Below are positions 1-64,000 of a stretch of 64,000 nucleotides of DNA, one piece after another (within the stretch, counting starts at the first letter, position 1; each line of letters begins with the position of its first letter). The stretch is from contig JBBDUV010000047.1 of NCBI GenBank assembly GCA_040903745.1, positions 3,779-67,778 of the forward strand, given 5' to 3'. This DNA comes from Bacteroidales bacterium (lineage in GTDB: Bacteria; Bacteroidota; Bacteroidia; Bacteroidales; GCA-2748055). The translations under genes were made by a program, and so were the position numbers. The notes below the pieces were generated by a model. The model was not told where the DNA came from. It made no database searches and saw only the letters and a program-made list of their open reading frames with translations.

Positions 1-582
1 TGAACTTTCATTTACCACCAGTTTACCGCCTAGAATAAGCCCCGTGAGCCCGGCAATGATTAAGGCAATACTCAAGATAACAGGCTTATTGACGGTCGTT
101 GTAGTTGCTGGGACAGCAGATCGAAGATTGAAGAATACGTAGATAAGGAACCCGGCAAAGAGGGACAAGAGAATAATTCCTCCAGGTAAACCTATCACGG
201 AAACGGATCCATTGGACGTGGTGTTCGCCAAAACATACAGAACCAGCACAGCGATCATGGAGATCGGGATCTCCAGCCAAACTGTTTTTTGCTGAACGAA
301 CAGGGGCAAAATTGTGCCAGATATACCGAGGATGAATAAAAGGTTGAAAATATTACTTCCAATCACATTACCCAACAGTACCTCGCTCAAGCCGTTCCGG
401 GAGGCAACAATATTCACTACCAGTTCGGGAGTTGAGGTTCCAAAGGCAACGATGGTTAATCCGACAGCCAGTTCCGACACATGAAATCGCCGGGCGAATG
501 AGGAGGCACCGCTGACCAGAAAGTTGGCGCCCAGGATCAGGGCAGTAAAGCCCGTTAGCAGGAGAAGCAGGTTGAGAAGCAT
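1..582 (-). CDS. Calcium/sodium antiporter (YrbG/CaCA family), 3' end outside window
   Basis: Hand translation from ATG at 582: MLLNLLLLLTGFTALILGANFLVSGAS...GLTIVAFGTSTPEL...GNVIGSNIFN, the alpha-1 repeat motifs of Na/Ca exchangers; frame open to the window edge. Confidence 0.9.
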   Translation of the reverse strand, partial: MLLNLLLLLTGFTALILGANFLVSGASSFARRFHVSELAVGLTIVAFGTSTPELVVNIVASRNGLSEVLLGNVIGSNIFNLLFILGISGTILPLFVQQKTVWLEIPISMIAVLVLYVLANTTSNGSVSVIGLPGGIILLSLFAGFLIYVFFNLRSAVPATTTTVNKPVILSIALIIAGLTGLILGGKLVVNESS

Positions 583-586
583 GAGG

Positions 587-1207
587 TTACTCAGTTTTGT
601 TTTGTTCCTCTGATGTGTTTTCTATTTCATCCCATCCTGCGACACCGGCAGATACTATGAATTTCATAACATCCGCAGGTGAGATATCGATCGGTCGCAC
701 ATTTTCTCTAGGAACGATAAATAGTTCGCCTGAAAAATTATAGGAATGGGGAAAATAGACTGCTACCTTATCCTTTTCACCCAGTCTGGACAGATCCTCT
801 TCTGTAAGAAACCCCAGTTTTTCCAGGTTCGAAATATGGTTAACAAGTACCAATACCGGCCGGTTGAATTTTCTCTCCTTTCCTACAAAAGCCGAAAAAA
901 GGTCGTTAAATGCAGAGTAAACCACCTTTAGCAGTGGTACCTTTTTCAGTAGCTTATTGAAGAAGGCCTTTAAAGGCCGGCCAAGAAATGTTTTTCCCAG
1001 GAACCCGATCAGCATCAATAACAGGATGATAATCAGGATACCCAATCCCGGAATATAGATGTCGAACCACTTGATAAGCAATTCTTTCAGTATTCCGTCG
1101 ATAACAGTGAACAGTTGATAAATAATATAAATTGTGATGGCCAGGGGTGCAATGAATAGCATACCCTGCAACATGTAATTGATAAGCCGTTTCATAAGTC
1201 GTTTCAT
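587..1207 (-). CDS. DUF502 (COG2928) membrane protein
   Basis: Two N-terminal TM segments, KVPLLKVVYS and VAVYFPHSYNFSGELFIVP motifs. Confidence 0.85.
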   Translation of the reverse strand: MKRLMKRLINYMLQGMLFIAPLAITIYIIYQLFTVIDGILKELLIKWFDIYIPGLGILIIILLLMLIGFLGKTFLGRPLKAFFNKLLKKVPLLKVVYSAFNDLFSAFVGKERKFNRPVLVLVNHISNLEKLGFLTEEDLSRLGEKDKVAVYFPHSYNFSGELFIVPRENVRPIDISPADVMKFIVSAGVAGWDEIENTSEEQNKTE

Positions 1208-1515
1208 GTTTTTTATTTCTTATTTAAAGCTTCCCTGTCCAATCCGGGCAGGTCCAAATAATTATTATTGATTATTTCTGCCTGTTTCGGGACGCAATAT
1301 GGCAAAAAAACACCTTCCTCCGACCCTTTACATTCCGGCATTACAAAGATATAGATATATAAATGATATTATGGGGATAGTGACCAGTATAGTGCTTCTG
1401 TTGCAGATTATTCTTTCAGGTTTGGAATTGTTTGCAGAACCTTTAAAAACAGGTCTTGGTGAGGCTTCCCTGTGGCGCTTTTTTTTCCTATCTTCGCGGA
1501 CTGAAATCAGGCTTA

Positions 1516-3495
1516 ATGAATTATCTCTCAGTAGAAAATATTTCCAAGGCGTACGGAGTACAGGTTCTTTTTGAAGGAATCACCTTTGGATTGGAACGGG
1601 GCGATAAAACAGCGCTTATTGCACGGAACGGGGCCGGGAAGACTACGCTGCTGCGGATACTGAGTGGGAAAGAGAGTACCGATACAGGTGAGTTCAAGAT
1701 CCGCAATGGTATCCGAACCGCTTTTCTGGAGCAGTCGCCCGAGCTCGATAACTCCCTAACCATTGATGAGCTGATCGTCTCTGCGAATACACCGGTGCTG
1801 AGTGTGATCAGGCATTACGAACAGGTGATCAGCGAGCATTCGGCGGACCATTCAACAGAAGGGATGAAGCTGCTCGAGGCGGCTACCAATGAGATGGACC
1901 ATGTGCAGGGGTGGGATTATGACAGGCGACTGAAGCAACTGCTGGACCTCTTCAGGATCACCGATACTTCGCAAAGTGTAGCAAGCCTTTCCGGTGGCGA
2001 GAAGAAACGGCTCGCACTGGCGCTGGTCTTGCTTGATGAGCCGGAGTTGCTGATCCTTGATGAGCCGACCAACCACCTCGATATCGATATGATTGAATGG
2101 TTGGAGCGTTACCTGGCGCAGAGCAACCTGACACTGCTTATGGTGACCCACGACCGGTATTTTCTTGACAGGGTGTGTAACAGGATCCTGGAGATGGACC
2201 GGGGAGTGCTTTTTCAGTACCAGGGGAATTATGAGTATTTTCTTGAAAAAAGAGTTGAAAGGGAGGTGCAGTTTCAAACTGAGACCGACAAGTCGGGTCA
2301 GCTAATGAAAAAAGAGCTGGAGTGGCTCAGGCGGATGCCGAAGGCGCGGACAGGAAAATCGAAAGCGCGGATCGATGCTTTTGACGCTATCAAGACGAAA
2401 GCAACGGCAAACTCTGATGAAGGCGAATGGAGGCTCCAGGTGAAGATCCCGCGCCTGGGCGGGAAGATCAAAGAGCTGGAGCACATTCATAAAAAATATG
2501 ACTCGCTCACTATCATCGATGATTTCAGCTATAAGTTCGCCAAGGGGGAACGGCTGGGGATCATCGGCCGGAACGGAACAGGAAAATCGACCTTCCTGAA
2601 TGTGATCAGTGGTGCGGATCAGCCCGATTCAGGAACGATCGACACCGGGGAGACATTGGTGACAGCGTATTACCGCCAGATGGGAATTTCATGGAAAGAG
2701 AATCAACGGGTGATCGATGCGGTGAAGGAGATCGCTGAAGTGGTGGAGCTGAAAAACGGAAGGACCATCTCGGCATCGCAGTTCCTGGAGCATTTCATGT
2801 TCACTCCCGAGTCGCAGTATAAGCAGATTGCCAAGCTGAGCGGGGGAGAGTTGAGGCGGTTGCATTTGCTGACTGTGCTGATTAAGAATCCGAACTTTCT
2901 TATTTTGGATGAGCCCACGAATGACCTTGACTTGTTTGCATTGAATAAATTGGAGGAATTTCTTCTGGCCTATGAGGGGTGCCTGATGATTGTGTCGCAT
3001 GACCGGTATTTTCTCGATAAGCTGACTGATCATCTTTTTATTTTTAAAGGCAACGGAAAGATCTTGGACCATTACGGGAAGTATTCCCAATACAGGATGG
3101 AGCAGAATGCGAAACGGCCGGAAGAGTCAGATGAGAGGAAGCAGCAACCGGGGGGTACAAAGGGTGCGGTGGAAAATGGACAGCAGCTTAGAAGGCAATC
3201 GGGCGGCCGGGCAGGGAAAGATGTGCAGGGAAGCGACGGTGCCAAAGGGAAGGCTGCGGTGAAGGGTGGCGATCAGCAGAAAACAAAATTAACGTTTAAA
3301 GAGAAGCAGGAATATACAGCGTTGGAGAAGGAAATCGAGTCGCTGGAGGCGGAGAAGGAGGTGCTTGAGCAGGAGCTGAACGCCGGCGGGGACGATTATG
3401 AGGCGTTGCATAGTAAGTCGCAGCGGGTGGCGGAGATTATTGGTCTGATGGAAAGTAAAATGAACCGGTGGATGGAGCTCGGACAGTATCTCTAA
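1516..3495 (+). CDS. ABC-F family ATPase (Uup-like)
   Basis: Two ABC domains (ARNGAGKTT, LSGGE, LDEPTNHLD; GRNGTGKST, LDEPTNDLD), no TM segments, C-terminal coiled coil; start placed at MNYLSVEN. Confidence 0.9.
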   Translation: MNYLSVENISKAYGVQVLFEGITFGLERGDKTALIARNGAGKTTLLRILSGKESTDTGEFKIRNGIRTAFLEQSPELDNSLTIDELIVSANTPVLSVIRHYEQVISEHSADHSTEGMKLLEAATNEMDHVQGWDYDRRLKQLLDLFRITDTSQSVASLSGGEKKRLALALVLLDEPELLILDEPTNHLDIDMIEWLERYLAQSNLTLLMVTHDRYFLDRVCNRILEMDRGVLFQYQGNYEYFLEKRVEREVQFQTETDKSGQLMKKELEWLRRMPKARTGKSKARIDAFDAIKTKATANSDEGEWRLQVKIPRLGGKIKELEHIHKKYDSLTIIDDFSYKFAKGERLGIIGRNGTGKSTFLNVISGADQPDSGTIDTGETLVTAYYRQMGISWKENQRVIDAVKEIAEVVELKNGRTISASQFLEHFMFTPESQYKQIAKLSGGELRRLHLLTVLIKNPNFLILDEPTNDLDLFALNKLEEFLLAYEGCLMIVSHDRYFLDKLTDHLFIFKGNGKILDHYGKYSQYRMEQNAKRPEESDERKQQPGGTKGAVENGQQLRRQSGGRAGKDVQGSDGAKGKAAVKGGDQQKTKLTFKEKQEYTALEKEIESLEAEKEVLEQELNAGGDDYEALHSKSQRVAEIIGLMESKMNRWMELGQYL

Positions 3496-3496
3496 C

Positions 3497-3763
3497 GGCA
3501 GCCTGTACAGACATGCCGCCCCTAGCGGGGCTGGGGGTTTCATGTTGGCAGATCGTTCTACAGACATGGCGCTAACGGAGCTGGGGTTTCATGTTGGCAG
3601 CCTGTATAGACATGCCGCCCCTAGCGGGGCCAGACATGTCGCCCTTAGCAGGGCTCATGGTTCCAGGTGGGCAGATTGTTCTACAGACATTAGGCTCCTA
3701 ACGGAGCCATTTCAGCTCCGGAGGAGCGACATGTATAGCCCCAGCGGGGCGCCATGTCTGTAG
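3497..3763. repeat. Cluster of about 7 REP-like palindromic units (consensus CTACAGACATG-N2-GCCCC-N4/5-GGGGCT), five forward and two reverse
   Basis: Units at about 3506, 3558, 3605, 3632, 3681 (+) and 3714-3738, 3737-3763 (-); a 35-bp segment recurs at 3497 and 3596. Confidence 0.8.
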
Positions 3764-3800
3764 CAGGCGCCATTTCTGTAAATGGAATAAAATAGAAAAT

Positions 3801-5390
3801 ATGGATTTAAAAAACGAAATAAAAAGAAGACGAACCTTTGCAATTATCAGTCACCCCGACGCCGGGAAAACCACGCTTACCGAGAAGCTGCTGCTTTTTG
3901 GAAACGCGATCCAGACGGCCGGGGCGGTGAAGAGCAACAAGATCAGGAAGACCTCGCAGTCCGATTTCATGGAGATTGAGAAGCAGCGGGGTATCTCCGT
4001 ATCCACATCTGTTATGGCTTTCGAATACGACGGCAACCAGGTAAACATCCTCGATACACCCGGTCACAAGGATTTTGCGGAGGATACCTACCGGACCCTT
4101 TCGGCGGTCGACAGTGTGATCCTGGTGGTCGACACGGCCAAAGGGGTGGAAGAGCAGACTCGCAAGCTGATGCAGGTGTGCCGCATGCGACATACCCCGG
4201 TGATGATCTTTGTTAACAAGATGGACAGGGAGGGGATCCTCCATTTTGATCTGTTGGAAGAGTTTGAGCGGGAGCTGAAGATTGCCGTGTGCCCCTACAC
4301 CTGGCCCATTGGATCGGGAAGAAAATTCCAGGCGGTATATAACCTGTATACAAAATCTGTATCGGTCGTGCAGGAAGGCACTGCCACCAGGACCACAGGA
4401 GTGAGTCGATTTGGCGATATCAATGACCCGACCTTGCAGGGAAAGATCCGTGAAGAGACCATGGAGGCCTTCAGGGACGATGAGGAGCTGGTAAGTGGGG
4501 TGTTCGAGCCTTTCAACCGTTCGTTGTACCTGGATGGGTACCTGGCGCCGGTATTTTTTGGCAGTGCACTGAACAACGACGGCGTACTGGAGCTGCTGGA
4601 GACCTTCCTGGAGATCGCGCCTTCCCCCGGTACAGTGGAGACAACCGAGAGGACGATTGAACCAACAGAAGAGAAGCTTACCGGCTTTGTTTTTAAGATC
4701 CATGCCAACCTCGATCCGAACCACCGCGACCGGATCGCCTTTATGCGGATCTGCTCGGGCAGGTTTGAAAGAAATAAGTTTTACTACCATACCCGGCTGA
4801 AGAAAAAGCTCCGGTTTCCGTCACCCACCAGCTTTATGGCCAACAGCAAAACGGTGGTTGATGAGGCGTTCCCTGGGGATGTGGTTGGACTGTACGACAG
4901 TGGAAACTTTAAGATCGGCGATACGCTCACGGAAGGGGAGAGCCTGCATTTCAAGGGAATCCCCAGTTTTTCACCGGAGATTCTGCGCGAGGTGATCAAC
5001 CTGGATAATTTTAAATCGAAGCAGCTCGACAAAGGGGTGCGGCAGCTTACCGATGAGGGGGTGGCGCAGCTGTTCATCCAGCAGCCGGGGAACCGGAAGA
5101 TTATCGGTACGGTTGGGGAGCTGCAGTATGAGGTGATCAGGTACCGGCTCGAGCATGAGTACGGGGCCAAATGCAATTTCTCACCGCTTTCGTTCCAGGG
5201 GGCATACTGGATCACCACGGATGATCAGAAGCAGTTGGATGAATTTATGCAGCGCAAGGCGAATGTGATCGCCTATGATAAGGAGGATACGCCGATATTC
5301 TTCGCGGAGAGTGAATGGGGATTGAAAACGTTGCAGGAGATGTATCCTGCCCTGGTCTTTCATACCACCTCCGATTTTAAGGCTGAATAG
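3801..5390 (+). CDS. prfC: Peptide chain release factor 3
   Basis: [52 protein letters not shown]. Confidence 0.97.
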
Positions 5391-5536
5391 GCGATCCTCC
5401 GGGACAACGGTTGTTCCGGTAAGAGAATTCATGGAAAGAAAGTTGACCTTTCCGATATTGATTGAGATATAGCTGCTGATTTTGCATAAAAATTTGATGT
5501 TGCTGATAAATTCGTAGATTTGCAGAAATTGTTCCA

Positions 5537-6382
5537 TTGGAAAGAGATACAGACATAACTGAGGATACGCGTTACCAGATAAAGCTTATCTCGTTGATAA
5601 GTCTGGGCATGTTTCTTTTCGTATTGTTTTTTCAGCCTTTTGAAGTTCGTCAGGTGGATTTCAACAACCGCCTCGTATTTCTTTTAGGTATTGCCGTCAT
5701 TACTTTTTTGATATTGGGTCTGTTCAGGATTATTATGCCTGTTTCGCTAACCAGCAGGATCCATGCAGAGTCGTTGAAGATCACGAACGAGGTGGGGTTG
5801 ATTTTATTGATCTGGGTTTTCATTACAACAGCGAATATCTTTTATCTCTATTACGTTGGAAAAATTGATCTTTCACTGGCAGAGGGGGTACAGATCGCTC
5901 TCTTTTCTGCATTTCCGTCAATTATCCTAAAGCTGGCAGATGTAAACATGATGCTACGTGTTCAGTTAAGACAATTTGTGAGGCGCAATCTGAAACTGGA
6001 GCACGACCTTGCAAATGCTAAGGAGCAGCGGGTTGAATCTGTTGTATTTCATTCAGAATCCCAATCGGAAAAGATCGAATTGTTTCCAGACGATATCTTA
6101 ATGATTAAATCAGCAGACAATTACGTGGATATATTCTTTAAAAATGAAGACAAGATCGGACACAAGTTATTGCGGAACACACTAAAAAATATTCAGAAAG
6201 TACTCAGGAAGCATGCGGAGTTTCTGCGTTGTCACCGCACCTGTATAGTAAATTCCTCCTATATTGTAAATATGACCAACAGCTACAAGGGACACCGTTT
6301 AAAGCTACTCGATCTCGACGAAGAGATTCCTGTCTCCCGGCAGTATATACTAGGCATTAAAGAGGTGCTCGATTTAGATTAG
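5537..6382 (+). CDS. Membrane-anchored LytTR-family transcriptional regulator
   Basis: About four TM helices followed by a LytTR domain (IKSADNYV, FLRCHRTCIVN, IPVSR). Confidence 0.88.
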   Translation: MERDTDITEDTRYQIKLISLISLGMFLFVLFFQPFEVRQVDFNNRLVFLLGIAVITFLILGLFRIIMPVSLTSRIHAESLKITNEVGLILLIWVFITTANIFYLYYVGKIDLSLAEGVQIALFSAFPSIILKLADVNMMLRVQLRQFVRRNLKLEHDLANAKEQRVESVVFHSESQSEKIELFPDDILMIKSADNYVDIFFKNEDKIGHKLLRNTLKNIQKVLRKHAEFLRCHRTCIVNSSYIVNMTNSYKGHRLKLLDLDEEIPVSRQYILGIKEVLDLD

Positions 6383-6406
6383 GGGTGAATGCCACTCACC
6401 CCTAAT
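6378..6406 (+). terminator. 11-bp inverted repeat at the end of the LytTR gene (terminator or regulator site)
   Basis: ATTAGGGGTGA-N7-TCACCCCTAAT followed by TTGT. Confidence 0.45.
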
Positions 6407-6530
6407 TTGTATTATCGGTCACTTTTATGCCTTAAACTGCCAAAAAAAAAACGAAATAGTATAAGTTTGGTATCTGAAAATATATCAGCACAAGCTGGTT
6501 AGATCAATTATTAACCAAATTTAAAGAAAA

Positions 6531-7334
6531 ATGTCACGAATTGTCGAAAAGTACGCAGAACTTCCCAAGCCACTCAGAAAACCATTGTGGCAGTGGTGGC
6601 ACAGAACCATGAATAAGTATGACAGGGAGAATGCTGCTAATTTCATGAACTATGGCTATGAGTTGTTGAATGGCGATCCACGATTGGAATTGAAGGATGA
6701 GGATGAGATCGACAGGTATTGCATTCAGCTGTACGATCATGTAGTGAACCGGGCCGATATCAAAGGCAAGGATGTTCTTGAGGTAGGTTCCGGACGTGGT
6801 GGTGGAGCTTCATACATTACCCGTTATTTCAACCCGAAGAGCTATGTTGGACTGGATATTTCAGAGAGCAGTATTGCATTCTGCAACAATCATTTTGATG
6901 TTCCGGGTTTGTCATTTAAGTATGGGGTAGCGGAGAAGCTTCCTTTTCCAGACAAGACATTTGATTTTGTCGTGAATGTAGAATCAGCACGTTGTTATAG
7001 CGATATGCAGGCCTTTTTTAATGAGGTTTTCCGGGTTCTCAAGGATGATGGCAAGCTGCTCATTGCCGACATGATCTATCCGAAAGAGCTGAAAGAATTC
7101 AGGGCCAGGATAGAGAAAAGCAAATTCAAGACGGTGCATGAGACCAATATATCGAAGAATGTGGTAGCAGCACTCGATAAGGATTCTGCCCGTAGGGAGC
7201 ACCTGATTGACACAAAGGCTCCTAAGATACTTCGGAAGTCGTTCAAGACCTTTGCCGGTACGATTGGAACCTCTCGCTACAACAACTTCGCCAACGGTAT
7301 TTTTGAGTACTGGAGTTTTGTACTGGAGAAATAA
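6531..7334 (+). CDS. Class I SAM-dependent methyltransferase (resembles mycobacterial fatty-acid/phthiotriol O-methyltransferases)
   Basis: VLEVGSGRGGG SAM motif, FMNYGY...DRYCIQLY, NVESARCY; -7 element TAAGTTTG at 6462-6469. Confidence 0.8.
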   Translation: MSRIVEKYAELPKPLRKPLWQWWHRTMNKYDRENAANFMNYGYELLNGDPRLELKDEDEIDRYCIQLYDHVVNRADIKGKDVLEVGSGRGGGASYITRYFNPKSYVGLDISESSIAFCNNHFDVPGLSFKYGVAEKLPFPDKTFDFVVNVESARCYSDMQAFFNEVFRVLKDDGKLLIADMIYPKELKEFRARIEKSKFKTVHETNISKNVVAALDKDSARREHLIDTKAPKILRKSFKTFAGTIGTSRYNNFANGIFEYWSFVLEK

Positions 7335-7368
7335 GGAGTTCCCTTATTTTCTGGACTCTGGAACAAAT

Positions 7369-7647
7369 CTAGAGCGCTTGTCGCAGTTCTTGATCAATTC
7401 TGTCTGTTAAAAAGATCTTTATCAACGATTGATAAGGCACATCTTTCTTATGCGCGAGCACTTTCAGTTCATCAATAATATATTCGGGTAGACGCAGTGA
7501 GATGGTTTTCGTTGTAGGTTTCAGATTACTGAAAGCTACTTTTTCCGAGACATCCCAGTCAATATATTCAGAGGAATCATTTTTGCTCCAGAAAGTGCGC
7601 TCTTCCTCCTCATTTTTAAAAACAGGTATTTTATTTGCTTTTTTCAT
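7369..7647 (-). CDS. BrnA/CopG-like antitoxin
   Basis: IPVFKNEEEERTFW, NLKPTTKTISLRLP...DVPYQSLIK ribbon-helix-helix; overlaps the upstream toxin gene. Confidence 0.85.
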   Translation of the reverse strand: MKKANKIPVFKNEEEERTFWSKNDSSEYIDWDVSEKVAFSNLKPTTKTISLRLPEYIIDELKVLAHKKDVPYQSLIKIFLTDRIDQELRQAL

Positions 7648-7933
7648 AATATATCCTCCTCTCTTTTTTACTCATATCTCTGGCAGAAATGATACGAATC
7701 AGTCTGTCTCTGATAGTAAAGACGATGAATAACTGGCGCTGGTTGTCAGTCTTGCCTAAGAGAAACCATCTTTTCTCAGATTGTGAATGAAATAGATCAT
7801 CACCAACTATGACGGGAGCATTAAAGTATACCTGCTCACATTCATTTCTGCTCACGTGATGAAGTATCCAGTTCTTTTCTGAGTTTCCTTCATCCCAATC
7901 AAAACCAATACAATTTGTAAAAATATCACTCAT
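7631..7933 (-). CDS. BrnT-family ribonuclease toxin
   Basis: GFDWDEGNSEKNWILHHVS...VFTIR..LIRIISARDMSKKERRIY; start placed at MSDIF. Confidence 0.88.
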   Translation of the reverse strand: MSDIFTNCIGFDWDEGNSEKNWILHHVSRNECEQVYFNAPVIVGDDLFHSQSEKRWFLLGKTDNQRQLFIVFTIRDRLIRIISARDMSKKERRIYYEKSK

Positions 7934-7937
7934 AATC

Positions 7938-7956
7938 GTATATTGTAAAGATATAC
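7938..7956 (-). promoter_or_regulatory. Putative BrnA autoregulatory operator
   Basis: GTATAT-N7-ATATAC inverted repeat directly upstream of the toxin start codon. Confidence 0.45.
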
Positions 7957-8145
7957 AAACATTATAAGAATAGCAAAATGACAAGGATGAAAAAAGACTC
8001 TGTTTGGTTGATTGACTTCTTCGAATTTTTGTTTATACCTTATAACGAGCAGGTTCCGGCGTTGAATGCGGCTGTCATGAAAGATAAAGAATAGAATTCC
8101 TACATGAGTTTAAATAGCATGGTTGATTTACATCCGAAAATTTGA

Positions 8146-8168
8146 TATATTTGTACCATATAGGTACA
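8146..8168 (+). promoter_or_regulatory. Bacteroidota -7 promoter element overlapped by a YefM-type operator
   Basis: TATATTTG (8146-8153) overlapping the perfect inverted repeat TGTACC-ATATA-GGTACA (8152-8168). Confidence 0.65.
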
Positions 8169-8181
8169 TATTTTATCGAAT

Positions 8182-8433
8182 ATGAAGATAGTTAATAGCA
8201 GAGAATTCAGGGACCATCAAAAGAAGTATTTTGATCTGGTTGACCAGAATGAACAGATCATTGTTCAGAGGGGCAAGGATAAGGCCTATGTGATTATCTC
8301 TCTGAACGATGCTGACCGATTGTCTGTCAACGATACCTTGATTCAAACTGTTCGGGAAGCTGAGGCAGAATACTCAATGCGCAAAACTATCAGTATTAAT
8401 GATTCTGGTAATATATGGGAAAGTATATTATAG
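8182..8433 (+). CDS. Phd/YefM-family antitoxin
   Basis: MKIVNSREFRDHQKKYFDLVD..EQIIVQRG; overlaps the downstream toxin gene. Confidence 0.85.
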   Translation: MKIVNSREFRDHQKKYFDLVDQNEQIIVQRGKDKAYVIISLNDADRLSVNDTLIQTVREAEAEYSMRKTISINDSGNIWESIL

Positions 8434-8696
8434 AGGTCGCCTCGAAAGCCAGAAAGGAATTACAGCTGCATCATAAATCAGGTAAAAAATCTGATATCAG
8501 GAGAATCGAACAGATTTTCCGGGAATTGTCAGATACACCCTATGAGGGAACAGGAAATCCTGAACCGCTTAAATATAAATTGTCCGGGTATTGGTCAAGA
8601 CGAATAAACAAAAAAGACCGCATCGTCTACAAAGTAATTGAAGATAAAATACTTATACTGGTAGTGTCAGCCATCGGGCACTACGGAGACAAATAA
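8415..8696 (+). CDS. Txe/YoeB-family toxin
   Basis: TPYEGTGNPEPLKYKLSGYWSRRINKKDRIVY...GHY. Confidence 0.92.
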   Translation: MGKYIIEVASKARKELQLHHKSGKKSDIRRIEQIFRELSDTPYEGTGNPEPLKYKLSGYWSRRINKKDRIVYKVIEDKILILVVSAIGHYGDK

Positions 8697-8778
8697 GAAA
8701 TTCGCTTATTCGAATTTCTTCAGCACTCAGAAGATTTTCTTAAGATTCTGAATGCCATTAAGAGCGGAGGAGAGGTGT

Positions 8779-9126
8779 TTATTCGAACTCTTTCGGCACC
8801 CCGCAGATGATTTTGAAGGGGTGATCGCCCTTGTTGCGGTACTGGTGTTTTTCGCCGGGGTTGACCAAGGCAAAGTCGCCCGCTTTCATCTGGGTTTCTT
8901 CGCCTTTTTCGTTGACCAGTGCACCCCGACCCTCGATCACATAATTCATATGTTCGTAAGGATGTTGGTGATAGGGGGTATGTCCGCCCGGATCAACGGT
9001 AAACACCCTGTAAGAGTATACCGGGACGCCATCGTCCTTTCCCAGGGGAAGTTGTTTCCAGGCACCGGAAGCTCCCTCCATGTGCACCTCCATCTTTTCC
9101 ACGTTGTTCAGCGAGATTACTTTCAT
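8779..9126 (-). CDS. Cupin domain protein
   Basis: PGGHTPYHQHPYEH...PGEKHQYRN cupin motifs. Confidence 0.88.
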   Translation of the reverse strand: MKVISLNNVEKMEVHMEGASGAWKQLPLGKDDGVPVYSYRVFTVDPGGHTPYHQHPYEHMNYVIEGRGALVNEKGEETQMKAGDFALVNPGEKHQYRNKGDHPFKIICGVPKEFE

Positions 9127-9317
9127 ATTTTTTTAAATATATTATTGCGTCTTCACACAGTTCAAATAACTATTTTCAATGCTGGGAGGATCATTGTAAT
9201 TCCTGTTTTGTATTAAGGGTTTGTAAAGATAACATGTAAAAAAACAGATTTGTTTTTTGATGGTGTTTTTTTAGATGAATTTTTATACTTTTGTGCTGCT
9301 TCATTAAGCAAATCTCC

Positions 9318-9406
<89 letters not shown>

Positions 9407-9424
9407 AACATGTAAAGCCCGAAA

Positions 9425-9523
9425 TCCGACACGCAGTGGAGGATTGGGGATTTCCATGTTGCAAGGACCTCCCTATTGGGGATCATGTAATAATTCCCCT
9501 TCCGACACGCAGTGGCGGATTGG
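9425..9523. repeat. Two 23-bp direct repeats with hairpin potential (REP-like)
   Basis: TCCGACACGCAGTGGAGGATTGG (9425-9447) and TCCGACACGCAGTGGCGGATTGG (9501-9523). Confidence 0.75.
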
Positions 9524-9530
9524 CCCCCCT

Positions 9531-10727
9531 CTAAAACGCAGAGACAAACCCAACGCTTGCCCTGCCGTAATCCTCATTGCCGAAGATGCGGGTATATTCT
9601 GTCACCAGCCTGACGTTGCGTCGTAGCAGGTACCCGGCATGCAGGGTGGCCGACTTATAATCCAGCTCATCGATATCCGATTCCACCCAGTTCCCGAGGG
9701 CGGTGAGGTACCAGTTGCTCCGGTCGCCCATGGGGGCATAAATGATCTCTGCGAATCCCCCGTGTGTAAGTACATCGTTCACCTGGGGATCGGTGAAAAG
9801 CAGCGTCTGCGAATCGGTTCTTCGGAGATACTGTATATTCATAATGAACTTTTCTCCTAGGTTCAGGGCCAGGTCGGGACCGTACATCGTGACAGTATTT
9901 TCCGGCGGACCGATTGCATCCGCCAGTTCCTCCTTTCCCTGGTAGCCAAAGAATCCGATGCTCAGGAAATCGCCAATACCCTGGTTGAGCTTCAACAGAT
10001 AGCTTTTGTGCTTGTCGCGGTCGAAAATGTGACCTTCACCAGCTTGTGGCAGTCCGTTTCCGTTCACAACCTCCGCAATAATATCGGTACCGGTGGGTAG
10101 CCCATATTCAAGCAAAATCCCCCGGTCATATTTCAGTCCGATGGATGAATTTCCCGGGGCCACGGTATAAATTACATAATCCTCGAGTGTGAGACGCAGT
10201 TCCCGTTTGAACAGCGGATCGGATACCTGGAACTGCCCGAGGTATAGGTTGACCCCTGTTCCCAATAGATCTGAGAACATCAAAAAGGCGTCTTCCACTC
10301 CTGCCACTTTTCCTCGCTCATTCATGTAGAAGTAGAAGTAGTAAGAGAGTTTTTCTGAAAGTTCGCCGCCCGACATCAGTTTGAGCGCGTATGGCATACC
10401 AAAATCCGGTGCTCCCCTGTTTTCATTGTTGTAGGTGATGTGTCCGTCGAGACGCACCGCCAGCGGAAAATCACGAATCAACGACAGCTTGTCATCCCCG
10501 GCTGGAGCAAAGTACCTGGGCGCTTCGTACTCTGTCATCCGGAACCCTGCACCGGCAAAATCATCACCGAAAGCTTTTAGTCTTGGACTGGCAGGGGAGT
10601 GGCAGACCTGACAGCTGATCTGGTATTTTCGTGCGAACGCCGGAATGGCATTCAGCTCTTCCACCAGGGGTCCTGCTATGATGGCAAGGATAAGTAGAAG
10701 ACGGAGGGTAACTGTTTTGTTTTTCAT
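9531..10727 (-). CDS. Cyc2-like fused monoheme cytochrome c / outer-membrane beta-barrel porin
   Basis: Signal peptide, then IPAFARKYQISCQVCHSPASPRLKAFGDDFAGAGF (PxFAR..CxxCH..PxL..GxxF..GF signature), amphipathic beta strands, terminal Phe; start placed at MKNKTV. Confidence 0.8.
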   Translation of the reverse strand: MKNKTVTLRLLLILAIIAGPLVEELNAIPAFARKYQISCQVCHSPASPRLKAFGDDFAGAGFRMTEYEAPRYFAPAGDDKLSLIRDFPLAVRLDGHITYNNENRGAPDFGMPYALKLMSGGELSEKLSYYFYFYMNERGKVAGVEDAFLMFSDLLGTGVNLYLGQFQVSDPLFKRELRLTLEDYVIYTVAPGNSSIGLKYDRGILLEYGLPTGTDIIAEVVNGNGLPQAGEGHIFDRDKHKSYLLKLNQGIGDFLSIGFFGYQGKEELADAIGPPENTVTMYGPDLALNLGEKFIMNIQYLRRTDSQTLLFTDPQVNDVLTHGGFAEIIYAPMGDRSNWYLTALGNWVESDIDELDYKSATLHAGYLLRRNVRLVTEYTRIFGNEDYGRASVGFVSAF

Positions 10728-10790
10728 ATCTGTATATTCTTTATTTAAACAATTGATAAATAATATTTTAGAGTAATATTTGGACTGCCG

Positions 10791-10845
10791 GTGAGTTATT
10801 CGTCCGCCTTCGGCGGACTCATGAGCTCCACTTCTTTCCGATTGT
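10791..10845 (-). repeat. 55-bp dispersed structured element, copy 1
   Basis: Reverse complement ACAATCGGAAAGAAGTGGAGCTCATGAGTCCGCCGAAGGCGGACGAATAACTCAC matches 14670-14724 at 47/55 positions. Confidence 0.8.
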
Positions 10846-10928
10846 CGACTCACTAAATACTATTTTTAATGGTATTCGGAGAGCGTTCTTCTTTCAGGGT
10901 CATTTATAATTACTCAGGCCGCTTTATC

Positions 10929-12299
10929 TTACGGTAATATATTCAGACCGGTAAAATGCTCATTGACCACCATGATTTCTGACTCCTCTTCAGGGACATT
11001 CAGGAAATCGGCCACAGGTTTTACCAGCAGCTGGTAATTGAGCACCGCCTTTACTTTCATTTCACCGGGGGCAGTCTCAAAGGGAAGGTTAAACGTGTAG
11101 GTTTCGATTTTGGTCTCCCGTGGACCGATCCGGTAATCCGTTCCTAATGACGCAGTGTTCCACTGCATGATGGTCATCCTGCCTTCCGGGTCAAAATAGG
11201 GCATGCGGAAAATCCGGTTCCCATGTGGGATACCATCACGTTGCACTCCTTCGAAATCTTCAATATCGAGGGGAACGCCCATATCCTGGTATGCCAGGTA
11301 ATCGCCCGCGATGGTGTATTCCTCCCCTTCAAATCCTTTTTTGTCAACCGGAATTATATAGGTGTCCCCTTTCGCGTCGGTGGCCTCCACCTGTAGCCAC
11401 AGGATGCGGTCCTCTACTGATCCGGTAGGAAATTTATGGCCTGTTTTCTGGTTAAACAGTGCGACAGTGAACACTACGGTTTCGCCGGGTTCAGCATCGC
11501 GGAGGTCTGGCTGGATCCTGAGTTCCACGGTTCCTCTTACCTTTCCCGGGTCGTGGGCCCCGTGAAAGAGGTGCAGACGGGCATCGGGATAGGTTTTTCC
11601 CATCATGGCGGTTTGAAATGGAGCAGCGGGCATGTGGCAATCCTGACACCGGACCCCTTCCTCCGCATATGGTCCCTCTTTCCATTCCAATTGGGTGCTT
11701 TTGACCCATACTCCGTATGGACTCTTTTCGTTGTGACAGGTGCCACAGAGTTCGGTGGTTTTGAAAAATTCATTTTTTGCTATGCGGTGGGCCGGGGAGC
11801 CGTTCCCCTCTCCGCGCGCGCTCTGTTTGGTAATACTTGGTCCCGTGATATGGCTGAAGTTATAGGGAGGATCAGTGGAAGATCCCTGTATCAGATGACA
11901 AACTTCGCATGATACCGATTCGTTGGCCATGGTGTTTTCCTCCGGTCGTGCCGGTGGCAGTTCACCAGCCATGAAAGCCAGGGGGGTATGGCACCCGTTA
12001 CAGCCATCCACTGCATCCTTCAGTTCGGGCACCTTTTCTGCATGGGCCACGGCCAGGTCGAAGTACTCGATCTCGTCCCAATGGTGGGTGTAGGCCTGCG
12101 ACATCATGGATTGTGACCACTGCTCATAGAGGGCAGGATGGCAGGTTCGGCATTTTTTTGCCGATTCAAAGTCCTTGTAGGAATATTTTCCTTTTAGATC
12201 CTCCATAATCCCTTCCAGAATCGCGGTGGAAGCCATGAGGAAGATAGCGGTGGCCGGTATCAGTATCCAGATGGTACGGCGTTTGGATTCTTTAAGCAT
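10929..12299 (-). CDS. Pentaheme c-type cytochrome (c554/c552-like N-terminal domain plus beta-rich C-terminal domain)
   Basis: N-terminal signal/anchor; five CxxCH motifs (CRTCH, CNGCH, CEVCH, CGTCH, CQDCH); YEQWSQSMM and TGHKFPTGS motifs. Confidence 0.88.
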   Translation of the reverse strand: MLKESKRRTIWILIPATAIFLMASTAILEGIMEDLKGKYSYKDFESAKKCRTCHPALYEQWSQSMMSQAYTHHWDEIEYFDLAVAHAEKVPELKDAVDGCNGCHTPLAFMAGELPPARPEENTMANESVSCEVCHLIQGSSTDPPYNFSHITGPSITKQSARGEGNGSPAHRIAKNEFFKTTELCGTCHNEKSPYGVWVKSTQLEWKEGPYAEEGVRCQDCHMPAAPFQTAMMGKTYPDARLHLFHGAHDPGKVRGTVELRIQPDLRDAEPGETVVFTVALFNQKTGHKFPTGSVEDRILWLQVEATDAKGDTYIIPVDKKGFEGEEYTIAGDYLAYQDMGVPLDIEDFEGVQRDGIPHGNRIFRMPYFDPEGRMTIMQWNTASLGTDYRIGPRETKIETYTFNLPFETAPGEMKVKAVLNYQLLVKPVADFLNVPEEESEIMVVNEHFTGLNILP

Positions 12300-12544
12300 A
12301 TCCTTATAAATAATTTACATAATGCAATTTCTAAGTTAGGAAACAATTGTTTTCATGCCTTTGCCGGGGGACATTTTTTTCGAAATATAGACTGATTCTA
12401 AAGAGTATACGCGCAAATTCTAATAGATGTTTAGATAATTTGCCCCCATACCTACACTTCGCTTTTAACACTCTCATACATTTTTTGATCACCCGGATAA
12501 AAATATTTGGAGGATATAGTTCAAACTCTTATTTTTACACAGTG

Positions 12545-12564
12545 GTTTGACATTATAGTCAAAC
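12545..12564 (+). promoter_or_regulatory. Putative TetR operator
   Basis: GTTTGAC-ATTATA-GTCAAAC perfect inverted repeat 26 bp upstream of the TetR start. Confidence 0.6.
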
Positions 12565-12590
12565 ATATTCGTAAAGTAATTGTGTTAACT

Positions 12591-13232
12591 ATGGAGCTGA
12601 GCAAATTAACGGAGACAAAAATTGTTAAAGCCGCAGAGCTGCTATTCTACCAGAAAGGAAAAGCCGGAACTTCCATGCAGGATATTGCCGATGAAGCAGG
12701 AATCACCCGTACGCTTCTGAACTACTATTTTCGGAGCAAAGATAAACTGTTCGAAGCGGTTTTCAGAACGGCGATGGAACGTTTTGTTCCAGCGCTGGCC
12801 GAAATGCTCCATTCTAACATGCCCTTTAGTGAATATCTTCCGGGGATGATTGAAACGATGATTGACACATTGATCGAAAATCCACATATCCCGGTATTCG
12901 TTCTCCAGGAATTATCATCCAACCCCGGAAGGATGGCGCAGATCATTAAGGAGATGGGTATCAACAGCGAAGTTGCCATGGAGAAGCTGATCAGCAATGC
13001 TGATTTTGTAAATCTTCCTTTCGATCCCAGGCATGCCATAATGAATGTCATCAGTCTTTGCATTTTCCCCTTTGCCTCACGTCCGGTGGTACAGGAAGTA
13101 ATTTTTGGGGGAGATGAAGAGGCGTACCTGCAGGGCATGAAGGATCGAAAGAAAATCCTGCCAGAAATGATTTTGAAATTTATGAACCCCTCATCATTGA
13201 GTTCAGATTATATCAGCGGTGATAAGACATAA
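12591..13232 (+). CDS. TetR/AcrR family regulator
   Basis: KIVKAAELLFYQKGKAGTSMQDIADEAGITRTLLNYYFRSKDKLF helix-turn-helix; start placed at MELSK. Confidence 0.93.
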   Translation: MELSKLTETKIVKAAELLFYQKGKAGTSMQDIADEAGITRTLLNYYFRSKDKLFEAVFRTAMERFVPALAEMLHSNMPFSEYLPGMIETMIDTLIENPHIPVFVLQELSSNPGRMAQIIKEMGINSEVAMEKLISNADFVNLPFDPRHAIMNVISLCIFPFASRPVVQEVIFGGDEEAYLQGMKDRKKILPEMILKFMNPSSLSSDYISGDKT

Positions 13233-13317
13233 GGACATATATAAATGGTTCGTTAGCAAAATGTTCGGTGATGAGGGTTGCTCATAAAGTATTAATGTAC
13301 ATGAACGCAATGAAATC

Positions 13318-14649
13318 ATGAAAAGAATAGGACAAATATCTCAAATGAGGGGTACAATGTTGTTGTCGCTGCTGGTTATTATGGTTGCAAGGATCAACGC
13401 ACAGGATGTTGCAACGGACCAGCAACCGGAAAATTCAGATCCGACGTTTACCCTCGGACAATGCCTCAATGCAGCTACGCAACATACTCCGGGAATTCGC
13501 AGCATGGAAATTCTGAAGCAGCAACAAATTCTTTTGGAGGAGAATATCAGGATCAGCTGGCTGCCTGCGTTTGACCTCAATGGCAAAGCCAGCTATCAGT
13601 CAGACGTGGTGACCATCGAAATCGATAATGCATCTATCCCAATCACATTTCCTGAAATGCCACACGACCAGTACTCCCTGAATATTGATGTTAGACAGAC
13701 CATCTATGACGGGGGACAGTCAAAACATGCGCGCCTCTATGAACAGCGAAAAACCGAGGCGGCCATACAGCAGATCGAGGTGGAGACCTATCGTATTAAG
13801 GAGCAGGTTGCAGGGCTCTACCTGTCGGTCCTTGCCGCGGAGGAAAACAGGAACAACATGGAACTGATGTTATCAAACCTGAAAGAGCAGGAGAAAGCAC
13901 TGCTATCTGCATTGGCGAACGGTGTTGCATCTGAAAAGGACCTCAGGGTAATCAGGGTTGAGATATTGAAGGTACTCCAGAGCCTGTCAGACACAGATGC
14001 GGCAAGGAACAGTGCGATGAAGATGTTGGCGGTATATACCGGAATCAATTTTAAGGAGGATGCAAGGTTGAAACCCCCTTATTTTGAAATAGAGGAGGAG
14101 TCGGAAAGGCAACGGCCTGAACTAAAAATGTATACACTGCAGAAAGAGACGATCAAATCCGGAAAGGATCTTGCATCAGCAAAGCGAATGCCTAAGATTT
14201 TTGCATATGGACAGGCCGGATACGGCCGTCCAGGGTATAACTTGCTCAACACCGGGTTTGATACCTATTATTTGGTGGGAGCGGGTCTGAAATGGAACAT
14301 TTGGGACTGGAACAGTACAGACAGGGAAAAGCAAATTCTCGATCTGAACAGCCAAATGATCGGCACATCCAGGGAAGCTTTCAACATGCAAATGGATGCG
14401 GCCACGGTGAAAGAAATTGAAACGATGAAGCAGCTTAAAAGCAATCTCGAACTGGACATGAAAATCCTTGAAATGCAAATGGAGATTACCAATGATGCAG
14501 CATCTCAACTGGAGAATGGTATAATAACTGCTACCGAATACATGCTTGAACTCAACAAGGAATCAGCAGCACGAATCCGCGAATCGATGCACAGGATTCT
14601 GCTGCTCCAATCGATGGCGAAATACAAATTCTACCAGGGAACGCTTTGA
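13318..14649 (+). CDS. TolC-family outer membrane efflux protein
   Basis: Signal peptide, LPAFDLNGKASYQS, QTIYDGG, LKWNIWDW; operon context. Confidence 0.88.
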   Translation: MKRIGQISQMRGTMLLSLLVIMVARINAQDVATDQQPENSDPTFTLGQCLNAATQHTPGIRSMEILKQQQILLEENIRISWLPAFDLNGKASYQSDVVTIEIDNASIPITFPEMPHDQYSLNIDVRQTIYDGGQSKHARLYEQRKTEAAIQQIEVETYRIKEQVAGLYLSVLAAEENRNNMELMLSNLKEQEKALLSALANGVASEKDLRVIRVEILKVLQSLSDTDAARNSAMKMLAVYTGINFKEDARLKPPYFEIEEESERQRPELKMYTLQKETIKSGKDLASAKRMPKIFAYGQAGYGRPGYNLLNTGFDTYYLVGAGLKWNIWDWNSTDREKQILDLNSQMIGTSREAFNMQMDAATVKEIETMKQLKSNLELDMKILEMQMEITNDAASQLENGIITATEYMLELNKESAARIRESMHRILLLQSMAKYKFYQGTL

Positions 14650-14669
14650 AATTATTATGAAATAATGAA

Positions 14670-14724
14670 ACAACCGGAACGAAGTGGAGTTCATGAGGCA
14701 GACGAATGAGGACGAATAACTCAC
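14670..14724 (+). repeat. 55-bp dispersed structured element, copy 2
   Basis: ACAACCGGAACGAAGTGGAGTTCATGAGGCAGACGAATGAGGACGAATAACTCAC, 47/55 identical to the reverse complement of 10791-10845. Confidence 0.8.
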
Positions 14725-14786
14725 TTGTAGTTAAAACGACAATTATAGTATTATACATCAAGTATTTAAATAAATAATTTACAGTT

Positions 14787-15665
14787 ATGAACCGAACAAC
14801 CATCTCTTGTATCATCGGTATTTTACTGTCTGGTTGCGGCAACAACGAGCAGGCAGCTGATGCTTACGGAAATTTTGAGGCTGTAGATGTGCTTGTATCC
14901 GCCGAAGGCCAGGGCAAGCTTCTCTCTTTCGATATTGAAGAAGGCGAAAGGCTCTCCGTTGGAAAAACAGTTGCTGTGATTGATACCATCCAACTGCACC
15001 TTCAAAAGGAACAGATCAGGGCCTCACTGAACGTTGTACGAAGCAACTATGTGACCGTCGAGGCCCAATCGGCTTCATACAGGGTGCAGCTCGATAACCT
15101 GGACCGTGAATTGAAGCGGATAGAGAACCTGCTTACAGATGGTGCTGCGACAGGCAAGCAGCGCGACGATATCCTTGGCAATATGGCCCTGGTCAAATCC
15201 CAGCGTTCAGCATTGCAGGCGCAGAAGGCCACCATATCGGCGGAAGAGCATACCCTGCTTGTGCAGGTAAGACAGATCGAAAACCAGATACAAAAGTCAA
15301 TGACTATCAATCCGATCGACGGATTGGTGCTCGAAAAATACAGACAGTCCGGGGAGATCGTTGCCCCGGGACAGGCTCTCTATAAAATTGCCGATACTGA
15401 TCAGCTTATCCTCAGGGCCTATATCAGCGGGGACCAGCTCAGCGGTGTAAAAGTGGGTGACCAGGTGATTGTGAGGTATGACGGGCCCAGCGGGATAGCA
15501 GAAACCAAAGGTACCGTTTCATGGATCGCATCCCAGGCCGAGTTCACCCCGAAAATTATTCAGACCAGGGAAGAGCGGGTCAACCTGGTTTACGCGATGA
15601 AGGTGATTGTCGTAAACGACGGCAGCCTCAAGATAGGCATGCCCGGTGAGGTGAAATTCAGATAG
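14787..15665 (+). CDS. HlyD/YbhG-like membrane fusion lipoprotein
   Basis: Lipobox LSGC, ADAYGNFEA, AEFTPKIIQTREERVNLVYA, LKIGMPGEV. Confidence 0.9.
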   Translation: MNRTTISCIIGILLSGCGNNEQAADAYGNFEAVDVLVSAEGQGKLLSFDIEEGERLSVGKTVAVIDTIQLHLQKEQIRASLNVVRSNYVTVEAQSASYRVQLDNLDRELKRIENLLTDGAATGKQRDDILGNMALVKSQRSALQAQKATISAEEHTLLVQVRQIENQIQKSMTINPIDGLVLEKYRQSGEIVAPGQALYKIADTDQLILRAYISGDQLSGVKVGDQVIVRYDGPSGIAETKGTVSWIASQAEFTPKIIQTREERVNLVYAMKVIVVNDGSLKIGMPGEVKFR

Positions 15666-15666
15666 C

Positions 15667-16581
15667 ATGTCATTCACTGTGGACAATATCAGCAAATCGT
15701 TCGGTGATGTCCGTGCGCTCGATCAAGTCTCATTTAAGACAGGCGATGGGGAGCTGTTCGGACTGATTGGTCCGGATGGCGCAGGAAAGACCACCCTCTT
15801 TCGCATCCTCGTAACCCTTTTATTGCCGGATTCCGGACAGGGTCTTGTCAAAGGAATGGATGTAGCTGGATCGCCCCGGCAAATCCGCAGGATCATGGGG
15901 TATATGCCCGGACGCTTTTCGCTTTACCCTGACCTTTCAGTAAAGGAAAATCTGGAGTTTTACGCTACGGTTTTTGGAACGACCGTTTCAGAACAGTACG
16001 AATTTGTGAAACCCATCTACTCCCATATTGAACCTTTTGAAGACAGGCTGGCTGGTAGACTGTCGGGCGGAATGAAACAGAAGCTCGCCCTCTCCTGTGC
16101 ACTGATCCACCGTCCGGAGGTCCTGGTGCTCGACGAACCCACTACAGGAGTTGACGCACTGTCCCGCAGCGAGTTCTGGGAGATGCTCAGGGGGATCAAA
16201 GCGCAGGGAATCACCATACTAGTTTCCACACCCTATATGGATGAAGCAACACTGTGCGACAGGGTGGCGCTGATACAGAAAGGCAGGATACTCTCCGTAA
16301 CAGAACCTGCAGACCTGCAGCTTCCAGATGGAATGAAAGCATTCTCCTTCCGCGCTTCAGGAAAAATACACGCTTATCTGCATCGCTTGCGCGAACTGGA
16401 CAGCTGTCATTCGGCCTACCTGTTCGGCAACGAAATACATCTGGTGGTAACGGGGGATAGCGATGCCCAAGGGCTGCAGAGGATACTGAGCACATGGAAC
16501 ATTCCGGGCATGATCCTGAAAGAGATCAAGCCAGGGGTAGAGGATATTTTTATGGAACTCATGAAATCCAAAGAAGCATGA
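15667..16581 (+). CDS. ABC transporter ATP-binding protein (YbhF N-half-like)
   Basis: GPDGAGKTT, LSGGMKQKL, LDEPTTGVD, STPYMDEA. Confidence 0.92.
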   Translation: MSFTVDNISKSFGDVRALDQVSFKTGDGELFGLIGPDGAGKTTLFRILVTLLLPDSGQGLVKGMDVAGSPRQIRRIMGYMPGRFSLYPDLSVKENLEFYATVFGTTVSEQYEFVKPIYSHIEPFEDRLAGRLSGGMKQKLALSCALIHRPEVLVLDEPTTGVDALSRSEFWEMLRGIKAQGITILVSTPYMDEATLCDRVALIQKGRILSVTEPADLQLPDGMKAFSFRASGKIHAYLHRLRELDSCHSAYLFGNEIHLVVTGDSDAQGLQRILSTWNIPGMILKEIKPGVEDIFMELMKSKEA

Positions 16582-17336
16582 TGAAGGATAATCATATCAT
16601 TGAGGTACATGACCTGGTGAAGAAATTCGGTGCCTTTGTGGCCAATGACCACCTGACCTTTCATGTGGAGGAGGGGGAAATATTTGGATTCCTGGGGGCA
16701 AATGGCGCCGGAAAAACAACCGCGATGCGTATCCTCTGCGGACTCTCCTTTCCAACATCGGGGGAGATCAATGTTGCCGGATACGATGTATACAGTGAGC
16801 GTGAAAAAATCAAAAAGAACATCGGGTATATGTCACAAAAATTCTCCCTCTACGATGACCTCACCGTGTCGGAGAATATACGACTCTATGCAGGGATCTA
16901 CGGTGTGAAAAAGCGACAGGTGGCCGAGAGGGAGGCGCAGTTGCTTGGCAGACTCGGGATTACCGATATCCACAACAGGTTGATCAGTGAAATCCCTACC
17001 GGATGGAAACAAAAACTGGCCTTTTCGGTGGCCATTTTCCACTATCCGAAGATTGTCTTCCTGGACGAACCCACCGGTGGGGTAGATCCTGTAACCAGGC
17101 GGCAGTTTTGGGAAATGATTCATGAAGCGACCAACGAAGGCATTACCGTCTTTGTTACCACGCACTATATGGACGAAGCAGAGTACTGCGACAGGGTGTC
17201 GGTCATGGTTGATGGCCGAATTGATGCGCTGGATACCCCTGAAAATCTCCGGCAGCAATACCAGGCGAAAAATATGAACGAGGTCTTTCTGAAACTTGCC
17301 AGAGGAGCCGTTAACGGGAAGGAGGCTGGAGCATGA
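16578..17336 (+). CDS. ABC transporter ATP-binding protein (YbhF C-half-like)
   Basis: GANGAGKTT, LDEPTGGVD, TTHYMDEAE; ATGA overlap with the previous gene. Confidence 0.92.
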   Translation: MMKDNHIIEVHDLVKKFGAFVANDHLTFHVEEGEIFGFLGANGAGKTTAMRILCGLSFPTSGEINVAGYDVYSEREKIKKNIGYMSQKFSLYDDLTVSENIRLYAGIYGVKKRQVAEREAQLLGRLGITDIHNRLISEIPTGWKQKLAFSVAIFHYPKIVFLDEPTGGVDPVTRRQFWEMIHEATNEGITVFVTTHYMDEAEYCDRVSVMVDGRIDALDTPENLRQQYQAKNMNEVFLKLARGAVNGKEAGA

Positions 17337-18439
17337 AACGCTTTCTGGGATTCGTAAAGAAGGAGTTCAGGCATATCTTTCGGGATGTGCGCACGCTTGT
17401 GATCCTTTTTGGATTGCCAGTGATGATGATTATCCTTTTTGGATACGTAGTAAGCAATGACCTGAAAGATATCCGGATCGCCATCCTGGATCTGTCAGGC
17501 GACCGGATGACCCACGACATCACCAACAAGGTTCTTGCTTCGGGATATTTTGTCCAGGCAGGAAATCTTACCAGCGAAAAGGAGATAGAAAGAGCGTTTC
17601 AGTCGGGCCGTGCCAAGGTCGTGCTTATTTTCGGACCAGATTTTGAATCCCGTGTTGTGAATGATAAGAGGGCCGCACTCCGCCTGGTTGTAGATGCTGC
17701 AGATGCCAATTCGGCGCAGCTTGCAGTGAATTATGCCCAGGGTATCATCGCTTCCTATTTCACTGATCTTCAGAATAATGTTTCCGTTCCCTGGCGCGTG
17801 GAAACAAGATCCAGGATGATGTACAATGAGTCGATGAAGGGAGTGTATATGTTTGTGCCCGGACTCATGGCGCTGATCCTGATGCTGATTTCTGCACTGA
17901 TGACCTCCATCACGATTACACGTGAAAAGGAGTTCGGCACTATGGAACCACTGCTGGCGTCACCACTGAGGCCCCGGGAAATTATTCTCGGAAAGGTCAC
18001 TCCCTATGTCCTACTCTCTTTCGTGAACGCTCTTACCATTCTGATCCTGGGTGTGCTGGTATTCAAGGTTCCGGTGACAGGGAGCATACCCCTGCTGCTC
18101 GCCGAGAGTCTGCTCTATATCACCCTGGCACTCTCCCTGGGTGTGTTTATCTCCTCTGTGGCAAAAACCCAGCAGATCGCCATGGTGTTTTCGATGGTGG
18201 GTCTGATGCTTCCCACCATCCTGTTATCGGGATTCATCTTCCCGATCGAGAATATGCCTGCAGTTCTGCAGTGGTTCTCCAGCATCATGCCCGCCCGGTG
18301 GTTTATAGTGATCATCAAGAATATTATGCTGAAGGGTACCGGTCTTTTGTTCGTCTGGAAAGAGACATTGATCCTTCTTCTAATGACAGTTTTCTTTATT
18401 TTGGCCGCCGTAAGGAGGTTTAAAACACGGTTGGAATAG
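17333..18439 (+). CDS. ABC-2 type permease (YbhS-like)
   Basis: KEFRHIFRD, VPGL, REKEFGTME, LLSGFIFPIENMP. Confidence 0.9.
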   Translation: MKRFLGFVKKEFRHIFRDVRTLVILFGLPVMMIILFGYVVSNDLKDIRIAILDLSGDRMTHDITNKVLASGYFVQAGNLTSEKEIERAFQSGRAKVVLIFGPDFESRVVNDKRAALRLVVDAADANSAQLAVNYAQGIIASYFTDLQNNVSVPWRVETRSRMMYNESMKGVYMFVPGLMALILMLISALMTSITITREKEFGTMEPLLASPLRPREIILGKVTPYVLLSFVNALTILILGVLVFKVPVTGSIPLLLAESLLYITLALSLGVFISSVAKTQQIAMVFSMVGLMLPTILLSGFIFPIENMPAVLQWFSSIMPARWFIVIIKNIMLKGTGLLFVWKETLILLLMTVFFILAAVRRFKTRLE

Positions 18440-18441
18440 TT

Positions 18442-19563
18442 ATGAATACACTCTTCACATTATTGCGTAAGGAGTTCAGACAGATTTTCAGGAACAAGTT
18501 CATGCTGCCTGTGATCTTTGTCATTCCCATTGTTCAAATGGTAATCCTGGTGTACGCAGCCAGCCTCGATATGAAAAACATTGATATGGTGGTGGTGGAC
18601 CACGACCGATCCATGGCCTCGCGCAGACTCATATCCAAGTTCGCGGGTTCGCCGTTCTTTACCCTGAAAGGAACCACCTTTGAATACAAGGAGGCAGAAC
18701 GGATGATCATCCGTGACCAGGCCGATGTCGTACTGCGGATTGAGAAAGGATTTGAAGCTGATTTGTATTCAGAGAGTCAGACCGAATGCCAGTTGATTAT
18801 CAATGCGATCAATGCAACCGAGGCCGGGTTGATCAATGCCTATTCCGGACGGATCATCAGTGATTTCAACCTGGCGATCCGCACCGAATGGTTTGGAATA
18901 AACCGCGACGGAATGATGTTGAAAATCGATATTTCCACTGCATACTGGTTCAATCCGCTGATGGATTACAAGATCTATATGTTTTCCGGGATCCTGGTGA
19001 TCGTGGTGACCATGATCGGGATGCTGCTAACTGCCTTGAATCTTGTAAGGGAAAAAGAGCTTGGTACCGCTGAACAGATGAATGTCACCCCGATGAAAAA
19101 ATACCAGTTCATCGTGGCAAAGCTACTTCCCTTCTGGATCATTGCCATGTTTGAATTGTCATTCGGACTGGTTCTAGGACACCTGTTGTTTAACCTGCCA
19201 GTGGAAGGAAGCCTGCTGTTGTTGTTCGGATTTGCTTCGGTATATGTCATTGTGGTCCTGTCAATCGGACTGTTCTTTTCCACATTTTCATCCACCCAGC
19301 AACAGCTGATGTTCGTTGCATTTTTCTTTATGATCACCTTTATCCTGATGAGCGGGGTGTTTACACCCCAGGAGAGCATGCCAGTGTGGGCGCAGAAGCT
19401 CAACGTGATCAATCCGGTGGCCTATTTCATGCGTGTGATCCGCATGGTGTTGCTGAAGGGGTCGGGAATCGCCGATATCGGCCGCGATCTTGCGGGCATC
19501 AGTATTTATGCTGTGTTGATTCTGACACTCGCCATCACCAATTACCGGAAAACGGCCACCTGA
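18442..19563 (+). CDS. ABC-2 type permease (YbhR-like)
   Basis: KEFRQIFR, REKELGTAEQ, LMSGVFTPQESMP. Confidence 0.9.
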   Translation: MNTLFTLLRKEFRQIFRNKFMLPVIFVIPIVQMVILVYAASLDMKNIDMVVVDHDRSMASRRLISKFAGSPFFTLKGTTFEYKEAERMIIRDQADVVLRIEKGFEADLYSESQTECQLIINAINATEAGLINAYSGRIISDFNLAIRTEWFGINRDGMMLKIDISTAYWFNPLMDYKIYMFSGILVIVVTMIGMLLTALNLVREKELGTAEQMNVTPMKKYQFIVAKLLPFWIIAMFELSFGLVLGHLLFNLPVEGSLLLLFGFASVYVIVVLSIGLFFSTFSSTQQQLMFVAFFFMITFILMSGVFTPQESMPVWAQKLNVINPVAYFMRVIRMVLLKGSGIADIGRDLAGISIYAVLILTLAITNYRKTAT

Positions 19564-19720
19564 TTACACAGGTCCATCCAGGTTTATCATCAGGTTATTG
19601 TCTGCCGGAGGAAGATCTGAATAAAGACTTTTGATCAACTTCTTCTTAAAAAAATTATCACCCTGGGGGCGTCAAACCTGCCTGCTGTTAAATAAATTAC
19701 TGGCCCCTCCCAGTAAAGAA

Positions 19721-20398
19721 TCAGTCCGGTTTATTCTTATTGTTCCAAACCACAATCTGGTAGGGCCAGAAAAGGTATTTGAATGGATATACAAGAAAGT
19801 GCATAAAACGGGTAAAAGGTATCATACCTATCAGAATAAAAGCAGATACGATGTGAAGCTGCACCATAAAAGGCATCGCAACAACTCCTGCAGGATCAGG
19901 GTTCAATTTGAAAACCGACCAGAGATAGGGTGTTAAAACTGTAGCGAACCAGGAAGAACCCCATCTGAAAAAGAATGCAATCCACAGACCAGAGATCACC
20001 TGAACCATGAGGAGAACATATACAAATATATCCATGTTGGTGGTTACCACATGGAGTCTCTTGTTCCTGATACGCCTCCTGATGAGCAAAAGCAGTCCGG
20101 CCAGCAAAAGTAACCCAAAGGCAAAAGCGGTGATCTCCAGAATAAACAGCCGCAGGGGAACCCGGTTCCAGGCCAGCACTGACCGCGGTGTAAGAAATGC
20201 TGTGAGATGACCAAAAAACAGAAAGATCAACCCCCAGTGAAAAGGTCTGTTGCCAAAATAGAGTTCCCTGGTCTCAAGAAACTGGCTTGAAAGAGATGAA
20301 ACCTGAAAACCCGAGAACAGGTATCTGCGAATACTGCCCAGCAACAAGGAGAGAATCGCCAGGTAGGGTAATACTGCAAATAAAAATGAACCGCTCAT
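19721..20398 (-). CDS. narI: Respiratory nitrate reductase gamma subunit (diheme b)
   Basis: LPY, SSLSSQFLE, FHWG..FFGH, LHIVS..IPFTRFMH heme-b histidines. Confidence 0.95.
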   Translation of the reverse strand: MSGSFLFAVLPYLAILSLLLGSIRRYLFSGFQVSSLSSQFLETRELYFGNRPFHWGLIFLFFGHLTAFLTPRSVLAWNRVPLRLFILEITAFAFGLLLLAGLLLLIRRRIRNKRLHVVTTNMDIFVYVLLMVQVISGLWIAFFFRWGSSWFATVLTPYLWSVFKLNPDPAGVVAMPFMVQLHIVSAFILIGMIPFTRFMHFLVYPFKYLFWPYQIVVWNNKNKPD

Positions 20399-20423
20399 AG
20401 CATCTTTTTTTTAGTTCCTCATG

Positions 20424-21023
20424 TTATCTGATATCTCTCCATTGTGGCAAACAGGTAAACTGCTCCGCCTTTTGCTGTGTACTGAAATCGAACTCCTCAA
20501 ACTGTGAATCCGGAAATTCCAACTCCATAATTTTTAGTAAGACGCGAAGCATACCTTTATATACATTACCATCAGAATGAAATGACTCAATCATTTTTCT
20601 TATGGCAGGGATCATCAGGGAGACAATCATCTCTTCTGCCAGGCTTGTCTCGCTCAGCATAGGGAGCAATGTTAGTATATTGGGCAGATGATCGGGCAGT
20701 TCATTGCCACAGTCGTTGCCGGCATTTTCCTGCTCCTGCTTTATATGTGACAAAAAGACTCCGCGGTTGTAATCCTCCCCATACAATACATAACCTATAT
20801 CGAGATAACAAAGCGCCTGAACATCAAACGTGCTGATATAATACTCCTGCTGTTCCTCAATAGTTTTTCTGGTAGTATGGGAAATATACTCCTCCACGGC
20901 CGGATCAGGATCGGATATAATCTCCCCGGTAATCCTTCTTAATTCTCCGGGGTAATCCGGCTTTAAGGGTGCTGGATATCTGAACACCTCAGCCAAAATA
21001 GTATAATGCGTTAAATCCCTCAT
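20424..21023 (-). CDS. narJ: Nitrate reductase molybdenum cofactor assembly chaperone
   Basis: EYYISTFD, LYGEDYNRG, ELPDHL; located between narH and narI. Confidence 0.88.
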   Translation of the reverse strand: MRDLTHYTILAEVFRYPAPLKPDYPGELRRITGEIISDPDPAVEEYISHTTRKTIEEQQEYYISTFDVQALCYLDIGYVLYGEDYNRGVFLSHIKQEQENAGNDCGNELPDHLPNILTLLPMLSETSLAEEMIVSLMIPAIRKMIESFHSDGNVYKGMLRVLLKIMELEFPDSQFEEFDFSTQQKAEQFTCLPQWRDIR

Positions 21024-21024
21024 C

Positions 21025-22518
21025 TTACAATCCCCTTTTGGGTTTCTTTAAAAAACCAAATCCTGTGTTTCCCCGGTGGACATGCGTATCTTCCATCATT
21101 TCGATTGCCTCCTCCCTATGAGCCGGAGGTATCACAAACCTGTCCTCCAGTTTGGCTAGTGAGGTCAAGCTGTAAATATTATCAGCGATTTCGGTGGTCA
21201 AATCCGACTCCTGCAGCCGTCTTTTCACTTCAGAAACATCCATATCTCCAACCGTTACGGACCGGCGATGAAGGCGTACGCCCATCATTTTTTTGAGAAT
21301 CCTACTGATGGTGGTTACATCGCCCACACTAAATAAACTGGCAAGGTATTCCAGTGGAAGGCGGGATTGATCCATATCATCCCAGATCGACAATCCGGTT
21401 GAATCATATTTGTCCTGCTCTGTCATCTGCGCCATGGCTGGCAAAAGCGGCATTACATAGAACAGATTGGGTAATGTACGAAACTCCGGATGCAGCGGTA
21501 AAGCAAGACCCCACTCCTTTACATATTTCCAGACAGGCGATTTTTGTGCAGCCTGAATCGTGGAATCGGCAATCCCTGCCTTTCTGGCAGCAGCAATAAT
21601 CTCCGGATCATTGGGATCCAGGTAAATATCAAGCTGTTTTTCAATCAGTTCCTTCTCATCGCAGGAGGCTATCTGCTCAATCTTATCGGCATCATACAAC
21701 ATCACACCCAGGTAACGGATCCGACCCACACAGGAATGCATGCAATTAGGGGCCTGACCGGTCTCGACCCGGGGGTAACAAAGAATACACTTCTCCGATT
21801 TACCGGTCTGCCAGTTGTAATATACCTTTTTATACGGACAGGCAGAGACACACATTCTCCAGCCACGACATCGCTCCTGGTTGACCAATACGATACCGTC
21901 CTCCCCTCTCTTGTATAAAGCTCCGGAAGGACAAGCACCCACACAGGCTGGATTCAGGCAGTGGTTACAGATCCTGGGAAGATAAAACATCACCATCCTT
22001 TCTAATTGGAACATGGCATCTCTTACAGCCGGGGAAAGATCCTTCATGTTCACATCCTTCCGGGCGTACTCAGGCGATCCCCCGAGATCATCATCCCAGT
22101 TGGGACCCGACCGGGGAGTCATCTTTTCTCCCGTGACCATGGATACAGGTTCGGCGGTAGGCTGGTCCTCCCCTTCAGGTGAATCCATCAGTTTCTCATA
22201 CTGATAGTTCCACGGTTCGTAGTAATCGTCCATCGTAGGCATATGGGTGTTGTGAAACAATTTTGCAAGTCCCCTGATTTTTCCCGCACCCTTTAATTCG
22301 ACAGATTTATTGTTCTTTACCCATCCGCCCTTGTAGATCTCCTGATCCTCCCAATTATCAGGATATCCGGTGCCCGGCTTCGTCTCCACATTGTTCCACC
22401 ACATGTATTCGGCACCCTTCCTGTCTGTCCAGGTATTCTTACAGGCAATGGAACAGGTATGACACCCGATACACTTGTCGAGGTGAAATACCATTGAAAT
22501 TTGCGATCGTATATTCAT
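21025..22518 (-). CDS. narH: Respiratory nitrate reductase beta subunit
   Basis: LDKCIGCHTCSIACK, WNNVETKPG, LPRICNHCLNPACV, CRGWRMC, KSEKCILCYPR. Confidence 0.97.
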   Translation of the reverse strand: MNIRSQISMVFHLDKCIGCHTCSIACKNTWTDRKGAEYMWWNNVETKPGTGYPDNWEDQEIYKGGWVKNNKSVELKGAGKIRGLAKLFHNTHMPTMDDYYEPWNYQYEKLMDSPEGEDQPTAEPVSMVTGEKMTPRSGPNWDDDLGGSPEYARKDVNMKDLSPAVRDAMFQLERMVMFYLPRICNHCLNPACVGACPSGALYKRGEDGIVLVNQERCRGWRMCVSACPYKKVYYNWQTGKSEKCILCYPRVETGQAPNCMHSCVGRIRYLGVMLYDADKIEQIASCDEKELIEKQLDIYLDPNDPEIIAAARKAGIADSTIQAAQKSPVWKYVKEWGLALPLHPEFRTLPNLFYVMPLLPAMAQMTEQDKYDSTGLSIWDDMDQSRLPLEYLASLFSVGDVTTISRILKKMMGVRLHRRSVTVGDMDVSEVKRRLQESDLTTEIADNIYSLTSLAKLEDRFVIPPAHREEAIEMMEDTHVHRGNTGFGFLKKPKRGL

Positions 22519-22534
22519 AACAAACTGCGGGTTT

Positions 22535-25500
22535 TTAAAAATTTACCTGATCCATCTTTTTCACATACACAAACGTATCCCGGTTTACTCCAACAGGTCC
22601 CCAGTAATTGATGTGGTACGTAAACTGACCGTAACCCCCAATTAAGAGATTGGGTTTCAGATGCACCCTGGTAAGACTGTTGTGCCCGCCGGCACGCCTG
22701 TTCCCACGGCTGGGCGATTTCGGAATGGAATAGGTGCGCTCGGGTGAATGATAAATAATGCAAATTCCCCTGGGTATGCGCACACTTACACAGGCTCGGG
22801 TACAATAAACGCCATTGTCATTCAGTACCTCTACCCAATCGTTATCTTTAATTCCCAAATCTTCAGCATCCTTCTCACTGAGCCAGCAGGGTTCCATTCC
22901 ACGGGAAAGGGTAAGCATACGGAGGGTGTCTCCATAGGTGGAATGTATATGCCATTTGCCGTGCGGCGTGAGTACATTCAATAGTTTGGCATTGCCCTCC
23001 TGAATCGTTTTACGCAATTCGCCATAGAGTTCCGGCTTAGGAGAGGGTTTGTATGTGGGAAGACTTTCTCCAAACAAAATATATCCCTGATGATCCAGAT
23101 AAAAATGCTGTCTTCCTGTCAGTGTTCTCCAGGGTACCAAATGCTCTATATTAAATGAAAAGGCAGAATATGCCCTTCCGTTCTGCATGAGTCCGGACCA
23201 CAATGGTGAATTCAGAAGCCTTCGTGGCTGTGACAGCAGGTCTTTGTAATTGAGCGTAAATTCATTGTTCGTGGGCCGCAGACTGCTAAGATCAAGTCCG
23301 GTGTTTCTTTCGGCAGTTTGGTATGCCCTCTCACTTAGCTTGCCATTGGTGAGCGATGACAAAAGTAATACCGCATCAATCGCATCAACATCCTCTTTGA
23401 TGGAGGGATAGACTTTTCCATCAATGGTGTTGACCGGCTTTTCTTCCTCAAGCAACTGGTCGTAGAAATCTTCGCATTTAAATGAAACCCCATGCGCACC
23501 TACACCGTCTCTAACCTGATCGCCCAGGCTGATAAAACGGTCATATAACTTTGTGTAATCCCGTTCAACGGTAACAATGTGATGCATGGTTTTTCCAGGG
23601 ATGGGATCACACTCCCCTGTAAACCAATCTTTTATTTCAGGTTGGGATATCTCTCCAGGTGAATCATGACTGATCGGTTGGTTAACAATATCAAGTTTTG
23701 GTTCCGGCATATGCTTTTTGGCAGTTTTACTGGTAACCCTGGCAATTTCCCTGAAGATCTCCCAATCGGTTTTTGACTCCCAGACCGGCGGAATAGCTGC
23801 AGACAGGGGATGAATGAACGAGTGCATATCGGTACTGTTCAGATCGGCCTTCTCATACCAGGAGGCTGCTGGCAGAACGATGTCAGAATAGAGTGCAGAT
23901 GTATCCATCCGGAAGTTCAGATCCACTACCAGATCCATCTTTCCTTCCGGCGCCTGCTCCTTCCATTCGATCTCCTTCACAAACTCTTTTGCCACCTCAT
24001 CGGCGATCTCATTGTGATGTGTGCCCAGGTAATGCTTCAAAAAGTATTCATGCCCCTTTGCACTGGACATCAGAGCGTTTCCTCTCCAGATAAACCATAC
24101 CCGTGGAAAATTGCTCTCATTGTCAGGATCGCTTACCGAATACTTTAGCTTTCCCTCCTTTAATTGTCCGATAATATGATCCTGCATCTGTTTTAGATCC
24201 TTTGCACCAGCCTTTTTTGCTTCTTCCGCTATTTCAAAGCTGTTTCTGTCGTACTGCGGATAGAAGGGCATCCATCCATTGCGCACAGATTTGGCAATAA
24301 GATCCGCGGAATGCTGGGAGGAAAAATCATTTTTTGGCACCGTATTGTAATCGGCCTGGTTTCCGTCATAGCGCCACTGGTCCGAATGGATATAATGCCA
24401 GATGGGTGTTTGCTGAAACCTCGCGGGTATCTTCCAATCCTTTGCCGACATGATGGTACCCCATGAATCCTGCGGTGCAAGCTTCTCCTGTCCCACATAG
24501 TGATTCATCCCACCACCGTTTACTCCAATGCAACCGGTAAGCATAAGCGACATGGTTGCCGCACGGTAAATAAGGTTGCTGTGGTACCAGTGGTTGACCC
24601 CTGCGCCGATGATAACCATGCACTTTCCGTCCGTTGCTTTCGCGGTATTGTACCATTCGCGGGCAAACCGAAGGACCGTCTCTGAACTGATACCGGTATG
24701 GATCTCCTGCCAGGCCGGGGTATACACCGCAGATGCATCATCGTAACCACCAGGGTACCCACCCGCTTGTCCGCGATCAATGCCAAATTGTGCCATGATC
24801 AGATCATATACAGTAGTATAAACTACCTTTTTACCATTTGTCTGAAGATACCTGACAGGCACACCCCTTTTAAACTTCTGCTGCTGGTCAAACCTCGTGA
24901 ATTCCACCTGAAGGATTTCATCATTTTCATCGATCAGACTCAGTAAGGGGGTATATTCTTCGCCTGTCTCCCCATCCCTGTACTGCAGGTTCCAGTTTCC
25001 CTTTTGTTCCTGCCAACGGTGACCGGAACTGCCGCGCGGACAGACCATCCTGCCCGACTTTTCATCAATATTGAGGAATTTCCAATCACTATTTTCAATA
25101 TCCCTGTATTGGTCCAATATATTGGCCCTGAGCAGTTTTCCAGCTACATACTCCCCCTCCTCCATGTACAATTCGACAAGAAAAGGAGAATCGGTGTATT
25201 TTTTCACGTACTCAATGAAATAGGGAACCTGCTGCTCTACATGCGCTTCCTTCAGGATGACATGTGTTACTGCCATCCAGAAAGCCCCGTCCTGACCGGC
25301 ATGAACCGGGACCCACTGATCGGCATATTTGGCAACCATACTGAAGTCGGGCGAGAACACCACGGTCTTGGTTCCATTATGACGCGATTCGGAAAAGAAG
25401 TGCACATCAGGTGTACGGGTCATGCCCAGATTGGCTCCCATTACTGCCACAAACTTCGCATTGTACCAATCGGCACTCTCACCAACATCCGTCTGTTCGC

Positions 25501-26146
25501 CCCATATTTCCGGAAAGGAATTTGGCAGGTCACAATACCAGTCGTAAAAGCTCAGGTTAACACCACCAAAAAGCTGCAGAAACCTTGATCCGGCTGCAAA
25601 ACTCATCATCGACATCGCTGGTATGGGGGAAAATCCCACCACCCGGTCCGGGCCATACTTTTTTGCAGTATAAATATTGGCCGCCCCGATTATTTCCAGC
25701 GCCTCTTCCCATCCGATCCGGCGAAACCCACCCTTGCCCCGGGCCTTTTGATAACGCATTCTCTTCTCCGGGTTTTCCTGCAAACCCTTCCAGGCCAGAA
25801 AAGCATCCCCTGTCTTCTCCTTTTCTGCTCTGAACAGGTCGATAAGCGCTCCCCTTATCATCGGGTATTTTACCCTGACCGGGCTGTACAAATACCACGA
25901 AAAGGAGATCCCGCGCTGACAACCACGGGGTTCATAATGTGGCAGGGACTTTTCAAGCAGAGGGTAATCAAGTGCCTGTGATTCCCAAACCACGATGCCG
26001 TTTTTTACATGAATGTTCCAGCTACAGCCACCCGTACAGTTTACCCCATGTGTGCTTCGCACCGTCTTGTCATGCTGCCAGCGATTGCGGTAGAATTCTT
26101 CCCATTTACGGAATTTGGGAGAAACCATGTCTTTGATCCAACTCAT
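22535..26146 (-). CDS. narG: Respiratory nitrate reductase alpha subunit (cytoplasm-facing, no Tat signal)
   Basis: [56 protein letters not shown]. Confidence 0.97.
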
Positions 26147-26155
26147 AAGCTTATC

Positions 26156-27016
26156 TTATTTATCGACGATTCTCTTCTTAAACGGAATCTTCCTGTTATC
26201 GTAGAGAATATATATATGTACAACAATTACAATCGCGAGCACAAAGCCCAACATCAGAAAAACAGGACCATCGCTCAAATTCTTTGGTGCCCCGGTATGC
26301 CTGTCATTCAAAAAATGAAGGAACGCGGTGACTGCTTCTTTTTCATCAGCAGTGATCTCAATATCGCTGTAAGCAGCCTTCATCGTGGGAAAGGGCGGAT
26401 TCGAAATGATCGCCTGGATACCGGCCCGACCCAAGCGCTCCCATGAATCAGTCAGGTCAATACCAAGCCTTCCCCCGGAAATCGTCGATCCGTCCTGCAA
26501 ACCGTGGCAAGCGCTACAGGGTGATGGACCATTTTTAAATTGGGTATGTCCATAGAACAGAGACTTCCCATCGCGTAAAAGATCTGAGGGATAACTCGCT
26601 GCTGAACGCGAAACGGAACTGTCGGGGGTAATTGCCTGACCGGTAATTGCCTGACCGGTTTTTTTGTCAATTCCGGAATCAATCTCCCTGATGTAATCAA
26701 TGATACTTAAAATTTCACGATCAGAGAAATTATTATCAGGCATCGGAATCCTGTTGTAAGCTTCATAAAGTGATACTGCAAGAGAATCACCCTCCTTGAT
26801 CATTTTCTGCGAGGACCGAATGAAACGGAGCAGCCACTCCTGTTCGCGGATTTCATGAATACCGGCAAGATCCGGTCCGACCAACCTGCCGCCGTTAATG
26901 GTATGGCAGGCTGCACATGTTGCCTTATACAGACTTTCACCATCGCTCTGTGCATATGCAGAATAACTATGGATAAACAGGATAAACACGACAGCCAAAA
27001 AACAACACTTTTTCAT
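26156..27016 (-). CDS. Membrane-anchored diheme c-type cytochrome (NarC-like)
   Basis: Signal peptide, CAACH and CSACH, candidate Met ligands (IPMP, FPTM), C-terminal TM helix; stop codon 9 bp upstream of the narG start. Confidence 0.85.
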   Translation of the reverse strand: MKKCCFLAVVFILFIHSYSAYAQSDGESLYKATCAACHTINGGRLVGPDLAGIHEIREQEWLLRFIRSSQKMIKEGDSLAVSLYEAYNRIPMPDNNFSDREILSIIDYIREIDSGIDKKTGQAITGQAITPDSSVSRSAASYPSDLLRDGKSLFYGHTQFKNGPSPCSACHGLQDGSTISGGRLGIDLTDSWERLGRAGIQAIISNPPFPTMKAAYSDIEITADEKEAVTAFLHFLNDRHTGAPKNLSDGPVFLMLGFVLAIVIVVHIYILYDNRKIPFKKRIVDK

Positions 27017-27052
27017 AACGGGTTACATTTGACTCACATACATTAACAGGAT

Positions 27053-27091
27053 TAAAATTAAAAAATAAAGTGATAAAATTATCATTTTATC
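27053..27091 (-). promoter_or_regulatory. Putative promoter and regulator site for narC-GHJI
   Basis: -7-like TAATTTTA (minus strand, 27053-27060) and near-palindrome TGATAAAATTATCA+TTTTATC at 27071-27091. Confidence 0.5.
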
Positions 27092-27284
27092 CATTATTCA
27101 TAATCATTATACATAATACCGGTTGCTATGGGTAGCAGTGTAGTGAATCCTTGCCTGCATCTTCCGGTTGCCAGTCGATCCATTCATTAGACGCAAAAGG
27201 CGTCCATCTGTTCCGGACCATGGAATTAAAGAATTGTACAGACAGATCCGGCGATTGCAGAGTAATTATATTTTTGGAGTGCAT

Positions 27285-28556
27285 CTATTGCCTGATCCTG
27301 CTTTTCATTAACATGTGGATAATAAGTATGTTCATTGCAGCCAGGGCCACAAAAACTAAAAAACCAAGAGCATAGCCGATGGTGCCGGATTGCTCGGCGA
27401 TAGCCCCCATCAATGGCGGAATGACAAATCCTCCAAACGCACCGAGTCCCCCAACCCAGCCAGCAGCACCACCAACCGCATTTGGAACGTACATGGGAAC
27501 GAGTTTGAAAATGGCCGCATTGGCATTTCCCATACCTGTCGCCAACAAAATTGCCAAAATAATTCCTGAAATGATGTTGTCCGAAATGGAGAGTCCCCCG
27601 GCGGCAATGAGAATGGTAAGCATAGATACCATAGCAACCCGTTCTCCACCAAATTTATCCGCCACCCTTCCTCCGATAACACGGACCAGTGAAGCCAATA
27701 TGGAAAATAGTGCCGTTAATAATCCTGCACTGACGATCGTAAGGTGCTGAAATTCACTCCAATAGATTGGGAACCATGCCGTAAGTGCAATGAACCCCCC
27801 GAAAGTCGTAAAATACAGGATGACCAATGCCCAGGTATTCTTGACCCGTGCAGAATTGACCAGGCTATCCTTCAAATTACCGGAAGGAAATATCTCCTGC
27901 CCCTTTTCCCGGGCCAGGTTAACAGCTTCGCCAACCGGCAAACCCCTCCTTCGGTACTGGAAATAATAGGCATTGACGCCTGTAATTGCATAAAGAATGG
28001 TGCCTGACAAAAGAAAAATAAACCATGCCAAATAGGCGGATATAAAACCGTAATGCACCAAAAACAGAGGAAGTACCATTGAAAATATACCCGGAGCAAG
28101 ATTCCCCAATCCACCAAAAGCCCCGAGGGCAATTCCCTGCTTTTTCCGCGGAAACCAATAGGATGTTTGGCCAATACCCACCGAAAATGTGGCGATGCCA
28201 CAGCCGCTCATGAAACCAAAAAGCAATACCAGCCAGTATAACCCACTCATGTCGTCCGGATAGGAGGTAAAAAGCAGCAATGTGATCCCTCCCAATCCAA
28301 GCACACTAACAGACATCAGTATCAGAAAAGGCATCTTTCCTCCGGTAGTCTCAACCCAGGCACCGAAAGGAATTCTTAACAGGGAGCCTGACAAAGAGGG
28401 TATTGCGATCAAAAATCCGACCATAACAGGAGTTAATTCCATTGCATCCCTGAAATGTATGGCAGTAGGCCCATACAGTGCAACTGCAGCAAATCCGAAA
28501 AAGAAACCGAGTGTTGTAGCGGTTAAAGCACTCCCCGGGGTACCTCTTAATTTCAT
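27285..28556 (-). CDS. narK: NarK-family nitrate/nitrite MFS transporter
   Basis: GSLLRIPFG, WFPRKKQGIALGAFGGLGNL, YFTTFGGF, GGAAGWVGGLGAFGGF nitrate signature motifs. Confidence 0.9.
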   Translation of the reverse strand: MKLRGTPGSALTATTLGFFFGFAAVALYGPTAIHFRDAMELTPVMVGFLIAIPSLSGSLLRIPFGAWVETTGGKMPFLILMSVSVLGLGGITLLLFTSYPDDMSGLYWLVLLFGFMSGCGIATFSVGIGQTSYWFPRKKQGIALGAFGGLGNLAPGIFSMVLPLFLVHYGFISAYLAWFIFLLSGTILYAITGVNAYYFQYRRRGLPVGEAVNLAREKGQEIFPSGNLKDSLVNSARVKNTWALVILYFTTFGGFIALTAWFPIYWSEFQHLTIVSAGLLTALFSILASLVRVIGGRVADKFGGERVAMVSMLTILIAAGGLSISDNIISGIILAILLATGMGNANAAIFKLVPMYVPNAVGGAAGWVGGLGAFGGFVIPPLMGAIAEQSGTIGYALGFLVFVALAAMNILIIHMLMKSRIRQ

Positions 28557-28605
28557 TAAATCAGCTGTTTTTATTGTTTAGAGAGCCAGTGTAAAGAATT
28601 TTTGT

Positions 28606-29130
28606 TCAACTAACTTTCTCGAACAACTTATCAAGAAAGGAATCGATATCACTTTCCAAAAATTGACTTAGGTTTATTTTAGAATAAGAAACCTCTACTT
28701 CAGCTTTCTTTTGTTCACTCAAAGCCTCTTCAGCCATTGGGTAAAGCACATTATCCTCTTTATAAATATGGTCCCGCAGGAGCATGCCGTAACCTCGGGC
28801 ATTTTCAATGATTGTTGTTGTATTATTCTCTGAAATACCTTGTTCCATGGCTTTTACAAATCCTCGTCCTTCATCATGTTCATACAGCATAACAGGAATA
28901 GGGTTGCAATGTAGCCCCTCCATATTTTCTAACATAGCTTTAAATAGAATGTCTTCTTCTTTGGCATGATGGAACTTGTCTGCATAATTTTTAATAAAAT
29001 CAATCACCTTCTTAAAGAAATCCAACTCTAAAGTTTTTCCGTTTTCAATTTCAGTGCATTCTTTTAGCATAGCATCAATAACTTTCAGAATAATTTGATG
29101 CTCGTCTGATAAAACTTTTGTAATGTTCAT
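28606..29130 (-). CDS. Hemerythrin-like (HHE cation-binding) protein
   Basis: EH, HHAKEE, EH and HIYKED di-iron ligand pattern. Confidence 0.88.
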   Translation of the reverse strand: MNITKVLSDEHQIILKVIDAMLKECTEIENGKTLELDFFKKVIDFIKNYADKFHHAKEEDILFKAMLENMEGLHCNPIPVMLYEHDEGRGFVKAMEQGISENNTTTIIENARGYGMLLRDHIYKEDNVLYPMAEEALSEQKKAEVEVSYSKINLSQFLESDIDSFLDKLFEKVS

Positions 29131-29275
29131 AGCTATTATTTAATTATTAGTTCATGCTCCAAACCAGTGCTTTATTAAACAGCATGTTCCCGCTTACATA
29201 CGTATGGTGCCGTTTTATAGTTAGCACTATCGATTTCTCCAATCCTTGTTTCAATAGATTCGATTTGTAAAAATA

Positions 29276-29314
29276 CAAATATAAATTATATATTGACCTT
29301 TATATCATTTTATC
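29276..29314 (-). promoter_or_regulatory. Putative promoter and regulator site for hemerythrin-narK
   Basis: -7 element TATATTTG (minus strand, 29276-29283) and TGACCTTTATATCA+TTTTATC at 29294-29314. Confidence 0.5.
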
Positions 29315-29383
29315 TTTTATAGTTCGTTTCAAATACACACTGAAGGCAAACACGTCAATCATTTGCCCGATGGTTCCAATACC

Positions 29384-29417
29384 CTGTTAACAGCTGTGGA
29401 CTGTTAACAGTTGTGGA
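29384..29417. repeat. 17-bp tandem repeat with palindromic core
   Basis: CTGTTAACAGCTGTGGA CTGTTAACAGTTGTGGA. Confidence 0.7.
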
Positions 29418-29508
29418 AATGTCCTATACTGTATTTTTAACATATCGGGCAGTGGCTAATCCGATACTTTCATATGATTTGCCATCAAATAATTATACCT
29501 GAAAAAGC

Positions 29509-29721
29509 TTAAGAGGGTAAGATATATCTCACACCAACATAGAATTCCCTCCCCCGTGTTGGACTCCATACAAAGGATGTGTCAAAGTAGGGACCAAACG
29601 GATTTTGCCAGCTTAAAACAGGCCTCTCCTGCCTGAAGTCAAAAATATTCTCGCTCCCTGTGTAGATTTCAAATTTTTCAAATTTATACGAAAATTGTGC
29701 GTTAGCGATCATGTAAGGCAA
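29509..29721 (-). pseudogene. C-terminal remnant of a TonB-dependent receptor
   Basis: NAQFSYKF..EIYTGSENIFD..FGPYFDTSFVWSPTRGREFYVGVRY is a typical final-strand region of these receptors; only 70 aa, no N-terminal part. Confidence 0.75.
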
Positions 29722-30586
29722 TCCATACTAGCTTATACGCCACGATCCGGTTGTCAAAAAAGGTGGGTACATAGACCACCTTGTTTTTTATGTCGTAGCC
29801 GAGGTCGGCCGTGTTGATCTTCTGCTTTTCGGTGTCGAGGAGCGACTGAACCGTATCATTCCCAATGATGTGGATCCGGCCGCTCCATTCCGAGACGATG
29901 TAGTAATTATCTATGCCCGTATATTCGATCCCGTCAGTTCTTATGCCGGTGGCCATTACATCATATTCGCCTGTCTCCTTGCTGACCCTTCTGATCTCAC
30001 CCGGTCCCTGGGCGCCTACGATCATATGATCGTCCTCATTGTACAATCCGTTCGGCGCTTCCACTGCAGGCAACCAATCGGTTATTTCATCGTTGTGGTA
30101 TATCTGAACCTTGTTGGCCCTGCTATCGGAGAAATATACCATACCATCTTCGCTGATGGCCAGGTCGTTCAGAAATACGGCACCTTCCACAGGCACCATT
30201 TTTTTCACCTCGCCTTTATCAACATCGATGATAAGCAGCCGGTTCATGTCCGTGGCAAAAAGAAAGCCATCATAGAGTCCCATACCTCGCGGCTCATTCA
30301 GTCCGGTGATCCAGTGGAGGTCGAGCACCTTTCCGTTAGTACTGAGCTTTGAGATGAATCCGGTATCGTCGCCCTCCTCACCACGATTCATGTTTGCTAC
30401 ATACAGTACATTTCTGGAAGGATCATACAATACAGATTCTGGCGTTCTCATGATGGGACCGGTAGACCATATTTCAGAGAGGCTGAATGTGATAGATCCG
30501 GTGTCAGACTGGTCGTTGGCGGATGGTCTCGACTGACAGGAGAGCAGGAAAACTACAATGACGATGACAGGTACTAATTTTTTCAT
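29702..30586 (-). CDS. SMP-30/gluconolactonase-like beta-propeller lipoprotein
   Basis: Lipobox LLSC, TPESVLYD, GFISKL, FLNDLA, PNGL, DGIE, VPTFFDNRIVAY. Confidence 0.8.
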   Translation of the reverse strand: MKKLVPVIVIVVFLLSCQSRPSANDQSDTGSITFSLSEIWSTGPIMRTPESVLYDPSRNVLYVANMNRGEEGDDTGFISKLSTNGKVLDLHWITGLNEPRGMGLYDGFLFATDMNRLLIIDVDKGEVKKMVPVEGAVFLNDLAISEDGMVYFSDSRANKVQIYHNDEITDWLPAVEAPNGLYNEDDHMIVGAQGPGEIRRVSKETGEYDVMATGIRTDGIEYTGIDNYYIVSEWSGRIHIIGNDTVQSLLDTEKQKINTADLGYDIKNKVVYVPTFFDNRIVAYKLVWIALHDR

Positions 30587-30751
30587 TTTGGATCGATTTT
30601 GATTGTTTTTCACAATTTACAAAAAAAAACACCGTTCATGAGGGTTTTGTTTAAAAATTTGAATGAGAATTAGGAGGGGGTTTTACTGTTCCTATACGAA
30701 AGGGCAGGAAATATTGTGCGGAATTAAAACTATCAGCGGAATCCAAGTAAA

Positions 30752-31201
30752 CCACAAGCGGCACTATTTACTTCCTCGGTTAATCTACAAATGGACAAAG
30801 GATTTTTTAACTCAAAGTACCGTGTTCACGGTGATATTGGTTATCAATATTCGATTTCTTCATTCTCTTTTCAGCTCAGGGAACGCATCCAGTATGGTTT
30901 CCAGGATTTCGGTACTGTGGAGGATAACAGCTCAAATAAATTGACCAGTAGAAGCAGGGCAGGGGCGAAATATAATATTAGCGGATCGCCCTTAACTCTT
31001 TTTGCAAGCTATGAGCTTTTCCTGGGACTGAATACCTCAGAGGGTATCCGGGTCAGGGGATACCGGATCCAGGCCGGGACATCATACAAATTTTCTATTA
31101 GGAGCGATATTGAGTTCGGTTATATGTTAAATGATGAGGTAAACAGGTCCAGCCCCCTAAGGGCCCATGTGCTGGTGGTTGAATGGAACTACAGGTTATA
31201 G
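30752..31201 (+). pseudogene. 5'-truncated outer-membrane beta-barrel gene (DUF2490-like)
   Basis: LRERIQY, RSRAGAKY..PLTLFASYELF, IEFGYM strand motifs; no signal peptide and an in-frame stop at 30749. Confidence 0.55.
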
Positions 31202-31320
31202 ATACTGGAGTTCTGTGCGGATAGGGTGCGGTTATAATTATTTTTTAATTGTTTTATCATTTTAAAACAATGGTATTCAGGTTGGTTTCATATCTTTGGA
31301 GAATGAATAAAAATTGAACC

Positions 31321-33309
31321 ATGATCAGATTACCAATGAAGTGGCTGGTTGTTCTGTTCTGTTTTTTTTACATCGGTAATGAGACAAGTGCACAATCATT
31401 TTTGCCACAGTTCCTGGTTTCATCAAGCCGGTCGGATACATTGCAGGAAAAGGCCCCTCAGGCCCCTCAGGCCCCTCAGGATCAATACGGAATTGAGCCG
31501 GAAGATTCTGTAAGGTTCTCTGCATCAGAGTTACTCATTCGGGATATGCCCCCTATATGGGCGTTATTCGGACAGCCAGATAGTGCAAAAACCCCGGTTC
31601 AGTGGACAGATATTCAATCTGGTATTTCAGATGACAGCCAGGTGATGGTCAGGAAGCACTCCGGATATATCCTGCTATTAATCTTTCTGTTCGGGGTCCT
31701 GGTTGCATTGGTCTATTATCTGAAAATTACACTGAAAGTGCTGAATATTCAACAGCACAAGGTGTTTTTGAGCCTCTATATTAATGAGATATTCCATAAA
31801 CCACTGGAGGTGGCTCTGTTGATCGGAATCTACCTGCTGCGTCTGATGATAGGCGTGTTGCCTGACTTTTACGCCCTGGTGGTCGCTCTTTTGTTTGTCT
31901 ATGCGGTAATCAGACTCGCTATTGATATTTTACCCCGGGGGTTCAGGAAGTTTCTGATTGGATTTGCAGCAGCATATATAATCCTGCGTTTTTACAGCCT
32001 GTTTTCCGACCAGCAAATAATCAGCCGGTTTATCTTATTGGCAGCACAGCTGATCGCGATGGGTTACCTGGTGATATTTGTCAATGGCAGGCGAATGATG
32101 CTTTCCGCAAAGCGCAATGTTTTCAATTACACACTTTCGCTGTTCAGCGTATTCTACCTGGTGCTGCTCATCGTGGCCTCTATCGCAAATGTGGCAGGCG
32201 CAGTTTCATTTTCCGGTTTTATCTCTTCTGCGGTAATAAACTCCGGTTTCCTGATAATTGCAACTTACGTTGGGTTTCATATGTCGGTGGCCCTTTTATA
32301 TATGTTTCTATCAAGTTCCGTATTTAATCGATCGTTCATTATACAGCAGCAACTTGAATATATCTTCACCAAGCTCTACCATCTTCTCAGGTGGTTTTTC
32401 ATCCTGGCATGGATCTACATAGCGCTGGAGCAATTTCACATCAGGGATCTGTTTTTTAACTGGTCCTCAGGTTTTTTGTCGGCAGAGCTTGCCATCGGTA
32501 AGGCCACCTTCACGCTTATGAGCATCATCCTGTTTTTCTTCGTGATCTGGCTGGCGCTCACGATCTCCCGTTTTGTAAGTCACATTCTGAAGGAAGAGGT
32601 TTTTACAAGGGTAACGGTTGAGCGCGGTATTCCCGGAACGGTCATTATGTTGGTTAGGATCGCCCTGGTTACCGTCGGTTTTCTGATTGCTGCCGCTGCC
32701 GCCGGAATGGAATTATCGAGTCTGACCATTATCATCGGAGCCTTTTCTGTCGGGATCGGTTTCGGTCTGCAAAATATCTTTAACAACCTGGTATCCGGAT
32801 TGATCCTGGCGTTTGAACGTCCGATCAAGGAGGGAGATACTGTTGAGGTAAACTCACTTCTGGGTGTTGTGAAGAGAATCGGAATTCGCTCGAGTGTTGT
32901 GCGTACCTACGACGGGGCTGAAGTGATTGTGCCGAACGGAACGCTGATCTCCAATGAACTCATCAACTGGACCCTCTCCGATGCACAACGCCGGGCTGAT
33001 ATACGCGTTGGGGTGGCCTACGGGACCGATCCCGACAGCGTCCTTGAAATTCTGCTCAGGGTTGCCCGGGAAAATACAAAGGTAATTCAGGAGCCTGCCC
33101 CAAGGGCCTTATTTTTGGGATTTGGTGACAGTTCGCTTGATTTCAGGCTGCTGGCGTGGGCAGAGATGGACAACCGGCTGGATATGGAGAGTGAGATCAA
33201 AGTGGCCATCAACCGGGAGCTGAAAGAGGCTGGAATTGAGATCCCATTCCCGCAGCGCGACCTACATATCAGGTCGGTGGATCCAAAAGTCGGGAAACAG
33301 ATGAAATAA
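31321..33309 (+). CDS. Mechanosensitive ion channel, MscS family (extended TM region)
   Basis: GAFSVGIGFGLQNIFNNLVSGLILAFERPIKEGD, IVPN, VGVAYGTD, IEIPFPQRDLH; -7 element TATCTTTG at 31291. Confidence 0.92.
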   Translation: MIRLPMKWLVVLFCFFYIGNETSAQSFLPQFLVSSSRSDTLQEKAPQAPQAPQDQYGIEPEDSVRFSASELLIRDMPPIWALFGQPDSAKTPVQWTDIQSGISDDSQVMVRKHSGYILLLIFLFGVLVALVYYLKITLKVLNIQQHKVFLSLYINEIFHKPLEVALLIGIYLLRLMIGVLPDFYALVVALLFVYAVIRLAIDILPRGFRKFLIGFAAAYIILRFYSLFSDQQIISRFILLAAQLIAMGYLVIFVNGRRMMLSAKRNVFNYTLSLFSVFYLVLLIVASIANVAGAVSFSGFISSAVINSGFLIIATYVGFHMSVALLYMFLSSSVFNRSFIIQQQLEYIFTKLYHLLRWFFILAWIYIALEQFHIRDLFFNWSSGFLSAELAIGKATFTLMSIILFFFVIWLALTISRFVSHILKEEVFTRVTVERGIPGTVIMLVRIALVTVGFLIAAAAAGMELSSLTIIIGAFSVGIGFGLQNIFNNLVSGLILAFERPIKEGDTVEVNSLLGVVKRIGIRSSVVRTYDGAEVIVPNGTLISNELINWTLSDAQRRADIRVGVAYGTDPDSVLEILLRVARENTKVIQEPAPRALFLGFGDSSLDFRLLAWAEMDNRLDMESEIKVAINRELKEAGIEIPFPQRDLHIRSVDPKVGKQMK

Positions 33310-33318
33310 CCTTCCCAT

Positions 33319-36300
33319 TTATGGGAGCCGATTGCTCCATCGTGGGCCTTTTTCCACCCATCTGCGGGCACTGACAAAGGCCCCCACCCATGGGGTTATC
33401 TCATCGTTCTTCCTGTCGGCAGGATAGTATCCGCACTGCCACGGGAAGAACGCCCGTTCGAGGTGGGGCATCATGGCGAGGTGGCGACCATCTTCCGAGC
33501 AGATCGCTGCCACATCACCGTCGGAGCCGTTCGGATTGGCAGGGTAGGAGGAGTGTGCATATTTACCGACCACTGCATAACCTTTGTCAGATGGCAGACT
33601 GAACTTCCCTTCCCCATGTGCCACCCAGGCGCCGAGCCGCATACCCGAAAGGGTCCTGAACATCACGGAGTCGTTATTTGGAACAACTACAGAAAGGAAG
33701 CCCGATTCGAATTTCCCCGATTCGTTGTGCAGCATTTTTGGTGCGTGATCTGTCTCTCCGGTAACCAGCTTCAACTCGACCATCAGCTGACAACCATTAC
33801 AAATTCCCAGGCTGAGGGTATCGGACCGTGCATAGAAATTCTCGAGTGCGATCTGTGCCTTCTCATTGTACCTGAAGGCCCCTGCCCAGCCTTTTGCCGA
33901 TCCGAGTACATCGGAGTTGGAGAACCCGCCCACGAAGACGATGAAGTTCACATCTTCAAGTGTCTCCCTGCCGGCGATCAGGTCGGTCATATGCACATCT
34001 TTCACATCAAACCCGGCGAGGTACATCAGGTAGGCCATCTCACGGTCGCCGTTCACACCCTTTTCCCTGATAATTGCGGCCTTCACACCAGTTTGGGTCC
34101 GGCGACCGGGATCGATACCGAGCGACTCAAACGTTCCCAGGAAATTCCCCAAATCGAACTTTAGCACATGCTTTTTGTACGATTCAAACCGCTCTTTTGC
34201 CAGCTTATCGCCCGACTGCTTCCGGTCGAGCAGGTAGGATGTGCGGAACCATCTGTCGCGCAATGCATCGATATCCAGGGTCCAGGCCCTCTCCCGGGTA
34301 TACAGCAGAATCTCCCTTCCTTCAGCCGGTCGACCGACAACCGTATGCCTTACACCCTCTTTTTCCAAAAGACCGGTTACCCGTGCACCGTTCCTCACCT
34401 GGACAATGATCCCCGGATTTTCGCTGAACAGCACCTCCGTGGCAGCTGCATCAAAACCGGTAACATCGACCTCCAGTCCGCCGGTCCCATTGCCAAAGCA
34501 CATCTCCAGCAGTGCGGTTATCATTCCGCCGGCAGAGATATCATGCCCGGAGAGAATTTGCCCCTCTTCGATAAGCGACTGTACGAGGTTGAATGTTTTA
34601 ACAAAGTATGCCGGGTCCTTTACCGTGGGGGCCTCGTTAAAAAGGTGACCAATGGTTTGTCCGAAAGCGCTTCCCCCGAGCCTGAACGGCATGCCTGAAA
34701 GATCGATATGGATCAGCACGGTATCCGGATCGTTCTTCACCACCGGCTCCACGATCTTCCTGATATCGGTTACCTCACCCGCTGCTGAGATGATCACCGT
34801 TCCAGGTGCCACCACCACATCATTCTTGTATTTCTGTGTCATCGACAGACTGTCTTTCCCGGTTGGGATATTGATCCCCAGCGCCACAGCAAAATCGCTC
34901 GCTGCCTCGGCTGCCTTGTATAGCCTGGCATCCTCACCCTTGTTTCTGCAGGGCCACATCCAGTTGGCCGACAGCGAGATGCTCTTTATCTTTTCCGGCA
35001 TTGGCGCCCAGATGATATTGGTGAGCGCCTCGGCGATCGAAAGCACACTCCCTGCCTCCGGATCGACCAGTCCGGCCACCGGCGCATGACCGATCGCTGT
35101 GGCATATCCCTTCTCGCCCCGGTAGTCGAGCGCCACCGCCCCCAGGTTGTTGAGCGGCAGCTGCATCTCCCCGGCACACTGCTGCCTGGCCACCTTGCCC
35201 GTTACTGAGCGGTCGACCTTGTTCGTGAGCCAGTCCTTGCATGCCACACTCTCAATCTGCAGCAGGTTCTCAATATAGGCATCCAGCTTCATTGGATCCG
35301 GTTCATAGTAGCTGTATTCCACCCGCACGGTTTCATCTGTCATCACCGTCTTGGGCGGCTTCCCAAACATATCTGTCAGCTCAAGGTCCATCGGTTTTTC
35401 CCCCGTCGCCTCGTCCTCAAACACAAACTTATGGTCGCCCGTGATCTCCCCGATCACATACAGCGGTGCCCTTTCGCGTTCAGCAATGCGCCTTAGCTCA
35501 TCGATATCATTCACCCTGAGCACGAGTCCCATCCGCTCCTGCGATTCGTTCCCGATAATTTCCTTGGCCGATAACGTGGGATCGCCCACCGGCAGCTTGT
35601 TGAGCGCTATTTTACCGCCGGTCTCCTCCACCAGCTCGGAGAGGCAGTTGAGGTGACCGCCGGCGCCATGGTCGTGGATACTCACGATGGTATTATTTTC
35701 CGACTCTGCCAGTGCCCTGATCGCATTGAACACCCGCTTCTGCATCTCGGGATTGGCGCGTTGCACGGCATTCAGCTCAATGGCATTCTCGAACTGTCCC
35801 GTATCGACCGACGATACCGCGCCGCCGCCCATGCCGATCCTGTAGTTGTCGCCCCCCATCAGCACCACAAGGTCACCCTTCTCCGGGGTATCTTTCTGTG
35901 AATCCTTCAGCTTGCCAAAACCGATACCACCCGCCAGCATGATCACCTTGTCGAATCCTTGTTTCTTCAGGTTCTCCTGGTGTTCGAAGGTGAGGAGGCT
36001 GCCGCAGATGAGCGGCTGACCGAATTTATTCCCGAAGTCGCTTGCACCGTTGGAGGCCTTGATCAGGATCTCCTCCGGGGTCTGATAGAGCCACGGGCGC
36101 TCCGGCAACCTGTTTTCCCATTTCCGTTTTTCGTCAAGCCTGGGGTAGGAGGTCATATACACTGCTGTCCCGGCCATGGGGATCGATGCCTTTCCCCCGG
36201 CGATCCGGTCGCGTATCTCCCCGCCGGTACCAGTGGCAGCACCATTGAATGGCTCAACAGTGGTGGGGAAATTGTGTGTTTCTGCTTTGAGTGAAAGCAC

Positions 36301-37020
36301 CGTTTCGATCTCTTTGATATTGAAGAAGCCGGCCCGGTCCTGATTCGCCGGGGCGAACTGCTCAACCCGGGGTCCGCTTACAAATGAGCAGTTGTCCTTG
36401 TAAGCTGAAACGACGCTGTTGGGATTGGTTTTGGTTGTTCGCTTGATCAGTTCGAAGAGGGTCGACTGCTTCTCTTCGCCGTCGATCACGAACGTGCCGT
36501 TGAAGATCTTGTGGCGGCAGTGCTCGGAGTTCACCTGGGCAAAGCCATACAGTTCGCTGTCGGTGAGTTTTCTACCGATGCGCCGGCTCACTGATTCGAG
36601 GTATTCGATCTCGTCGGTATTGAGTGCCAGTCCCTCCTGTGTGTTGTACGCCGCGATATCGTCGATGTGCAGCACCGGTTCGGGCTGTTTGCTGGTTTTG
36701 AAGATCTCCTGGTTGAGCCCTTCGTAGAGCCGTTGCAGCATCGGGTCGAAGTTGCTTTCCCTCCCGGGTACGGCGAAATACTCCTCGATGCGGGAGATCC
36801 CAGCGATCCCCATGTTCTGGGCGATCTCCACAGCGTTGGTGCTCCAGGGGGTGATCATCTCCTTGCGCGGACCGACGAAATAGCCGTCGACCGTTTTTTG
36901 TCCGGAAGCTGTTGCCCCGCCAAAGACCCATTCCAGTTTTTGCTGATCGCCGGTTGAAAGTGCAGCAGGGTGTTCAACGGCAATGATCTTGTTTTCGGGC
37001 AGGGAGAAAAAGGTTATCAT
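33319..37020 (-). CDS. purL: Phosphoribosylformylglycinamidine synthase (large single-chain form)
   Basis: QVNSEHCRHKIFN, KAETHNFPT, GAATGTGGEIRD, HDHGAGG, GICNGCQ, MMPHLER; start placed at MITFF. Confidence 0.97.
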   Translation of the reverse strand: MITFFSLPENKIIAVEHPAALSTGDQQKLEWVFGGATASGQKTVDGYFVGPRKEMITPWSTNAVEIAQNMGIAGISRIEEYFAVPGRESNFDPMLQRLYEGLNQEIFKTSKQPEPVLHIDDIAAYNTQEGLALNTDEIEYLESVSRRIGRKLTDSELYGFAQVNSEHCRHKIFNGTFVIDGEEKQSTLFELIKRTTKTNPNSVVSAYKDNCSFVSGPRVEQFAPANQDRAGFFNIKEIETVLSLKAETHNFPTTVEPFNGAATGTGGEIRDRIAGGKASIPMAGTAVYMTSYPRLDEKRKWENRLPERPWLYQTPEEILIKASNGASDFGNKFGQPLICGSLLTFEHQENLKKQGFDKVIMLAGGIGFGKLKDSQKDTPEKGDLVVLMGGDNYRIGMGGGAVSSVDTGQFENAIELNAVQRANPEMQKRVFNAIRALAESENNTIVSIHDHGAGGHLNCLSELVEETGGKIALNKLPVGDPTLSAKEIIGNESQERMGLVLRVNDIDELRRIAERERAPLYVIGEITGDHKFVFEDEATGEKPMDLELTDMFGKPPKTVMTDETVRVEYSYYEPDPMKLDAYIENLLQIESVACKDWLTNKVDRSVTGKVARQQCAGEMQLPLNNLGAVALDYRGEKGYATAIGHAPVAGLVDPEAGSVLSIAEALTNIIWAPMPEKIKSISLSANWMWPCRNKGEDARLYKAAEAASDFAVALGINIPTGKDSLSMTQKYKNDVVVAPGTVIISAAGEVTDIRKIVEPVVKNDPDTVLIHIDLSGMPFRLGGSAFGQTIGHLFNEAPTVKDPAYFVKTFNLVQSLIEEGQILSGHDISAGGMITALLEMCFGNGTGGLEVDVTGFDAAATEVLFSENPGIIVQVRNGARVTGLLEKEGVRHTVVGRPAEGREILLYTRERAWTLDIDALRDRWFRTSYLLDRKQSGDKLAKERFESYKKHVLKFDLGNFLGTFESLGIDPGRRTQTGVKAAIIREKGVNGDREMAYLMYLAGFDVKDVHMTDLIAGRETLEDVNFIVFVGGFSNSDVLGSAKGWAGAFRYNEKAQIALENFYARSDTLSLGICNGCQLMVELKLVTGETDHAPKMLHNESGKFESGFLSVVVPNNDSVMFRTLSGMRLGAWVAHGEGKFSLPSDKGYAVVGKYAHSSYPANPNGSDGDVAAICSEDGRHLAMMPHLERAFFPWQCGYYPADRKNDEITPWVGAFVSARRWVEKGPRWSNRLP

Positions 37021-37343
37021 AGGGCTCGGTCTATTAGATGAAAAAGAAACTGTCATGGTTGACCGGCACATTGGTTGGGAGGTTTCACTGACCGGTTCAG
37101 TATGTGACGGTGCAAAGATAATGTTTCGGAGAGGAAAAACCTCGGAATTGTTTCCAACAGAAGCAGGGAGGTTATTAACAGCAAATGGCCCTACGCCGCT
37201 ATACCGATGCTGCTATCACGGGTATGGAAGGATCCCGGCGGACCATGATCGTTCCTGCCTCTGCTCCGGTGATCCCCCGGTAACTGCTTGCATTTCTCCG
37301 GTATTTTTCGTATATTTTGTTTTTTAACCAAAACCCAATAATT

Positions 37344-37922
37344 ATGTCATTTACACTACCCGATTTACCGTATGCAATGGACGCATTGGAGCCAGTGATC
37401 AGCAAAAAGACGCTTGAATTTCACTATGGCAAACACCACCAGACGTATGTTGACAAGCTGAACAACCTCGTGCCTGGAACAGAATTTGAAGATTCGAGCC
37501 TGGAAGAGATCATAATGAAGGCTTCAGGAGGAATCTTCAACAACGGGGCGCAGGTGTGGAACCATACTTTCTATTTTGAAGCCCTCTCGTCCAAAACATT
37601 GAGGTCGCCCGGCAAGGAGCTCGGGGGAAGGCTCGAGCGCGACTTTGGATCGATGGATCACTTCAGGGAGGATTTTGAGAAGGCAGCGGCGACGCTGTTT
37701 GGTTCGGGATGGGCCTGGCTGGTGATGGACGATGACGGGAAGCTGTCGATCGTACAGACCTCCAATGCCGGTAACCCGATGCGTGACGGGCTGAAACCGC
37801 TGATGACGGCCGATGTGTGGGAGCATGCCTACTACCTGGATTACCAGAATAAAAGGCCGGAGTATTTGGGGAATTTTTGGAAAGTGTTGGACTGGAAAGT
37901 TGTTGAGGAGCGTTTATTGTAG
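37344..37922 (+). CDS. sodB: Fe/Mn superoxide dismutase
   Basis: HYGKHHQTYV, NGAQVWNHTFY, FGSGWAWL, DVWEHAYY; metal specificity inferred only. Confidence 0.93.
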   Translation: MSFTLPDLPYAMDALEPVISKKTLEFHYGKHHQTYVDKLNNLVPGTEFEDSSLEEIIMKASGGIFNNGAQVWNHTFYFEALSSKTLRSPGKELGGRLERDFGSMDHFREDFEKAAATLFGSGWAWLVMDDDGKLSIVQTSNAGNPMRDGLKPLMTADVWEHAYYLDYQNKRPEYLGNFWKVLDWKVVEERLL

Positions 37923-38137
37923 TGTTCTTCGCTTCGGAAAGGTGCTGTCCAATAATGACTGCAGATGCGGTATGATAAAAATTTACAGATTTGGAAGGAT
38001 TGTCTACATTTTTGTAAAATTCTGTTCTTTAATATTTTACGCCTGTACAATTATAAAAACTTGCTAAGATTTTTATTTTCCATCATTTCAGATCCGCAGA
38101 ATTTTGTATGTTTAACCTAAACTAAAACCAACCAACC

Positions 38138-39799
38138 ATGATCCAGGAAAATTTTATCAAGCTTTACGAAGACAGTTTTAAGAAAAACTGGGATTTACCG
38201 GCCATTTCAGATTACCAGGGACCGGAGTATAGTTACGGCGAGATGTCGAAAATGATCGCACAGCAGCACCTCTTTTTTGAGCAGATCGGTATTAAAAAGG
38301 GGGATAAGATCGCGCTGTTCGGGAAGAATTCGGCCAACTGGGCCGTTGGTTTTATGGCTGTGCTTTCTTACGGGGCCGTGGCGGTGCCGATCCTGGCCGA
38401 CTTTAAACCGGAGGAGGCGATGAATATTATCAACCATTCGGATTCTGTTTTCCTGTATGTTGACAAGCAATTGTTCGACGGGTTGGATGAGAAGAGGATG
38501 GACAAGCTGTTTTCGATCTATTCCCTGGATGATTTCAAGATTACAGGCAGTTCCACCGCGAAAAAGATACGGGATATTAATGGCAAGCTGGAGGAGTCTT
38601 TCGCTGCAAAGTATCCGGATGGGTTCACAGCTGACCAGCTGAAATTTGCGGAGGTGGACAACAAGGAGGTTGTTGAGATCAATTACACATCGGGTACCAC
38701 CGGTTTTAGTAAAGGGGTGATGCTTTCGGCGAACAGCCTGGCAGCCAATGTGACCTATGCACAGCGCTCCATTGAGTTGAATTCGGGGGATAAGATGCTG
38801 GCGGTACTGCCGATGGCGCATTGCTACGGGTGTGCGTTCGACTGTTTGTTTCCGCTGACAAAAGGGGTGCATGTGACAATCCTGGGGAAGATCCCAGCGA
38901 CCCCTCTGCTGCTAAAGGCTTATGCAGAGATACGTCCGCACCTGATCCTGTTCATTCCACTATTCTTTGAGAAACTTTACAAGAAGCGGTTGTTGCCGAA
39001 GATTTCGAAGCCGCCCATGAGTGTCTTACTAAAGATACCCGGGATAAATAATATTCTCTATGGTGTGTTGCGGAAGAAGCTGATGCAGACGTTCGGAGGA
39101 CGTTTCAGGGAGGTGGTTCTTGGAGGAGCACCATTAAGTGCCGAGGTAGAGGCTTTTTTCAGGAAGATCAAATTTCCTTTTACGATCGGGTATGGGATGA
39201 CAGAGTGCGGACCGTTGATCTCTTATGACGGATGGAGAACCTCGAGGCCTGCGTCATCTGGGAAAATCCTGGATGTGGCTGAGCTGAAAATTGACTCAGC
39301 TGATCCGTATAATGAGGTTGGTGAGATTCTGGTACGGGGCGAGGTGCTGATGGACGGTTACTACAAGAATGAAGAGGCAACGAAAGCGACGATTGATGAA
39401 GAGGGGTGGCTGCATACGGGCGATCTTGGGGTAACCGACAAGGATGGATACATATACATCAGGGGTAGGAGCAAGAGCATGTTGCTCGGACCTTCGGGTC
39501 AGAATATCTATCCCGAGGAGATTGAGGCGCTGCTGAATAACCTGCCTTATGTTGCAGAGACCGTTGTATTGATGAACGCTGATCACAAGCTGGAGGCATT
39601 GGTGTATCCTGATTATGAAGCGGCAAAAGCCGATGGGGTTGAGGATGTCCTGGCAGAGAAGATGGAGGAGAACCGGAAGGCGATCAACAAGCAGCTGAAG
39701 TCGTATGAGGGAATTTTCAAAATGCACATCCACGAAGAGGAGTTTGTAAAAACCCCCAAGCGGAGCATCAAACGGTTTTTGTATAAACTGGAGAAGTAG
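38138..39799 (+). CDS. Long-chain fatty acid--CoA ligase (AMP-binding)
   Basis: YTSGTTGFSKGV, GYGMTE, WLHTGDLG, GQNIYPEEIE. Confidence 0.9.
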   Translation: MIQENFIKLYEDSFKKNWDLPAISDYQGPEYSYGEMSKMIAQQHLFFEQIGIKKGDKIALFGKNSANWAVGFMAVLSYGAVAVPILADFKPEEAMNIINHSDSVFLYVDKQLFDGLDEKRMDKLFSIYSLDDFKITGSSTAKKIRDINGKLEESFAAKYPDGFTADQLKFAEVDNKEVVEINYTSGTTGFSKGVMLSANSLAANVTYAQRSIELNSGDKMLAVLPMAHCYGCAFDCLFPLTKGVHVTILGKIPATPLLLKAYAEIRPHLILFIPLFFEKLYKKRLLPKISKPPMSVLLKIPGINNILYGVLRKKLMQTFGGRFREVVLGGAPLSAEVEAFFRKIKFPFTIGYGMTECGPLISYDGWRTSRPASSGKILDVAELKIDSADPYNEVGEILVRGEVLMDGYYKNEEATKATIDEEGWLHTGDLGVTDKDGYIYIRGRSKSMLLGPSGQNIYPEEIEALLNNLPYVAETVVLMNADHKLEALVYPDYEAAKADGVEDVLAEKMEENRKAINKQLKSYEGIFKMHIHEEEFVKTPKRSIKRFLYKLEK

Positions 39800-39926
39800 A
39801 GGTTGATCAGCACCCGGTCGTCCCTGGAGCCATCCATAAGATAATCTGAGATTAGAGAGCCTAACTGCCACGCATACCGGCAATGGCTGGAAAATGACCT
39901 ATTCGGCCACCCCCTGAAGCCACAAA

Positions 39927-40493
39927 TTAAAACGAGGTCCCTTTATACACCCGGCTCCTGGTAGGGTGGACCAGCCGACCGGAATAGCGCAGCGATCCTG
40001 AAAAATTGCCGCTTACCCGGGCATCGGCTCGACCACTGGAGGAGACACTGATCGTGACATCGTAGTTGCCCATGGTGCTTCGCAGGCCGTAGCTGATGTT
40101 ATAGGTGCCCCGCTTCTCATTTTTATCCACTTCATACCGAGATACCGGTCCTTCGAGTGTAACACCCCCTACACCGTTTTGTCCGAGGTAGAGCGGACTG
40201 CCCACCTGGATCACTCCGTAGGTGGAATCGACCAGGAGGAAATTGATGGTTGATTGTACCTGAAGACTCTGTCCGTAGCGGTCGTAAAGCATGTCGGCTT
40301 CCAACACAAAAGCAGGTGCGGTCACCATCTCCTCAACCAGCAGGGCATATCGCGCCGACTCTTCCTTCTCAATCCGCTGCTTCTCCTCTTTCAGCAACTT
40401 TCGCTGCTCCCGGGGACTGAGCTTTCCGGTGTCCTGCGCCTGGGAGATTCCTCCGAGCATGACTACAGCAATTATAATTGCTAAGTTTTTCAT
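39927..40493 (-). CDS. DUF4251 domain exported protein
   Basis: Signal peptide, FVLEAD, NF...GVIQ, NGVGGVT..G, YSGRL. Confidence 0.75.
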   Translation of the reverse strand: MKNLAIIIAVVMLGGISQAQDTGKLSPREQRKLLKEEKQRIEKEESARYALLVEEMVTAPAFVLEADMLYDRYGQSLQVQSTINFLLVDSTYGVIQVGSPLYLGQNGVGGVTLEGPVSRYEVDKNEKRGTYNISYGLRSTMGNYDVTISVSSSGRADARVSGNFSGSLRYSGRLVHPTRSRVYKGTSF

Positions 40494-40511
40494 CTATCCG
40501 TATAAATCCTG

Positions 40512-41945
40512 TTAACGACGGTGATTTTTGATGTGGTTCCTGTATTCGGAACGATCGATCCACTCTTCAAGGTATGCTTCATATCGGGGATCCGCAGGCC
40601 AGTGTTCCGGTTCCGGATGATCTTTCAATACTTCTCCCTCAGGATAATCTTTTCCCAAGATACTGGATTCAACAGAAGCATTCCATTCGTTGAATTCATC
40701 TTTCATTTTCTCAAATAACCTGGGGCTGAGATCTGATATGTTCTGCGTCTCCGAGGGATCGAGCTTCAGATCATACATTTCAAATTCTTGCTCTCTCCAA
40801 TTGGTTGCTACCAATTTCAGGTTGTTGTCAATTAGAGCACCAGTTTTGTTAAAGCTGAACTTAATACTATTCTCCCTCGTGGGAATATCTTCATAGAAGA
40901 GTGGCAGGATGCTTTCTCCGTCTACCGGTTCAATCATAACATCTGAAGGGAGGTCCAATATGTCAGCGATTGTTGGAAAAATATCCATCGTTGAAGCAGG
41001 ATAGAGAGAGATTTTGGGATCTATTTTTCCGGGCCACTCAATAATTGCAGGAACCCTTAGTCCTCCTTCCCAAACTGATCCTTTAAATCCTCTTAAATGC
41101 CCTACAGAGCTGGGCTCCACATCGTTCAATCCGCCGTTATCACTGCTAAACCAAATCAATGTGTTTTCTGACAGATTAAGTTCCCGGAGACTACTTCTCA
41201 GCATACCGACGCTTCTGTCGAATGCAACCAACTCTCCGTAGTGTGCGCTGCTTTTCGGGTCCAGATCACTGAATTTTGCACTGTCCTCCTGAAGGGCAAG
41301 AAACGGACGGTGCGGTGATCCATCCCATATCACTGCAAAAAACGGGTTGCCTGCATTGCTGCTTTCCCTGATAAACTGTAACGCTTCTTTTACAATTACC
41401 TCTGAAGAGGTGCCTTTAAACTCTTTGAACTCACCCTGGTCGCTCATCAGCGGATCGAGGTCAAAATAGTTGGTTACTGTCAGCCAGCGTTCAAATCCAA
41501 ATGCTGCGGGACCGTGTGGGTCATCAGCGAGGATCGGAACACCGGGTCCGCGCAGTGCATCCAGGTGCCATTTACCGAAATGACCGGTTGCATAACCTTC
41601 TGCTCTCAGCGCCTGGGCAATGGTTATCTCCTGTAACCGCAGTGCATATCCATGTGCAGCTACTCCGGTCCGGTTATTTGCCCTGCCAGTTAACACGCTG
41701 GCACGGGTGGGGGAGCAAACAGGTGCACCTGCATAAAACCTGTCGAGTCTTAATCCATTTGCTGACATGGAATCCAGATTGGGGGTTTCTAGCACCGGGT
41801 GATTATAATAACCGGTCTGCCCCCAACCCTGATCATCTGTCATAATTAAAATGATATTGGGTTGTAATTTTTCTGGCTGCTCTGCGCATCCAGCAACAAG
41901 GTTAAGTAGCATAAAAATTACGATTGTTCTGCCTGTTAGTTTCAT
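40512..41945 (-). CDS. Sulfatase (Cys-type, formylglycine-dependent) lipoprotein
   Basis: Lipobox VAGC, PNIILIMTDDQG, CSPTRASVLTGR, GKWHL, SDNGG, EGGLRVP. Confidence 0.93.
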   Translation of the reverse strand: MKLTGRTIVIFMLLNLVAGCAEQPEKLQPNIILIMTDDQGWGQTGYYNHPVLETPNLDSMSANGLRLDRFYAGAPVCSPTRASVLTGRANNRTGVAAHGYALRLQEITIAQALRAEGYATGHFGKWHLDALRGPGVPILADDPHGPAAFGFERWLTVTNYFDLDPLMSDQGEFKEFKGTSSEVIVKEALQFIRESSNAGNPFFAVIWDGSPHRPFLALQEDSAKFSDLDPKSSAHYGELVAFDRSVGMLRSSLRELNLSENTLIWFSSDNGGLNDVEPSSVGHLRGFKGSVWEGGLRVPAIIEWPGKIDPKISLYPASTMDIFPTIADILDLPSDVMIEPVDGESILPLFYEDIPTRENSIKFSFNKTGALIDNNLKLVATNWREQEFEMYDLKLDPSETQNISDLSPRLFEKMKDEFNEWNASVESSILGKDYPEGEVLKDHPEPEHWPADPRYEAYLEEWIDRSEYRNHIKNHRR

Positions 41946-42186
41946 TTATATTCTTTATTTCAATAATTGTTATATTATACTATAACTAACGTTTTAACTT
42001 CAATTAACTGGTTGCCTCATACCGAAAATATCTCTCCTCAATGATGAGGGTTCATAATAGTAGTAAACTCAATGTTAATATCCCGGGTTAATGGTTTTTA
42101 CATTCAAAAGAGAACTATAAAAATAGAAAAAATCAGCTGCTTTGCATAATCCAATTAACAATTAACAATATTGCTTATTCGCTTTC

Positions 42187-44640
42187 TTAAGCTCCTCTTA
42201 CGACCGCTCCAAGCTCCTGTTCAAAAGCTGCAGAGATCCTCCCCATCGTTTTATCGATCTGCTTGTCGGCGAGTGTTTTATCTTCATCACGTAGGGTGAA
42301 ACTGAGGGCATACGATTTTTTACCGCTCTCGATCTTCTCGCCCTCATACACATCAAAGAGCTCCACCTGCTTCAGGAGTTTCCTCTCTGTCCTGAAGGCC
42401 AGATCCCTCAGTTGTTCAAACCGCACATCTTTATTCAGCATCAGGGAAAGGTCCCTTTTTACCTCAGGAAACCGGGGCAGTGGCCGAAAGGTTACCTTGC
42501 TTTTTTTATGCAGCCTGATGATCAGGTCCCAATTGAACTCTGCGGCATACACCTCCTGGCGGATATCAGATGACTTCAGGTGCGCGTCCGAGACCTTTCC
42601 GAAAGTGATCACCTTTCCTTTGCCGGTATGATACTCAAGTGCCTGGTCGTAGGCATCATTTTTCACCTCAATCACATCCAGCTTTCCTGTATCGATTCCC
42701 AGCTTGTCGAGCACCATCATCACCAGCGATTTAATGTGGTAATAGGAGGCCGGATCGGCCGCGGTGGTCCAGTTCTCCCCGGTAAAATCCCCTGTAATAA
42801 AAATACCAAGGCGTAGCTCTTCTGCATAATTCTCCTGCGGGTTCTCTGCCTTTTTCTCCGGGTGCCTGAAATAGCAATAGCCGAACTCATACAACTTCAG
42901 ATCAGGCCGCCGCCGGTTGATATTATATATCACAGCCTCCAGTCCGCCGGGCAATAAACTCTGCCTCATACATGAAAGGTCCTGGCTGAGCGCGTTTTGG
43001 ATCCGAACTGCCGTGGGATCATCGTTATCGAAATAGCTCTCCCTGGTGAGCGAATTGGACTTGATCTCCAGGAATCCGATACTGCTCAGCATATCTGAGA
43101 TTGTGTTTATCACCTTTTCCCGGTCGGGCTTTTCAATGTAGGTGAGGGTGGAGTTTACATGCTCATCGAACTCCACGTTGTTGTATCCGTAAATCCGCAA
43201 TATCTCTTCAACGATATCCGGCTCCTTTTTCACATCCACGCGGTAAGGTGGCACCCTGAGTACCATCCCTTCCGAATCCCTTTTCTCAACGCGGATATCC
43301 AGCGAGTCGAGAATGCTGACAATCGTATCCGGATCGATCGTTTTGCCGATCAGCCTGGCCATATTGGCAAACGTTACCTCCACCCTGAAATCCTCGACAG
43401 GATCAGGATAGATATCTATAATCTCCGAAGAGATCTTCCCTCCACCAATCTCCTTTATCAACATAGCAGCCCTTTTTAGTGCGTAAACCGTGCCATTGGG
43501 ATCCGTTCCCCTTTCAAACCTGAAAGAGGCATCGGTATTCAGTTGGTGATGCTTTGCCGTTTTCCTGATAAATACAGGGTCAAAGCAGGCCGATTCAAGA
43601 AAAATATCTGTGGTCTGTTTCGTCACGCCCGATCCTGCGCCGCCGAAAACGCCCCCAATACACATTCCTCCCTGCTCATCACAGATCATCAGGTCGTTCC
43701 CGGTAAGCTTCCGCTCTTTTTCATCAAGTGTGGTGAACGTCGTATTTTCCGGAAGGGTGCGAACAATCACCTTGCTGCCACTGATTTTTGCAGCGTCGAA
43801 GGCGTGCAGTGGCTGACCGGTTTCATGCAATACATAGTTGGTGATATCCACAATGTTATTGATCGGTTCCTGTCCGATCGCCCTGAGCCTGTTCTTCAGC
43901 CAGTCGGGACTCTCTTTCACGGTTAGTCCGGTAAGGGTTACACCCGAGTACCGGATACAGGCCTCCGGGTTCTCTACGGTAACACCGATCGGAAGTTCAT
44001 TGTTGTCCTGGGTGTATGCATCGACTGACGGTTTTTTTAGTTCGACCGGCTGACCCTGCTGCTTCAGGTATGCAGCGATATCACGCGCAACACCAATATG
44101 TGATGCCCCGTCGATCCGGTTGGGTGTAAGTCCGATTTCCAATGCCACATCCTTCTCCAGTTGGAAGTAATCGCTTGCCTGACTTCCTTCCTTAGCGTTG
44201 TCGTCCAGCACCATGATTCCTTCATGACCATGCCCCAGTCCGAGTTCATCCTCTGCACAGATCATGCCCGAAGATGCTTCTCCCCTGATTTTTGCTTTTT
44301 TAATAACGAACCCCTCCTTGCTGCCGGAAGGATACAGTGTGGCACCCACTGTAGCCACCGGAACGGTTTGTCCGACAGCTACATTCGGGGCTCCACACAC
44401 AATCTGTACCGGCTCCTCATTTCCAATATCGACCATGGCAACAGTGAGTTTATCTGCATTGGGATGCTTCGAGCAGGTGCGTACCTTGCCAATGACAACA
44501 CCTTCCAGTCCCCCTTTTACTGTTTCATATTCCTTAATTCCTTCTACCTCCAGGCCGGTATCGGTTAGTATTCTGGCTAGCTCAGCTGGCTCAATTGAGA
44601 AGTCCAGATATTGTTTCAGCCAGTTGAATGAAACTATCAT
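42187..44640 (-). CDS. pheT: Phenylalanine--tRNA ligase beta subunit
   Basis: HPNADKL, IVCGAPNV, LTPNR, GQPLHAFD, SFRFERG, C-terminal anticodon-binding domain (FPEVKRDLS). Confidence 0.97.
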   Translation of the reverse strand: MIVSFNWLKQYLDFSIEPAELARILTDTGLEVEGIKEYETVKGGLEGVVIGKVRTCSKHPNADKLTVAMVDIGNEEPVQIVCGAPNVAVGQTVPVATVGATLYPSGSKEGFVIKKAKIRGEASSGMICAEDELGLGHGHEGIMVLDDNAKEGSQASDYFQLEKDVALEIGLTPNRIDGASHIGVARDIAAYLKQQGQPVELKKPSVDAYTQDNNELPIGVTVENPEACIRYSGVTLTGLTVKESPDWLKNRLRAIGQEPINNIVDITNYVLHETGQPLHAFDAAKISGSKVIVRTLPENTTFTTLDEKERKLTGNDLMICDEQGGMCIGGVFGGAGSGVTKQTTDIFLESACFDPVFIRKTAKHHQLNTDASFRFERGTDPNGTVYALKRAAMLIKEIGGGKISSEIIDIYPDPVEDFRVEVTFANMARLIGKTIDPDTIVSILDSLDIRVEKRDSEGMVLRVPPYRVDVKKEPDIVEEILRIYGYNNVEFDEHVNSTLTYIEKPDREKVINTISDMLSSIGFLEIKSNSLTRESYFDNDDPTAVRIQNALSQDLSCMRQSLLPGGLEAVIYNINRRRPDLKLYEFGYCYFRHPEKKAENPQENYAEELRLGIFITGDFTGENWTTAADPASYYHIKSLVMMVLDKLGIDTGKLDVIEVKNDAYDQALEYHTGKGKVITFGKVSDAHLKSSDIRQEVYAAEFNWDLIIRLHKKSKVTFRPLPRFPEVKRDLSLMLNKDVRFEQLRDLAFRTERKLLKQVELFDVYEGEKIESGKKSYALSFTLRDEDKTLADKQIDKTMGRISAAFEQELGAVVRGA

Positions 44641-44742
44641 ATTTGTTTATTTAAAAGATTGCCATTCGCATGTGTATCCTCCTGAATATTGAGGACTTTT
44701 CATACGAAGCTCAAAAATAGGAAATTTAAGAGAGAATCGGTG

Positions 44743-45117
44743 CTAATCAAGCAGCCATTTCAGGGCCGCCTCTTTTGTGCTGAATACTTTGGAACGGTAA
44801 TTCCTGATCTGTGCCTTTTCGGAGAACAGGGTGGTGATAACTGTTGAGTAGGGGTCTTCTGCTACAAAAGCCTCTGTGAGTCTCTCATAATTGCCGGATG
44901 CCTGTTTAAGTGAGTCGACCATCTCATCGATATCTTCGGGCCTTATCTGGTAGTTCGTTGTCGTAACAAAACAGATCACCCTGAGGTCCCTGGGGTATTC
45001 ATTGTTTTTGGCGAGACCATTATAATAATCTATAACGAATTGTTTGGCAAGCTGATTCTCTACGGTCAGAATCAAAATCCCCAGGCTGTTATCGAAAGTA
45101 GTAATCAGACGGCTCAC
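44743..45117 (-). CDS. Hypothetical protein (STAS/SEC14, SpoIIAA-like)
   Basis: C-terminal KVFSTKEAALKWL pattern; start uncertain. Confidence 0.55.
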   Translation of the reverse strand: MSRLITTFDNSLGILILTVENQLAKQFVIDYYNGLAKNNEYPRDLRVICFVTTTNYQIRPEDIDEMVDSLKQASGNYERLTEAFVAEDPYSTVITTLFSEKAQIRNYRSKVFSTKEAALKWLLD

Positions 45118-45221
45118 AGAGTTATATTTATGTACTTGAACAGTTCAAGTGGTTGAAACATGGCTGCGATAAATGTATGAATATTTACGTAATTTACAAG
45201 GCAATTTTGTTAACAGGGGGT

Positions 45222-45659
45222 TTACGTTTGACGAATATGTGTTTCGAGCAGACCGACAAACACTTTGTGGGCCTCGGGATAGGTTGCGGGTGCAGGACTA
45301 TCCCCGGTAATCATTATTTCGCCAATTTCCGATTCAGGAAGTGGTCCGCGCTCCTTTACTTGTGCAAAGAACAGCCGGCCAAAAAGAAGTTTTCCCTGGA
45401 TGGATACCCTATAGTCGGTGAGTACAAACATTTCTGATTCGGTTGTCCCGGTCTCCTCGTACAGCTCTCTTATTGCAGCCTCCCCGGCCCCCTCATATTT
45501 TTCAATATGTCCCGCAGGCAGTTCCCAGCTCTGTCGTTCCCTGTGACGCACGAAAATCCATTTGTCATTTTCACGGGCCCCGATCACTACATAGGTGAGA
45601 TCAGCAGGAGGGATGGTTCCTTCCTTAAGAAGGGTTATCTGAATGTCGTCACTCATCAT
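45222..45659 (-). CDS. NUDIX hydrolase
   Basis: WELPAGHIEKYEGAGEAAIRELYEETG Nudix box. Confidence 0.9.
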   Translation of the reverse strand: MMSDDIQITLLKEGTIPPADLTYVVIGARENDKWIFVRHRERQSWELPAGHIEKYEGAGEAAIRELYEETGTTESEMFVLTDYRVSIQGKLLFGRLFFAQVKERGPLPESEIGEIMITGDSPAPATYPEAHKVFVGLLETHIRQT

Positions 45660-45830
45660 AATATCGACATCCGGGATCAATGGTTGTTCATTTTATTTGT
45701 CGATTTCGATCATAAATGACTACAAGAAGGCGTCAAGAGCAAGCCACTGGTAAAAACATCCGGTTTTCTTTCAAAGTATTCGCTAACTTCGGCAATTTCA
45801 ATACTTTTGTAATTCTAAAACAGAGAGAAC

Positions 45831-46637
45831 ATGGGGAAGAGCAACAACAGACCGCTGATACTGGTTACCAATGATGATGGTTACAAAGCGAAGGGTGTCT
45901 CCAAATTAACCTTGATAGCAAAAGAGTTTGGAGATGTTGTGGTCATGGCTGCTTCAGAATCACAGTCAGCCAAATCACATTCCATAACAATTAAGGATCC
46001 CATCATGTACAAAAAGATGGAGGAATCCGCCGAGCTGACCAGGTACATACTAAAGGGCACGCCGGCCGACGGTGTTAAGATGGCTCTCAACAGTATTCTT
46101 AACAGGAAGCCCGACCTCCTGCTTTCCGGGATCAATCATGGCACCAATTCTTCAATAAGCGTGGTATACTCAGGTACGATGGCAGCTGCACTTGAAGGGG
46201 CCATTCATAAGATCCCGTCCATCGGTTTTTCTTTACTCGATTATAGTCCGGATGCTGACTTCGACGCTGCCGAGCCTTTTGTAAAGCAGATCATACAGCA
46301 GACGATCAGTAACGGACTTGCAGAGGGTATATGTCTGAATGTTAACATCCCTGCTGTACCAAGGGAAGAGATAAGGGGTATTATGATTTGCCGGCAGACC
46401 AACGGATATTGGAAAGAGTCATTCGAGATCAGGGATGATCCACGGGGAGCCAAGTATTCATGGCTTACAGGTAATTTCGTTAACAGGGAGCCTGAGGCGA
46501 CAGATACAGACGAATGGGCCCTGCAGAACAATTATCTTTCAGTCGTTCCCATACAGTCAGATTTCACTGCCCATGAGCAGATTGGTAAGTTGAAAGCCTG
46601 GGAGAAATCAGATACATATAATGAAAGCAGCCGTTAA
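45831..46637 (+). CDS. surE: 5'/3'-nucleotidase SurE
   Basis: ILVTNDDG, GTPADGV, SGINHG.N, YSGTMAAA; -7 element TACTTTTG at 45802. Confidence 0.96.
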   Translation: MGKSNNRPLILVTNDDGYKAKGVSKLTLIAKEFGDVVVMAASESQSAKSHSITIKDPIMYKKMEESAELTRYILKGTPADGVKMALNSILNRKPDLLLSGINHGTNSSISVVYSGTMAAALEGAIHKIPSIGFSLLDYSPDADFDAAEPFVKQIIQQTISNGLAEGICLNVNIPAVPREEIRGIMICRQTNGYWKESFEIRDDPRGAKYSWLTGNFVNREPEATDTDEWALQNNYLSVVPIQSDFTAHEQIGKLKAWEKSDTYNESSR

Positions 46638-46914
46638 ATACGACAAACTGGGAGCAGGACTATTTTTGGGGATCCTGCTGCCTGTACTCTCTTTTATCAT
46701 TGGATGGGGTATTATTTCCGACGTTACCCTCGGGGAGTATTTCCGGCAATTTGAGCAATTGAACAGGCTATCCAGCCTGATCAGCCTGAGTGCCCTGCCC
46801 AACCTGTTGCTGTTTTTCGTTTTTATCTGGCTGAACATGTACCGGGCAGCCAGGGGGGTAATATTTGCAACATTGATTCTCGCTTTTTTGATGCTGATTG
46901 TTAAGTTTTTTTAG
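46621..46914 (+). CDS. Small membrane protein between surE and lpxB
   Basis: Three hydrophobic segments, PNLLLFF, RGVIFAT. Confidence 0.7.
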   Translation: MKAAVKYDKLGAGLFLGILLPVLSFIIGWGIISDVTLGEYFRQFEQLNRLSSLISLSALPNLLLFFVFIWLNMYRAARGVIFATLILAFLMLIVKFF

Positions 46915-46920
46915 TTTATC

Positions 46921-48072
46921 ATGAGGTATTTTCTTATTGCAGGCGAAGCCTCCGGTGATCTTCATGCATCCAATCTGATGGTTGGATTAAAAGATGTGGA
47001 CCCGGAAGCGGAGTTCATGTTTGTGGGGGGTGACCTGATGGCTGAAGTTGCCTGTCAGAAACCTTTTCAGCATTACAGGGAGATAAATTTCATGGGTCTC
47101 TTTGCCGTAATAGCCCATATGAGGTCACTACGGAGAATCCTTTTAAACACGAAAAAAGCAATTATAGATTATGCTCCCGATGCATTGATCCTCGTAGATT
47201 ATGCCGGGTTTAACCTGCGGATCGCCCGGGCTGTTGCAGGGAAGGGAATCAGGATATTCTATTATATCTCACCGAAAGTGTGGGCCTGGAGAAAATCGAG
47301 GATCAGGCTCTTGAAAAAATATGTTGACCGGCTGTTTGTGATCTTTCCCTTTGAAGTTGAATTCTTCCGGCAGAACGGAATGGAGGTTGATTACCAGGGG
47401 AATCCGCTGTTGGATGTAATGCAAGCGTTTAAACAGAAGAGGGTCAGCCGGGAGCAGTTTCTTGCATCAAACAATCTTCCCGACCGGCCGGTTATCGCCC
47501 TGCTTGCAGGTAGTCGCAAGCAGGAGATCACAAATTGCCTGCCTGAAATGATCAGGGCCTCACAAAGTTTTCCAGACCACAACTTTGTTGTTGCGGGTGC
47601 GCCATCAGTTGACAAATACATTTATGAATCATTGCTTGAAGGCACCGGGATCAGCATCGTTTATGACAAAACCTACCATCTTCTTTCCCATGCGCTGGCA
47701 GCTGTTGTGACCTCCGGCACCGCCACCCTGGAAACCGCACTTCTGGATGTCCCCCAGGTGGTTATCTATAAGACCGGTAAATTGACATACAATATTGGAA
47801 AAATATTTGTTAATTTCAGATTTTTTAGTCTGGTCAACCTCATTTTTGGGGATGAACTTGTGAAGGAGTTACTCCAGCATGGGGTTGAAGAGGGGATCCG
47901 AGATGAATTAAACAGAATAATAAATGAGCCGGAATACAGTTTAAAAATAAGAGCAGGATATGCACGGATCAGGCACCTTATGGGAGCAGCCGGAACCTCC
48001 CGGAGGATTGCAGGTAAAATGACAGAGCTGCTTCAAAAACGAGAACCTTTAGCTCATGAGCGCAGCGAATAA
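46921..48072 (+). CDS. lpxB: Lipid-A-disaccharide synthase
   Basis: AGEASGDLH, VDYAGFN, YYISPKVWAW, LAGSRKQE, SGTATLE. Confidence 0.96.
   Translation: MRYFLIAGEASGDLHASNLMVGLKDVDPEAEFMFVGGDLMAEVACQKPFQHYREINFMGLFAVIAHMRSLRRILLNTKKAIIDYAPDALILVDYAGFNLRIARAVAGKGIRIFYYISPKVWAWRKSRIRLLKKYVDRLFVIFPFEVEFFRQNGMEVDYQGNPLLDVMQAFKQKRVSREQFLASNNLPDRPVIALLAGSRKQEITNCLPEMIRASQSFPDHNFVVAGAPSVDKYIYESLLEGTGISIVYDKTYHLLSHALAAVVTSGTATLETALLDVPQVVIYKTGKLTYNIGKIFVNFRFFSLVNLIFGDELVKELLQHGVEEGIRDELNRIINEPEYSLKIRAGYARIRHLMGAAGTSRRIAGKMTELLQKREPLAHERSE
48051..48072 (+). repeat. Short variant of the dispersed element, copy 3
   Basis: AGCTCATGAG-CGCAG-CGAATAA: same flanks as copy 1 with the inner hairpin replaced by CGCAG. 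Confidence 0.55.
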
Positions 48073-48175
48073 TAACGCAGTAGTTGGCGTTTTGGCTTCG
48101 CCGAGCTCGCAGGATCGGTTCTTGCAAAGACTAGTTAAGAAATCTTTGGGATCGGTGAGAAAATATTTGGGATTG

Positions 48176-49381
48176 ATGAGAGAATTGCTTGGAAGGAACA
48201 AAAACAGAAAGCGGGGCGTGATGCTCTTGCTGATGTTGATCATGGCTGTCATGGGGCTGAATGCCCAGGCAATAAGGATCGGTCTGTACCATAATGAAGT
48301 GGTACGGTCTGTAGCTGTTTCCTGTACTGGGGGAGCGTACATCATCATGGTTGGTGACGAACGGATAGGTGAGTTTAAAGAGGGCGATATTCTTTTTGCT
48401 ACACTTGAAAACGATCGTGTCAGACTCTACACCGCGAGCCGTGTTATCGGAAGTTTTGTTGAAGTGGAGCTAAGAAGCATCAACCTGACCAGCACATTCA
48501 GAATACGTCCGGTAATCCCGGCGCTCGATTCCCGGTCGTACGACGATGATCTGCTGCTCTTTTCGGGGGAGGACTATCTGAACATCATTAACCAGGTAGA
48601 TTTTGATAAATATATTGCCGGGGTGTTGGAATCGGAAGTGGGACCGAATGCTGAAGATGAACTTTACAAGGCACATGCCCTGTTAACACGGACCTATCTA
48701 CTGAATCATTTTGAAAGGCACAAGGCGGAGGGTTATTCCTTGTGCGACGGTGTGCATTGCCAGGCCTATCATGGCCGGGTAGCTTTTAATCCCGAAATAC
48801 CCAGGTCTGTTTTCGAAACCAGCGGCGAAGTGGTGACCGATTTTCACTACAGGCTGATCTCAGCGGTTTACCACTCCAACAGCGGTGGTGAGACGCAACG
48901 GGCCTCCGATGTTTGGCTCAGGGATGTGGACTACCTGCAGGCAGTGATCGATCCCTATTCACTTCATCAGCCGAATGCGAAGTGGTATGACACAATCTAC
49001 TTTGACGAATGGAAAGCCTACCTGCTTGACAAAGGCATGGGGTCGGTGGAAAAGATCCCGGATGAACTTTTGTACGTTCAGCAGCGCCACAGAAGAAAGT
49101 ATTTTGTGCTCGATGAGGATTCACTTCTGATGACTACTATCCGGGATGACTGGGGCTTGCGATCTACATTTTTCAATATGTTTCCGGAGGTGGGTGACAG
49201 GATCGTGATTTGGGGAAAGGGATATGGCCATGGTGTAGGGTTGAGTCAGGAAGGAGCGATGTACATGGCAAAGCAGGGATTTAACTATAAGGATATACTG
49301 AGATTCTATTTTTTTAATATACGGATCATGCACTATGAGGATCTTCCCAGGTCGAGCCTGCCGGATTTGGGCTATGATTAG
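48176..49381 (+). CDS. SpoIID/LytB domain peptidoglycan lytic protein
   Basis: YIAGVLESE, LCDGVHCQAY, YHSNSGG, GYGHGVGLSQEGA; start uncertain (48056-48221). Confidence 0.88.
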   Translation: MRELLGRNKNRKRGVMLLLMLIMAVMGLNAQAIRIGLYHNEVVRSVAVSCTGGAYIIMVGDERIGEFKEGDILFATLENDRVRLYTASRVIGSFVEVELRSINLTSTFRIRPVIPALDSRSYDDDLLLFSGEDYLNIINQVDFDKYIAGVLESEVGPNAEDELYKAHALLTRTYLLNHFERHKAEGYSLCDGVHCQAYHGRVAFNPEIPRSVFETSGEVVTDFHYRLISAVYHSNSGGETQRASDVWLRDVDYLQAVIDPYSLHQPNAKWYDTIYFDEWKAYLLDKGMGSVEKIPDELLYVQQRHRRKYFVLDEDSLLMTTIRDDWGLRSTFFNMFPEVGDRIVIWGKGYGHGVGLSQEGAMYMAKQGFNYKDILRFYFFNIRIMHYEDLPRSSLPDLGYD

Positions 49382-49411
49382 GGGATTTTCAAGATACAAA
49401 ACCATGAAGCG

Positions 49412-50143
49412 ATGTGGGTAATATTTGGAAAAGAGATTAAGGGATTTTTCAGCTCCCTGACAGGATATGTTGTTATAATTGTGTTCCTTATCATGAACAG
49501 TCTTTTTATGTGGGTGTTTCCTGGTCAGATGAACGTGCTTGAAACGGGCTATGCTACACTTGAAAGCCTCTTTGCAATCGCACCGTGGGCTTTTCTATTT
49601 CTTGTACCGGCCATTACGATGCGAATGATCGCCGAGGAGAAGAGAGCGGGTACGCTCGAGTTGCTCTACTCCAGGCCAGTGACAGAGCTCCAGATTGTGG
49701 GCGCAAAATTTTTAGCTTCCTGGAGTCTGGTTCTGTTATCGCTGGTTCCGACCCTGGTATTTTTCTGGTCGGTATACAAACTCGGATCGCCTCCGGGCAA
49801 CATTGATATCGGTGGCTCCTGGGGCTCTTATATCGGACTGTTTTTTCTCGGTGGGATCTACGCATCGATTGGTATATTCGCATCTTCTGTCACAGATAAT
49901 CAGATTGTTGCATTTATTCTGGCAGTGCTGATGTCTCTACTGATGTACCTCGGTTTCGATCTTCTATCGGGTTTGGCAGATGCGGGAAAGACCAGCCTGT
50001 TGATCTCCAGCTTCGGAATCGATCACCATTATAATTCCATCAGCAGGGGGGTGCTGGATTCGCGCGACCTGCTCTACTTTATAGGTGTGATCGTACTGTT
50101 TATTGTATCGACCAGGCTTGTTTTACAGAGAAATAACTGGTAA
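49412..50143 (+). CDS. gldF: Gliding motility-associated ABC permease GldF
   Basis: KEIKGFFSSLTGY, PAITMRMIAEEK..GTLELL, HYNSISRGVLDSRD. Confidence 0.92.
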   Translation: MWVIFGKEIKGFFSSLTGYVVIIVFLIMNSLFMWVFPGQMNVLETGYATLESLFAIAPWAFLFLVPAITMRMIAEEKRAGTLELLYSRPVTELQIVGAKFLASWSLVLLSLVPTLVFFWSVYKLGSPPGNIDIGGSWGSYIGLFFLGGIYASIGIFASSVTDNQIVAFILAVLMSLLMYLGFDLLSGLADAGKTSLLISSFGIDHHYNSISRGVLDSRDLLYFIGVIVLFIVSTRLVLQRNNW

Positions 50144-50146
50144 GAA

Positions 50147-51862
50147 ATGGGGAATAAAAAGAACATATTCAGGGAGGATATTTTCAGGTACATCACGCTG
50201 ATTGTGGTGCTGCTGATTGTTGCGTTGGTGTCGTCGAAGAATTTCTTCCGGATCGATCTTACATCAGAGAAACGTTATACCCTGTCAGAATCGACGAAAA
50301 GTGTTTTGCGCAACCTCGATTCACCGGTATATTTCAGGATTTACCTGGAGGGAGATCTTCCTCCTGACTTTGTAAAATTCCAGGTATCGATCCGTGAATT
50401 ACTGGAGGAGTTTCGGGCCTATGGGCGTGAGAATATCCAATACGACTTTATTAATATATATGATGAGAAGGATGAAGCGGTGCGCAACCGGACGATGATG
50501 AACCTGTATAACAAGGGGCTCAGGGTTACCAATATCAAGATGAAGGATGCTGAGGGAGGAACAAGCGATAAGATAATTTTTCCCGGTGCGGTACTGAATT
50601 ACCGCGGGTTTGAATTTCCAGTGAACCTGCTGAAGAATAATCCTTCGCTTCCCCATCAGGTGAATTTGAGCAACTCCATTCAGTCGCTGGAGTATGAATT
50701 CTCCAAGGCCCTGCACAGCTTGTCGAAAGAAGATGTTCCAAGGATTGCTTTTATTGAGGGCCACGGTGAGCTTGATTCGCTACAGACTTTTAGCATCATG
50801 AATGAACTAAAGAATTTCTTTCAGGTCGACCGTGGGGTGATCAACGGAAACATGGAGGCGCTGCTCGATTATGAGGCCATTGTCATTGCACAGCCGATGC
50901 GTCCCTTTGACGAGGCGGATAAGTTCGCAATCGACCAGTATATGATGCGCGGCGGCAAGGTGTTTTGGTTTATTGATCCTGTGATTACACTACCCGACAG
51001 CCTGGCAAGTGGGATGACCATCTCTCTGGTGAATCAGCTCAACATTGAGGATTTGCTTTTTAAATATGGTATACGGATCGATTACAATATTGTAACAGAT
51101 TTGCAATGCAACTATGTTCCTGTTAATATTTCAGTTAATGCCACTTCTGAAGATACCGAGATGCGTCCCTGGGTTTACAGTCCACTTCTCTCGGCACCTT
51201 CAACCCATCCGGTAACCCGTGGACTAAACTATATACATGGTCAGTTTATCTCAGCCTTCGACACCATACCTTTGAATAGGGGAGATGTGGCCCGGACCGT
51301 ATTGCTCTCCACTTCCGAACGTTCCCAGAGCAGAAGGGTTCCCCTCCGGATCACGATGGATGAGGTCTCGAGAGATCCGGACCCGCGGATGTTTACTGAG
51401 AGCAACCTCCCGGTGGCCGTTCTGTCTGAAGGAGTTTTCCCCTCCTTCTACAGTAATTACTCGGTACCCAGGGGGGTCTACCCGCCCGATGCTGAGATCA
51501 TCAGTGAGAGTGAACCAACATCGATGCTGGTGGTGACTGATGGCGATATGATCCGCAATGAAGTAAGGGTTGAGGGCGGGAGGTATATGGCTGAAAAGCT
51601 CGGTTATGATAAATATACCTCCCAGACTTTTGGTAATTTGGAATTTATTTTGAACGCCGTGAATTACATGACCGATGAGACAGGTTTGATGGAGCTGCGC
51701 TCAAGGGAGTTTAAGCTGCGGCTGCTCGACAGGTCCGTGACCAAAGATAAGAAGGCGGTTATGAAGTGGAAGATCATCAACAGCTTCGTTCCGGTGCTGA
51801 TTATTGTTCTGTTCGGGATACTCTTTAATCTATATCGGAAAAGAAAATTTGCCGGAAGATGA
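50147..51862 (+). CDS. gldG: Gliding motility-associated ABC auxiliary component GldG
   Basis: RIDLTSEKRYTLS, LEYEF, GHGEL, DQYMMRGG, NAVNYM..L..LRS. Confidence 0.92.
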   Translation: MGNKKNIFREDIFRYITLIVVLLIVALVSSKNFFRIDLTSEKRYTLSESTKSVLRNLDSPVYFRIYLEGDLPPDFVKFQVSIRELLEEFRAYGRENIQYDFINIYDEKDEAVRNRTMMNLYNKGLRVTNIKMKDAEGGTSDKIIFPGAVLNYRGFEFPVNLLKNNPSLPHQVNLSNSIQSLEYEFSKALHSLSKEDVPRIAFIEGHGELDSLQTFSIMNELKNFFQVDRGVINGNMEALLDYEAIVIAQPMRPFDEADKFAIDQYMMRGGKVFWFIDPVITLPDSLASGMTISLVNQLNIEDLLFKYGIRIDYNIVTDLQCNYVPVNISVNATSEDTEMRPWVYSPLLSAPSTHPVTRGLNYIHGQFISAFDTIPLNRGDVARTVLLSTSERSQSRRVPLRITMDEVSRDPDPRMFTESNLPVAVLSEGVFPSFYSNYSVPRGVYPPDAEIISESEPTSMLVVTDGDMIRNEVRVEGGRYMAEKLGYDKYTSQTFGNLEFILNAVNYMTDETGLMELRSREFKLRLLDRSVTKDKKAVMKWKIINSFVPVLIIVLFGILFNLYRKRKFAGR

Positions 51863-52797
51863 GACAGCGGACCACCATCTTAATCATCATTTTATTGCTG
51901 GCAGTCGCCGGGGGGTACCTGTTGCTTACAGATCCATGGACGACAACAGGCAGGGAATTGAATAATATGTTGCTCCCAAAAGGTGCAGATGTAAGTAGTA
52001 TTGTGGTGATCAGTGGATATGACACCATTCGGTTTGTGCAGAAAGACTCAGTCTGGTACCTGGAGGGGGAGGTGCTGAATAGTAAGGCTGTAGAAAACCT
52101 GCTGTATGCTGCAGCCCGGTTGCAGATGACTGGTGTAATACCCGTTTCTGCGATAATTGAAGGGGGTGAGCTGACGGAATTTATTTTTCAGGGAAAAAGG
52201 AAGATGTTGGCCAATTTTTATTTTGGAACAACCGGTCAGGGAGATGCGGTATTTCAACCGGGAGCCGAAACCGGATATGGTGTGGAGCTGCCGGGTTTTG
52301 AGGATCTTCCCCTGGAGAAGGTCTTTTCTTCAAACAGGGACCATTATAGAAAGCACCTACTGGTGAGTCTGCTCCCTTCCGAGGTAAGGTCGGTTACGGT
52401 TATACCACGTAGCGGAACATCTTTTCTTGCAGTGCAGGATTCGTTGTATGATTTGGAGGTGGTTGATCTGTCCGGGATGCGAAATGTAACGGATCATGTT
52501 GATGAGCGTAAGGTACGGATGCTGTTCTCCTACTTCAACGCGATCCGCTATGATAAAGTAGTAACGGACGAGGATGTTGAGCCGGGAACCATCCCTGAGA
52601 AGCCTTATGCGACTGTTGAGGTTGCCTCTTTTGATGACAGGAAGTGGAAATTTGAGGTCTATCAGTGGATCAAAACAGGCAGTGAAGAACCGGATATATT
52701 TGAGTCGCTTGTGATCGTTAATAACAGCCTGCCTTACCGTTCTGTGAACTACTATTATCTTGATCTGCTGATGCGCGGAATGGAGAGTTATTATTAG
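51859..52797 (+). CDS. DUF4340-like membrane-anchored protein
   Basis: N-terminal TM helix, coupled to gldG by an ATGA overlap; call rests mainly on context. Confidence 0.6.
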   Translation: MRQRTTILIIILLLAVAGGYLLLTDPWTTTGRELNNMLLPKGADVSSIVVISGYDTIRFVQKDSVWYLEGEVLNSKAVENLLYAAARLQMTGVIPVSAIIEGGELTEFIFQGKRKMLANFYFGTTGQGDAVFQPGAETGYGVELPGFEDLPLEKVFSSNRDHYRKHLLVSLLPSEVRSVTVIPRSGTSFLAVQDSLYDLEVVDLSGMRNVTDHVDERKVRMLFSYFNAIRYDKVVTDEDVEPGTIPEKPYATVEVASFDDRKWKFEVYQWIKTGSEEPDIFESLVIVNNSLPYRSVNYYYLDLLMRGMESYY

Positions 52798-52914
52798 TTG
52801 GTTGTTTTATAGCGTAGAACACAGTCTTTTTCAACTTTTTTTTGTATAATTGGTAGTCCAAAATAATTGATAAAGCGCATTACTATTTAACAGCTCATAA
52901 AAACCAGATATTCT

Positions 52915-54045
52915 ATGAAATTTGTCGTATCCAGTATGGAACTGTTGAGCCACCTGCAGGCGGTCAGCCGGGTTATAAGCAACAAAAACACCCTTCCGAT
53001 CCTTGATAATTTCCTGTTTTCTCTTGATGCAGGTATCCTGGAGATCACTGCCTCCGATCTAGAATCAACGCTGATCACCTCCATGAAATTGGAAAATGCT
53101 GATGGATCGGGTGAGATCGCCATACCGGCGAAGATACTTACCGATACCTTGAAGGAGTTCTCGGAGATTCCCTTGACATTTGAAATCGATACCACCTCCA
53201 TGATGGTTGTGATCCAGTCGGAAAGTGGAAAATTTACAGTCATGGGACAGAATGCATCCGAATTTCCCCAGGTTCCGCAGATCAAGGATGATCAGAAGCA
53301 GGAGATGGAAATTGATGCAGAGATTCTGTTGTCAGGGATCAATAAAACGATATTTGCAACAGCCGAGGATGAGATGAGACCAGTTATGAACGGAATCTAT
53401 ATGGAGCTGTCGACGGATGATACCACCTTTGTCGCGTCAGATGCCCATAAGCTGGTCCGTTACAAACGAACGGATGTAACCGCGGAGACCAATGCCTCAT
53501 TTATCCTTCCGAAGAAGCCCGCCGGATTGCTGAAAAACATTCTACCCAGGGAGCAAAATATGGTGAAGCTGGAGTTCGACGAGCGGAACGCTGCTTTCAC
53601 GCTGACTAATTACAAGATGGTGTGCAGGCTGGCTGAAGGTAATTATCCCAGCTACAACAGTGTGATCCCAACCGGTAATCCTTTTAAGATGATCATTGAC
53701 AGGGTAGAGTTTTATAATGCATTGCGCCGGGTATCTGTCTTCTCGAACCAGGCAAGCAACCTGGTAAAACTGGCATTGACGGGCAATCAGCTTACAGTTT
53801 CGGCGCAGGATATTGATTTTTCCATCTCGGGTACTGAACGGTTGAATTGTCAGTATGAAGGTGATGATATGGAGATCGGGTTTAAGTCTGTCTTCCTGAT
53901 TGAGATTCTTGCAAATCTGTCTACAGCCGATGTTGTGGTTGAAATGTCGGATCCCACACGCGCAGGCATTCTTCTTCCTGCTACATCAGAGAATGAGAGC
54001 GAAGACATCCTGATGCTGCTGATGCCGATGATGATCAATGCTTAG
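52915..54045 (+). CDS. dnaN: DNA polymerase III beta sliding clamp
   Basis: LPILDNFL, ASDLE, RPVMNG, ASDAHKL, GNYPSY, LLMPM. Confidence 0.97.
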   Translation: MKFVVSSMELLSHLQAVSRVISNKNTLPILDNFLFSLDAGILEITASDLESTLITSMKLENADGSGEIAIPAKILTDTLKEFSEIPLTFEIDTTSMMVVIQSESGKFTVMGQNASEFPQVPQIKDDQKQEMEIDAEILLSGINKTIFATAEDEMRPVMNGIYMELSTDDTTFVASDAHKLVRYKRTDVTAETNASFILPKKPAGLLKNILPREQNMVKLEFDERNAAFTLTNYKMVCRLAEGNYPSYNSVIPTGNPFKMIIDRVEFYNALRRVSVFSNQASNLVKLALTGNQLTVSAQDIDFSISGTERLNCQYEGDDMEIGFKSVFLIEILANLSTADVVVEMSDPTRAGILLPATSENESEDILMLLMPMMINA

Positions 54046-54161
54046 GTTAAAGAATTGCCGGAGATCCGGGATTCACAGGTAATAAAGGCTCGTCGAATGG
54101 GTGCCCTGCAGGCTGACTATTTTCTGATTGTTGATTACCTTCAGGCTACAATACATATAGA

Positions 54162-54932
54162 ATGAAACTAAACCTTAAGAACCCGATCATTTTTTTTGAT
54201 CTTGAAACCACCGGTATCAATATTGCCAGTGACCGTATTGTCGAACTCTCCTATCTCCGGATTGATTTGAACGGCAACGAATTATCCAGAACAATTAAAA
54301 TCAACCCGGGCATTCCCATACCGGCAAAGTCTACAGAGATTCACGGCATCACCGATGAGGATGTGAAGGATGCACAAACCTTCAATGAGATTGCCAAAAC
54401 GGTAGCAAAAGAGTTTGAGGGGTGTGACCTTGCAGGCTACAACGCTGTCAGGTTCGATATTCCCTTGCTGGCAGAGGAATTTTTGCGGGCAGGTGTGGAC
54501 ATTGATCTGAAGAAGAGGAAGTTTGTTGATGTGCAGGTGATCTTTATGAAGATGGAACCACGCACACTGGCCGCTGCACTGAATTTTTACTGCAACAAGA
54601 ATCTCGAAAACGCTCACAGTGCTGAAGCCGATACCCGTGCCACTTACGAGATTCTACAGGCGCAGCTTGATCACTACAGCAATCTTGAAAACGATATTGC
54701 AAAGCTGTCAGAATTTTCTGCCTATAACAGGAATGCTGATTTTGCAGGAAGGATTATCTATGATGAGAATGATGCGGAGGTATTTAATTTCGGGAAATAC
54801 AAGGGAAAACTCGTGGCTGAAGTGCTGGATAAGGATCCGGGTTACTATGGATGGATGATGCAGGGTGATTTCCCACTGTACACCAAAAAGGTACTCACAT
54901 CGATCAAACTGAGGACACTGAACAACTCATAA
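54162..54932 (+). CDS. DEDDh 3'-5' exonuclease (DNA polymerase III epsilon-like)
   Basis: FFDLETTG, GYNAVRFD, AHSAEAD, FGKYKG. Confidence 0.92.
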   Translation: MKLNLKNPIIFFDLETTGINIASDRIVELSYLRIDLNGNELSRTIKINPGIPIPAKSTEIHGITDEDVKDAQTFNEIAKTVAKEFEGCDLAGYNAVRFDIPLLAEEFLRAGVDIDLKKRKFVDVQVIFMKMEPRTLAAALNFYCNKNLENAHSAEADTRATYEILQAQLDHYSNLENDIAKLSEFSAYNRNADFAGRIIYDENDAEVFNFGKYKGKLVAEVLDKDPGYYGWMMQGDFPLYTKKVLTSIKLRTLNNS

Positions 54933-54943
54933 TACCAGGTAGA

Positions 54944-55555
54944 ATGAAAATTATTTGCATAGGCAGGAATTATCTCGATCACGCCAAAGAGTTGAACAAT
55001 GATTTGCCCGAGAAGCCGGTGTTTTTTCTGAAGCCCGATTCCGCGCTGGTATTGCGAAATAAGCCGTTTTTTTATCCGGATTTTTCAAAGAATGTGCACC
55101 ACGAACTGGAGCTGGTAATAAAGATCCAGCGTCTGGGCAGGAGCATACCCGAGAAGTTTGCCAGCCGCTACTACAGCGAAATTGGACTTGGCGTGGATTT
55201 TACTGCACGCGATTTGCAGAATGAAATGAAAGACAAAGGGCTGCCCTGGGAGATCGCCAAGGGGTTCGACTATTCTGCCCCGGTGAGTGAGTTTATTCCT
55301 CTTTCAGAGCTGGGCGATCCGGATAATATTGGCTTTCATCTTGAGCTAAACGGAAAGAAGGTGCAGCAAGGCAGTAGCAGGGAGATGGTCTTCAGTTTCG
55401 ATCGGATCATTGCGTATGTCTCCCGGTTCATGATCCTCAAAACGGGTGATTTGATCTTTACCGGCACACCGGCAGGTGTTGGTCCGGTTCACATCGGCGA
55501 TCACCTCGTCTGTTATTTGGGGGATAGAAAGATGATGGATTTCTTTGTTAAATAA
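54944..55555 (+). CDS. Fumarylacetoacetate hydrolase family protein
   Basis: KIICIGRNY, HHELEL, DFTARDLQ, GDLIFTGTPAGVG. Confidence 0.93.
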   Translation: MKIICIGRNYLDHAKELNNDLPEKPVFFLKPDSALVLRNKPFFYPDFSKNVHHELELVIKIQRLGRSIPEKFASRYYSEIGLGVDFTARDLQNEMKDKGLPWEIAKGFDYSAPVSEFIPLSELGDPDNIGFHLELNGKKVQQGSSREMVFSFDRIIAYVSRFMILKTGDLIFTGTPAGVGPVHIGDHLVCYLGDRKMMDFFVK

Positions 55556-55559
55556 TCAT

Positions 55560-56264
55560 ATGGCATTTACAAAGATTAAAAGGATAAATTTTGTGAATGT
55601 TTCCGGCTTTTTGGTTTATAATACTGATGCCGTTATCCTTGTGGATACGGGACTTTCCAAGACAACAGGAAAGTTTACTGAGGCGATCGGTGAATTGCAA
55701 AGGAGTCCGGAGGATATTAGCTTGATTGTTCTTACCCACACCCATTTCGATCATGCCGGAGGAGCAAGTAGGATCAAGGAACTCACAAAGGCACCATTAG
55801 TAGTTCATCATTCGGAAGCCACCTTTCTCCGCAAGGGCAGAACACCGGTTCCGGATGGAACCAGGTGGAAGGGAAAGGTGCTTGCAGCCCTTAGTAAAAC
55901 ACTTGGAAGGCGGCTGACCCGTTACCCGGCGGTTGAGCCCGATCTGCTGGTGGATGAAGAGCTCAGCCTGGCTGATTACGGAATTCCAGGCAGGGTGGTG
56001 CATACACCTGGTCATACTGCAGGCTCTCTTTCCGTGTTGCTTGAATCGGGCGAGGCGATTGTGGGTGACAATGTACTGGGTATATCATCTAAAAACCATT
56101 ATCCGCCTTTTGCGAATGACAGGGAAGGGGTGTTGAAGAGCTGGGAAACCTATATCAATAGCGGTGTGAACACCTTGTTGCCTGCCCATGGTGGACGGGT
56201 AAAGATTGAGACATTGATCAGGGAACTGCCGGCGGTTCGGAAAAGGTACGGTATCCAATTCTAG
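55560..56264 (+). CDS. MBL-fold metallo-hydrolase
   Basis: THTHFDHAGG, HTPGHTAGS, GD, PAHG. Confidence 0.9.
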   Translation: MAFTKIKRINFVNVSGFLVYNTDAVILVDTGLSKTTGKFTEAIGELQRSPEDISLIVLTHTHFDHAGGASRIKELTKAPLVVHHSEATFLRKGRTPVPDGTRWKGKVLAALSKTLGRRLTRYPAVEPDLLVDEELSLADYGIPGRVVHTPGHTAGSLSVLLESGEAIVGDNVLGISSKNHYPPFANDREGVLKSWETYINSGVNTLLPAHGGRVKIETLIRELPAVRKRYGIQF

Positions 56265-56433
56265 AATATACCTGTTACCAGGCAGTCATACCACCATCGA
56301 CCAGAATAATAGCCCCGGTGTTAAAGCTGCTCTTTTCAAAAATTTCACAACTTTTTTTGGCGATGTATGGTGGTTAGGTTTATATATTACCAATATTTAT
56401 TACTTTTATTCTAAATCAAAAAAAAATTGAGCT

Positions 56434-57129
56434 ATGAAGAAATATTTATCGGTGTTAGTTGTTTCGGTGCTGGCATTCACTTTTTCACCTGCTTCCGGAC
56501 AGGATTGTACGATCTACAGTGATTACAAAGAGGGAACCTCCACTAAGATGGTGCATTATGATAAAAAGGATAAGCCTACCGGATTTACGGTTACTACGGT
56601 AAAGGAGAAAAAGAGTATACCGGGCGGTACATCCCTGCTATTTCATCAGAAGTATGACAACAATGAAGATTATACTTTTGAGACCGAGTTTGAGGTAAAA
56701 TGTGTAGATGGAGATGTAAAGGTCGATATGAGCAAGCTGATTGATCCCACCATGATGACTGCTTATGAAGACATGGAGATTGATGTGGTGGCTGATGACA
56801 TGTCCATTCCGAAAAATGCATCTCCCGGGGACGCATTGAACGACGGGTCGGTTACTGTTACAGTAGATACCGGAACACCCATCAAGGTTTCGATTACGGT
56901 AACTTTATCCAACAGAATGGTTGAGAGCAAGGAGACCGTTGTTACCCCTGCCGGCTCTTTTGAGTGTCTGAAAATTACCTATGATATGCTTACGCAGGTG
57001 GGTTTTGTTAAAGTTCGGTCGAGTGCGGCTGAATACTACAACAAGAAGCACGGTGTGATCAGGTCCGAGTCTTTTAACAAGAAGGGGAAAATCACTGGGT
57101 ATTCAGTCATTGAGGAGATCAACAACTAG
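56434..57129 (+). CDS. Exported protein (TapB/DUF3108-like)
   Basis: Signal peptide, KETVVTPAGSFECLKITY, GVIRSE. Confidence 0.6.
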   Translation: MKKYLSVLVVSVLAFTFSPASGQDCTIYSDYKEGTSTKMVHYDKKDKPTGFTVTTVKEKKSIPGGTSLLFHQKYDNNEDYTFETEFEVKCVDGDVKVDMSKLIDPTMMTAYEDMEIDVVADDMSIPKNASPGDALNDGSVTVTVDTGTPIKVSITVTLSNRMVESKETVVTPAGSFECLKITYDMLTQVGFVKVRSSAAEYYNKKHGVIRSESFNKKGKITGYSVIEEINN

Positions 57130-57236
57130 CGTCTGTCCATAAAGCCACTCCGACGCTATTTCCAGAATTTAACCAGCTCCCGGGACAGGTTGCCATTGTA
57201 GCAGTAGACAGGGTGCCAGTGGCAGATTGTTCCATG

Positions 57237-58667
57237 CTATTCAACGATACTTAGTTTGACCATATTTGTTTTTCCTCTTTCGATGATTGGGATGCTTCCG
57301 ACGTGTACCACCATGTCGTTTTTTTTGACCAGGTTCTGACTCAGCAGGAAGTTTATTGAATAATCGACATAATCGTTAATGTTGTGGCAATCGGCAAAAT
57401 AGAAGGCGCGGACTCCCCAGACGAGCGACATTCTTCTAAGAAGCTTCGGATTCATTGTGAAGGTGAAGATGTTGGCCCTTGGCCTGTGCGAGCTGATGCG
57501 GTAGGGGGTATAGCCTGAATGCGTGAGGCAGATGATCGCAGCGGCTTCTGCCTGTTCTGCCATCTCCACCGCATTAAAACAGACAGAGTCCTGCAGGAAT
57601 GTGTAGTTATGTGTTTTTGGCGGGTTCTTCCTGAAGTACTGAAAACCCCTGAATTCTGTCGAGTCAATAATCCGCTGCATGTTTTTGATGGTCTCCACCG
57701 GATACTTTCCTACTGAGGTCTCTCCGCTGAGCATCACTGTATCTGCTCCGTCGAGCACTGCGTTGGCAACATCATTGGCCTCCGCGCGTGTGGGCGTGGC
57801 ATTGGTAATCATACTTTCCATCATCTGTGTGGCGATGATCACCGGCTTGGACATGGCCATACATTTTTCGACAATACTCTTCTGGATCAAAGGAACCTTG
57901 TCAAAGTCAACCTCCACCCCCAGGTCGCCCCGTGCCACCATCACGGCATCTGAAACCGCGATGATCTCATCGAGTTCTTCCAGGGCCTGTGGTTTCTCTA
58001 TCTTGGCAATGACCCCTGTGTCCTTATCCGATTCGGCGATGAGCTTTTTCAGATCGAGAATATCTTGAGCCTTTCTTACGAAAGATAGCGCGATCCAGTC
58101 GACATCCTTTTCGAGTGCAAATCTGGCATCTTTAATATCCTTCTCTGTAAGACTCGGTTTTGATATTTTCGTGCCGGGCAGGTTCACTCCCTTCTTCGAG
58201 GAGAGCGGTCCCCCGATAATAACCTCTGTTCTGACGGTTGTTATGTTATCCGTACCTGTGACTTTCAACTGCAGTTTTCCGTCGTCAATCAGGATAATAT
58301 CTCCTCTCTTCACATCTTGAGGAAGAAGCTCATAGCTGATGTATGCTTTTTTCCTGGTGCCAATACACGCTTCGGTAGTGAGTTCAAAATCCTGTCCCGC
58401 CTCAAGCAGAACCAAATCATTTTCCATGACGCCAACACGTAATTTTGGCCCCTGTAAATCGGCCAGCAGGGCAACATTGCAGTTCATCTCTTCATTAAGT
58501 TGCAGAACCTTTTTTATACGGGCAAGCTGCTCCTCGTGTCCGCCGTGGGAGAAGTTCAGGCGAATAACATCGATCCCTTCGTGAAACATCTTTTCAAGAA
58601 TTTTAATATCATCACTGGCCGGACCTACCGTGGCTATTATCTTTGCGTGTGATCGTTCGTGTCTCAT
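57237..58667 (-). CDS. pyk: Pyruvate kinase
   Basis: KIIATVGP, RLNFSHG, DLQGPK, AKIEK, MVARGDLG, MLSGET. Confidence 0.97.
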   Translation of the reverse strand: MRHERSHAKIIATVGPASDDIKILEKMFHEGIDVIRLNFSHGGHEEQLARIKKVLQLNEEMNCNVALLADLQGPKLRVGVMENDLVLLEAGQDFELTTEACIGTRKKAYISYELLPQDVKRGDIILIDDGKLQLKVTGTDNITTVRTEVIIGGPLSSKKGVNLPGTKISKPSLTEKDIKDARFALEKDVDWIALSFVRKAQDILDLKKLIAESDKDTGVIAKIEKPQALEELDEIIAVSDAVMVARGDLGVEVDFDKVPLIQKSIVEKCMAMSKPVIIATQMMESMITNATPTRAEANDVANAVLDGADTVMLSGETSVGKYPVETIKNMQRIIDSTEFRGFQYFRKNPPKTHNYTFLQDSVCFNAVEMAEQAEAAAIICLTHSGYTPYRISSHRPRANIFTFTMNPKLLRRMSLVWGVRAFYFADCHNINDYVDYSINFLLSQNLVKKNDMVVHVGSIPIIERGKTNMVKLSIVE

Positions 58668-58762
58668 CTTAGGGTGAATTAATTATTGAGTATTAATTTG
58701 ATGATCTGCTGTGCTGTTTTTTGTATTGTATACGGCGGTACTGACTGCATCTGCATTCATCA

Positions 58763-59602
58763 CTATAGCATGCTTTTAAGGAGTACAATTTCCTCTTTCC
58801 ATTTTGAATCGTCAGGTGTCTCCATGATCAATGGGATATTGTCGAATCGACCATCCGCCATGATCCTCCGGAAGATATCGAGCCCGAGATAACCCTCTCC
58901 CAGGCTGTCGTGCCGGTCGACCCGTGTACCCAGCTCTTTTTTAGAATCGTTCAGATGCATTCCTTTTAGGTAGTTGAAACCAACGATCGTGTCGAAATCG
59001 GCAAACACCTTGTTGAATCCTTCCTCACTTTTAATCTCGTAGCCTGCTGTGTAGGCATGACACGTGTCGATGCAAACGCCCACACGTTCTTTATCTTCTA
59101 CATGTTCAATGATAAAGGCCAGGTGTTCAAATCGGTATCCGAGGTTGGTCCCCTGTCCGGCAGTATTTTCTATAACAGCGGTTACACCCTGTGTTTTGTC
59201 GAGCGCGATATTAATGCTTTCGGCAACGATCTTCAGGCTCTCCTCTTCAGAGACGAGCTTCAGGTGGCTCCCCGGGTGGAAGTTCAGCCGGTCGATATGC
59301 AGTTGTTCACAACGTTGCATCTCGTCGAGGAAGGCGTCCCGGGATTTTTTAAGTGCCTCTTTTTCCGGATGACCGAGGTTGATCAGGTAGCTGTCGTGGG
59401 GCAGGATCTGTCCCGGTCCGAAACCATGTTTCCCGCAATTCTCAATAAATGCTGTGATGCTTGATTCTTCCAAAGGCTTGGGATACCATTGCCGCTGGTT
59501 CCTGGTAAACAGTCCGAATGCAGTAGCCCCGTAAGATATTGCGTTCAGGGGGGCGTTTTCCACTCCCCCGGCTGCGCTAACATGTGGTCCGATATATTTC
59601 AT
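58763..59602 (-). CDS. nfo: Endonuclease IV
   Basis: [33 protein letters not shown]. Confidence 0.96.
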
Positions 59603-59690
59603 AAATAATAAATTATTTCTTCAGTGATAAGATGTTCATACTATCGTTGCTCAAAATATCGCGTAAAGATACACAGATATGTTTATATAG

Positions 59691-59720
59691 AAACAAAAAG
59701 GCCGGACAGTGCCGGCCTTT
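59691..59720 (-). terminator. Rho-independent terminator after the thioredoxin genes
   Basis: Minus strand AAAGGCCGG-N6-CCGGCCTTT followed by TTGTTT. Confidence 0.7.
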
Positions 59721-59778
59721 AACAATAAGATAATGATCCAACCATTTGACGCATTGGACAGATTCTAAATAATGTCTG

Positions 59779-60360
59779 CTAGAGAGCTTCGGGATTGCCT
59801 TTGCCAAGCAGGATCTCATCGATCATCTGTGAGAACATCTCTTTGGTCTCTTCAGGTGTCCGGGCGATGCCATTGCTCATGGTCGGTCGACCCTTCTGTG
59901 GCACAAAGAGAAAAGAGGGTAGGCTGCTGATGCCGAAAACGGCTGCCAGCTCTCGTTCAACCTCGGTATCGATTTTATAGATATAGATCTCATCGGCATA
60001 TTCCTTTGCTAATTCTTCAAGGATCGGTGCAGCTGTCCTGCATGGTCCACACCAGTCGGCATAGAAGTCGATCATAGCCGGACGGTCGCCCTTATAGACC
60101 CACTCCTCAGGATTGGATTCATAGTCCATCACCTTCTCCAGGAAATCGGCCTTTGTAAGCATAATGGTACCCTTTACCGAATCATTGCCACTTTTTTTCT
60201 CATTTGCTGAAGCTTTATTCTCTGCAGCTTTGTTCTCCGATACAGAGGCTCCCTGGTCCGAAGTGCTGTTTGCACTTTCGGCACTGCTGTTGCCACAGCC
60301 CGTTACTGCAAAGGAGCCAAGCATGAGAGCCAGTATATACTTTTTAATGTTGGTTTTCAT
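59779..60360 (-). CDS. Thioredoxin-domain lipoprotein
   Basis: Lipobox VTGC, low-complexity linker, DFYADWCGPC. Confidence 0.88.
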   Translation of the reverse strand: MKTNIKKYILALMLGSFAVTGCGNSSAESANSTSDQGASVSENKAAENKASANEKKSGNDSVKGTIMLTKADFLEKVMDYESNPEEWVYKGDRPAMIDFYADWCGPCRTAAPILEELAKEYADEIYIYKIDTEVERELAAVFGISSLPSFLFVPQKGRPTMSNGIARTPEETKEMFSQMIDEILLGKGNPEAL

Positions 60361-60424
60361 ATTATTTCTTTTTTAGATATGAGAATCATTTATTCAACGC
60401 TTTTCTGCCAGGGACCAGGGGATT

Positions 60425-60784
60425 TTAGTTGACACTTAAAACCTCCTTGATCGCCTGCTTGAAGGTCTCTTTTGGCAGAGCGCCCATGGCCATTTGTGGC
60501 TGACCTTCGGTTGGGATGAACAGCAGCGACGGAATGCTTTGTATACCGAATACAGAGCTTAACTCTTTCTGATCTTCGGTATTGACCTTGTAAATGGTCA
60601 GCTTGTCGCCGTACTCCTCCTGCAATTCCTCCAGAATCGGAGCAACAATCTTGCACGGTCCGCACCAGTCGGCATAAAAATCAATAATAGCGGGTTTGTC
60701 ACCCTCAAATTTCCAGTCTTTGCTGGCTTCGAAATCAAATACTTTTTCCTTGAAAGTATCTATTGTTAAATGTTCCAGATTCAT
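60425..60784 (-). CDS. trxA: Thioredoxin
   Basis: DFYADWCGPCK, IQSIP. Confidence 0.93.
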   Translation of the reverse strand: MNLEHLTIDTFKEKVFDFEASKDWKFEGDKPAIIDFYADWCGPCKIVAPILEELQEEYGDKLTIYKVNTEDQKELSSVFGIQSIPSLLFIPTEGQPQMAMGALPKETFKQAIKEVLSVN

Positions 60785-60933
60785 AATTTTTATTATTTTA
60801 ATGATTAATTACTTTATTGACAAACTCTTTAGAACTTTAGTGGGCTCTTACTCCCGGTTCTTTTCAAGCATAAAAAATTTTACATTCTTATTTGTTACTG
60901 TTTAGTCGTTTGTTTCTACTTAAACTGACTCTG

Positions 60934-60978
60934 CAAAAGTATAGAGAATAAAACTTCTGGTATGTAACAAATGTCACA
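60934..60978 (-). promoter_or_regulatory. trx promoter with a Crp/Fnr-type box
   Basis: -7 element TACTTTTG (minus strand, 60934-60941) and TGTAAC-AAAT-GTCACA (60963-60978). Confidence 0.55.
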
Positions 60979-60989
60979 CTCCAAACAAC

Positions 60990-61661
60990 TTACTCATTGC
61001 CAATAAAATCAAGCGCTGTATTCAGGTAGTTGTTCAGCGGTACCAGCTGAATAAAGTGTTCGGAGATATTATCGGCAAAGTTCTCTGTGAGCAACTCCTT
61101 TGTATCGAGGTTGCGCGACAGTAAAATGTGCTTGTATTTAAGCAGCTCGACGAATGGACCTTCATCGGGAAATCCTTTCGGACCCCTTTTCAGCTTGTCC
61201 TTCTCATACATGGAATAGCCCAGCTTCTCTTTTTCAACGATGATCGCACTGAGCTCTGCCGGCCGGAACACGATCTCTTGCCTGATTGCCTGGAGCGCCT
61301 CTTTCGGCGGACTATAGACGCCTGCCGCTAGAAAAGGATCTTCGTTGCTCACGTGGATATAGTAGCCTCCCCGGCTGCTTTTCCTTCCCCCTTGTGCCAT
61401 AAATGCACCGAAATGGGTCTTGTAGGGGGTCTTGTCTTTCGAAAACCTTACATCCCTGTAAATCCTGAACGCCGCTTCCCCGGCGGTGAGTTCCAGTAGC
61501 GAAGGATCGTGCGGCTGCAGCCGGTCGATGATTGCCTGTACCTCAATGAGGAACAACTCCTGAGCCTCTTTGTACCGGGCCTTGTTGGCATGGTACCACT
61601 CCCTGTTGTTGTTCAGCTGCAGATCGCTTAGAAAATCGAGAATGTATTTTATTTTACTCAT
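60990..61661 (-). CDS. DUF2461 protein
   Basis: NNNREWY, FRIYRDVRFSKDKTPYK. Confidence 0.92.
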   Translation of the reverse strand: MSKIKYILDFLSDLQLNNNREWYHANKARYKEAQELFLIEVQAIIDRLQPHDPSLLELTAGEAAFRIYRDVRFSKDKTPYKTHFGAFMAQGGRKSSRGGYYIHVSNEDPFLAAGVYSPPKEALQAIRQEIVFRPAELSAIIVEKEKLGYSMYEKDKLKRGPKGFPDEGPFVELLKYKHILLSRNLDTKELLTENFADNISEHFIQLVPLNNYLNTALDFIGNE

Positions 61662-61787
61662 ATTGAATATTTAACATATAGATATTAAACCAGTTATGTA
61701 ATTTGCAACTGCCTTCTGTTGCCTGCCGCTATCCGAAGCAGACATTTTTTACTATTTTTAACAGCTGCAACCAAAAATAGTTCTTTT

Positions 61788-63515
61788 ATGCAAAAGGTAA
61801 ATAGTTTTCTGCTTGCGATCAACGATTATCTGGGCGGACATTGGTGGTTTGTATACCTGCTTCTGCTTACCGGGGTTTTCTTTACGATCTACCTCGGTTT
61901 TCCCCAAATCCGTTATTTTGGACATGCCCTGAAGATTGTTCGTGGCCGGTTCGACCGCAAAGGTGATATCGGCGACACCTCCCATTTCCAGGCGCTCACC
62001 ACGGCGCTCTCGGGCACGGTCGGAACGGGCAACATCGCCGGGGTGGCCCTGGCGATCCACCTGGGCGGACCGGCAGCGCTCTTTTGGATGCTTATCACGG
62101 CTGTTTTTGGGATGTGTACAAAATTCGTTGAGGTAACCATCTCACACAAGTACAGGGATATACTGCCCGATGGAACAGTATCGGGCGGACCGATGTACTA
62201 CATGAAAAAGCGGCTGAATATCAAAACCCCCTCGGGAAAGCTGATCAGGACCGGCGCGGTGCTGGGCGCTTTTTTCGCTTTTGCAACGATCCTCTCGTCG
62301 TTCGGCACCGGAAGTCTACCGCAGATCAATAGTATTTCGGCGGCCCTTTACTCATCGTTCGGCATAGAGCATATCATCACTGGTGCCGTACTGGCCGTTT
62401 TACTTGGACTGGTTATCATCGGTGGGATCAAGCGGATTGCCAGGGTGACCTCCCGGCTTGTTCCAACGATGGCACTGATCTACGTGGTTGGCGCAGTCCT
62501 GGTGATCGGTACCAACTACGAAAATATTATCCCTTCATTCTTCTCCATCTTCACCGATGCATTTACCGGCACCTCAGCCATTGGTGGTTTTCTGGGTGCG
62601 TCTTTTGCGTTTACCTTTAACAAAGGGGTGAACAGGGGACTTTTCTCCAACGAGGCGGGACAGGGTTCTGCGCCTATTGCCCACTCTGCTGCCCGGGCAC
62701 ATGAGCCGGTGTCGGAGGGGATGGTGGCGATTCTCGAGCCGTTTATCGATACGATCCTGATCTGCACCCTCACCGGACTGGTACTGCTCTCCTCGGGGGT
62801 GTGGAACGAGAAGATCGATAACCGTTTTGAGCAGGCCGACCTGGAGATTCTCGCCGGAACATACGACGAGCACGATGCGAAAAACATCCGGCTGCTGAGT
62901 CGCTACTTCAGCAACGACACGACACTCCAGCGTTTCGAGGGATCGCTTGAGGTTTCGGATGGGGTGATTAACACCGGCGGAATCACCATCCTGCATGCCG
63001 AATCCTTTGCTGAGGATGTGCGGGTCCATGTGGGCGATGAGCTGTATACAGGCTTGCTGAAAGTGAACGGGGGAAGACCCGATCTGTCGGACGACAATTT
63101 CTACCTTCATGGAAAATCGCTGATCCACAGTGCGGCACTCACAACGGAGGCTTTCAAGCGTAGTGTTATGGGCGATTCGGGACAGTATATCGTAGCGATC
63201 GGACTGCTGCTCTTTGCTTTCTCGACGGCGATCTCCTGGTCGTACTACGGGGACAGGGCGGTGACCTATTTATGGGGGACAAAGTATGTGATCATTTACC
63301 GGTTGTTCTATGTGTTCGCGTTCTTCATCGCTTCTTTTACCGATACCACCATTGTGTGGAACCTGTCGTATATCACCATTGCGCTGATGACCGTTCCCAA
63401 CCTGTTGGGAATACTTATTTTGCGGCGGGATATTAAGACGACGATCTCCGACTACTGGAAGGATTTTAGTAAAGACTGGCCCGACGCAAAACTACCCAGG
63501 GGTACTAAGTCGTAG
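61788..63515 (+). CDS. Alanine/glycine:cation symporter (AGCS)
   Basis: [56 protein letters not shown]. Confidence 0.95.
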
Positions 63516-63720
63516 CAGAATTCTCTCATAAAGTGAATTGCAGCTCATTAGGGCCATTGCAGTTGATTGAGGAACTATTGCAATTGATTTTCAGATCATT
63601 GCAGGTGCTTAATGGGACAACTGTAAATTATTAGCAGGTCGCGGTTATTCTGCAATTTCTCACATAGTCATTTAACAAGCAACCTGTCCTGGGCTCCACA
63701 GGAACTCAGTGGTGCATGGT

Positions 63721-64000
63721 TCAGCCTTTGCGCTCTAGAAGCAGAATATTCTCAATGTGGTGGGTGTGGGGGAACATATCCACGGGCTGACTCTTCAATA
63801 CATTGTAGCCCTCTGATAGTAGCTGAACATCCCTCGCCTGGGTCGCGGGATTGCAGCTTACATAGACGATCCTTTCAGGAGCTGCTTTGAGCAGTTGGGC
63901 CACCACATCGGGGTGCATCCCGGCACGGGGAGGATCGGTGATGATCACATCGGGCCGGCCGTGCTCCGCGATAAATCCTTCGGTAAAAAGATCTTTCATA
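63721..64000 (-). CDS. rlmD: 23S rRNA (uracil-5)-methyltransferase, C-terminal part (5' end outside window)
   Basis: DPPRAG, IVYVSCNPATQARD, DMFPHTHHIE. Confidence 0.92.
   Translation of the reverse strand, partial: MKDLFTEGFIAEHGRPDVIITDPPRAGMHPDVVAQLLKAAPERIVYVSCNPATQARDVQLLSEGYNVLKSQPVDMFPHTHHIENILLLERKG

Follow-up and report, generated by a model that had tools for sequence, protein, structure and literature searches.

A Cyc2-type cytochrome-porin gene in conserved company with a pentahaem cytochrome gene: a candidate electron-transfer pair at the outer membrane of Bacteroidota

Cyc2 is the main marker gene for calling iron oxidation in metagenomes, and most of its homologues are functionally untested. 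The locus described here raises the question of what a Cyc2-type gene does in a heterotroph, and whether the pentahaem cytochrome encoded next to it is its partner. It lies in a window of 64,000 nucleotides from a Bacteroidales contig (JBBDUV010000047.1), and all coordinates refer to this window (Table 1). The closest relatives of the Cyc2-type protein, P0001, come from Bacteroidales MAGs, which is the reason for the assignment to Bacteroidota.

Table 1. Positions of the two genes, of their parts and of the spacer between them.
Feature	Position	Strand	Remarks
P0001 gene, Cyc2-family fused monohaem cytochrome-porin	9531..10727	minus	398 aa + stop
P0001 signal peptide, residues 1-27	10647..10727	minus	MKNKTVTLRLLLILAIIAGPLVEELNA; assigned by eye
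P0001 N-terminal cytochrome domain, residues 28-88	10464..10646	minus	with AIPAFARKY, CQVCH, PRL
P0001 CQVCH haem site	10599-10613	minus	
P0001 predicted 16-strand beta-barrel, residues 90-398	9534..10460	minus	DSSP on AF2 model; C-terminal Phe
Spacer between the P0002 and P0001 genes	10728..10928	minus	201 nt
P0002 gene, pentahaem c-type cytochrome with C-terminal Ig-like domain	10929..12299	minus	456 aa + stop
P0002 N-terminal basic and hydrophobic segment, residues 1-32	12204..12299	minus	signal peptide or signal anchor
P0002 five-haem domain, residues 46-250	11550..12164	minus	motifs collinear with 5ze8_A
P0002 CxxCH sites	12138-12152, 11988-12002, 11895-11909, 11733-11747, 11634-11648	minus	
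P0002 Ig-like beta-sandwich domain, residues 255-456	10932..11537	minus	invariant GHKFPTG; AF2 and alignment

The P0001 gene starts with ATG at 10727 and has its stop at 9531-9533. As read from the ORF, the protein begins with MKNKTV, its hydrophobic leader closes in ELNA and is followed by IPAFARKYQISCQVCHSPASPRLKAFGDDFAGAGF, and it ends in GFVSAF. The first-pass annotation had described a 398-aa ORF with a signal peptide, this motif and a terminal Phe, and that description holds to the letter. A longer alternative ORF, started by GTG, reaches 10853; among the matches listed, full-length homologues have about 380-430 residues, mostly 395-401, and their starts resemble the 398-aa form. Further, an AxA-type cleavage site is found right before IPAFARKY in most homologues.

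The motifs of P0001 follow each other in the order AIPAFARKY, QIS, CQVCH, SPAS and PRL. When 7999 candidates were scored, 4288 homologues were found at E<=1e-3. P29 never varies in an alignment of 44 diverse full-length homologues, and at least 90% of them keep F31, R33, C39, C42, H43, P48, L50 and G54. The conservation of CxxCH, which had been proposed as a check, is nearly complete: 78 of 79 homologous Cyc2-like ORFs carry one such site. The haem motif thus conserved appears to be under strong constraint. P0001 has no match in Pfam or NCBIfam, and homologues are indeed labelled 'hypothetical', as had been foreseen for the porin.

To decide what counts as Cyc2 we took the criteria of Keffer et al. 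2021, from the available part of that paper, and of FeGenie. In that part they are an AxPxFAR[Q/K][T/Y] motif, PxL, a length of at least 365 aa, a single CxxCH and a 16-strand barrel resembling OprO/OprP. P0001 has AIPAFARKY just upstream of the haem site, and its only CxxCH is followed by PxL (CQVCH-SPAS-PRL). With 398 aa it is longer than the minimum, and a leader ending in LNA, recognised as a signal peptide by eye, abuts the motif. The AF2 monomer model, also a check proposed earlier, is confident (mean pLDDT 87.4, pTM 0.84), and DSSP assigns it 16 strands spanning residues 90-397. In a Foldseek search with this model OprP ranks first (2o4v_A, E 3.7e-11) and OprO sixth (4rjw).

Homology to the Cyc2 of recognised iron oxidisers was studied with stand-in HMMs built here, using a reference set that was chosen by the Cyc2 motif and is biased for that reason, and in which Leptospirillum is absent. 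A P0001-family HMM matches all 90 motif-selected Cyc2-like ORFs. When all sequence through CxxCH is removed, 45 of the 90 still match and none of 90 reversed controls does; the stripped matches include Acidithiobacillus (L085, 3.4e-8), Sideroxydans (L113, 4.5e-8) and Zetaproteobacteria (L149, 5.5e-7). In the other direction, P0001 is the sole match among the 8793 ORFs of its genome, both to an HMM of the Zetaproteobacteria/Gallionellaceae clade (18 sequences, E 1.6e-9) and to one of the Acidithiobacillus/Burkholderiales clade (65 sequences, E 1.5e-8). The homology of P0001 to its Cyc2-like counterparts in Acidithiobacillus, Zetaproteobacteria and Gallionellaceae therefore extends past the motif. 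P0001 has every published Cyc2 feature that could be tested here, and the Cyc2 architecture claimed by the first-pass annotation stands; haem attachment and Fe(II) oxidase activity are predicted. In the tree built here the P0001 clade is separate from the Zetaproteobacteria/Gallionellaceae and Acidithiobacillus clades, home of the classical iron oxidisers. In one survey Bacteroidota Cyc2-like sequences are assigned to cluster II.

P0001 and P0002 are encoded on the same strand, with P0002 upstream. The exported protein with five CxxCH that had been placed about 200 bp upstream on the same strand is there, at a distance of 201 nt. Does this pairing reach beyond a single genome? The neighbourhood survey that had been suggested was carried out with an 11-sequence alignment of P0001 relatives as query. 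Of the 80 related loci, 79 have a pentahaem gene as the immediate upstream neighbour in the same orientation. Most of the 80 come from Bacteroidales, the others from further Bacteroidota and from Ignavibacteriota. Other neighbours are each common to at most 15 of the 80 loci, and the surroundings of the pair otherwise vary. Among 301 genomes of the order each of the two genes is found in 21, either in 22 and both adjacent in 20; the two exceptions are truncated gene matches. At the loci of other Cyc2-like clades the pentahaem gene is never found (0/120, 0/80 and 0/80, together 280 loci). The pairing is thereby much stronger than had been claimed, and the two genes are a conserved, self-contained two-gene cassette. 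Its carriers include Melioribacteraceae (L073, L077), Bacteroidales of anaerobic digesters and sediments, and the cultured Tangfeifania diversioriginum DSM 27063 (L072).

One ORF of 964 aa (P0391) resembles a true fusion of the two proteins, a reading that we rejected. It consists of the C-terminal half of a pentahaem protein, a junk linker and a Cyc2-like protein with a signal peptide of its own, its C-terminal end is low-complexity sequence, and we take it as gene-calling read-through.

The segment 9450-12450 was found in 14 DNA datasets, all of them sediment, mat or stromatolite metagenomes, and no RNA dataset is listed for it. The RNA fold of the spacer is not unusual (z -1.13), and it has no match in Rfam, where the search found only a tRNA. 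Upstream of 74 pentahaem genes an FNR/CRP box occurs once (shuffled mean 2.8) and a Fur-like box eight times as against 2.85 in shuffled sequence, a weak excess for AT-rich DNA; no 8-mer is common to more than 19 of them.

Genes may be inherited together without their products exchanging electrons: the barrel could be, for instance, an uptake channel for iron or anions or a redox sensor, and P0002 could act in another pathway. Conserved adjacency alone is no proof of binding, and contact between the two proteins is putative. A complex prediction for P0001 (27-398) and P0002 (33-456), with only 4 of 6 haems and run without controls, gave ipSAE values of 0.00 and 0.01. However, the coupling is near-absolute at the loci and in the genomes alike, with truncation behind both exceptions, all else around the pair varies, and both products belong to the cell envelope and have haem sites. 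We regard separate functions as very improbable.

P0002 contains exactly five CxxCH motifs, CRTCH, CNGCH, CEVCH, CGTCH and CQDCH, at residues 50, 100, 131, 185 and 218, and five are also found in 71 of the 77 pentahaem ORFs of its family. Its N-terminus has a hydrophobic stretch of some 20 residues, for which STA|I could be argued to be the cleavage site; homologues differ in this region, and AF2 predicts a helix over residues 2-31. The Ig-like domain is mostly confident in AF2, with means of 60-96 over 10-residue blocks. In the haem domain pLDDT is below 50, and the model is useless for haem ligation or packing. At least five His outside the motifs are invariant in the family (H72, H171, H243, H249 and H288), which would be enough second ligands for every haem. 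Cys is confined to the five motifs, and the gene has no in-frame TGA.

In Pfam P0002 matches Cytochrome_C554 (3e-10). The P0002-family profile matches 5ze8_A (E 1.5e-8) with all five CxxCH collinear, and VIA-align superposes 159 residues at an rmsd of 2.8 with 21% identity (Z 13.3; next row Z 9.2). The Thermochromatium tepidum c552 type has this arrangement, with the five CxxCH motifs in line and an Ig-like domain after them. We conclude that P0002 is a relative of the pentahaem cytochrome c552 of that organism (5ZE8), and that MccSep/ExtKL are more distant. The solved relative 5ZE8 is described as a low-potential cytochrome. Membership in NapC/NirT (PF03264) was rejected for P0002, as it scores 23.8 bits against 24.1 and covers only profile positions 33-84 of 174; a whole-genome search for NapC/NirT finds other genes.

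The kinship with MccSep suggests a different role for the pair, in which P0002 is a periplasmic reductase of sulfur, selenium or nitrogen species, as in MccSep/ExtKL, the barrel mainly passes substrate or product, and the barrel haem plays a secondary part. In NCBIfam P0002 indeed matches ExtKL best (NF040886, 2.8e-14, residues 47-313), and the solved folds nearest to the barrel, OprP and OprO, are anion-selective. MccSep works reductively, as a pentahaem polysulfide reductase whose substrate takes an unknown route over the outer membrane; its genes in Geobacter sulfurreducens, gsu2937-2936 (extKL), belong to the ext cluster. The ext cluster also encodes an outer-membrane barrel protein, ExtI. 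Against such an enzyme, P0002 reaches only 52.5 bits where the ExtKL cut-off is 250, and both the selenocysteine and the extra Cys haem ligand that define MccSep catalysis are missing from it, without a Sec codon in the gene. P0002 was therefore rejected as MccSep proper. In addition, the invariant His could ligate every haem, and the haem motif of the barrel is strongly constrained. An enzymatic P0002 is in our judgement improbable, though less so than separate functions.

We instead favour a shared redox role, as an electron conduit that the first-pass annotation had likewise put forward as an inference. It is likely that the two proteins form a functional electron-transfer pair, and they would jointly conduct electrons through the outer membrane. 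The genes would then make up an operon-like unit encoding a redox module of two proteins, located at that membrane. Once exported, P0001 would form a 16-strand barrel. The single c-type haem on its N-terminal domain would sit at or in the periplasmic opening, a placement already put forward for Cyc2. P0002 would be a periplasmic five-haem wire with an Ig-like domain, possibly tethered to the inner membrane, and the dedicated partner that links the barrel haem to the respiratory chain.

In which direction would the electrons flow? Our leading answer, held tentatively and at less than even odds, is inward flow from Fe(II). Dissolved Fe(II) would enter the P0001 pore and give an electron to the Cyc2-type haem, and P0002 would ferry it over the periplasm to cytochrome-c-dependent acceptors, such as the aa3 oxidase with alternative complex III (ACIII) or NarGHI. 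In an organotrophic host such iron oxidation would be auxiliary, either mixotrophic or protective, and not autotrophy. In the available parts of Keffer et al. 2021, PMC13692758 and PMC13741234, Fe(II) is oxidised by all Cyc2 proteins that were tested biochemically.

Suitable terminal enzymes are encoded in this genome: an aa3-type oxidase with ACIII and, some 7 kb from the cassette, NarGHI together with a dihaem cytochrome c of its own. The genes found are those of NarG (1460 bits), NarH, NarI and the dihaem cytochrome, and of CoxB, haem O synthase, ACIII-like subunits and CcsB. In general COX1 is enriched in cassette genomes (15/20 against 113/281 others; Fisher p 0.004, with kin not independent), and by family it is found in 10 of 13. 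Five of the 20 have no COX1 (G047, G070, G179, G237 and G241). In none of these five does NarG score above the cut-off, and none has NosZ, in a search where no control genome matched either. One of them, G237 (2.6 Mb, 98% complete), is also without NrfA, cytochrome bd and cytochrome c peroxidase, and there the cassette seems to lack an obvious high-potential sink. The cassette hosts (Bacteroidales, Prolixibacteraceae, Melioribacteraceae) are heterotrophs, and we know of no iron oxidisers in these groups.

The same two-protein conduit could be run outward, possibly reversibly, as an electron outlet for anaerobic heterotrophs. Electrons would pass from the menaquinol pool through a quinol dehydrogenase, of the NapC/NirT type or other, or through an anchored P0002, then to P0002 and to the P0001 haem, and from there to soluble, pore-sized acceptors such as chelated Fe(III), quinone or humic analogues and flavins. 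One function would then fit all hosts, including those without COX1 and G237, which has none of the terminal enzymes tested, and all 5 genomes searched for NapC/NirT-family proteins, which included G000 and G237, contain them. The Melioribacteraceae and the digester and sediment Bacteroidales among the carriers agree with an outlet of this kind, as do the relatives of P0002, the reductive MccSep and the cytochrome described as low-potential. The available part of one source gives an Em of -130 mV for one Cyc2, and therefore low-potential members of the family exist. Further, for an anoxic humic hypolimnion, Cyc2-like genes have been listed from Bacteroidetes and from Fe(III)-reducing taxa (He et al. 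2019). However, the Cyc2 literature, in the parts available of the three sources named above, shows no reductase of this family, and COX1 is enriched in cassette genomes. A single haem in a narrow barrel also cannot reach solids, which leaves only soluble acceptors. Outward flow is thus possible but doubtful, and we hold with the same reserve that in this subclade a barrel of the Cyc2 type and a pentahaem cytochrome of the c552/MccSep type were co-opted jointly into a minimal, mobile two-gene module for outward or reversible extracellular electron transfer in anaerobic heterotrophs.

For Fe(II) uptake we count the Cyc2 criteria, the homology to proteins of iron oxidisers, the gene coupling, the terminal enzymes and the COX1 enrichment. 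Against it we count the cassette genomes without COX1, the heterotrophic hosts, the clade apart from those of classical iron oxidisers, and the low-potential or reductive relatives of P0002 where the known Cyc2 partners, as far as the available sources go, are high-potential carriers. The available part of one biochemical study describes the physiological Cyc2 partner in neutrophilic iron oxidisers as unavailable. Fe(II) uptake is only slightly ahead of outward transfer because a quarter of the cassette genomes have no haem-copper oxidase.

Cyc2-like genes in Bacteroidota have already been reported in print, and we found no published report of a fixed pentahaem partner of a Cyc2-like gene. At this locus it is the genome that fixes the partner, with the pentahaem gene directly upstream in hundreds of species of abundant heterotrophs from sediments, mats and digesters; roughly 400 species have both genes. 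The cassette is thereby a defined pair for co-expression, structure determination and electrochemistry, and T. diversioriginum is a cultured carrier suited to testing direction and substrate. Cyc2 matches in Bacteroidota and Ignavibacteriota should not be read simply as iron oxidation. If an outward or reversible module is the true one, a Cyc2-family protein would act on soluble Fe(III) or humic acceptors as their terminal reductase, and iron-oxidation calls made from marker genes in sediment, mat and digester samples would point the wrong way for these phyla.

Among known systems P0001 is most like the Cyc2 family (A. ferrooxidans Cyc2, Leptospirillum Cyt572, Mariprofundus Cyc2PV-1, Ghiorsea Cyc2TAG1_1), with which it shares the signal peptide, AxPxFAR[Q/K][T/Y], single CxxCH, PxL, a length of about 400 aa, the predicted 16-strand OprO/OprP-like barrel and the C-terminal Phe. 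It differs in having FARKY where that family has FARQTG, in its host, which is a heterotroph, and in the tie of its gene to that of a pentahaem cytochrome; in the sources available, the Cyc2 partners known so far are rusticyanin/Cyc1, of the rus operon. The partner P0002 has the same order and spacing of five CxxCH and the same C-terminal Ig-like domain as 5ZE8, with 456 aa against 435 and low overall identity. MccSep/ExtKL of Geobacter sulfurreducens is likewise a periplasmic pentahaem cytochrome, of the same superfamily, but the barrel partner of P0002 bears a haem of its own. In MtrAB/MtoAB/PioAB and in Geobacter Pcc a multihaem cytochrome is also genetically linked to an outer-membrane barrel. 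According to the available part of Keffer et al. 2021, these barrels are haem-free, have at least 20 strands and sheathe a decahaem wire. In contrast, the P0001 barrel, with 16 predicted strands, is too narrow for the pentahaem protein and would bear the terminal haem itself; a sheath complex of the Mtr type was rejected, as the barrel is too small.

P0001, the porin-cytochrome, is a Cyc2-family protein. Its sequence begins with a signal-peptide-like leader, continues as AIPAFARKY-QIS-CQVCH-SPAS-PRL-KAFGDDFAGAGF and ends, after a long strand-rich region, in ...SAF. According to Keffer et al., a Cyc2 protein has one CxxCH, preceded by AxPxFAR[Q/K][T/Y] and followed by PxL, is no shorter than 365 aa and contains a porin of 16 strands, modelled on OprO/OprP. 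All four features are found in P0001, and that motif definition covers its K/Y variant. The AF2 model, made from a 44-sequence alignment, is confident (pLDDT 87.4, pTM 0.84) and has 16 strands in residues 90-397; Foldseek ranks OprP first (2o4v_A, E 3.7e-11) and OprO sixth (4rjw). P0001 has no match in Pfam, NCBIfam or PDB sequences, and every named homologue is labelled 'hypothetical protein', just as the first-pass annotation had foreseen for the porin.

The family comprises 4288 proteins at E<=1e-3 (among 7999 candidates scored) and 1024 clusters at 50% identity in a representative library. P29 never varies among 44 diverse full-length members, and F31, R33, P48, L50 and G54 are conserved in at least 90%, as are C39, C42 and H43 of the CxxCH, whose conservation had been proposed as a check. 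Immediately N-terminal to the motif, most members have an AxA-type cleavage site.

Homology to the Cyc2-like proteins of iron oxidisers is seen in both directions. The reference loci (at least 120) were selected by PxFARQTGxxCxxCH, a motif based partly on Keffer et al.; their taxa include Acidithiobacillus, Zetaproteobacteria, Mariprofundaceae, Sideroxydans, Gallionella and Chlorobiota. The 90 of 119 motif-bearing ORFs that were complete and no shorter than 300 aa served as targets, and the HMM of the P0001 family matched all 90 (E 4.8e-28 to 2.9e-10). With the sequence through CxxCH removed, 45/90 were matched (E<=1e-3) versus 0/90 reversed controls; after cutting 35 more residues, which leaves the barrel only, 6/90 were matched, in agreement with the remark of Keffer et al. 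that Cyc2 barrels are poorly conserved. Conversely, HMMs of the Zetaproteobacteria/Gallionellaceae clade (18 sequences) and of the Acidithiobacillus/Burkholderiales clade (65 sequences) each matched exactly one of the 8793 ORFs of this genome: P0001. In a FastTree phylogeny of 43 family representatives and 85 motif-selected sequences, a biased reference set without Leptospirillum, the P0001 family forms its own clade (local support 98), apart from these two. The Cyc2 architecture claimed in the first-pass annotation is borne out by the four features, among them the predicted 16-strand barrel, and by the reciprocal HMM matches.

The partner P0002 belongs with the pentahaem cytochromes of c552/MccSep type. 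In Pfam it matches Cytochrome_C554 above threshold (3e-10), while its best NCBIfam match, ExtKL (2.8e-14), reaches 52.5 bits against a cut-off of 250. A 29-homologue profile has a sole match among PDB sequences, 5ze8_A (E 1.5e-8), the pentahaem cytochrome c552 of Thermochromatium tepidum, whose five haem motifs align in order with those of P0002. In the AF2 model the haem domain is poor and the C-terminal beta-sandwich mostly good; the best structural match of the latter is again 5ze8_A (Z 13.3, rmsd 2.8, 159 residues), followed by generic Ig-like folds with Z of 9.2 or less. A 2025 preprint shows ExtKL (= MccSep) to be a periplasmic pentahaem selenoprotein reducing polysulfide via U325 and a Cys haem ligand. 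P0002, whose gene contains no in-frame TGA and whose only Cys are those of the haem motifs, lacks this chemistry. At least five non-motif His are invariant in its family. Membership of NapC/NirT was ruled out by a Pfam search of P0002 and a whole-genome search. The N-terminus of P0002 may be either a cleaved signal peptide or a membrane anchor.

The two genes form a cassette. Of 397 relatives detected in contigs from one genome per species, the best 80 loci were examined. In 79 of them the gene immediately upstream, in the same orientation, encodes a P0002 homologue; at the exception just 92 nt upstream are present. At three loci the homologue is seen as its last 36-50 residues at a contig end, and at one (L013) it is without its first 90 residues. 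Identities in the best tblastn segment are 58-83% for P0002 (full-length matches) and 54-78% for P0001, with 96% and 94% in the truncated L013. The hosts are mostly Bacteroidales, together with Prolixibacteraceae (including the cultured Tangfeifania diversioriginum DSM 27063), Marinilabilia, Lentimicrobiaceae and Melioribacteraceae. When all neighbours were clustered, no other was common to more than 15 of the 80 loci, and in three more genomes the cassette neighbours are housekeeping genes. A 964-aa protein in the public collection, P0391, was rejected as a true pentahaem-Cyc2 fusion: its gene call seems to have read through the spacer, and it ends in low-complexity sequence that is out of frame.

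Among 301 evenly sampled genomes of the order, each gene occurs in 21, and in 20 the two sit side by side on a single contig; truncated matches account for the two exceptions. Carriers are scattered over about 13 of roughly 143 families, and the other two genomes from the family of the window have neither gene. This patchiness, the toxin-antitoxin pairs, the tRNA-Ser(GCT) and the higher G+C (50% in the 10-12 kb bin vs 44-45% in flanking bins) hint at acquisition of the cassette by transfer. On the 5' side of the cassette lies a divergent TetR gene, and the efflux system there is not conserved beside the cassette in other genomes.

Features around the cassette in the window
Feature	Position	Strand	Remarks
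CopG-type antitoxin	7369-7647	minus	pairs with BrnT-like toxin
BrnT-like toxin	7631-7984	minus	toxin-antitoxin pair just beyond cassette
Small ORF	8182-8433	plus	precedes YoeB/ParE-like toxin
YoeB/ParE-like toxin	8415-8696	plus	second toxin-antitoxin pair just beyond cassette
tRNA-Ser(GCT)	9318-9406	plus	opposite P0001, just past its 3' end
P0001 ORF	9531-10727	minus	398 aa; starts 201 nt downstream of P0002
P0002 ORF	10929-12299	minus	456 aa; CxxCH at residues 50, 100, 131, 185, 218
TetR, TolC-like outer-membrane factor, HlyD-type adaptor, two ABC ATPases, two ABC-2 permeases	12507-19563	plus	between cassette and nar genes
NarI	19721-20398	minus	respiratory nitrate reductase cluster
199-aa ORF in NarJ position	20424-21023	minus	no Pfam/NCBIfam match
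NarH	21025-22518	minus	respiratory nitrate reductase cluster
NarG	22535-26146	minus	TIGR01580, 1460 bits
Dihaem class-I cytochrome c	26156-27016	minus	precedes nar genes
MFS transporter, nitrate-type	27285-28556	minus	precedes nar genes
Hemerythrin	28606-29130	minus	precedes nar genes

The function of the cassette is inferred. About 7 kb away lie narGHJI with the dihaem cytochrome c, the nitrate-type transporter and hemerythrin; a cytochrome c inside a nar operon is reminiscent of Thermus NarC. Elsewhere this genome encodes CoxB, haem O synthase, ACIII-like subunits, CcsB, NrfHA and several other multihaem cytochromes, and Fe(II)-derived electrons could be used by it. Inward Fe(II) oxidation would match Cyc2-family biochemistry, and for this genome we rank it slightly first. 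Close behind comes outward or reversible transfer, in which electrons would pass to a soluble extracellular acceptor, a role compatible with every cassette host. COX1 is found in 15/20 cassette genomes vs 113/281 others (p 0.004, related genomes not being independent) and in 10 of 13 cassette families. The remaining five cassette genomes have no NarG over cut-off and no NosZ match (no control genome matched NosZ either); NrfA is found in three, cytochrome bd in four and cytochrome c peroxidase in two. One of them, G237 (98% complete), has neither COX1, NarG over cut-off, NrfA, cytochrome bd nor cytochrome c peroxidase.

Other redox genes were seen in the cassette genome G000. Contig C6 (L202:5135-11093) encodes an Fnr/Crp-type regulator together with a 452-aa ORF that holds ten CxxCH and matches no family, a double-rhodanese protein and an 819-aa protein that falls in no known family. 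This set may constitute a second system for electron transfer at the outer membrane; its arrangement is reminiscent of the Geobacter ext cluster, which has the rhodanese ExtH and the barrel ExtI. Contig C21 (L203:5907-12711) carries genes for a Rieske protein and for a cytochrome b whose best match is ExtP (1.3e-67), along with a 677-aa ORF that has eight CxxCH; they would form an unusual complex of bc type whose c subunit is multihaem. They are accompanied by a divergent 778-aa ORF with eight CxxCH and TPR repeats. Contig C29 (L206:3977-5479) encodes a 500-aa fusion of a NapC/NirT-type tetrahaem domain to a GldK/FGE-sulfatase-like domain; G237, the cassette genome in which none of the tested terminal oxidases and reductases was found, has two such genes of about 515 aa.

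The pentahaem pairing is specific to the subclade of P0001. The pentahaem gene lies beside the Cyc2-like gene in 0/120 motif-selected loci (at least 120 exist), in 0/80 loci of Gammaproteobacteria/Aquificota/WOR-3 relatives, which have no cytochrome neighbour in common, and in 0/80 Gemmatimonadota loci, 69 of them with at least 1.5 kb upstream. The first-pass annotation had described both ORFs exactly (CxxCH counts, motif, leader, strand-rich end), and its interpretation is supported at the level of architecture and, by the neighbourhood survey it had suggested, of pairing. Cyc2-like genes appear in marker surveys of Bacteroidota/Bacteroidetes and Ignavibacteria MAGs, in the parts consulted (PMC9769843, PMC6344600, PMC8478452), and are reported from Aminicenantes and Krumholzibacteria too. 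We found no published description of a fixed pentahaem partner in the portions of the literature covered, whose supplements could hold neighbourhood tables. What is new relative to the known Cyc2 systems is the fixed genetic link of a Cyc2-family porin-cytochrome to a pentahaem cytochrome of c552/MccSep type. The pair is widespread in heterotrophs, chiefly Bacteroidales, joined by some Ignavibacteriota and other Bacteroidota.
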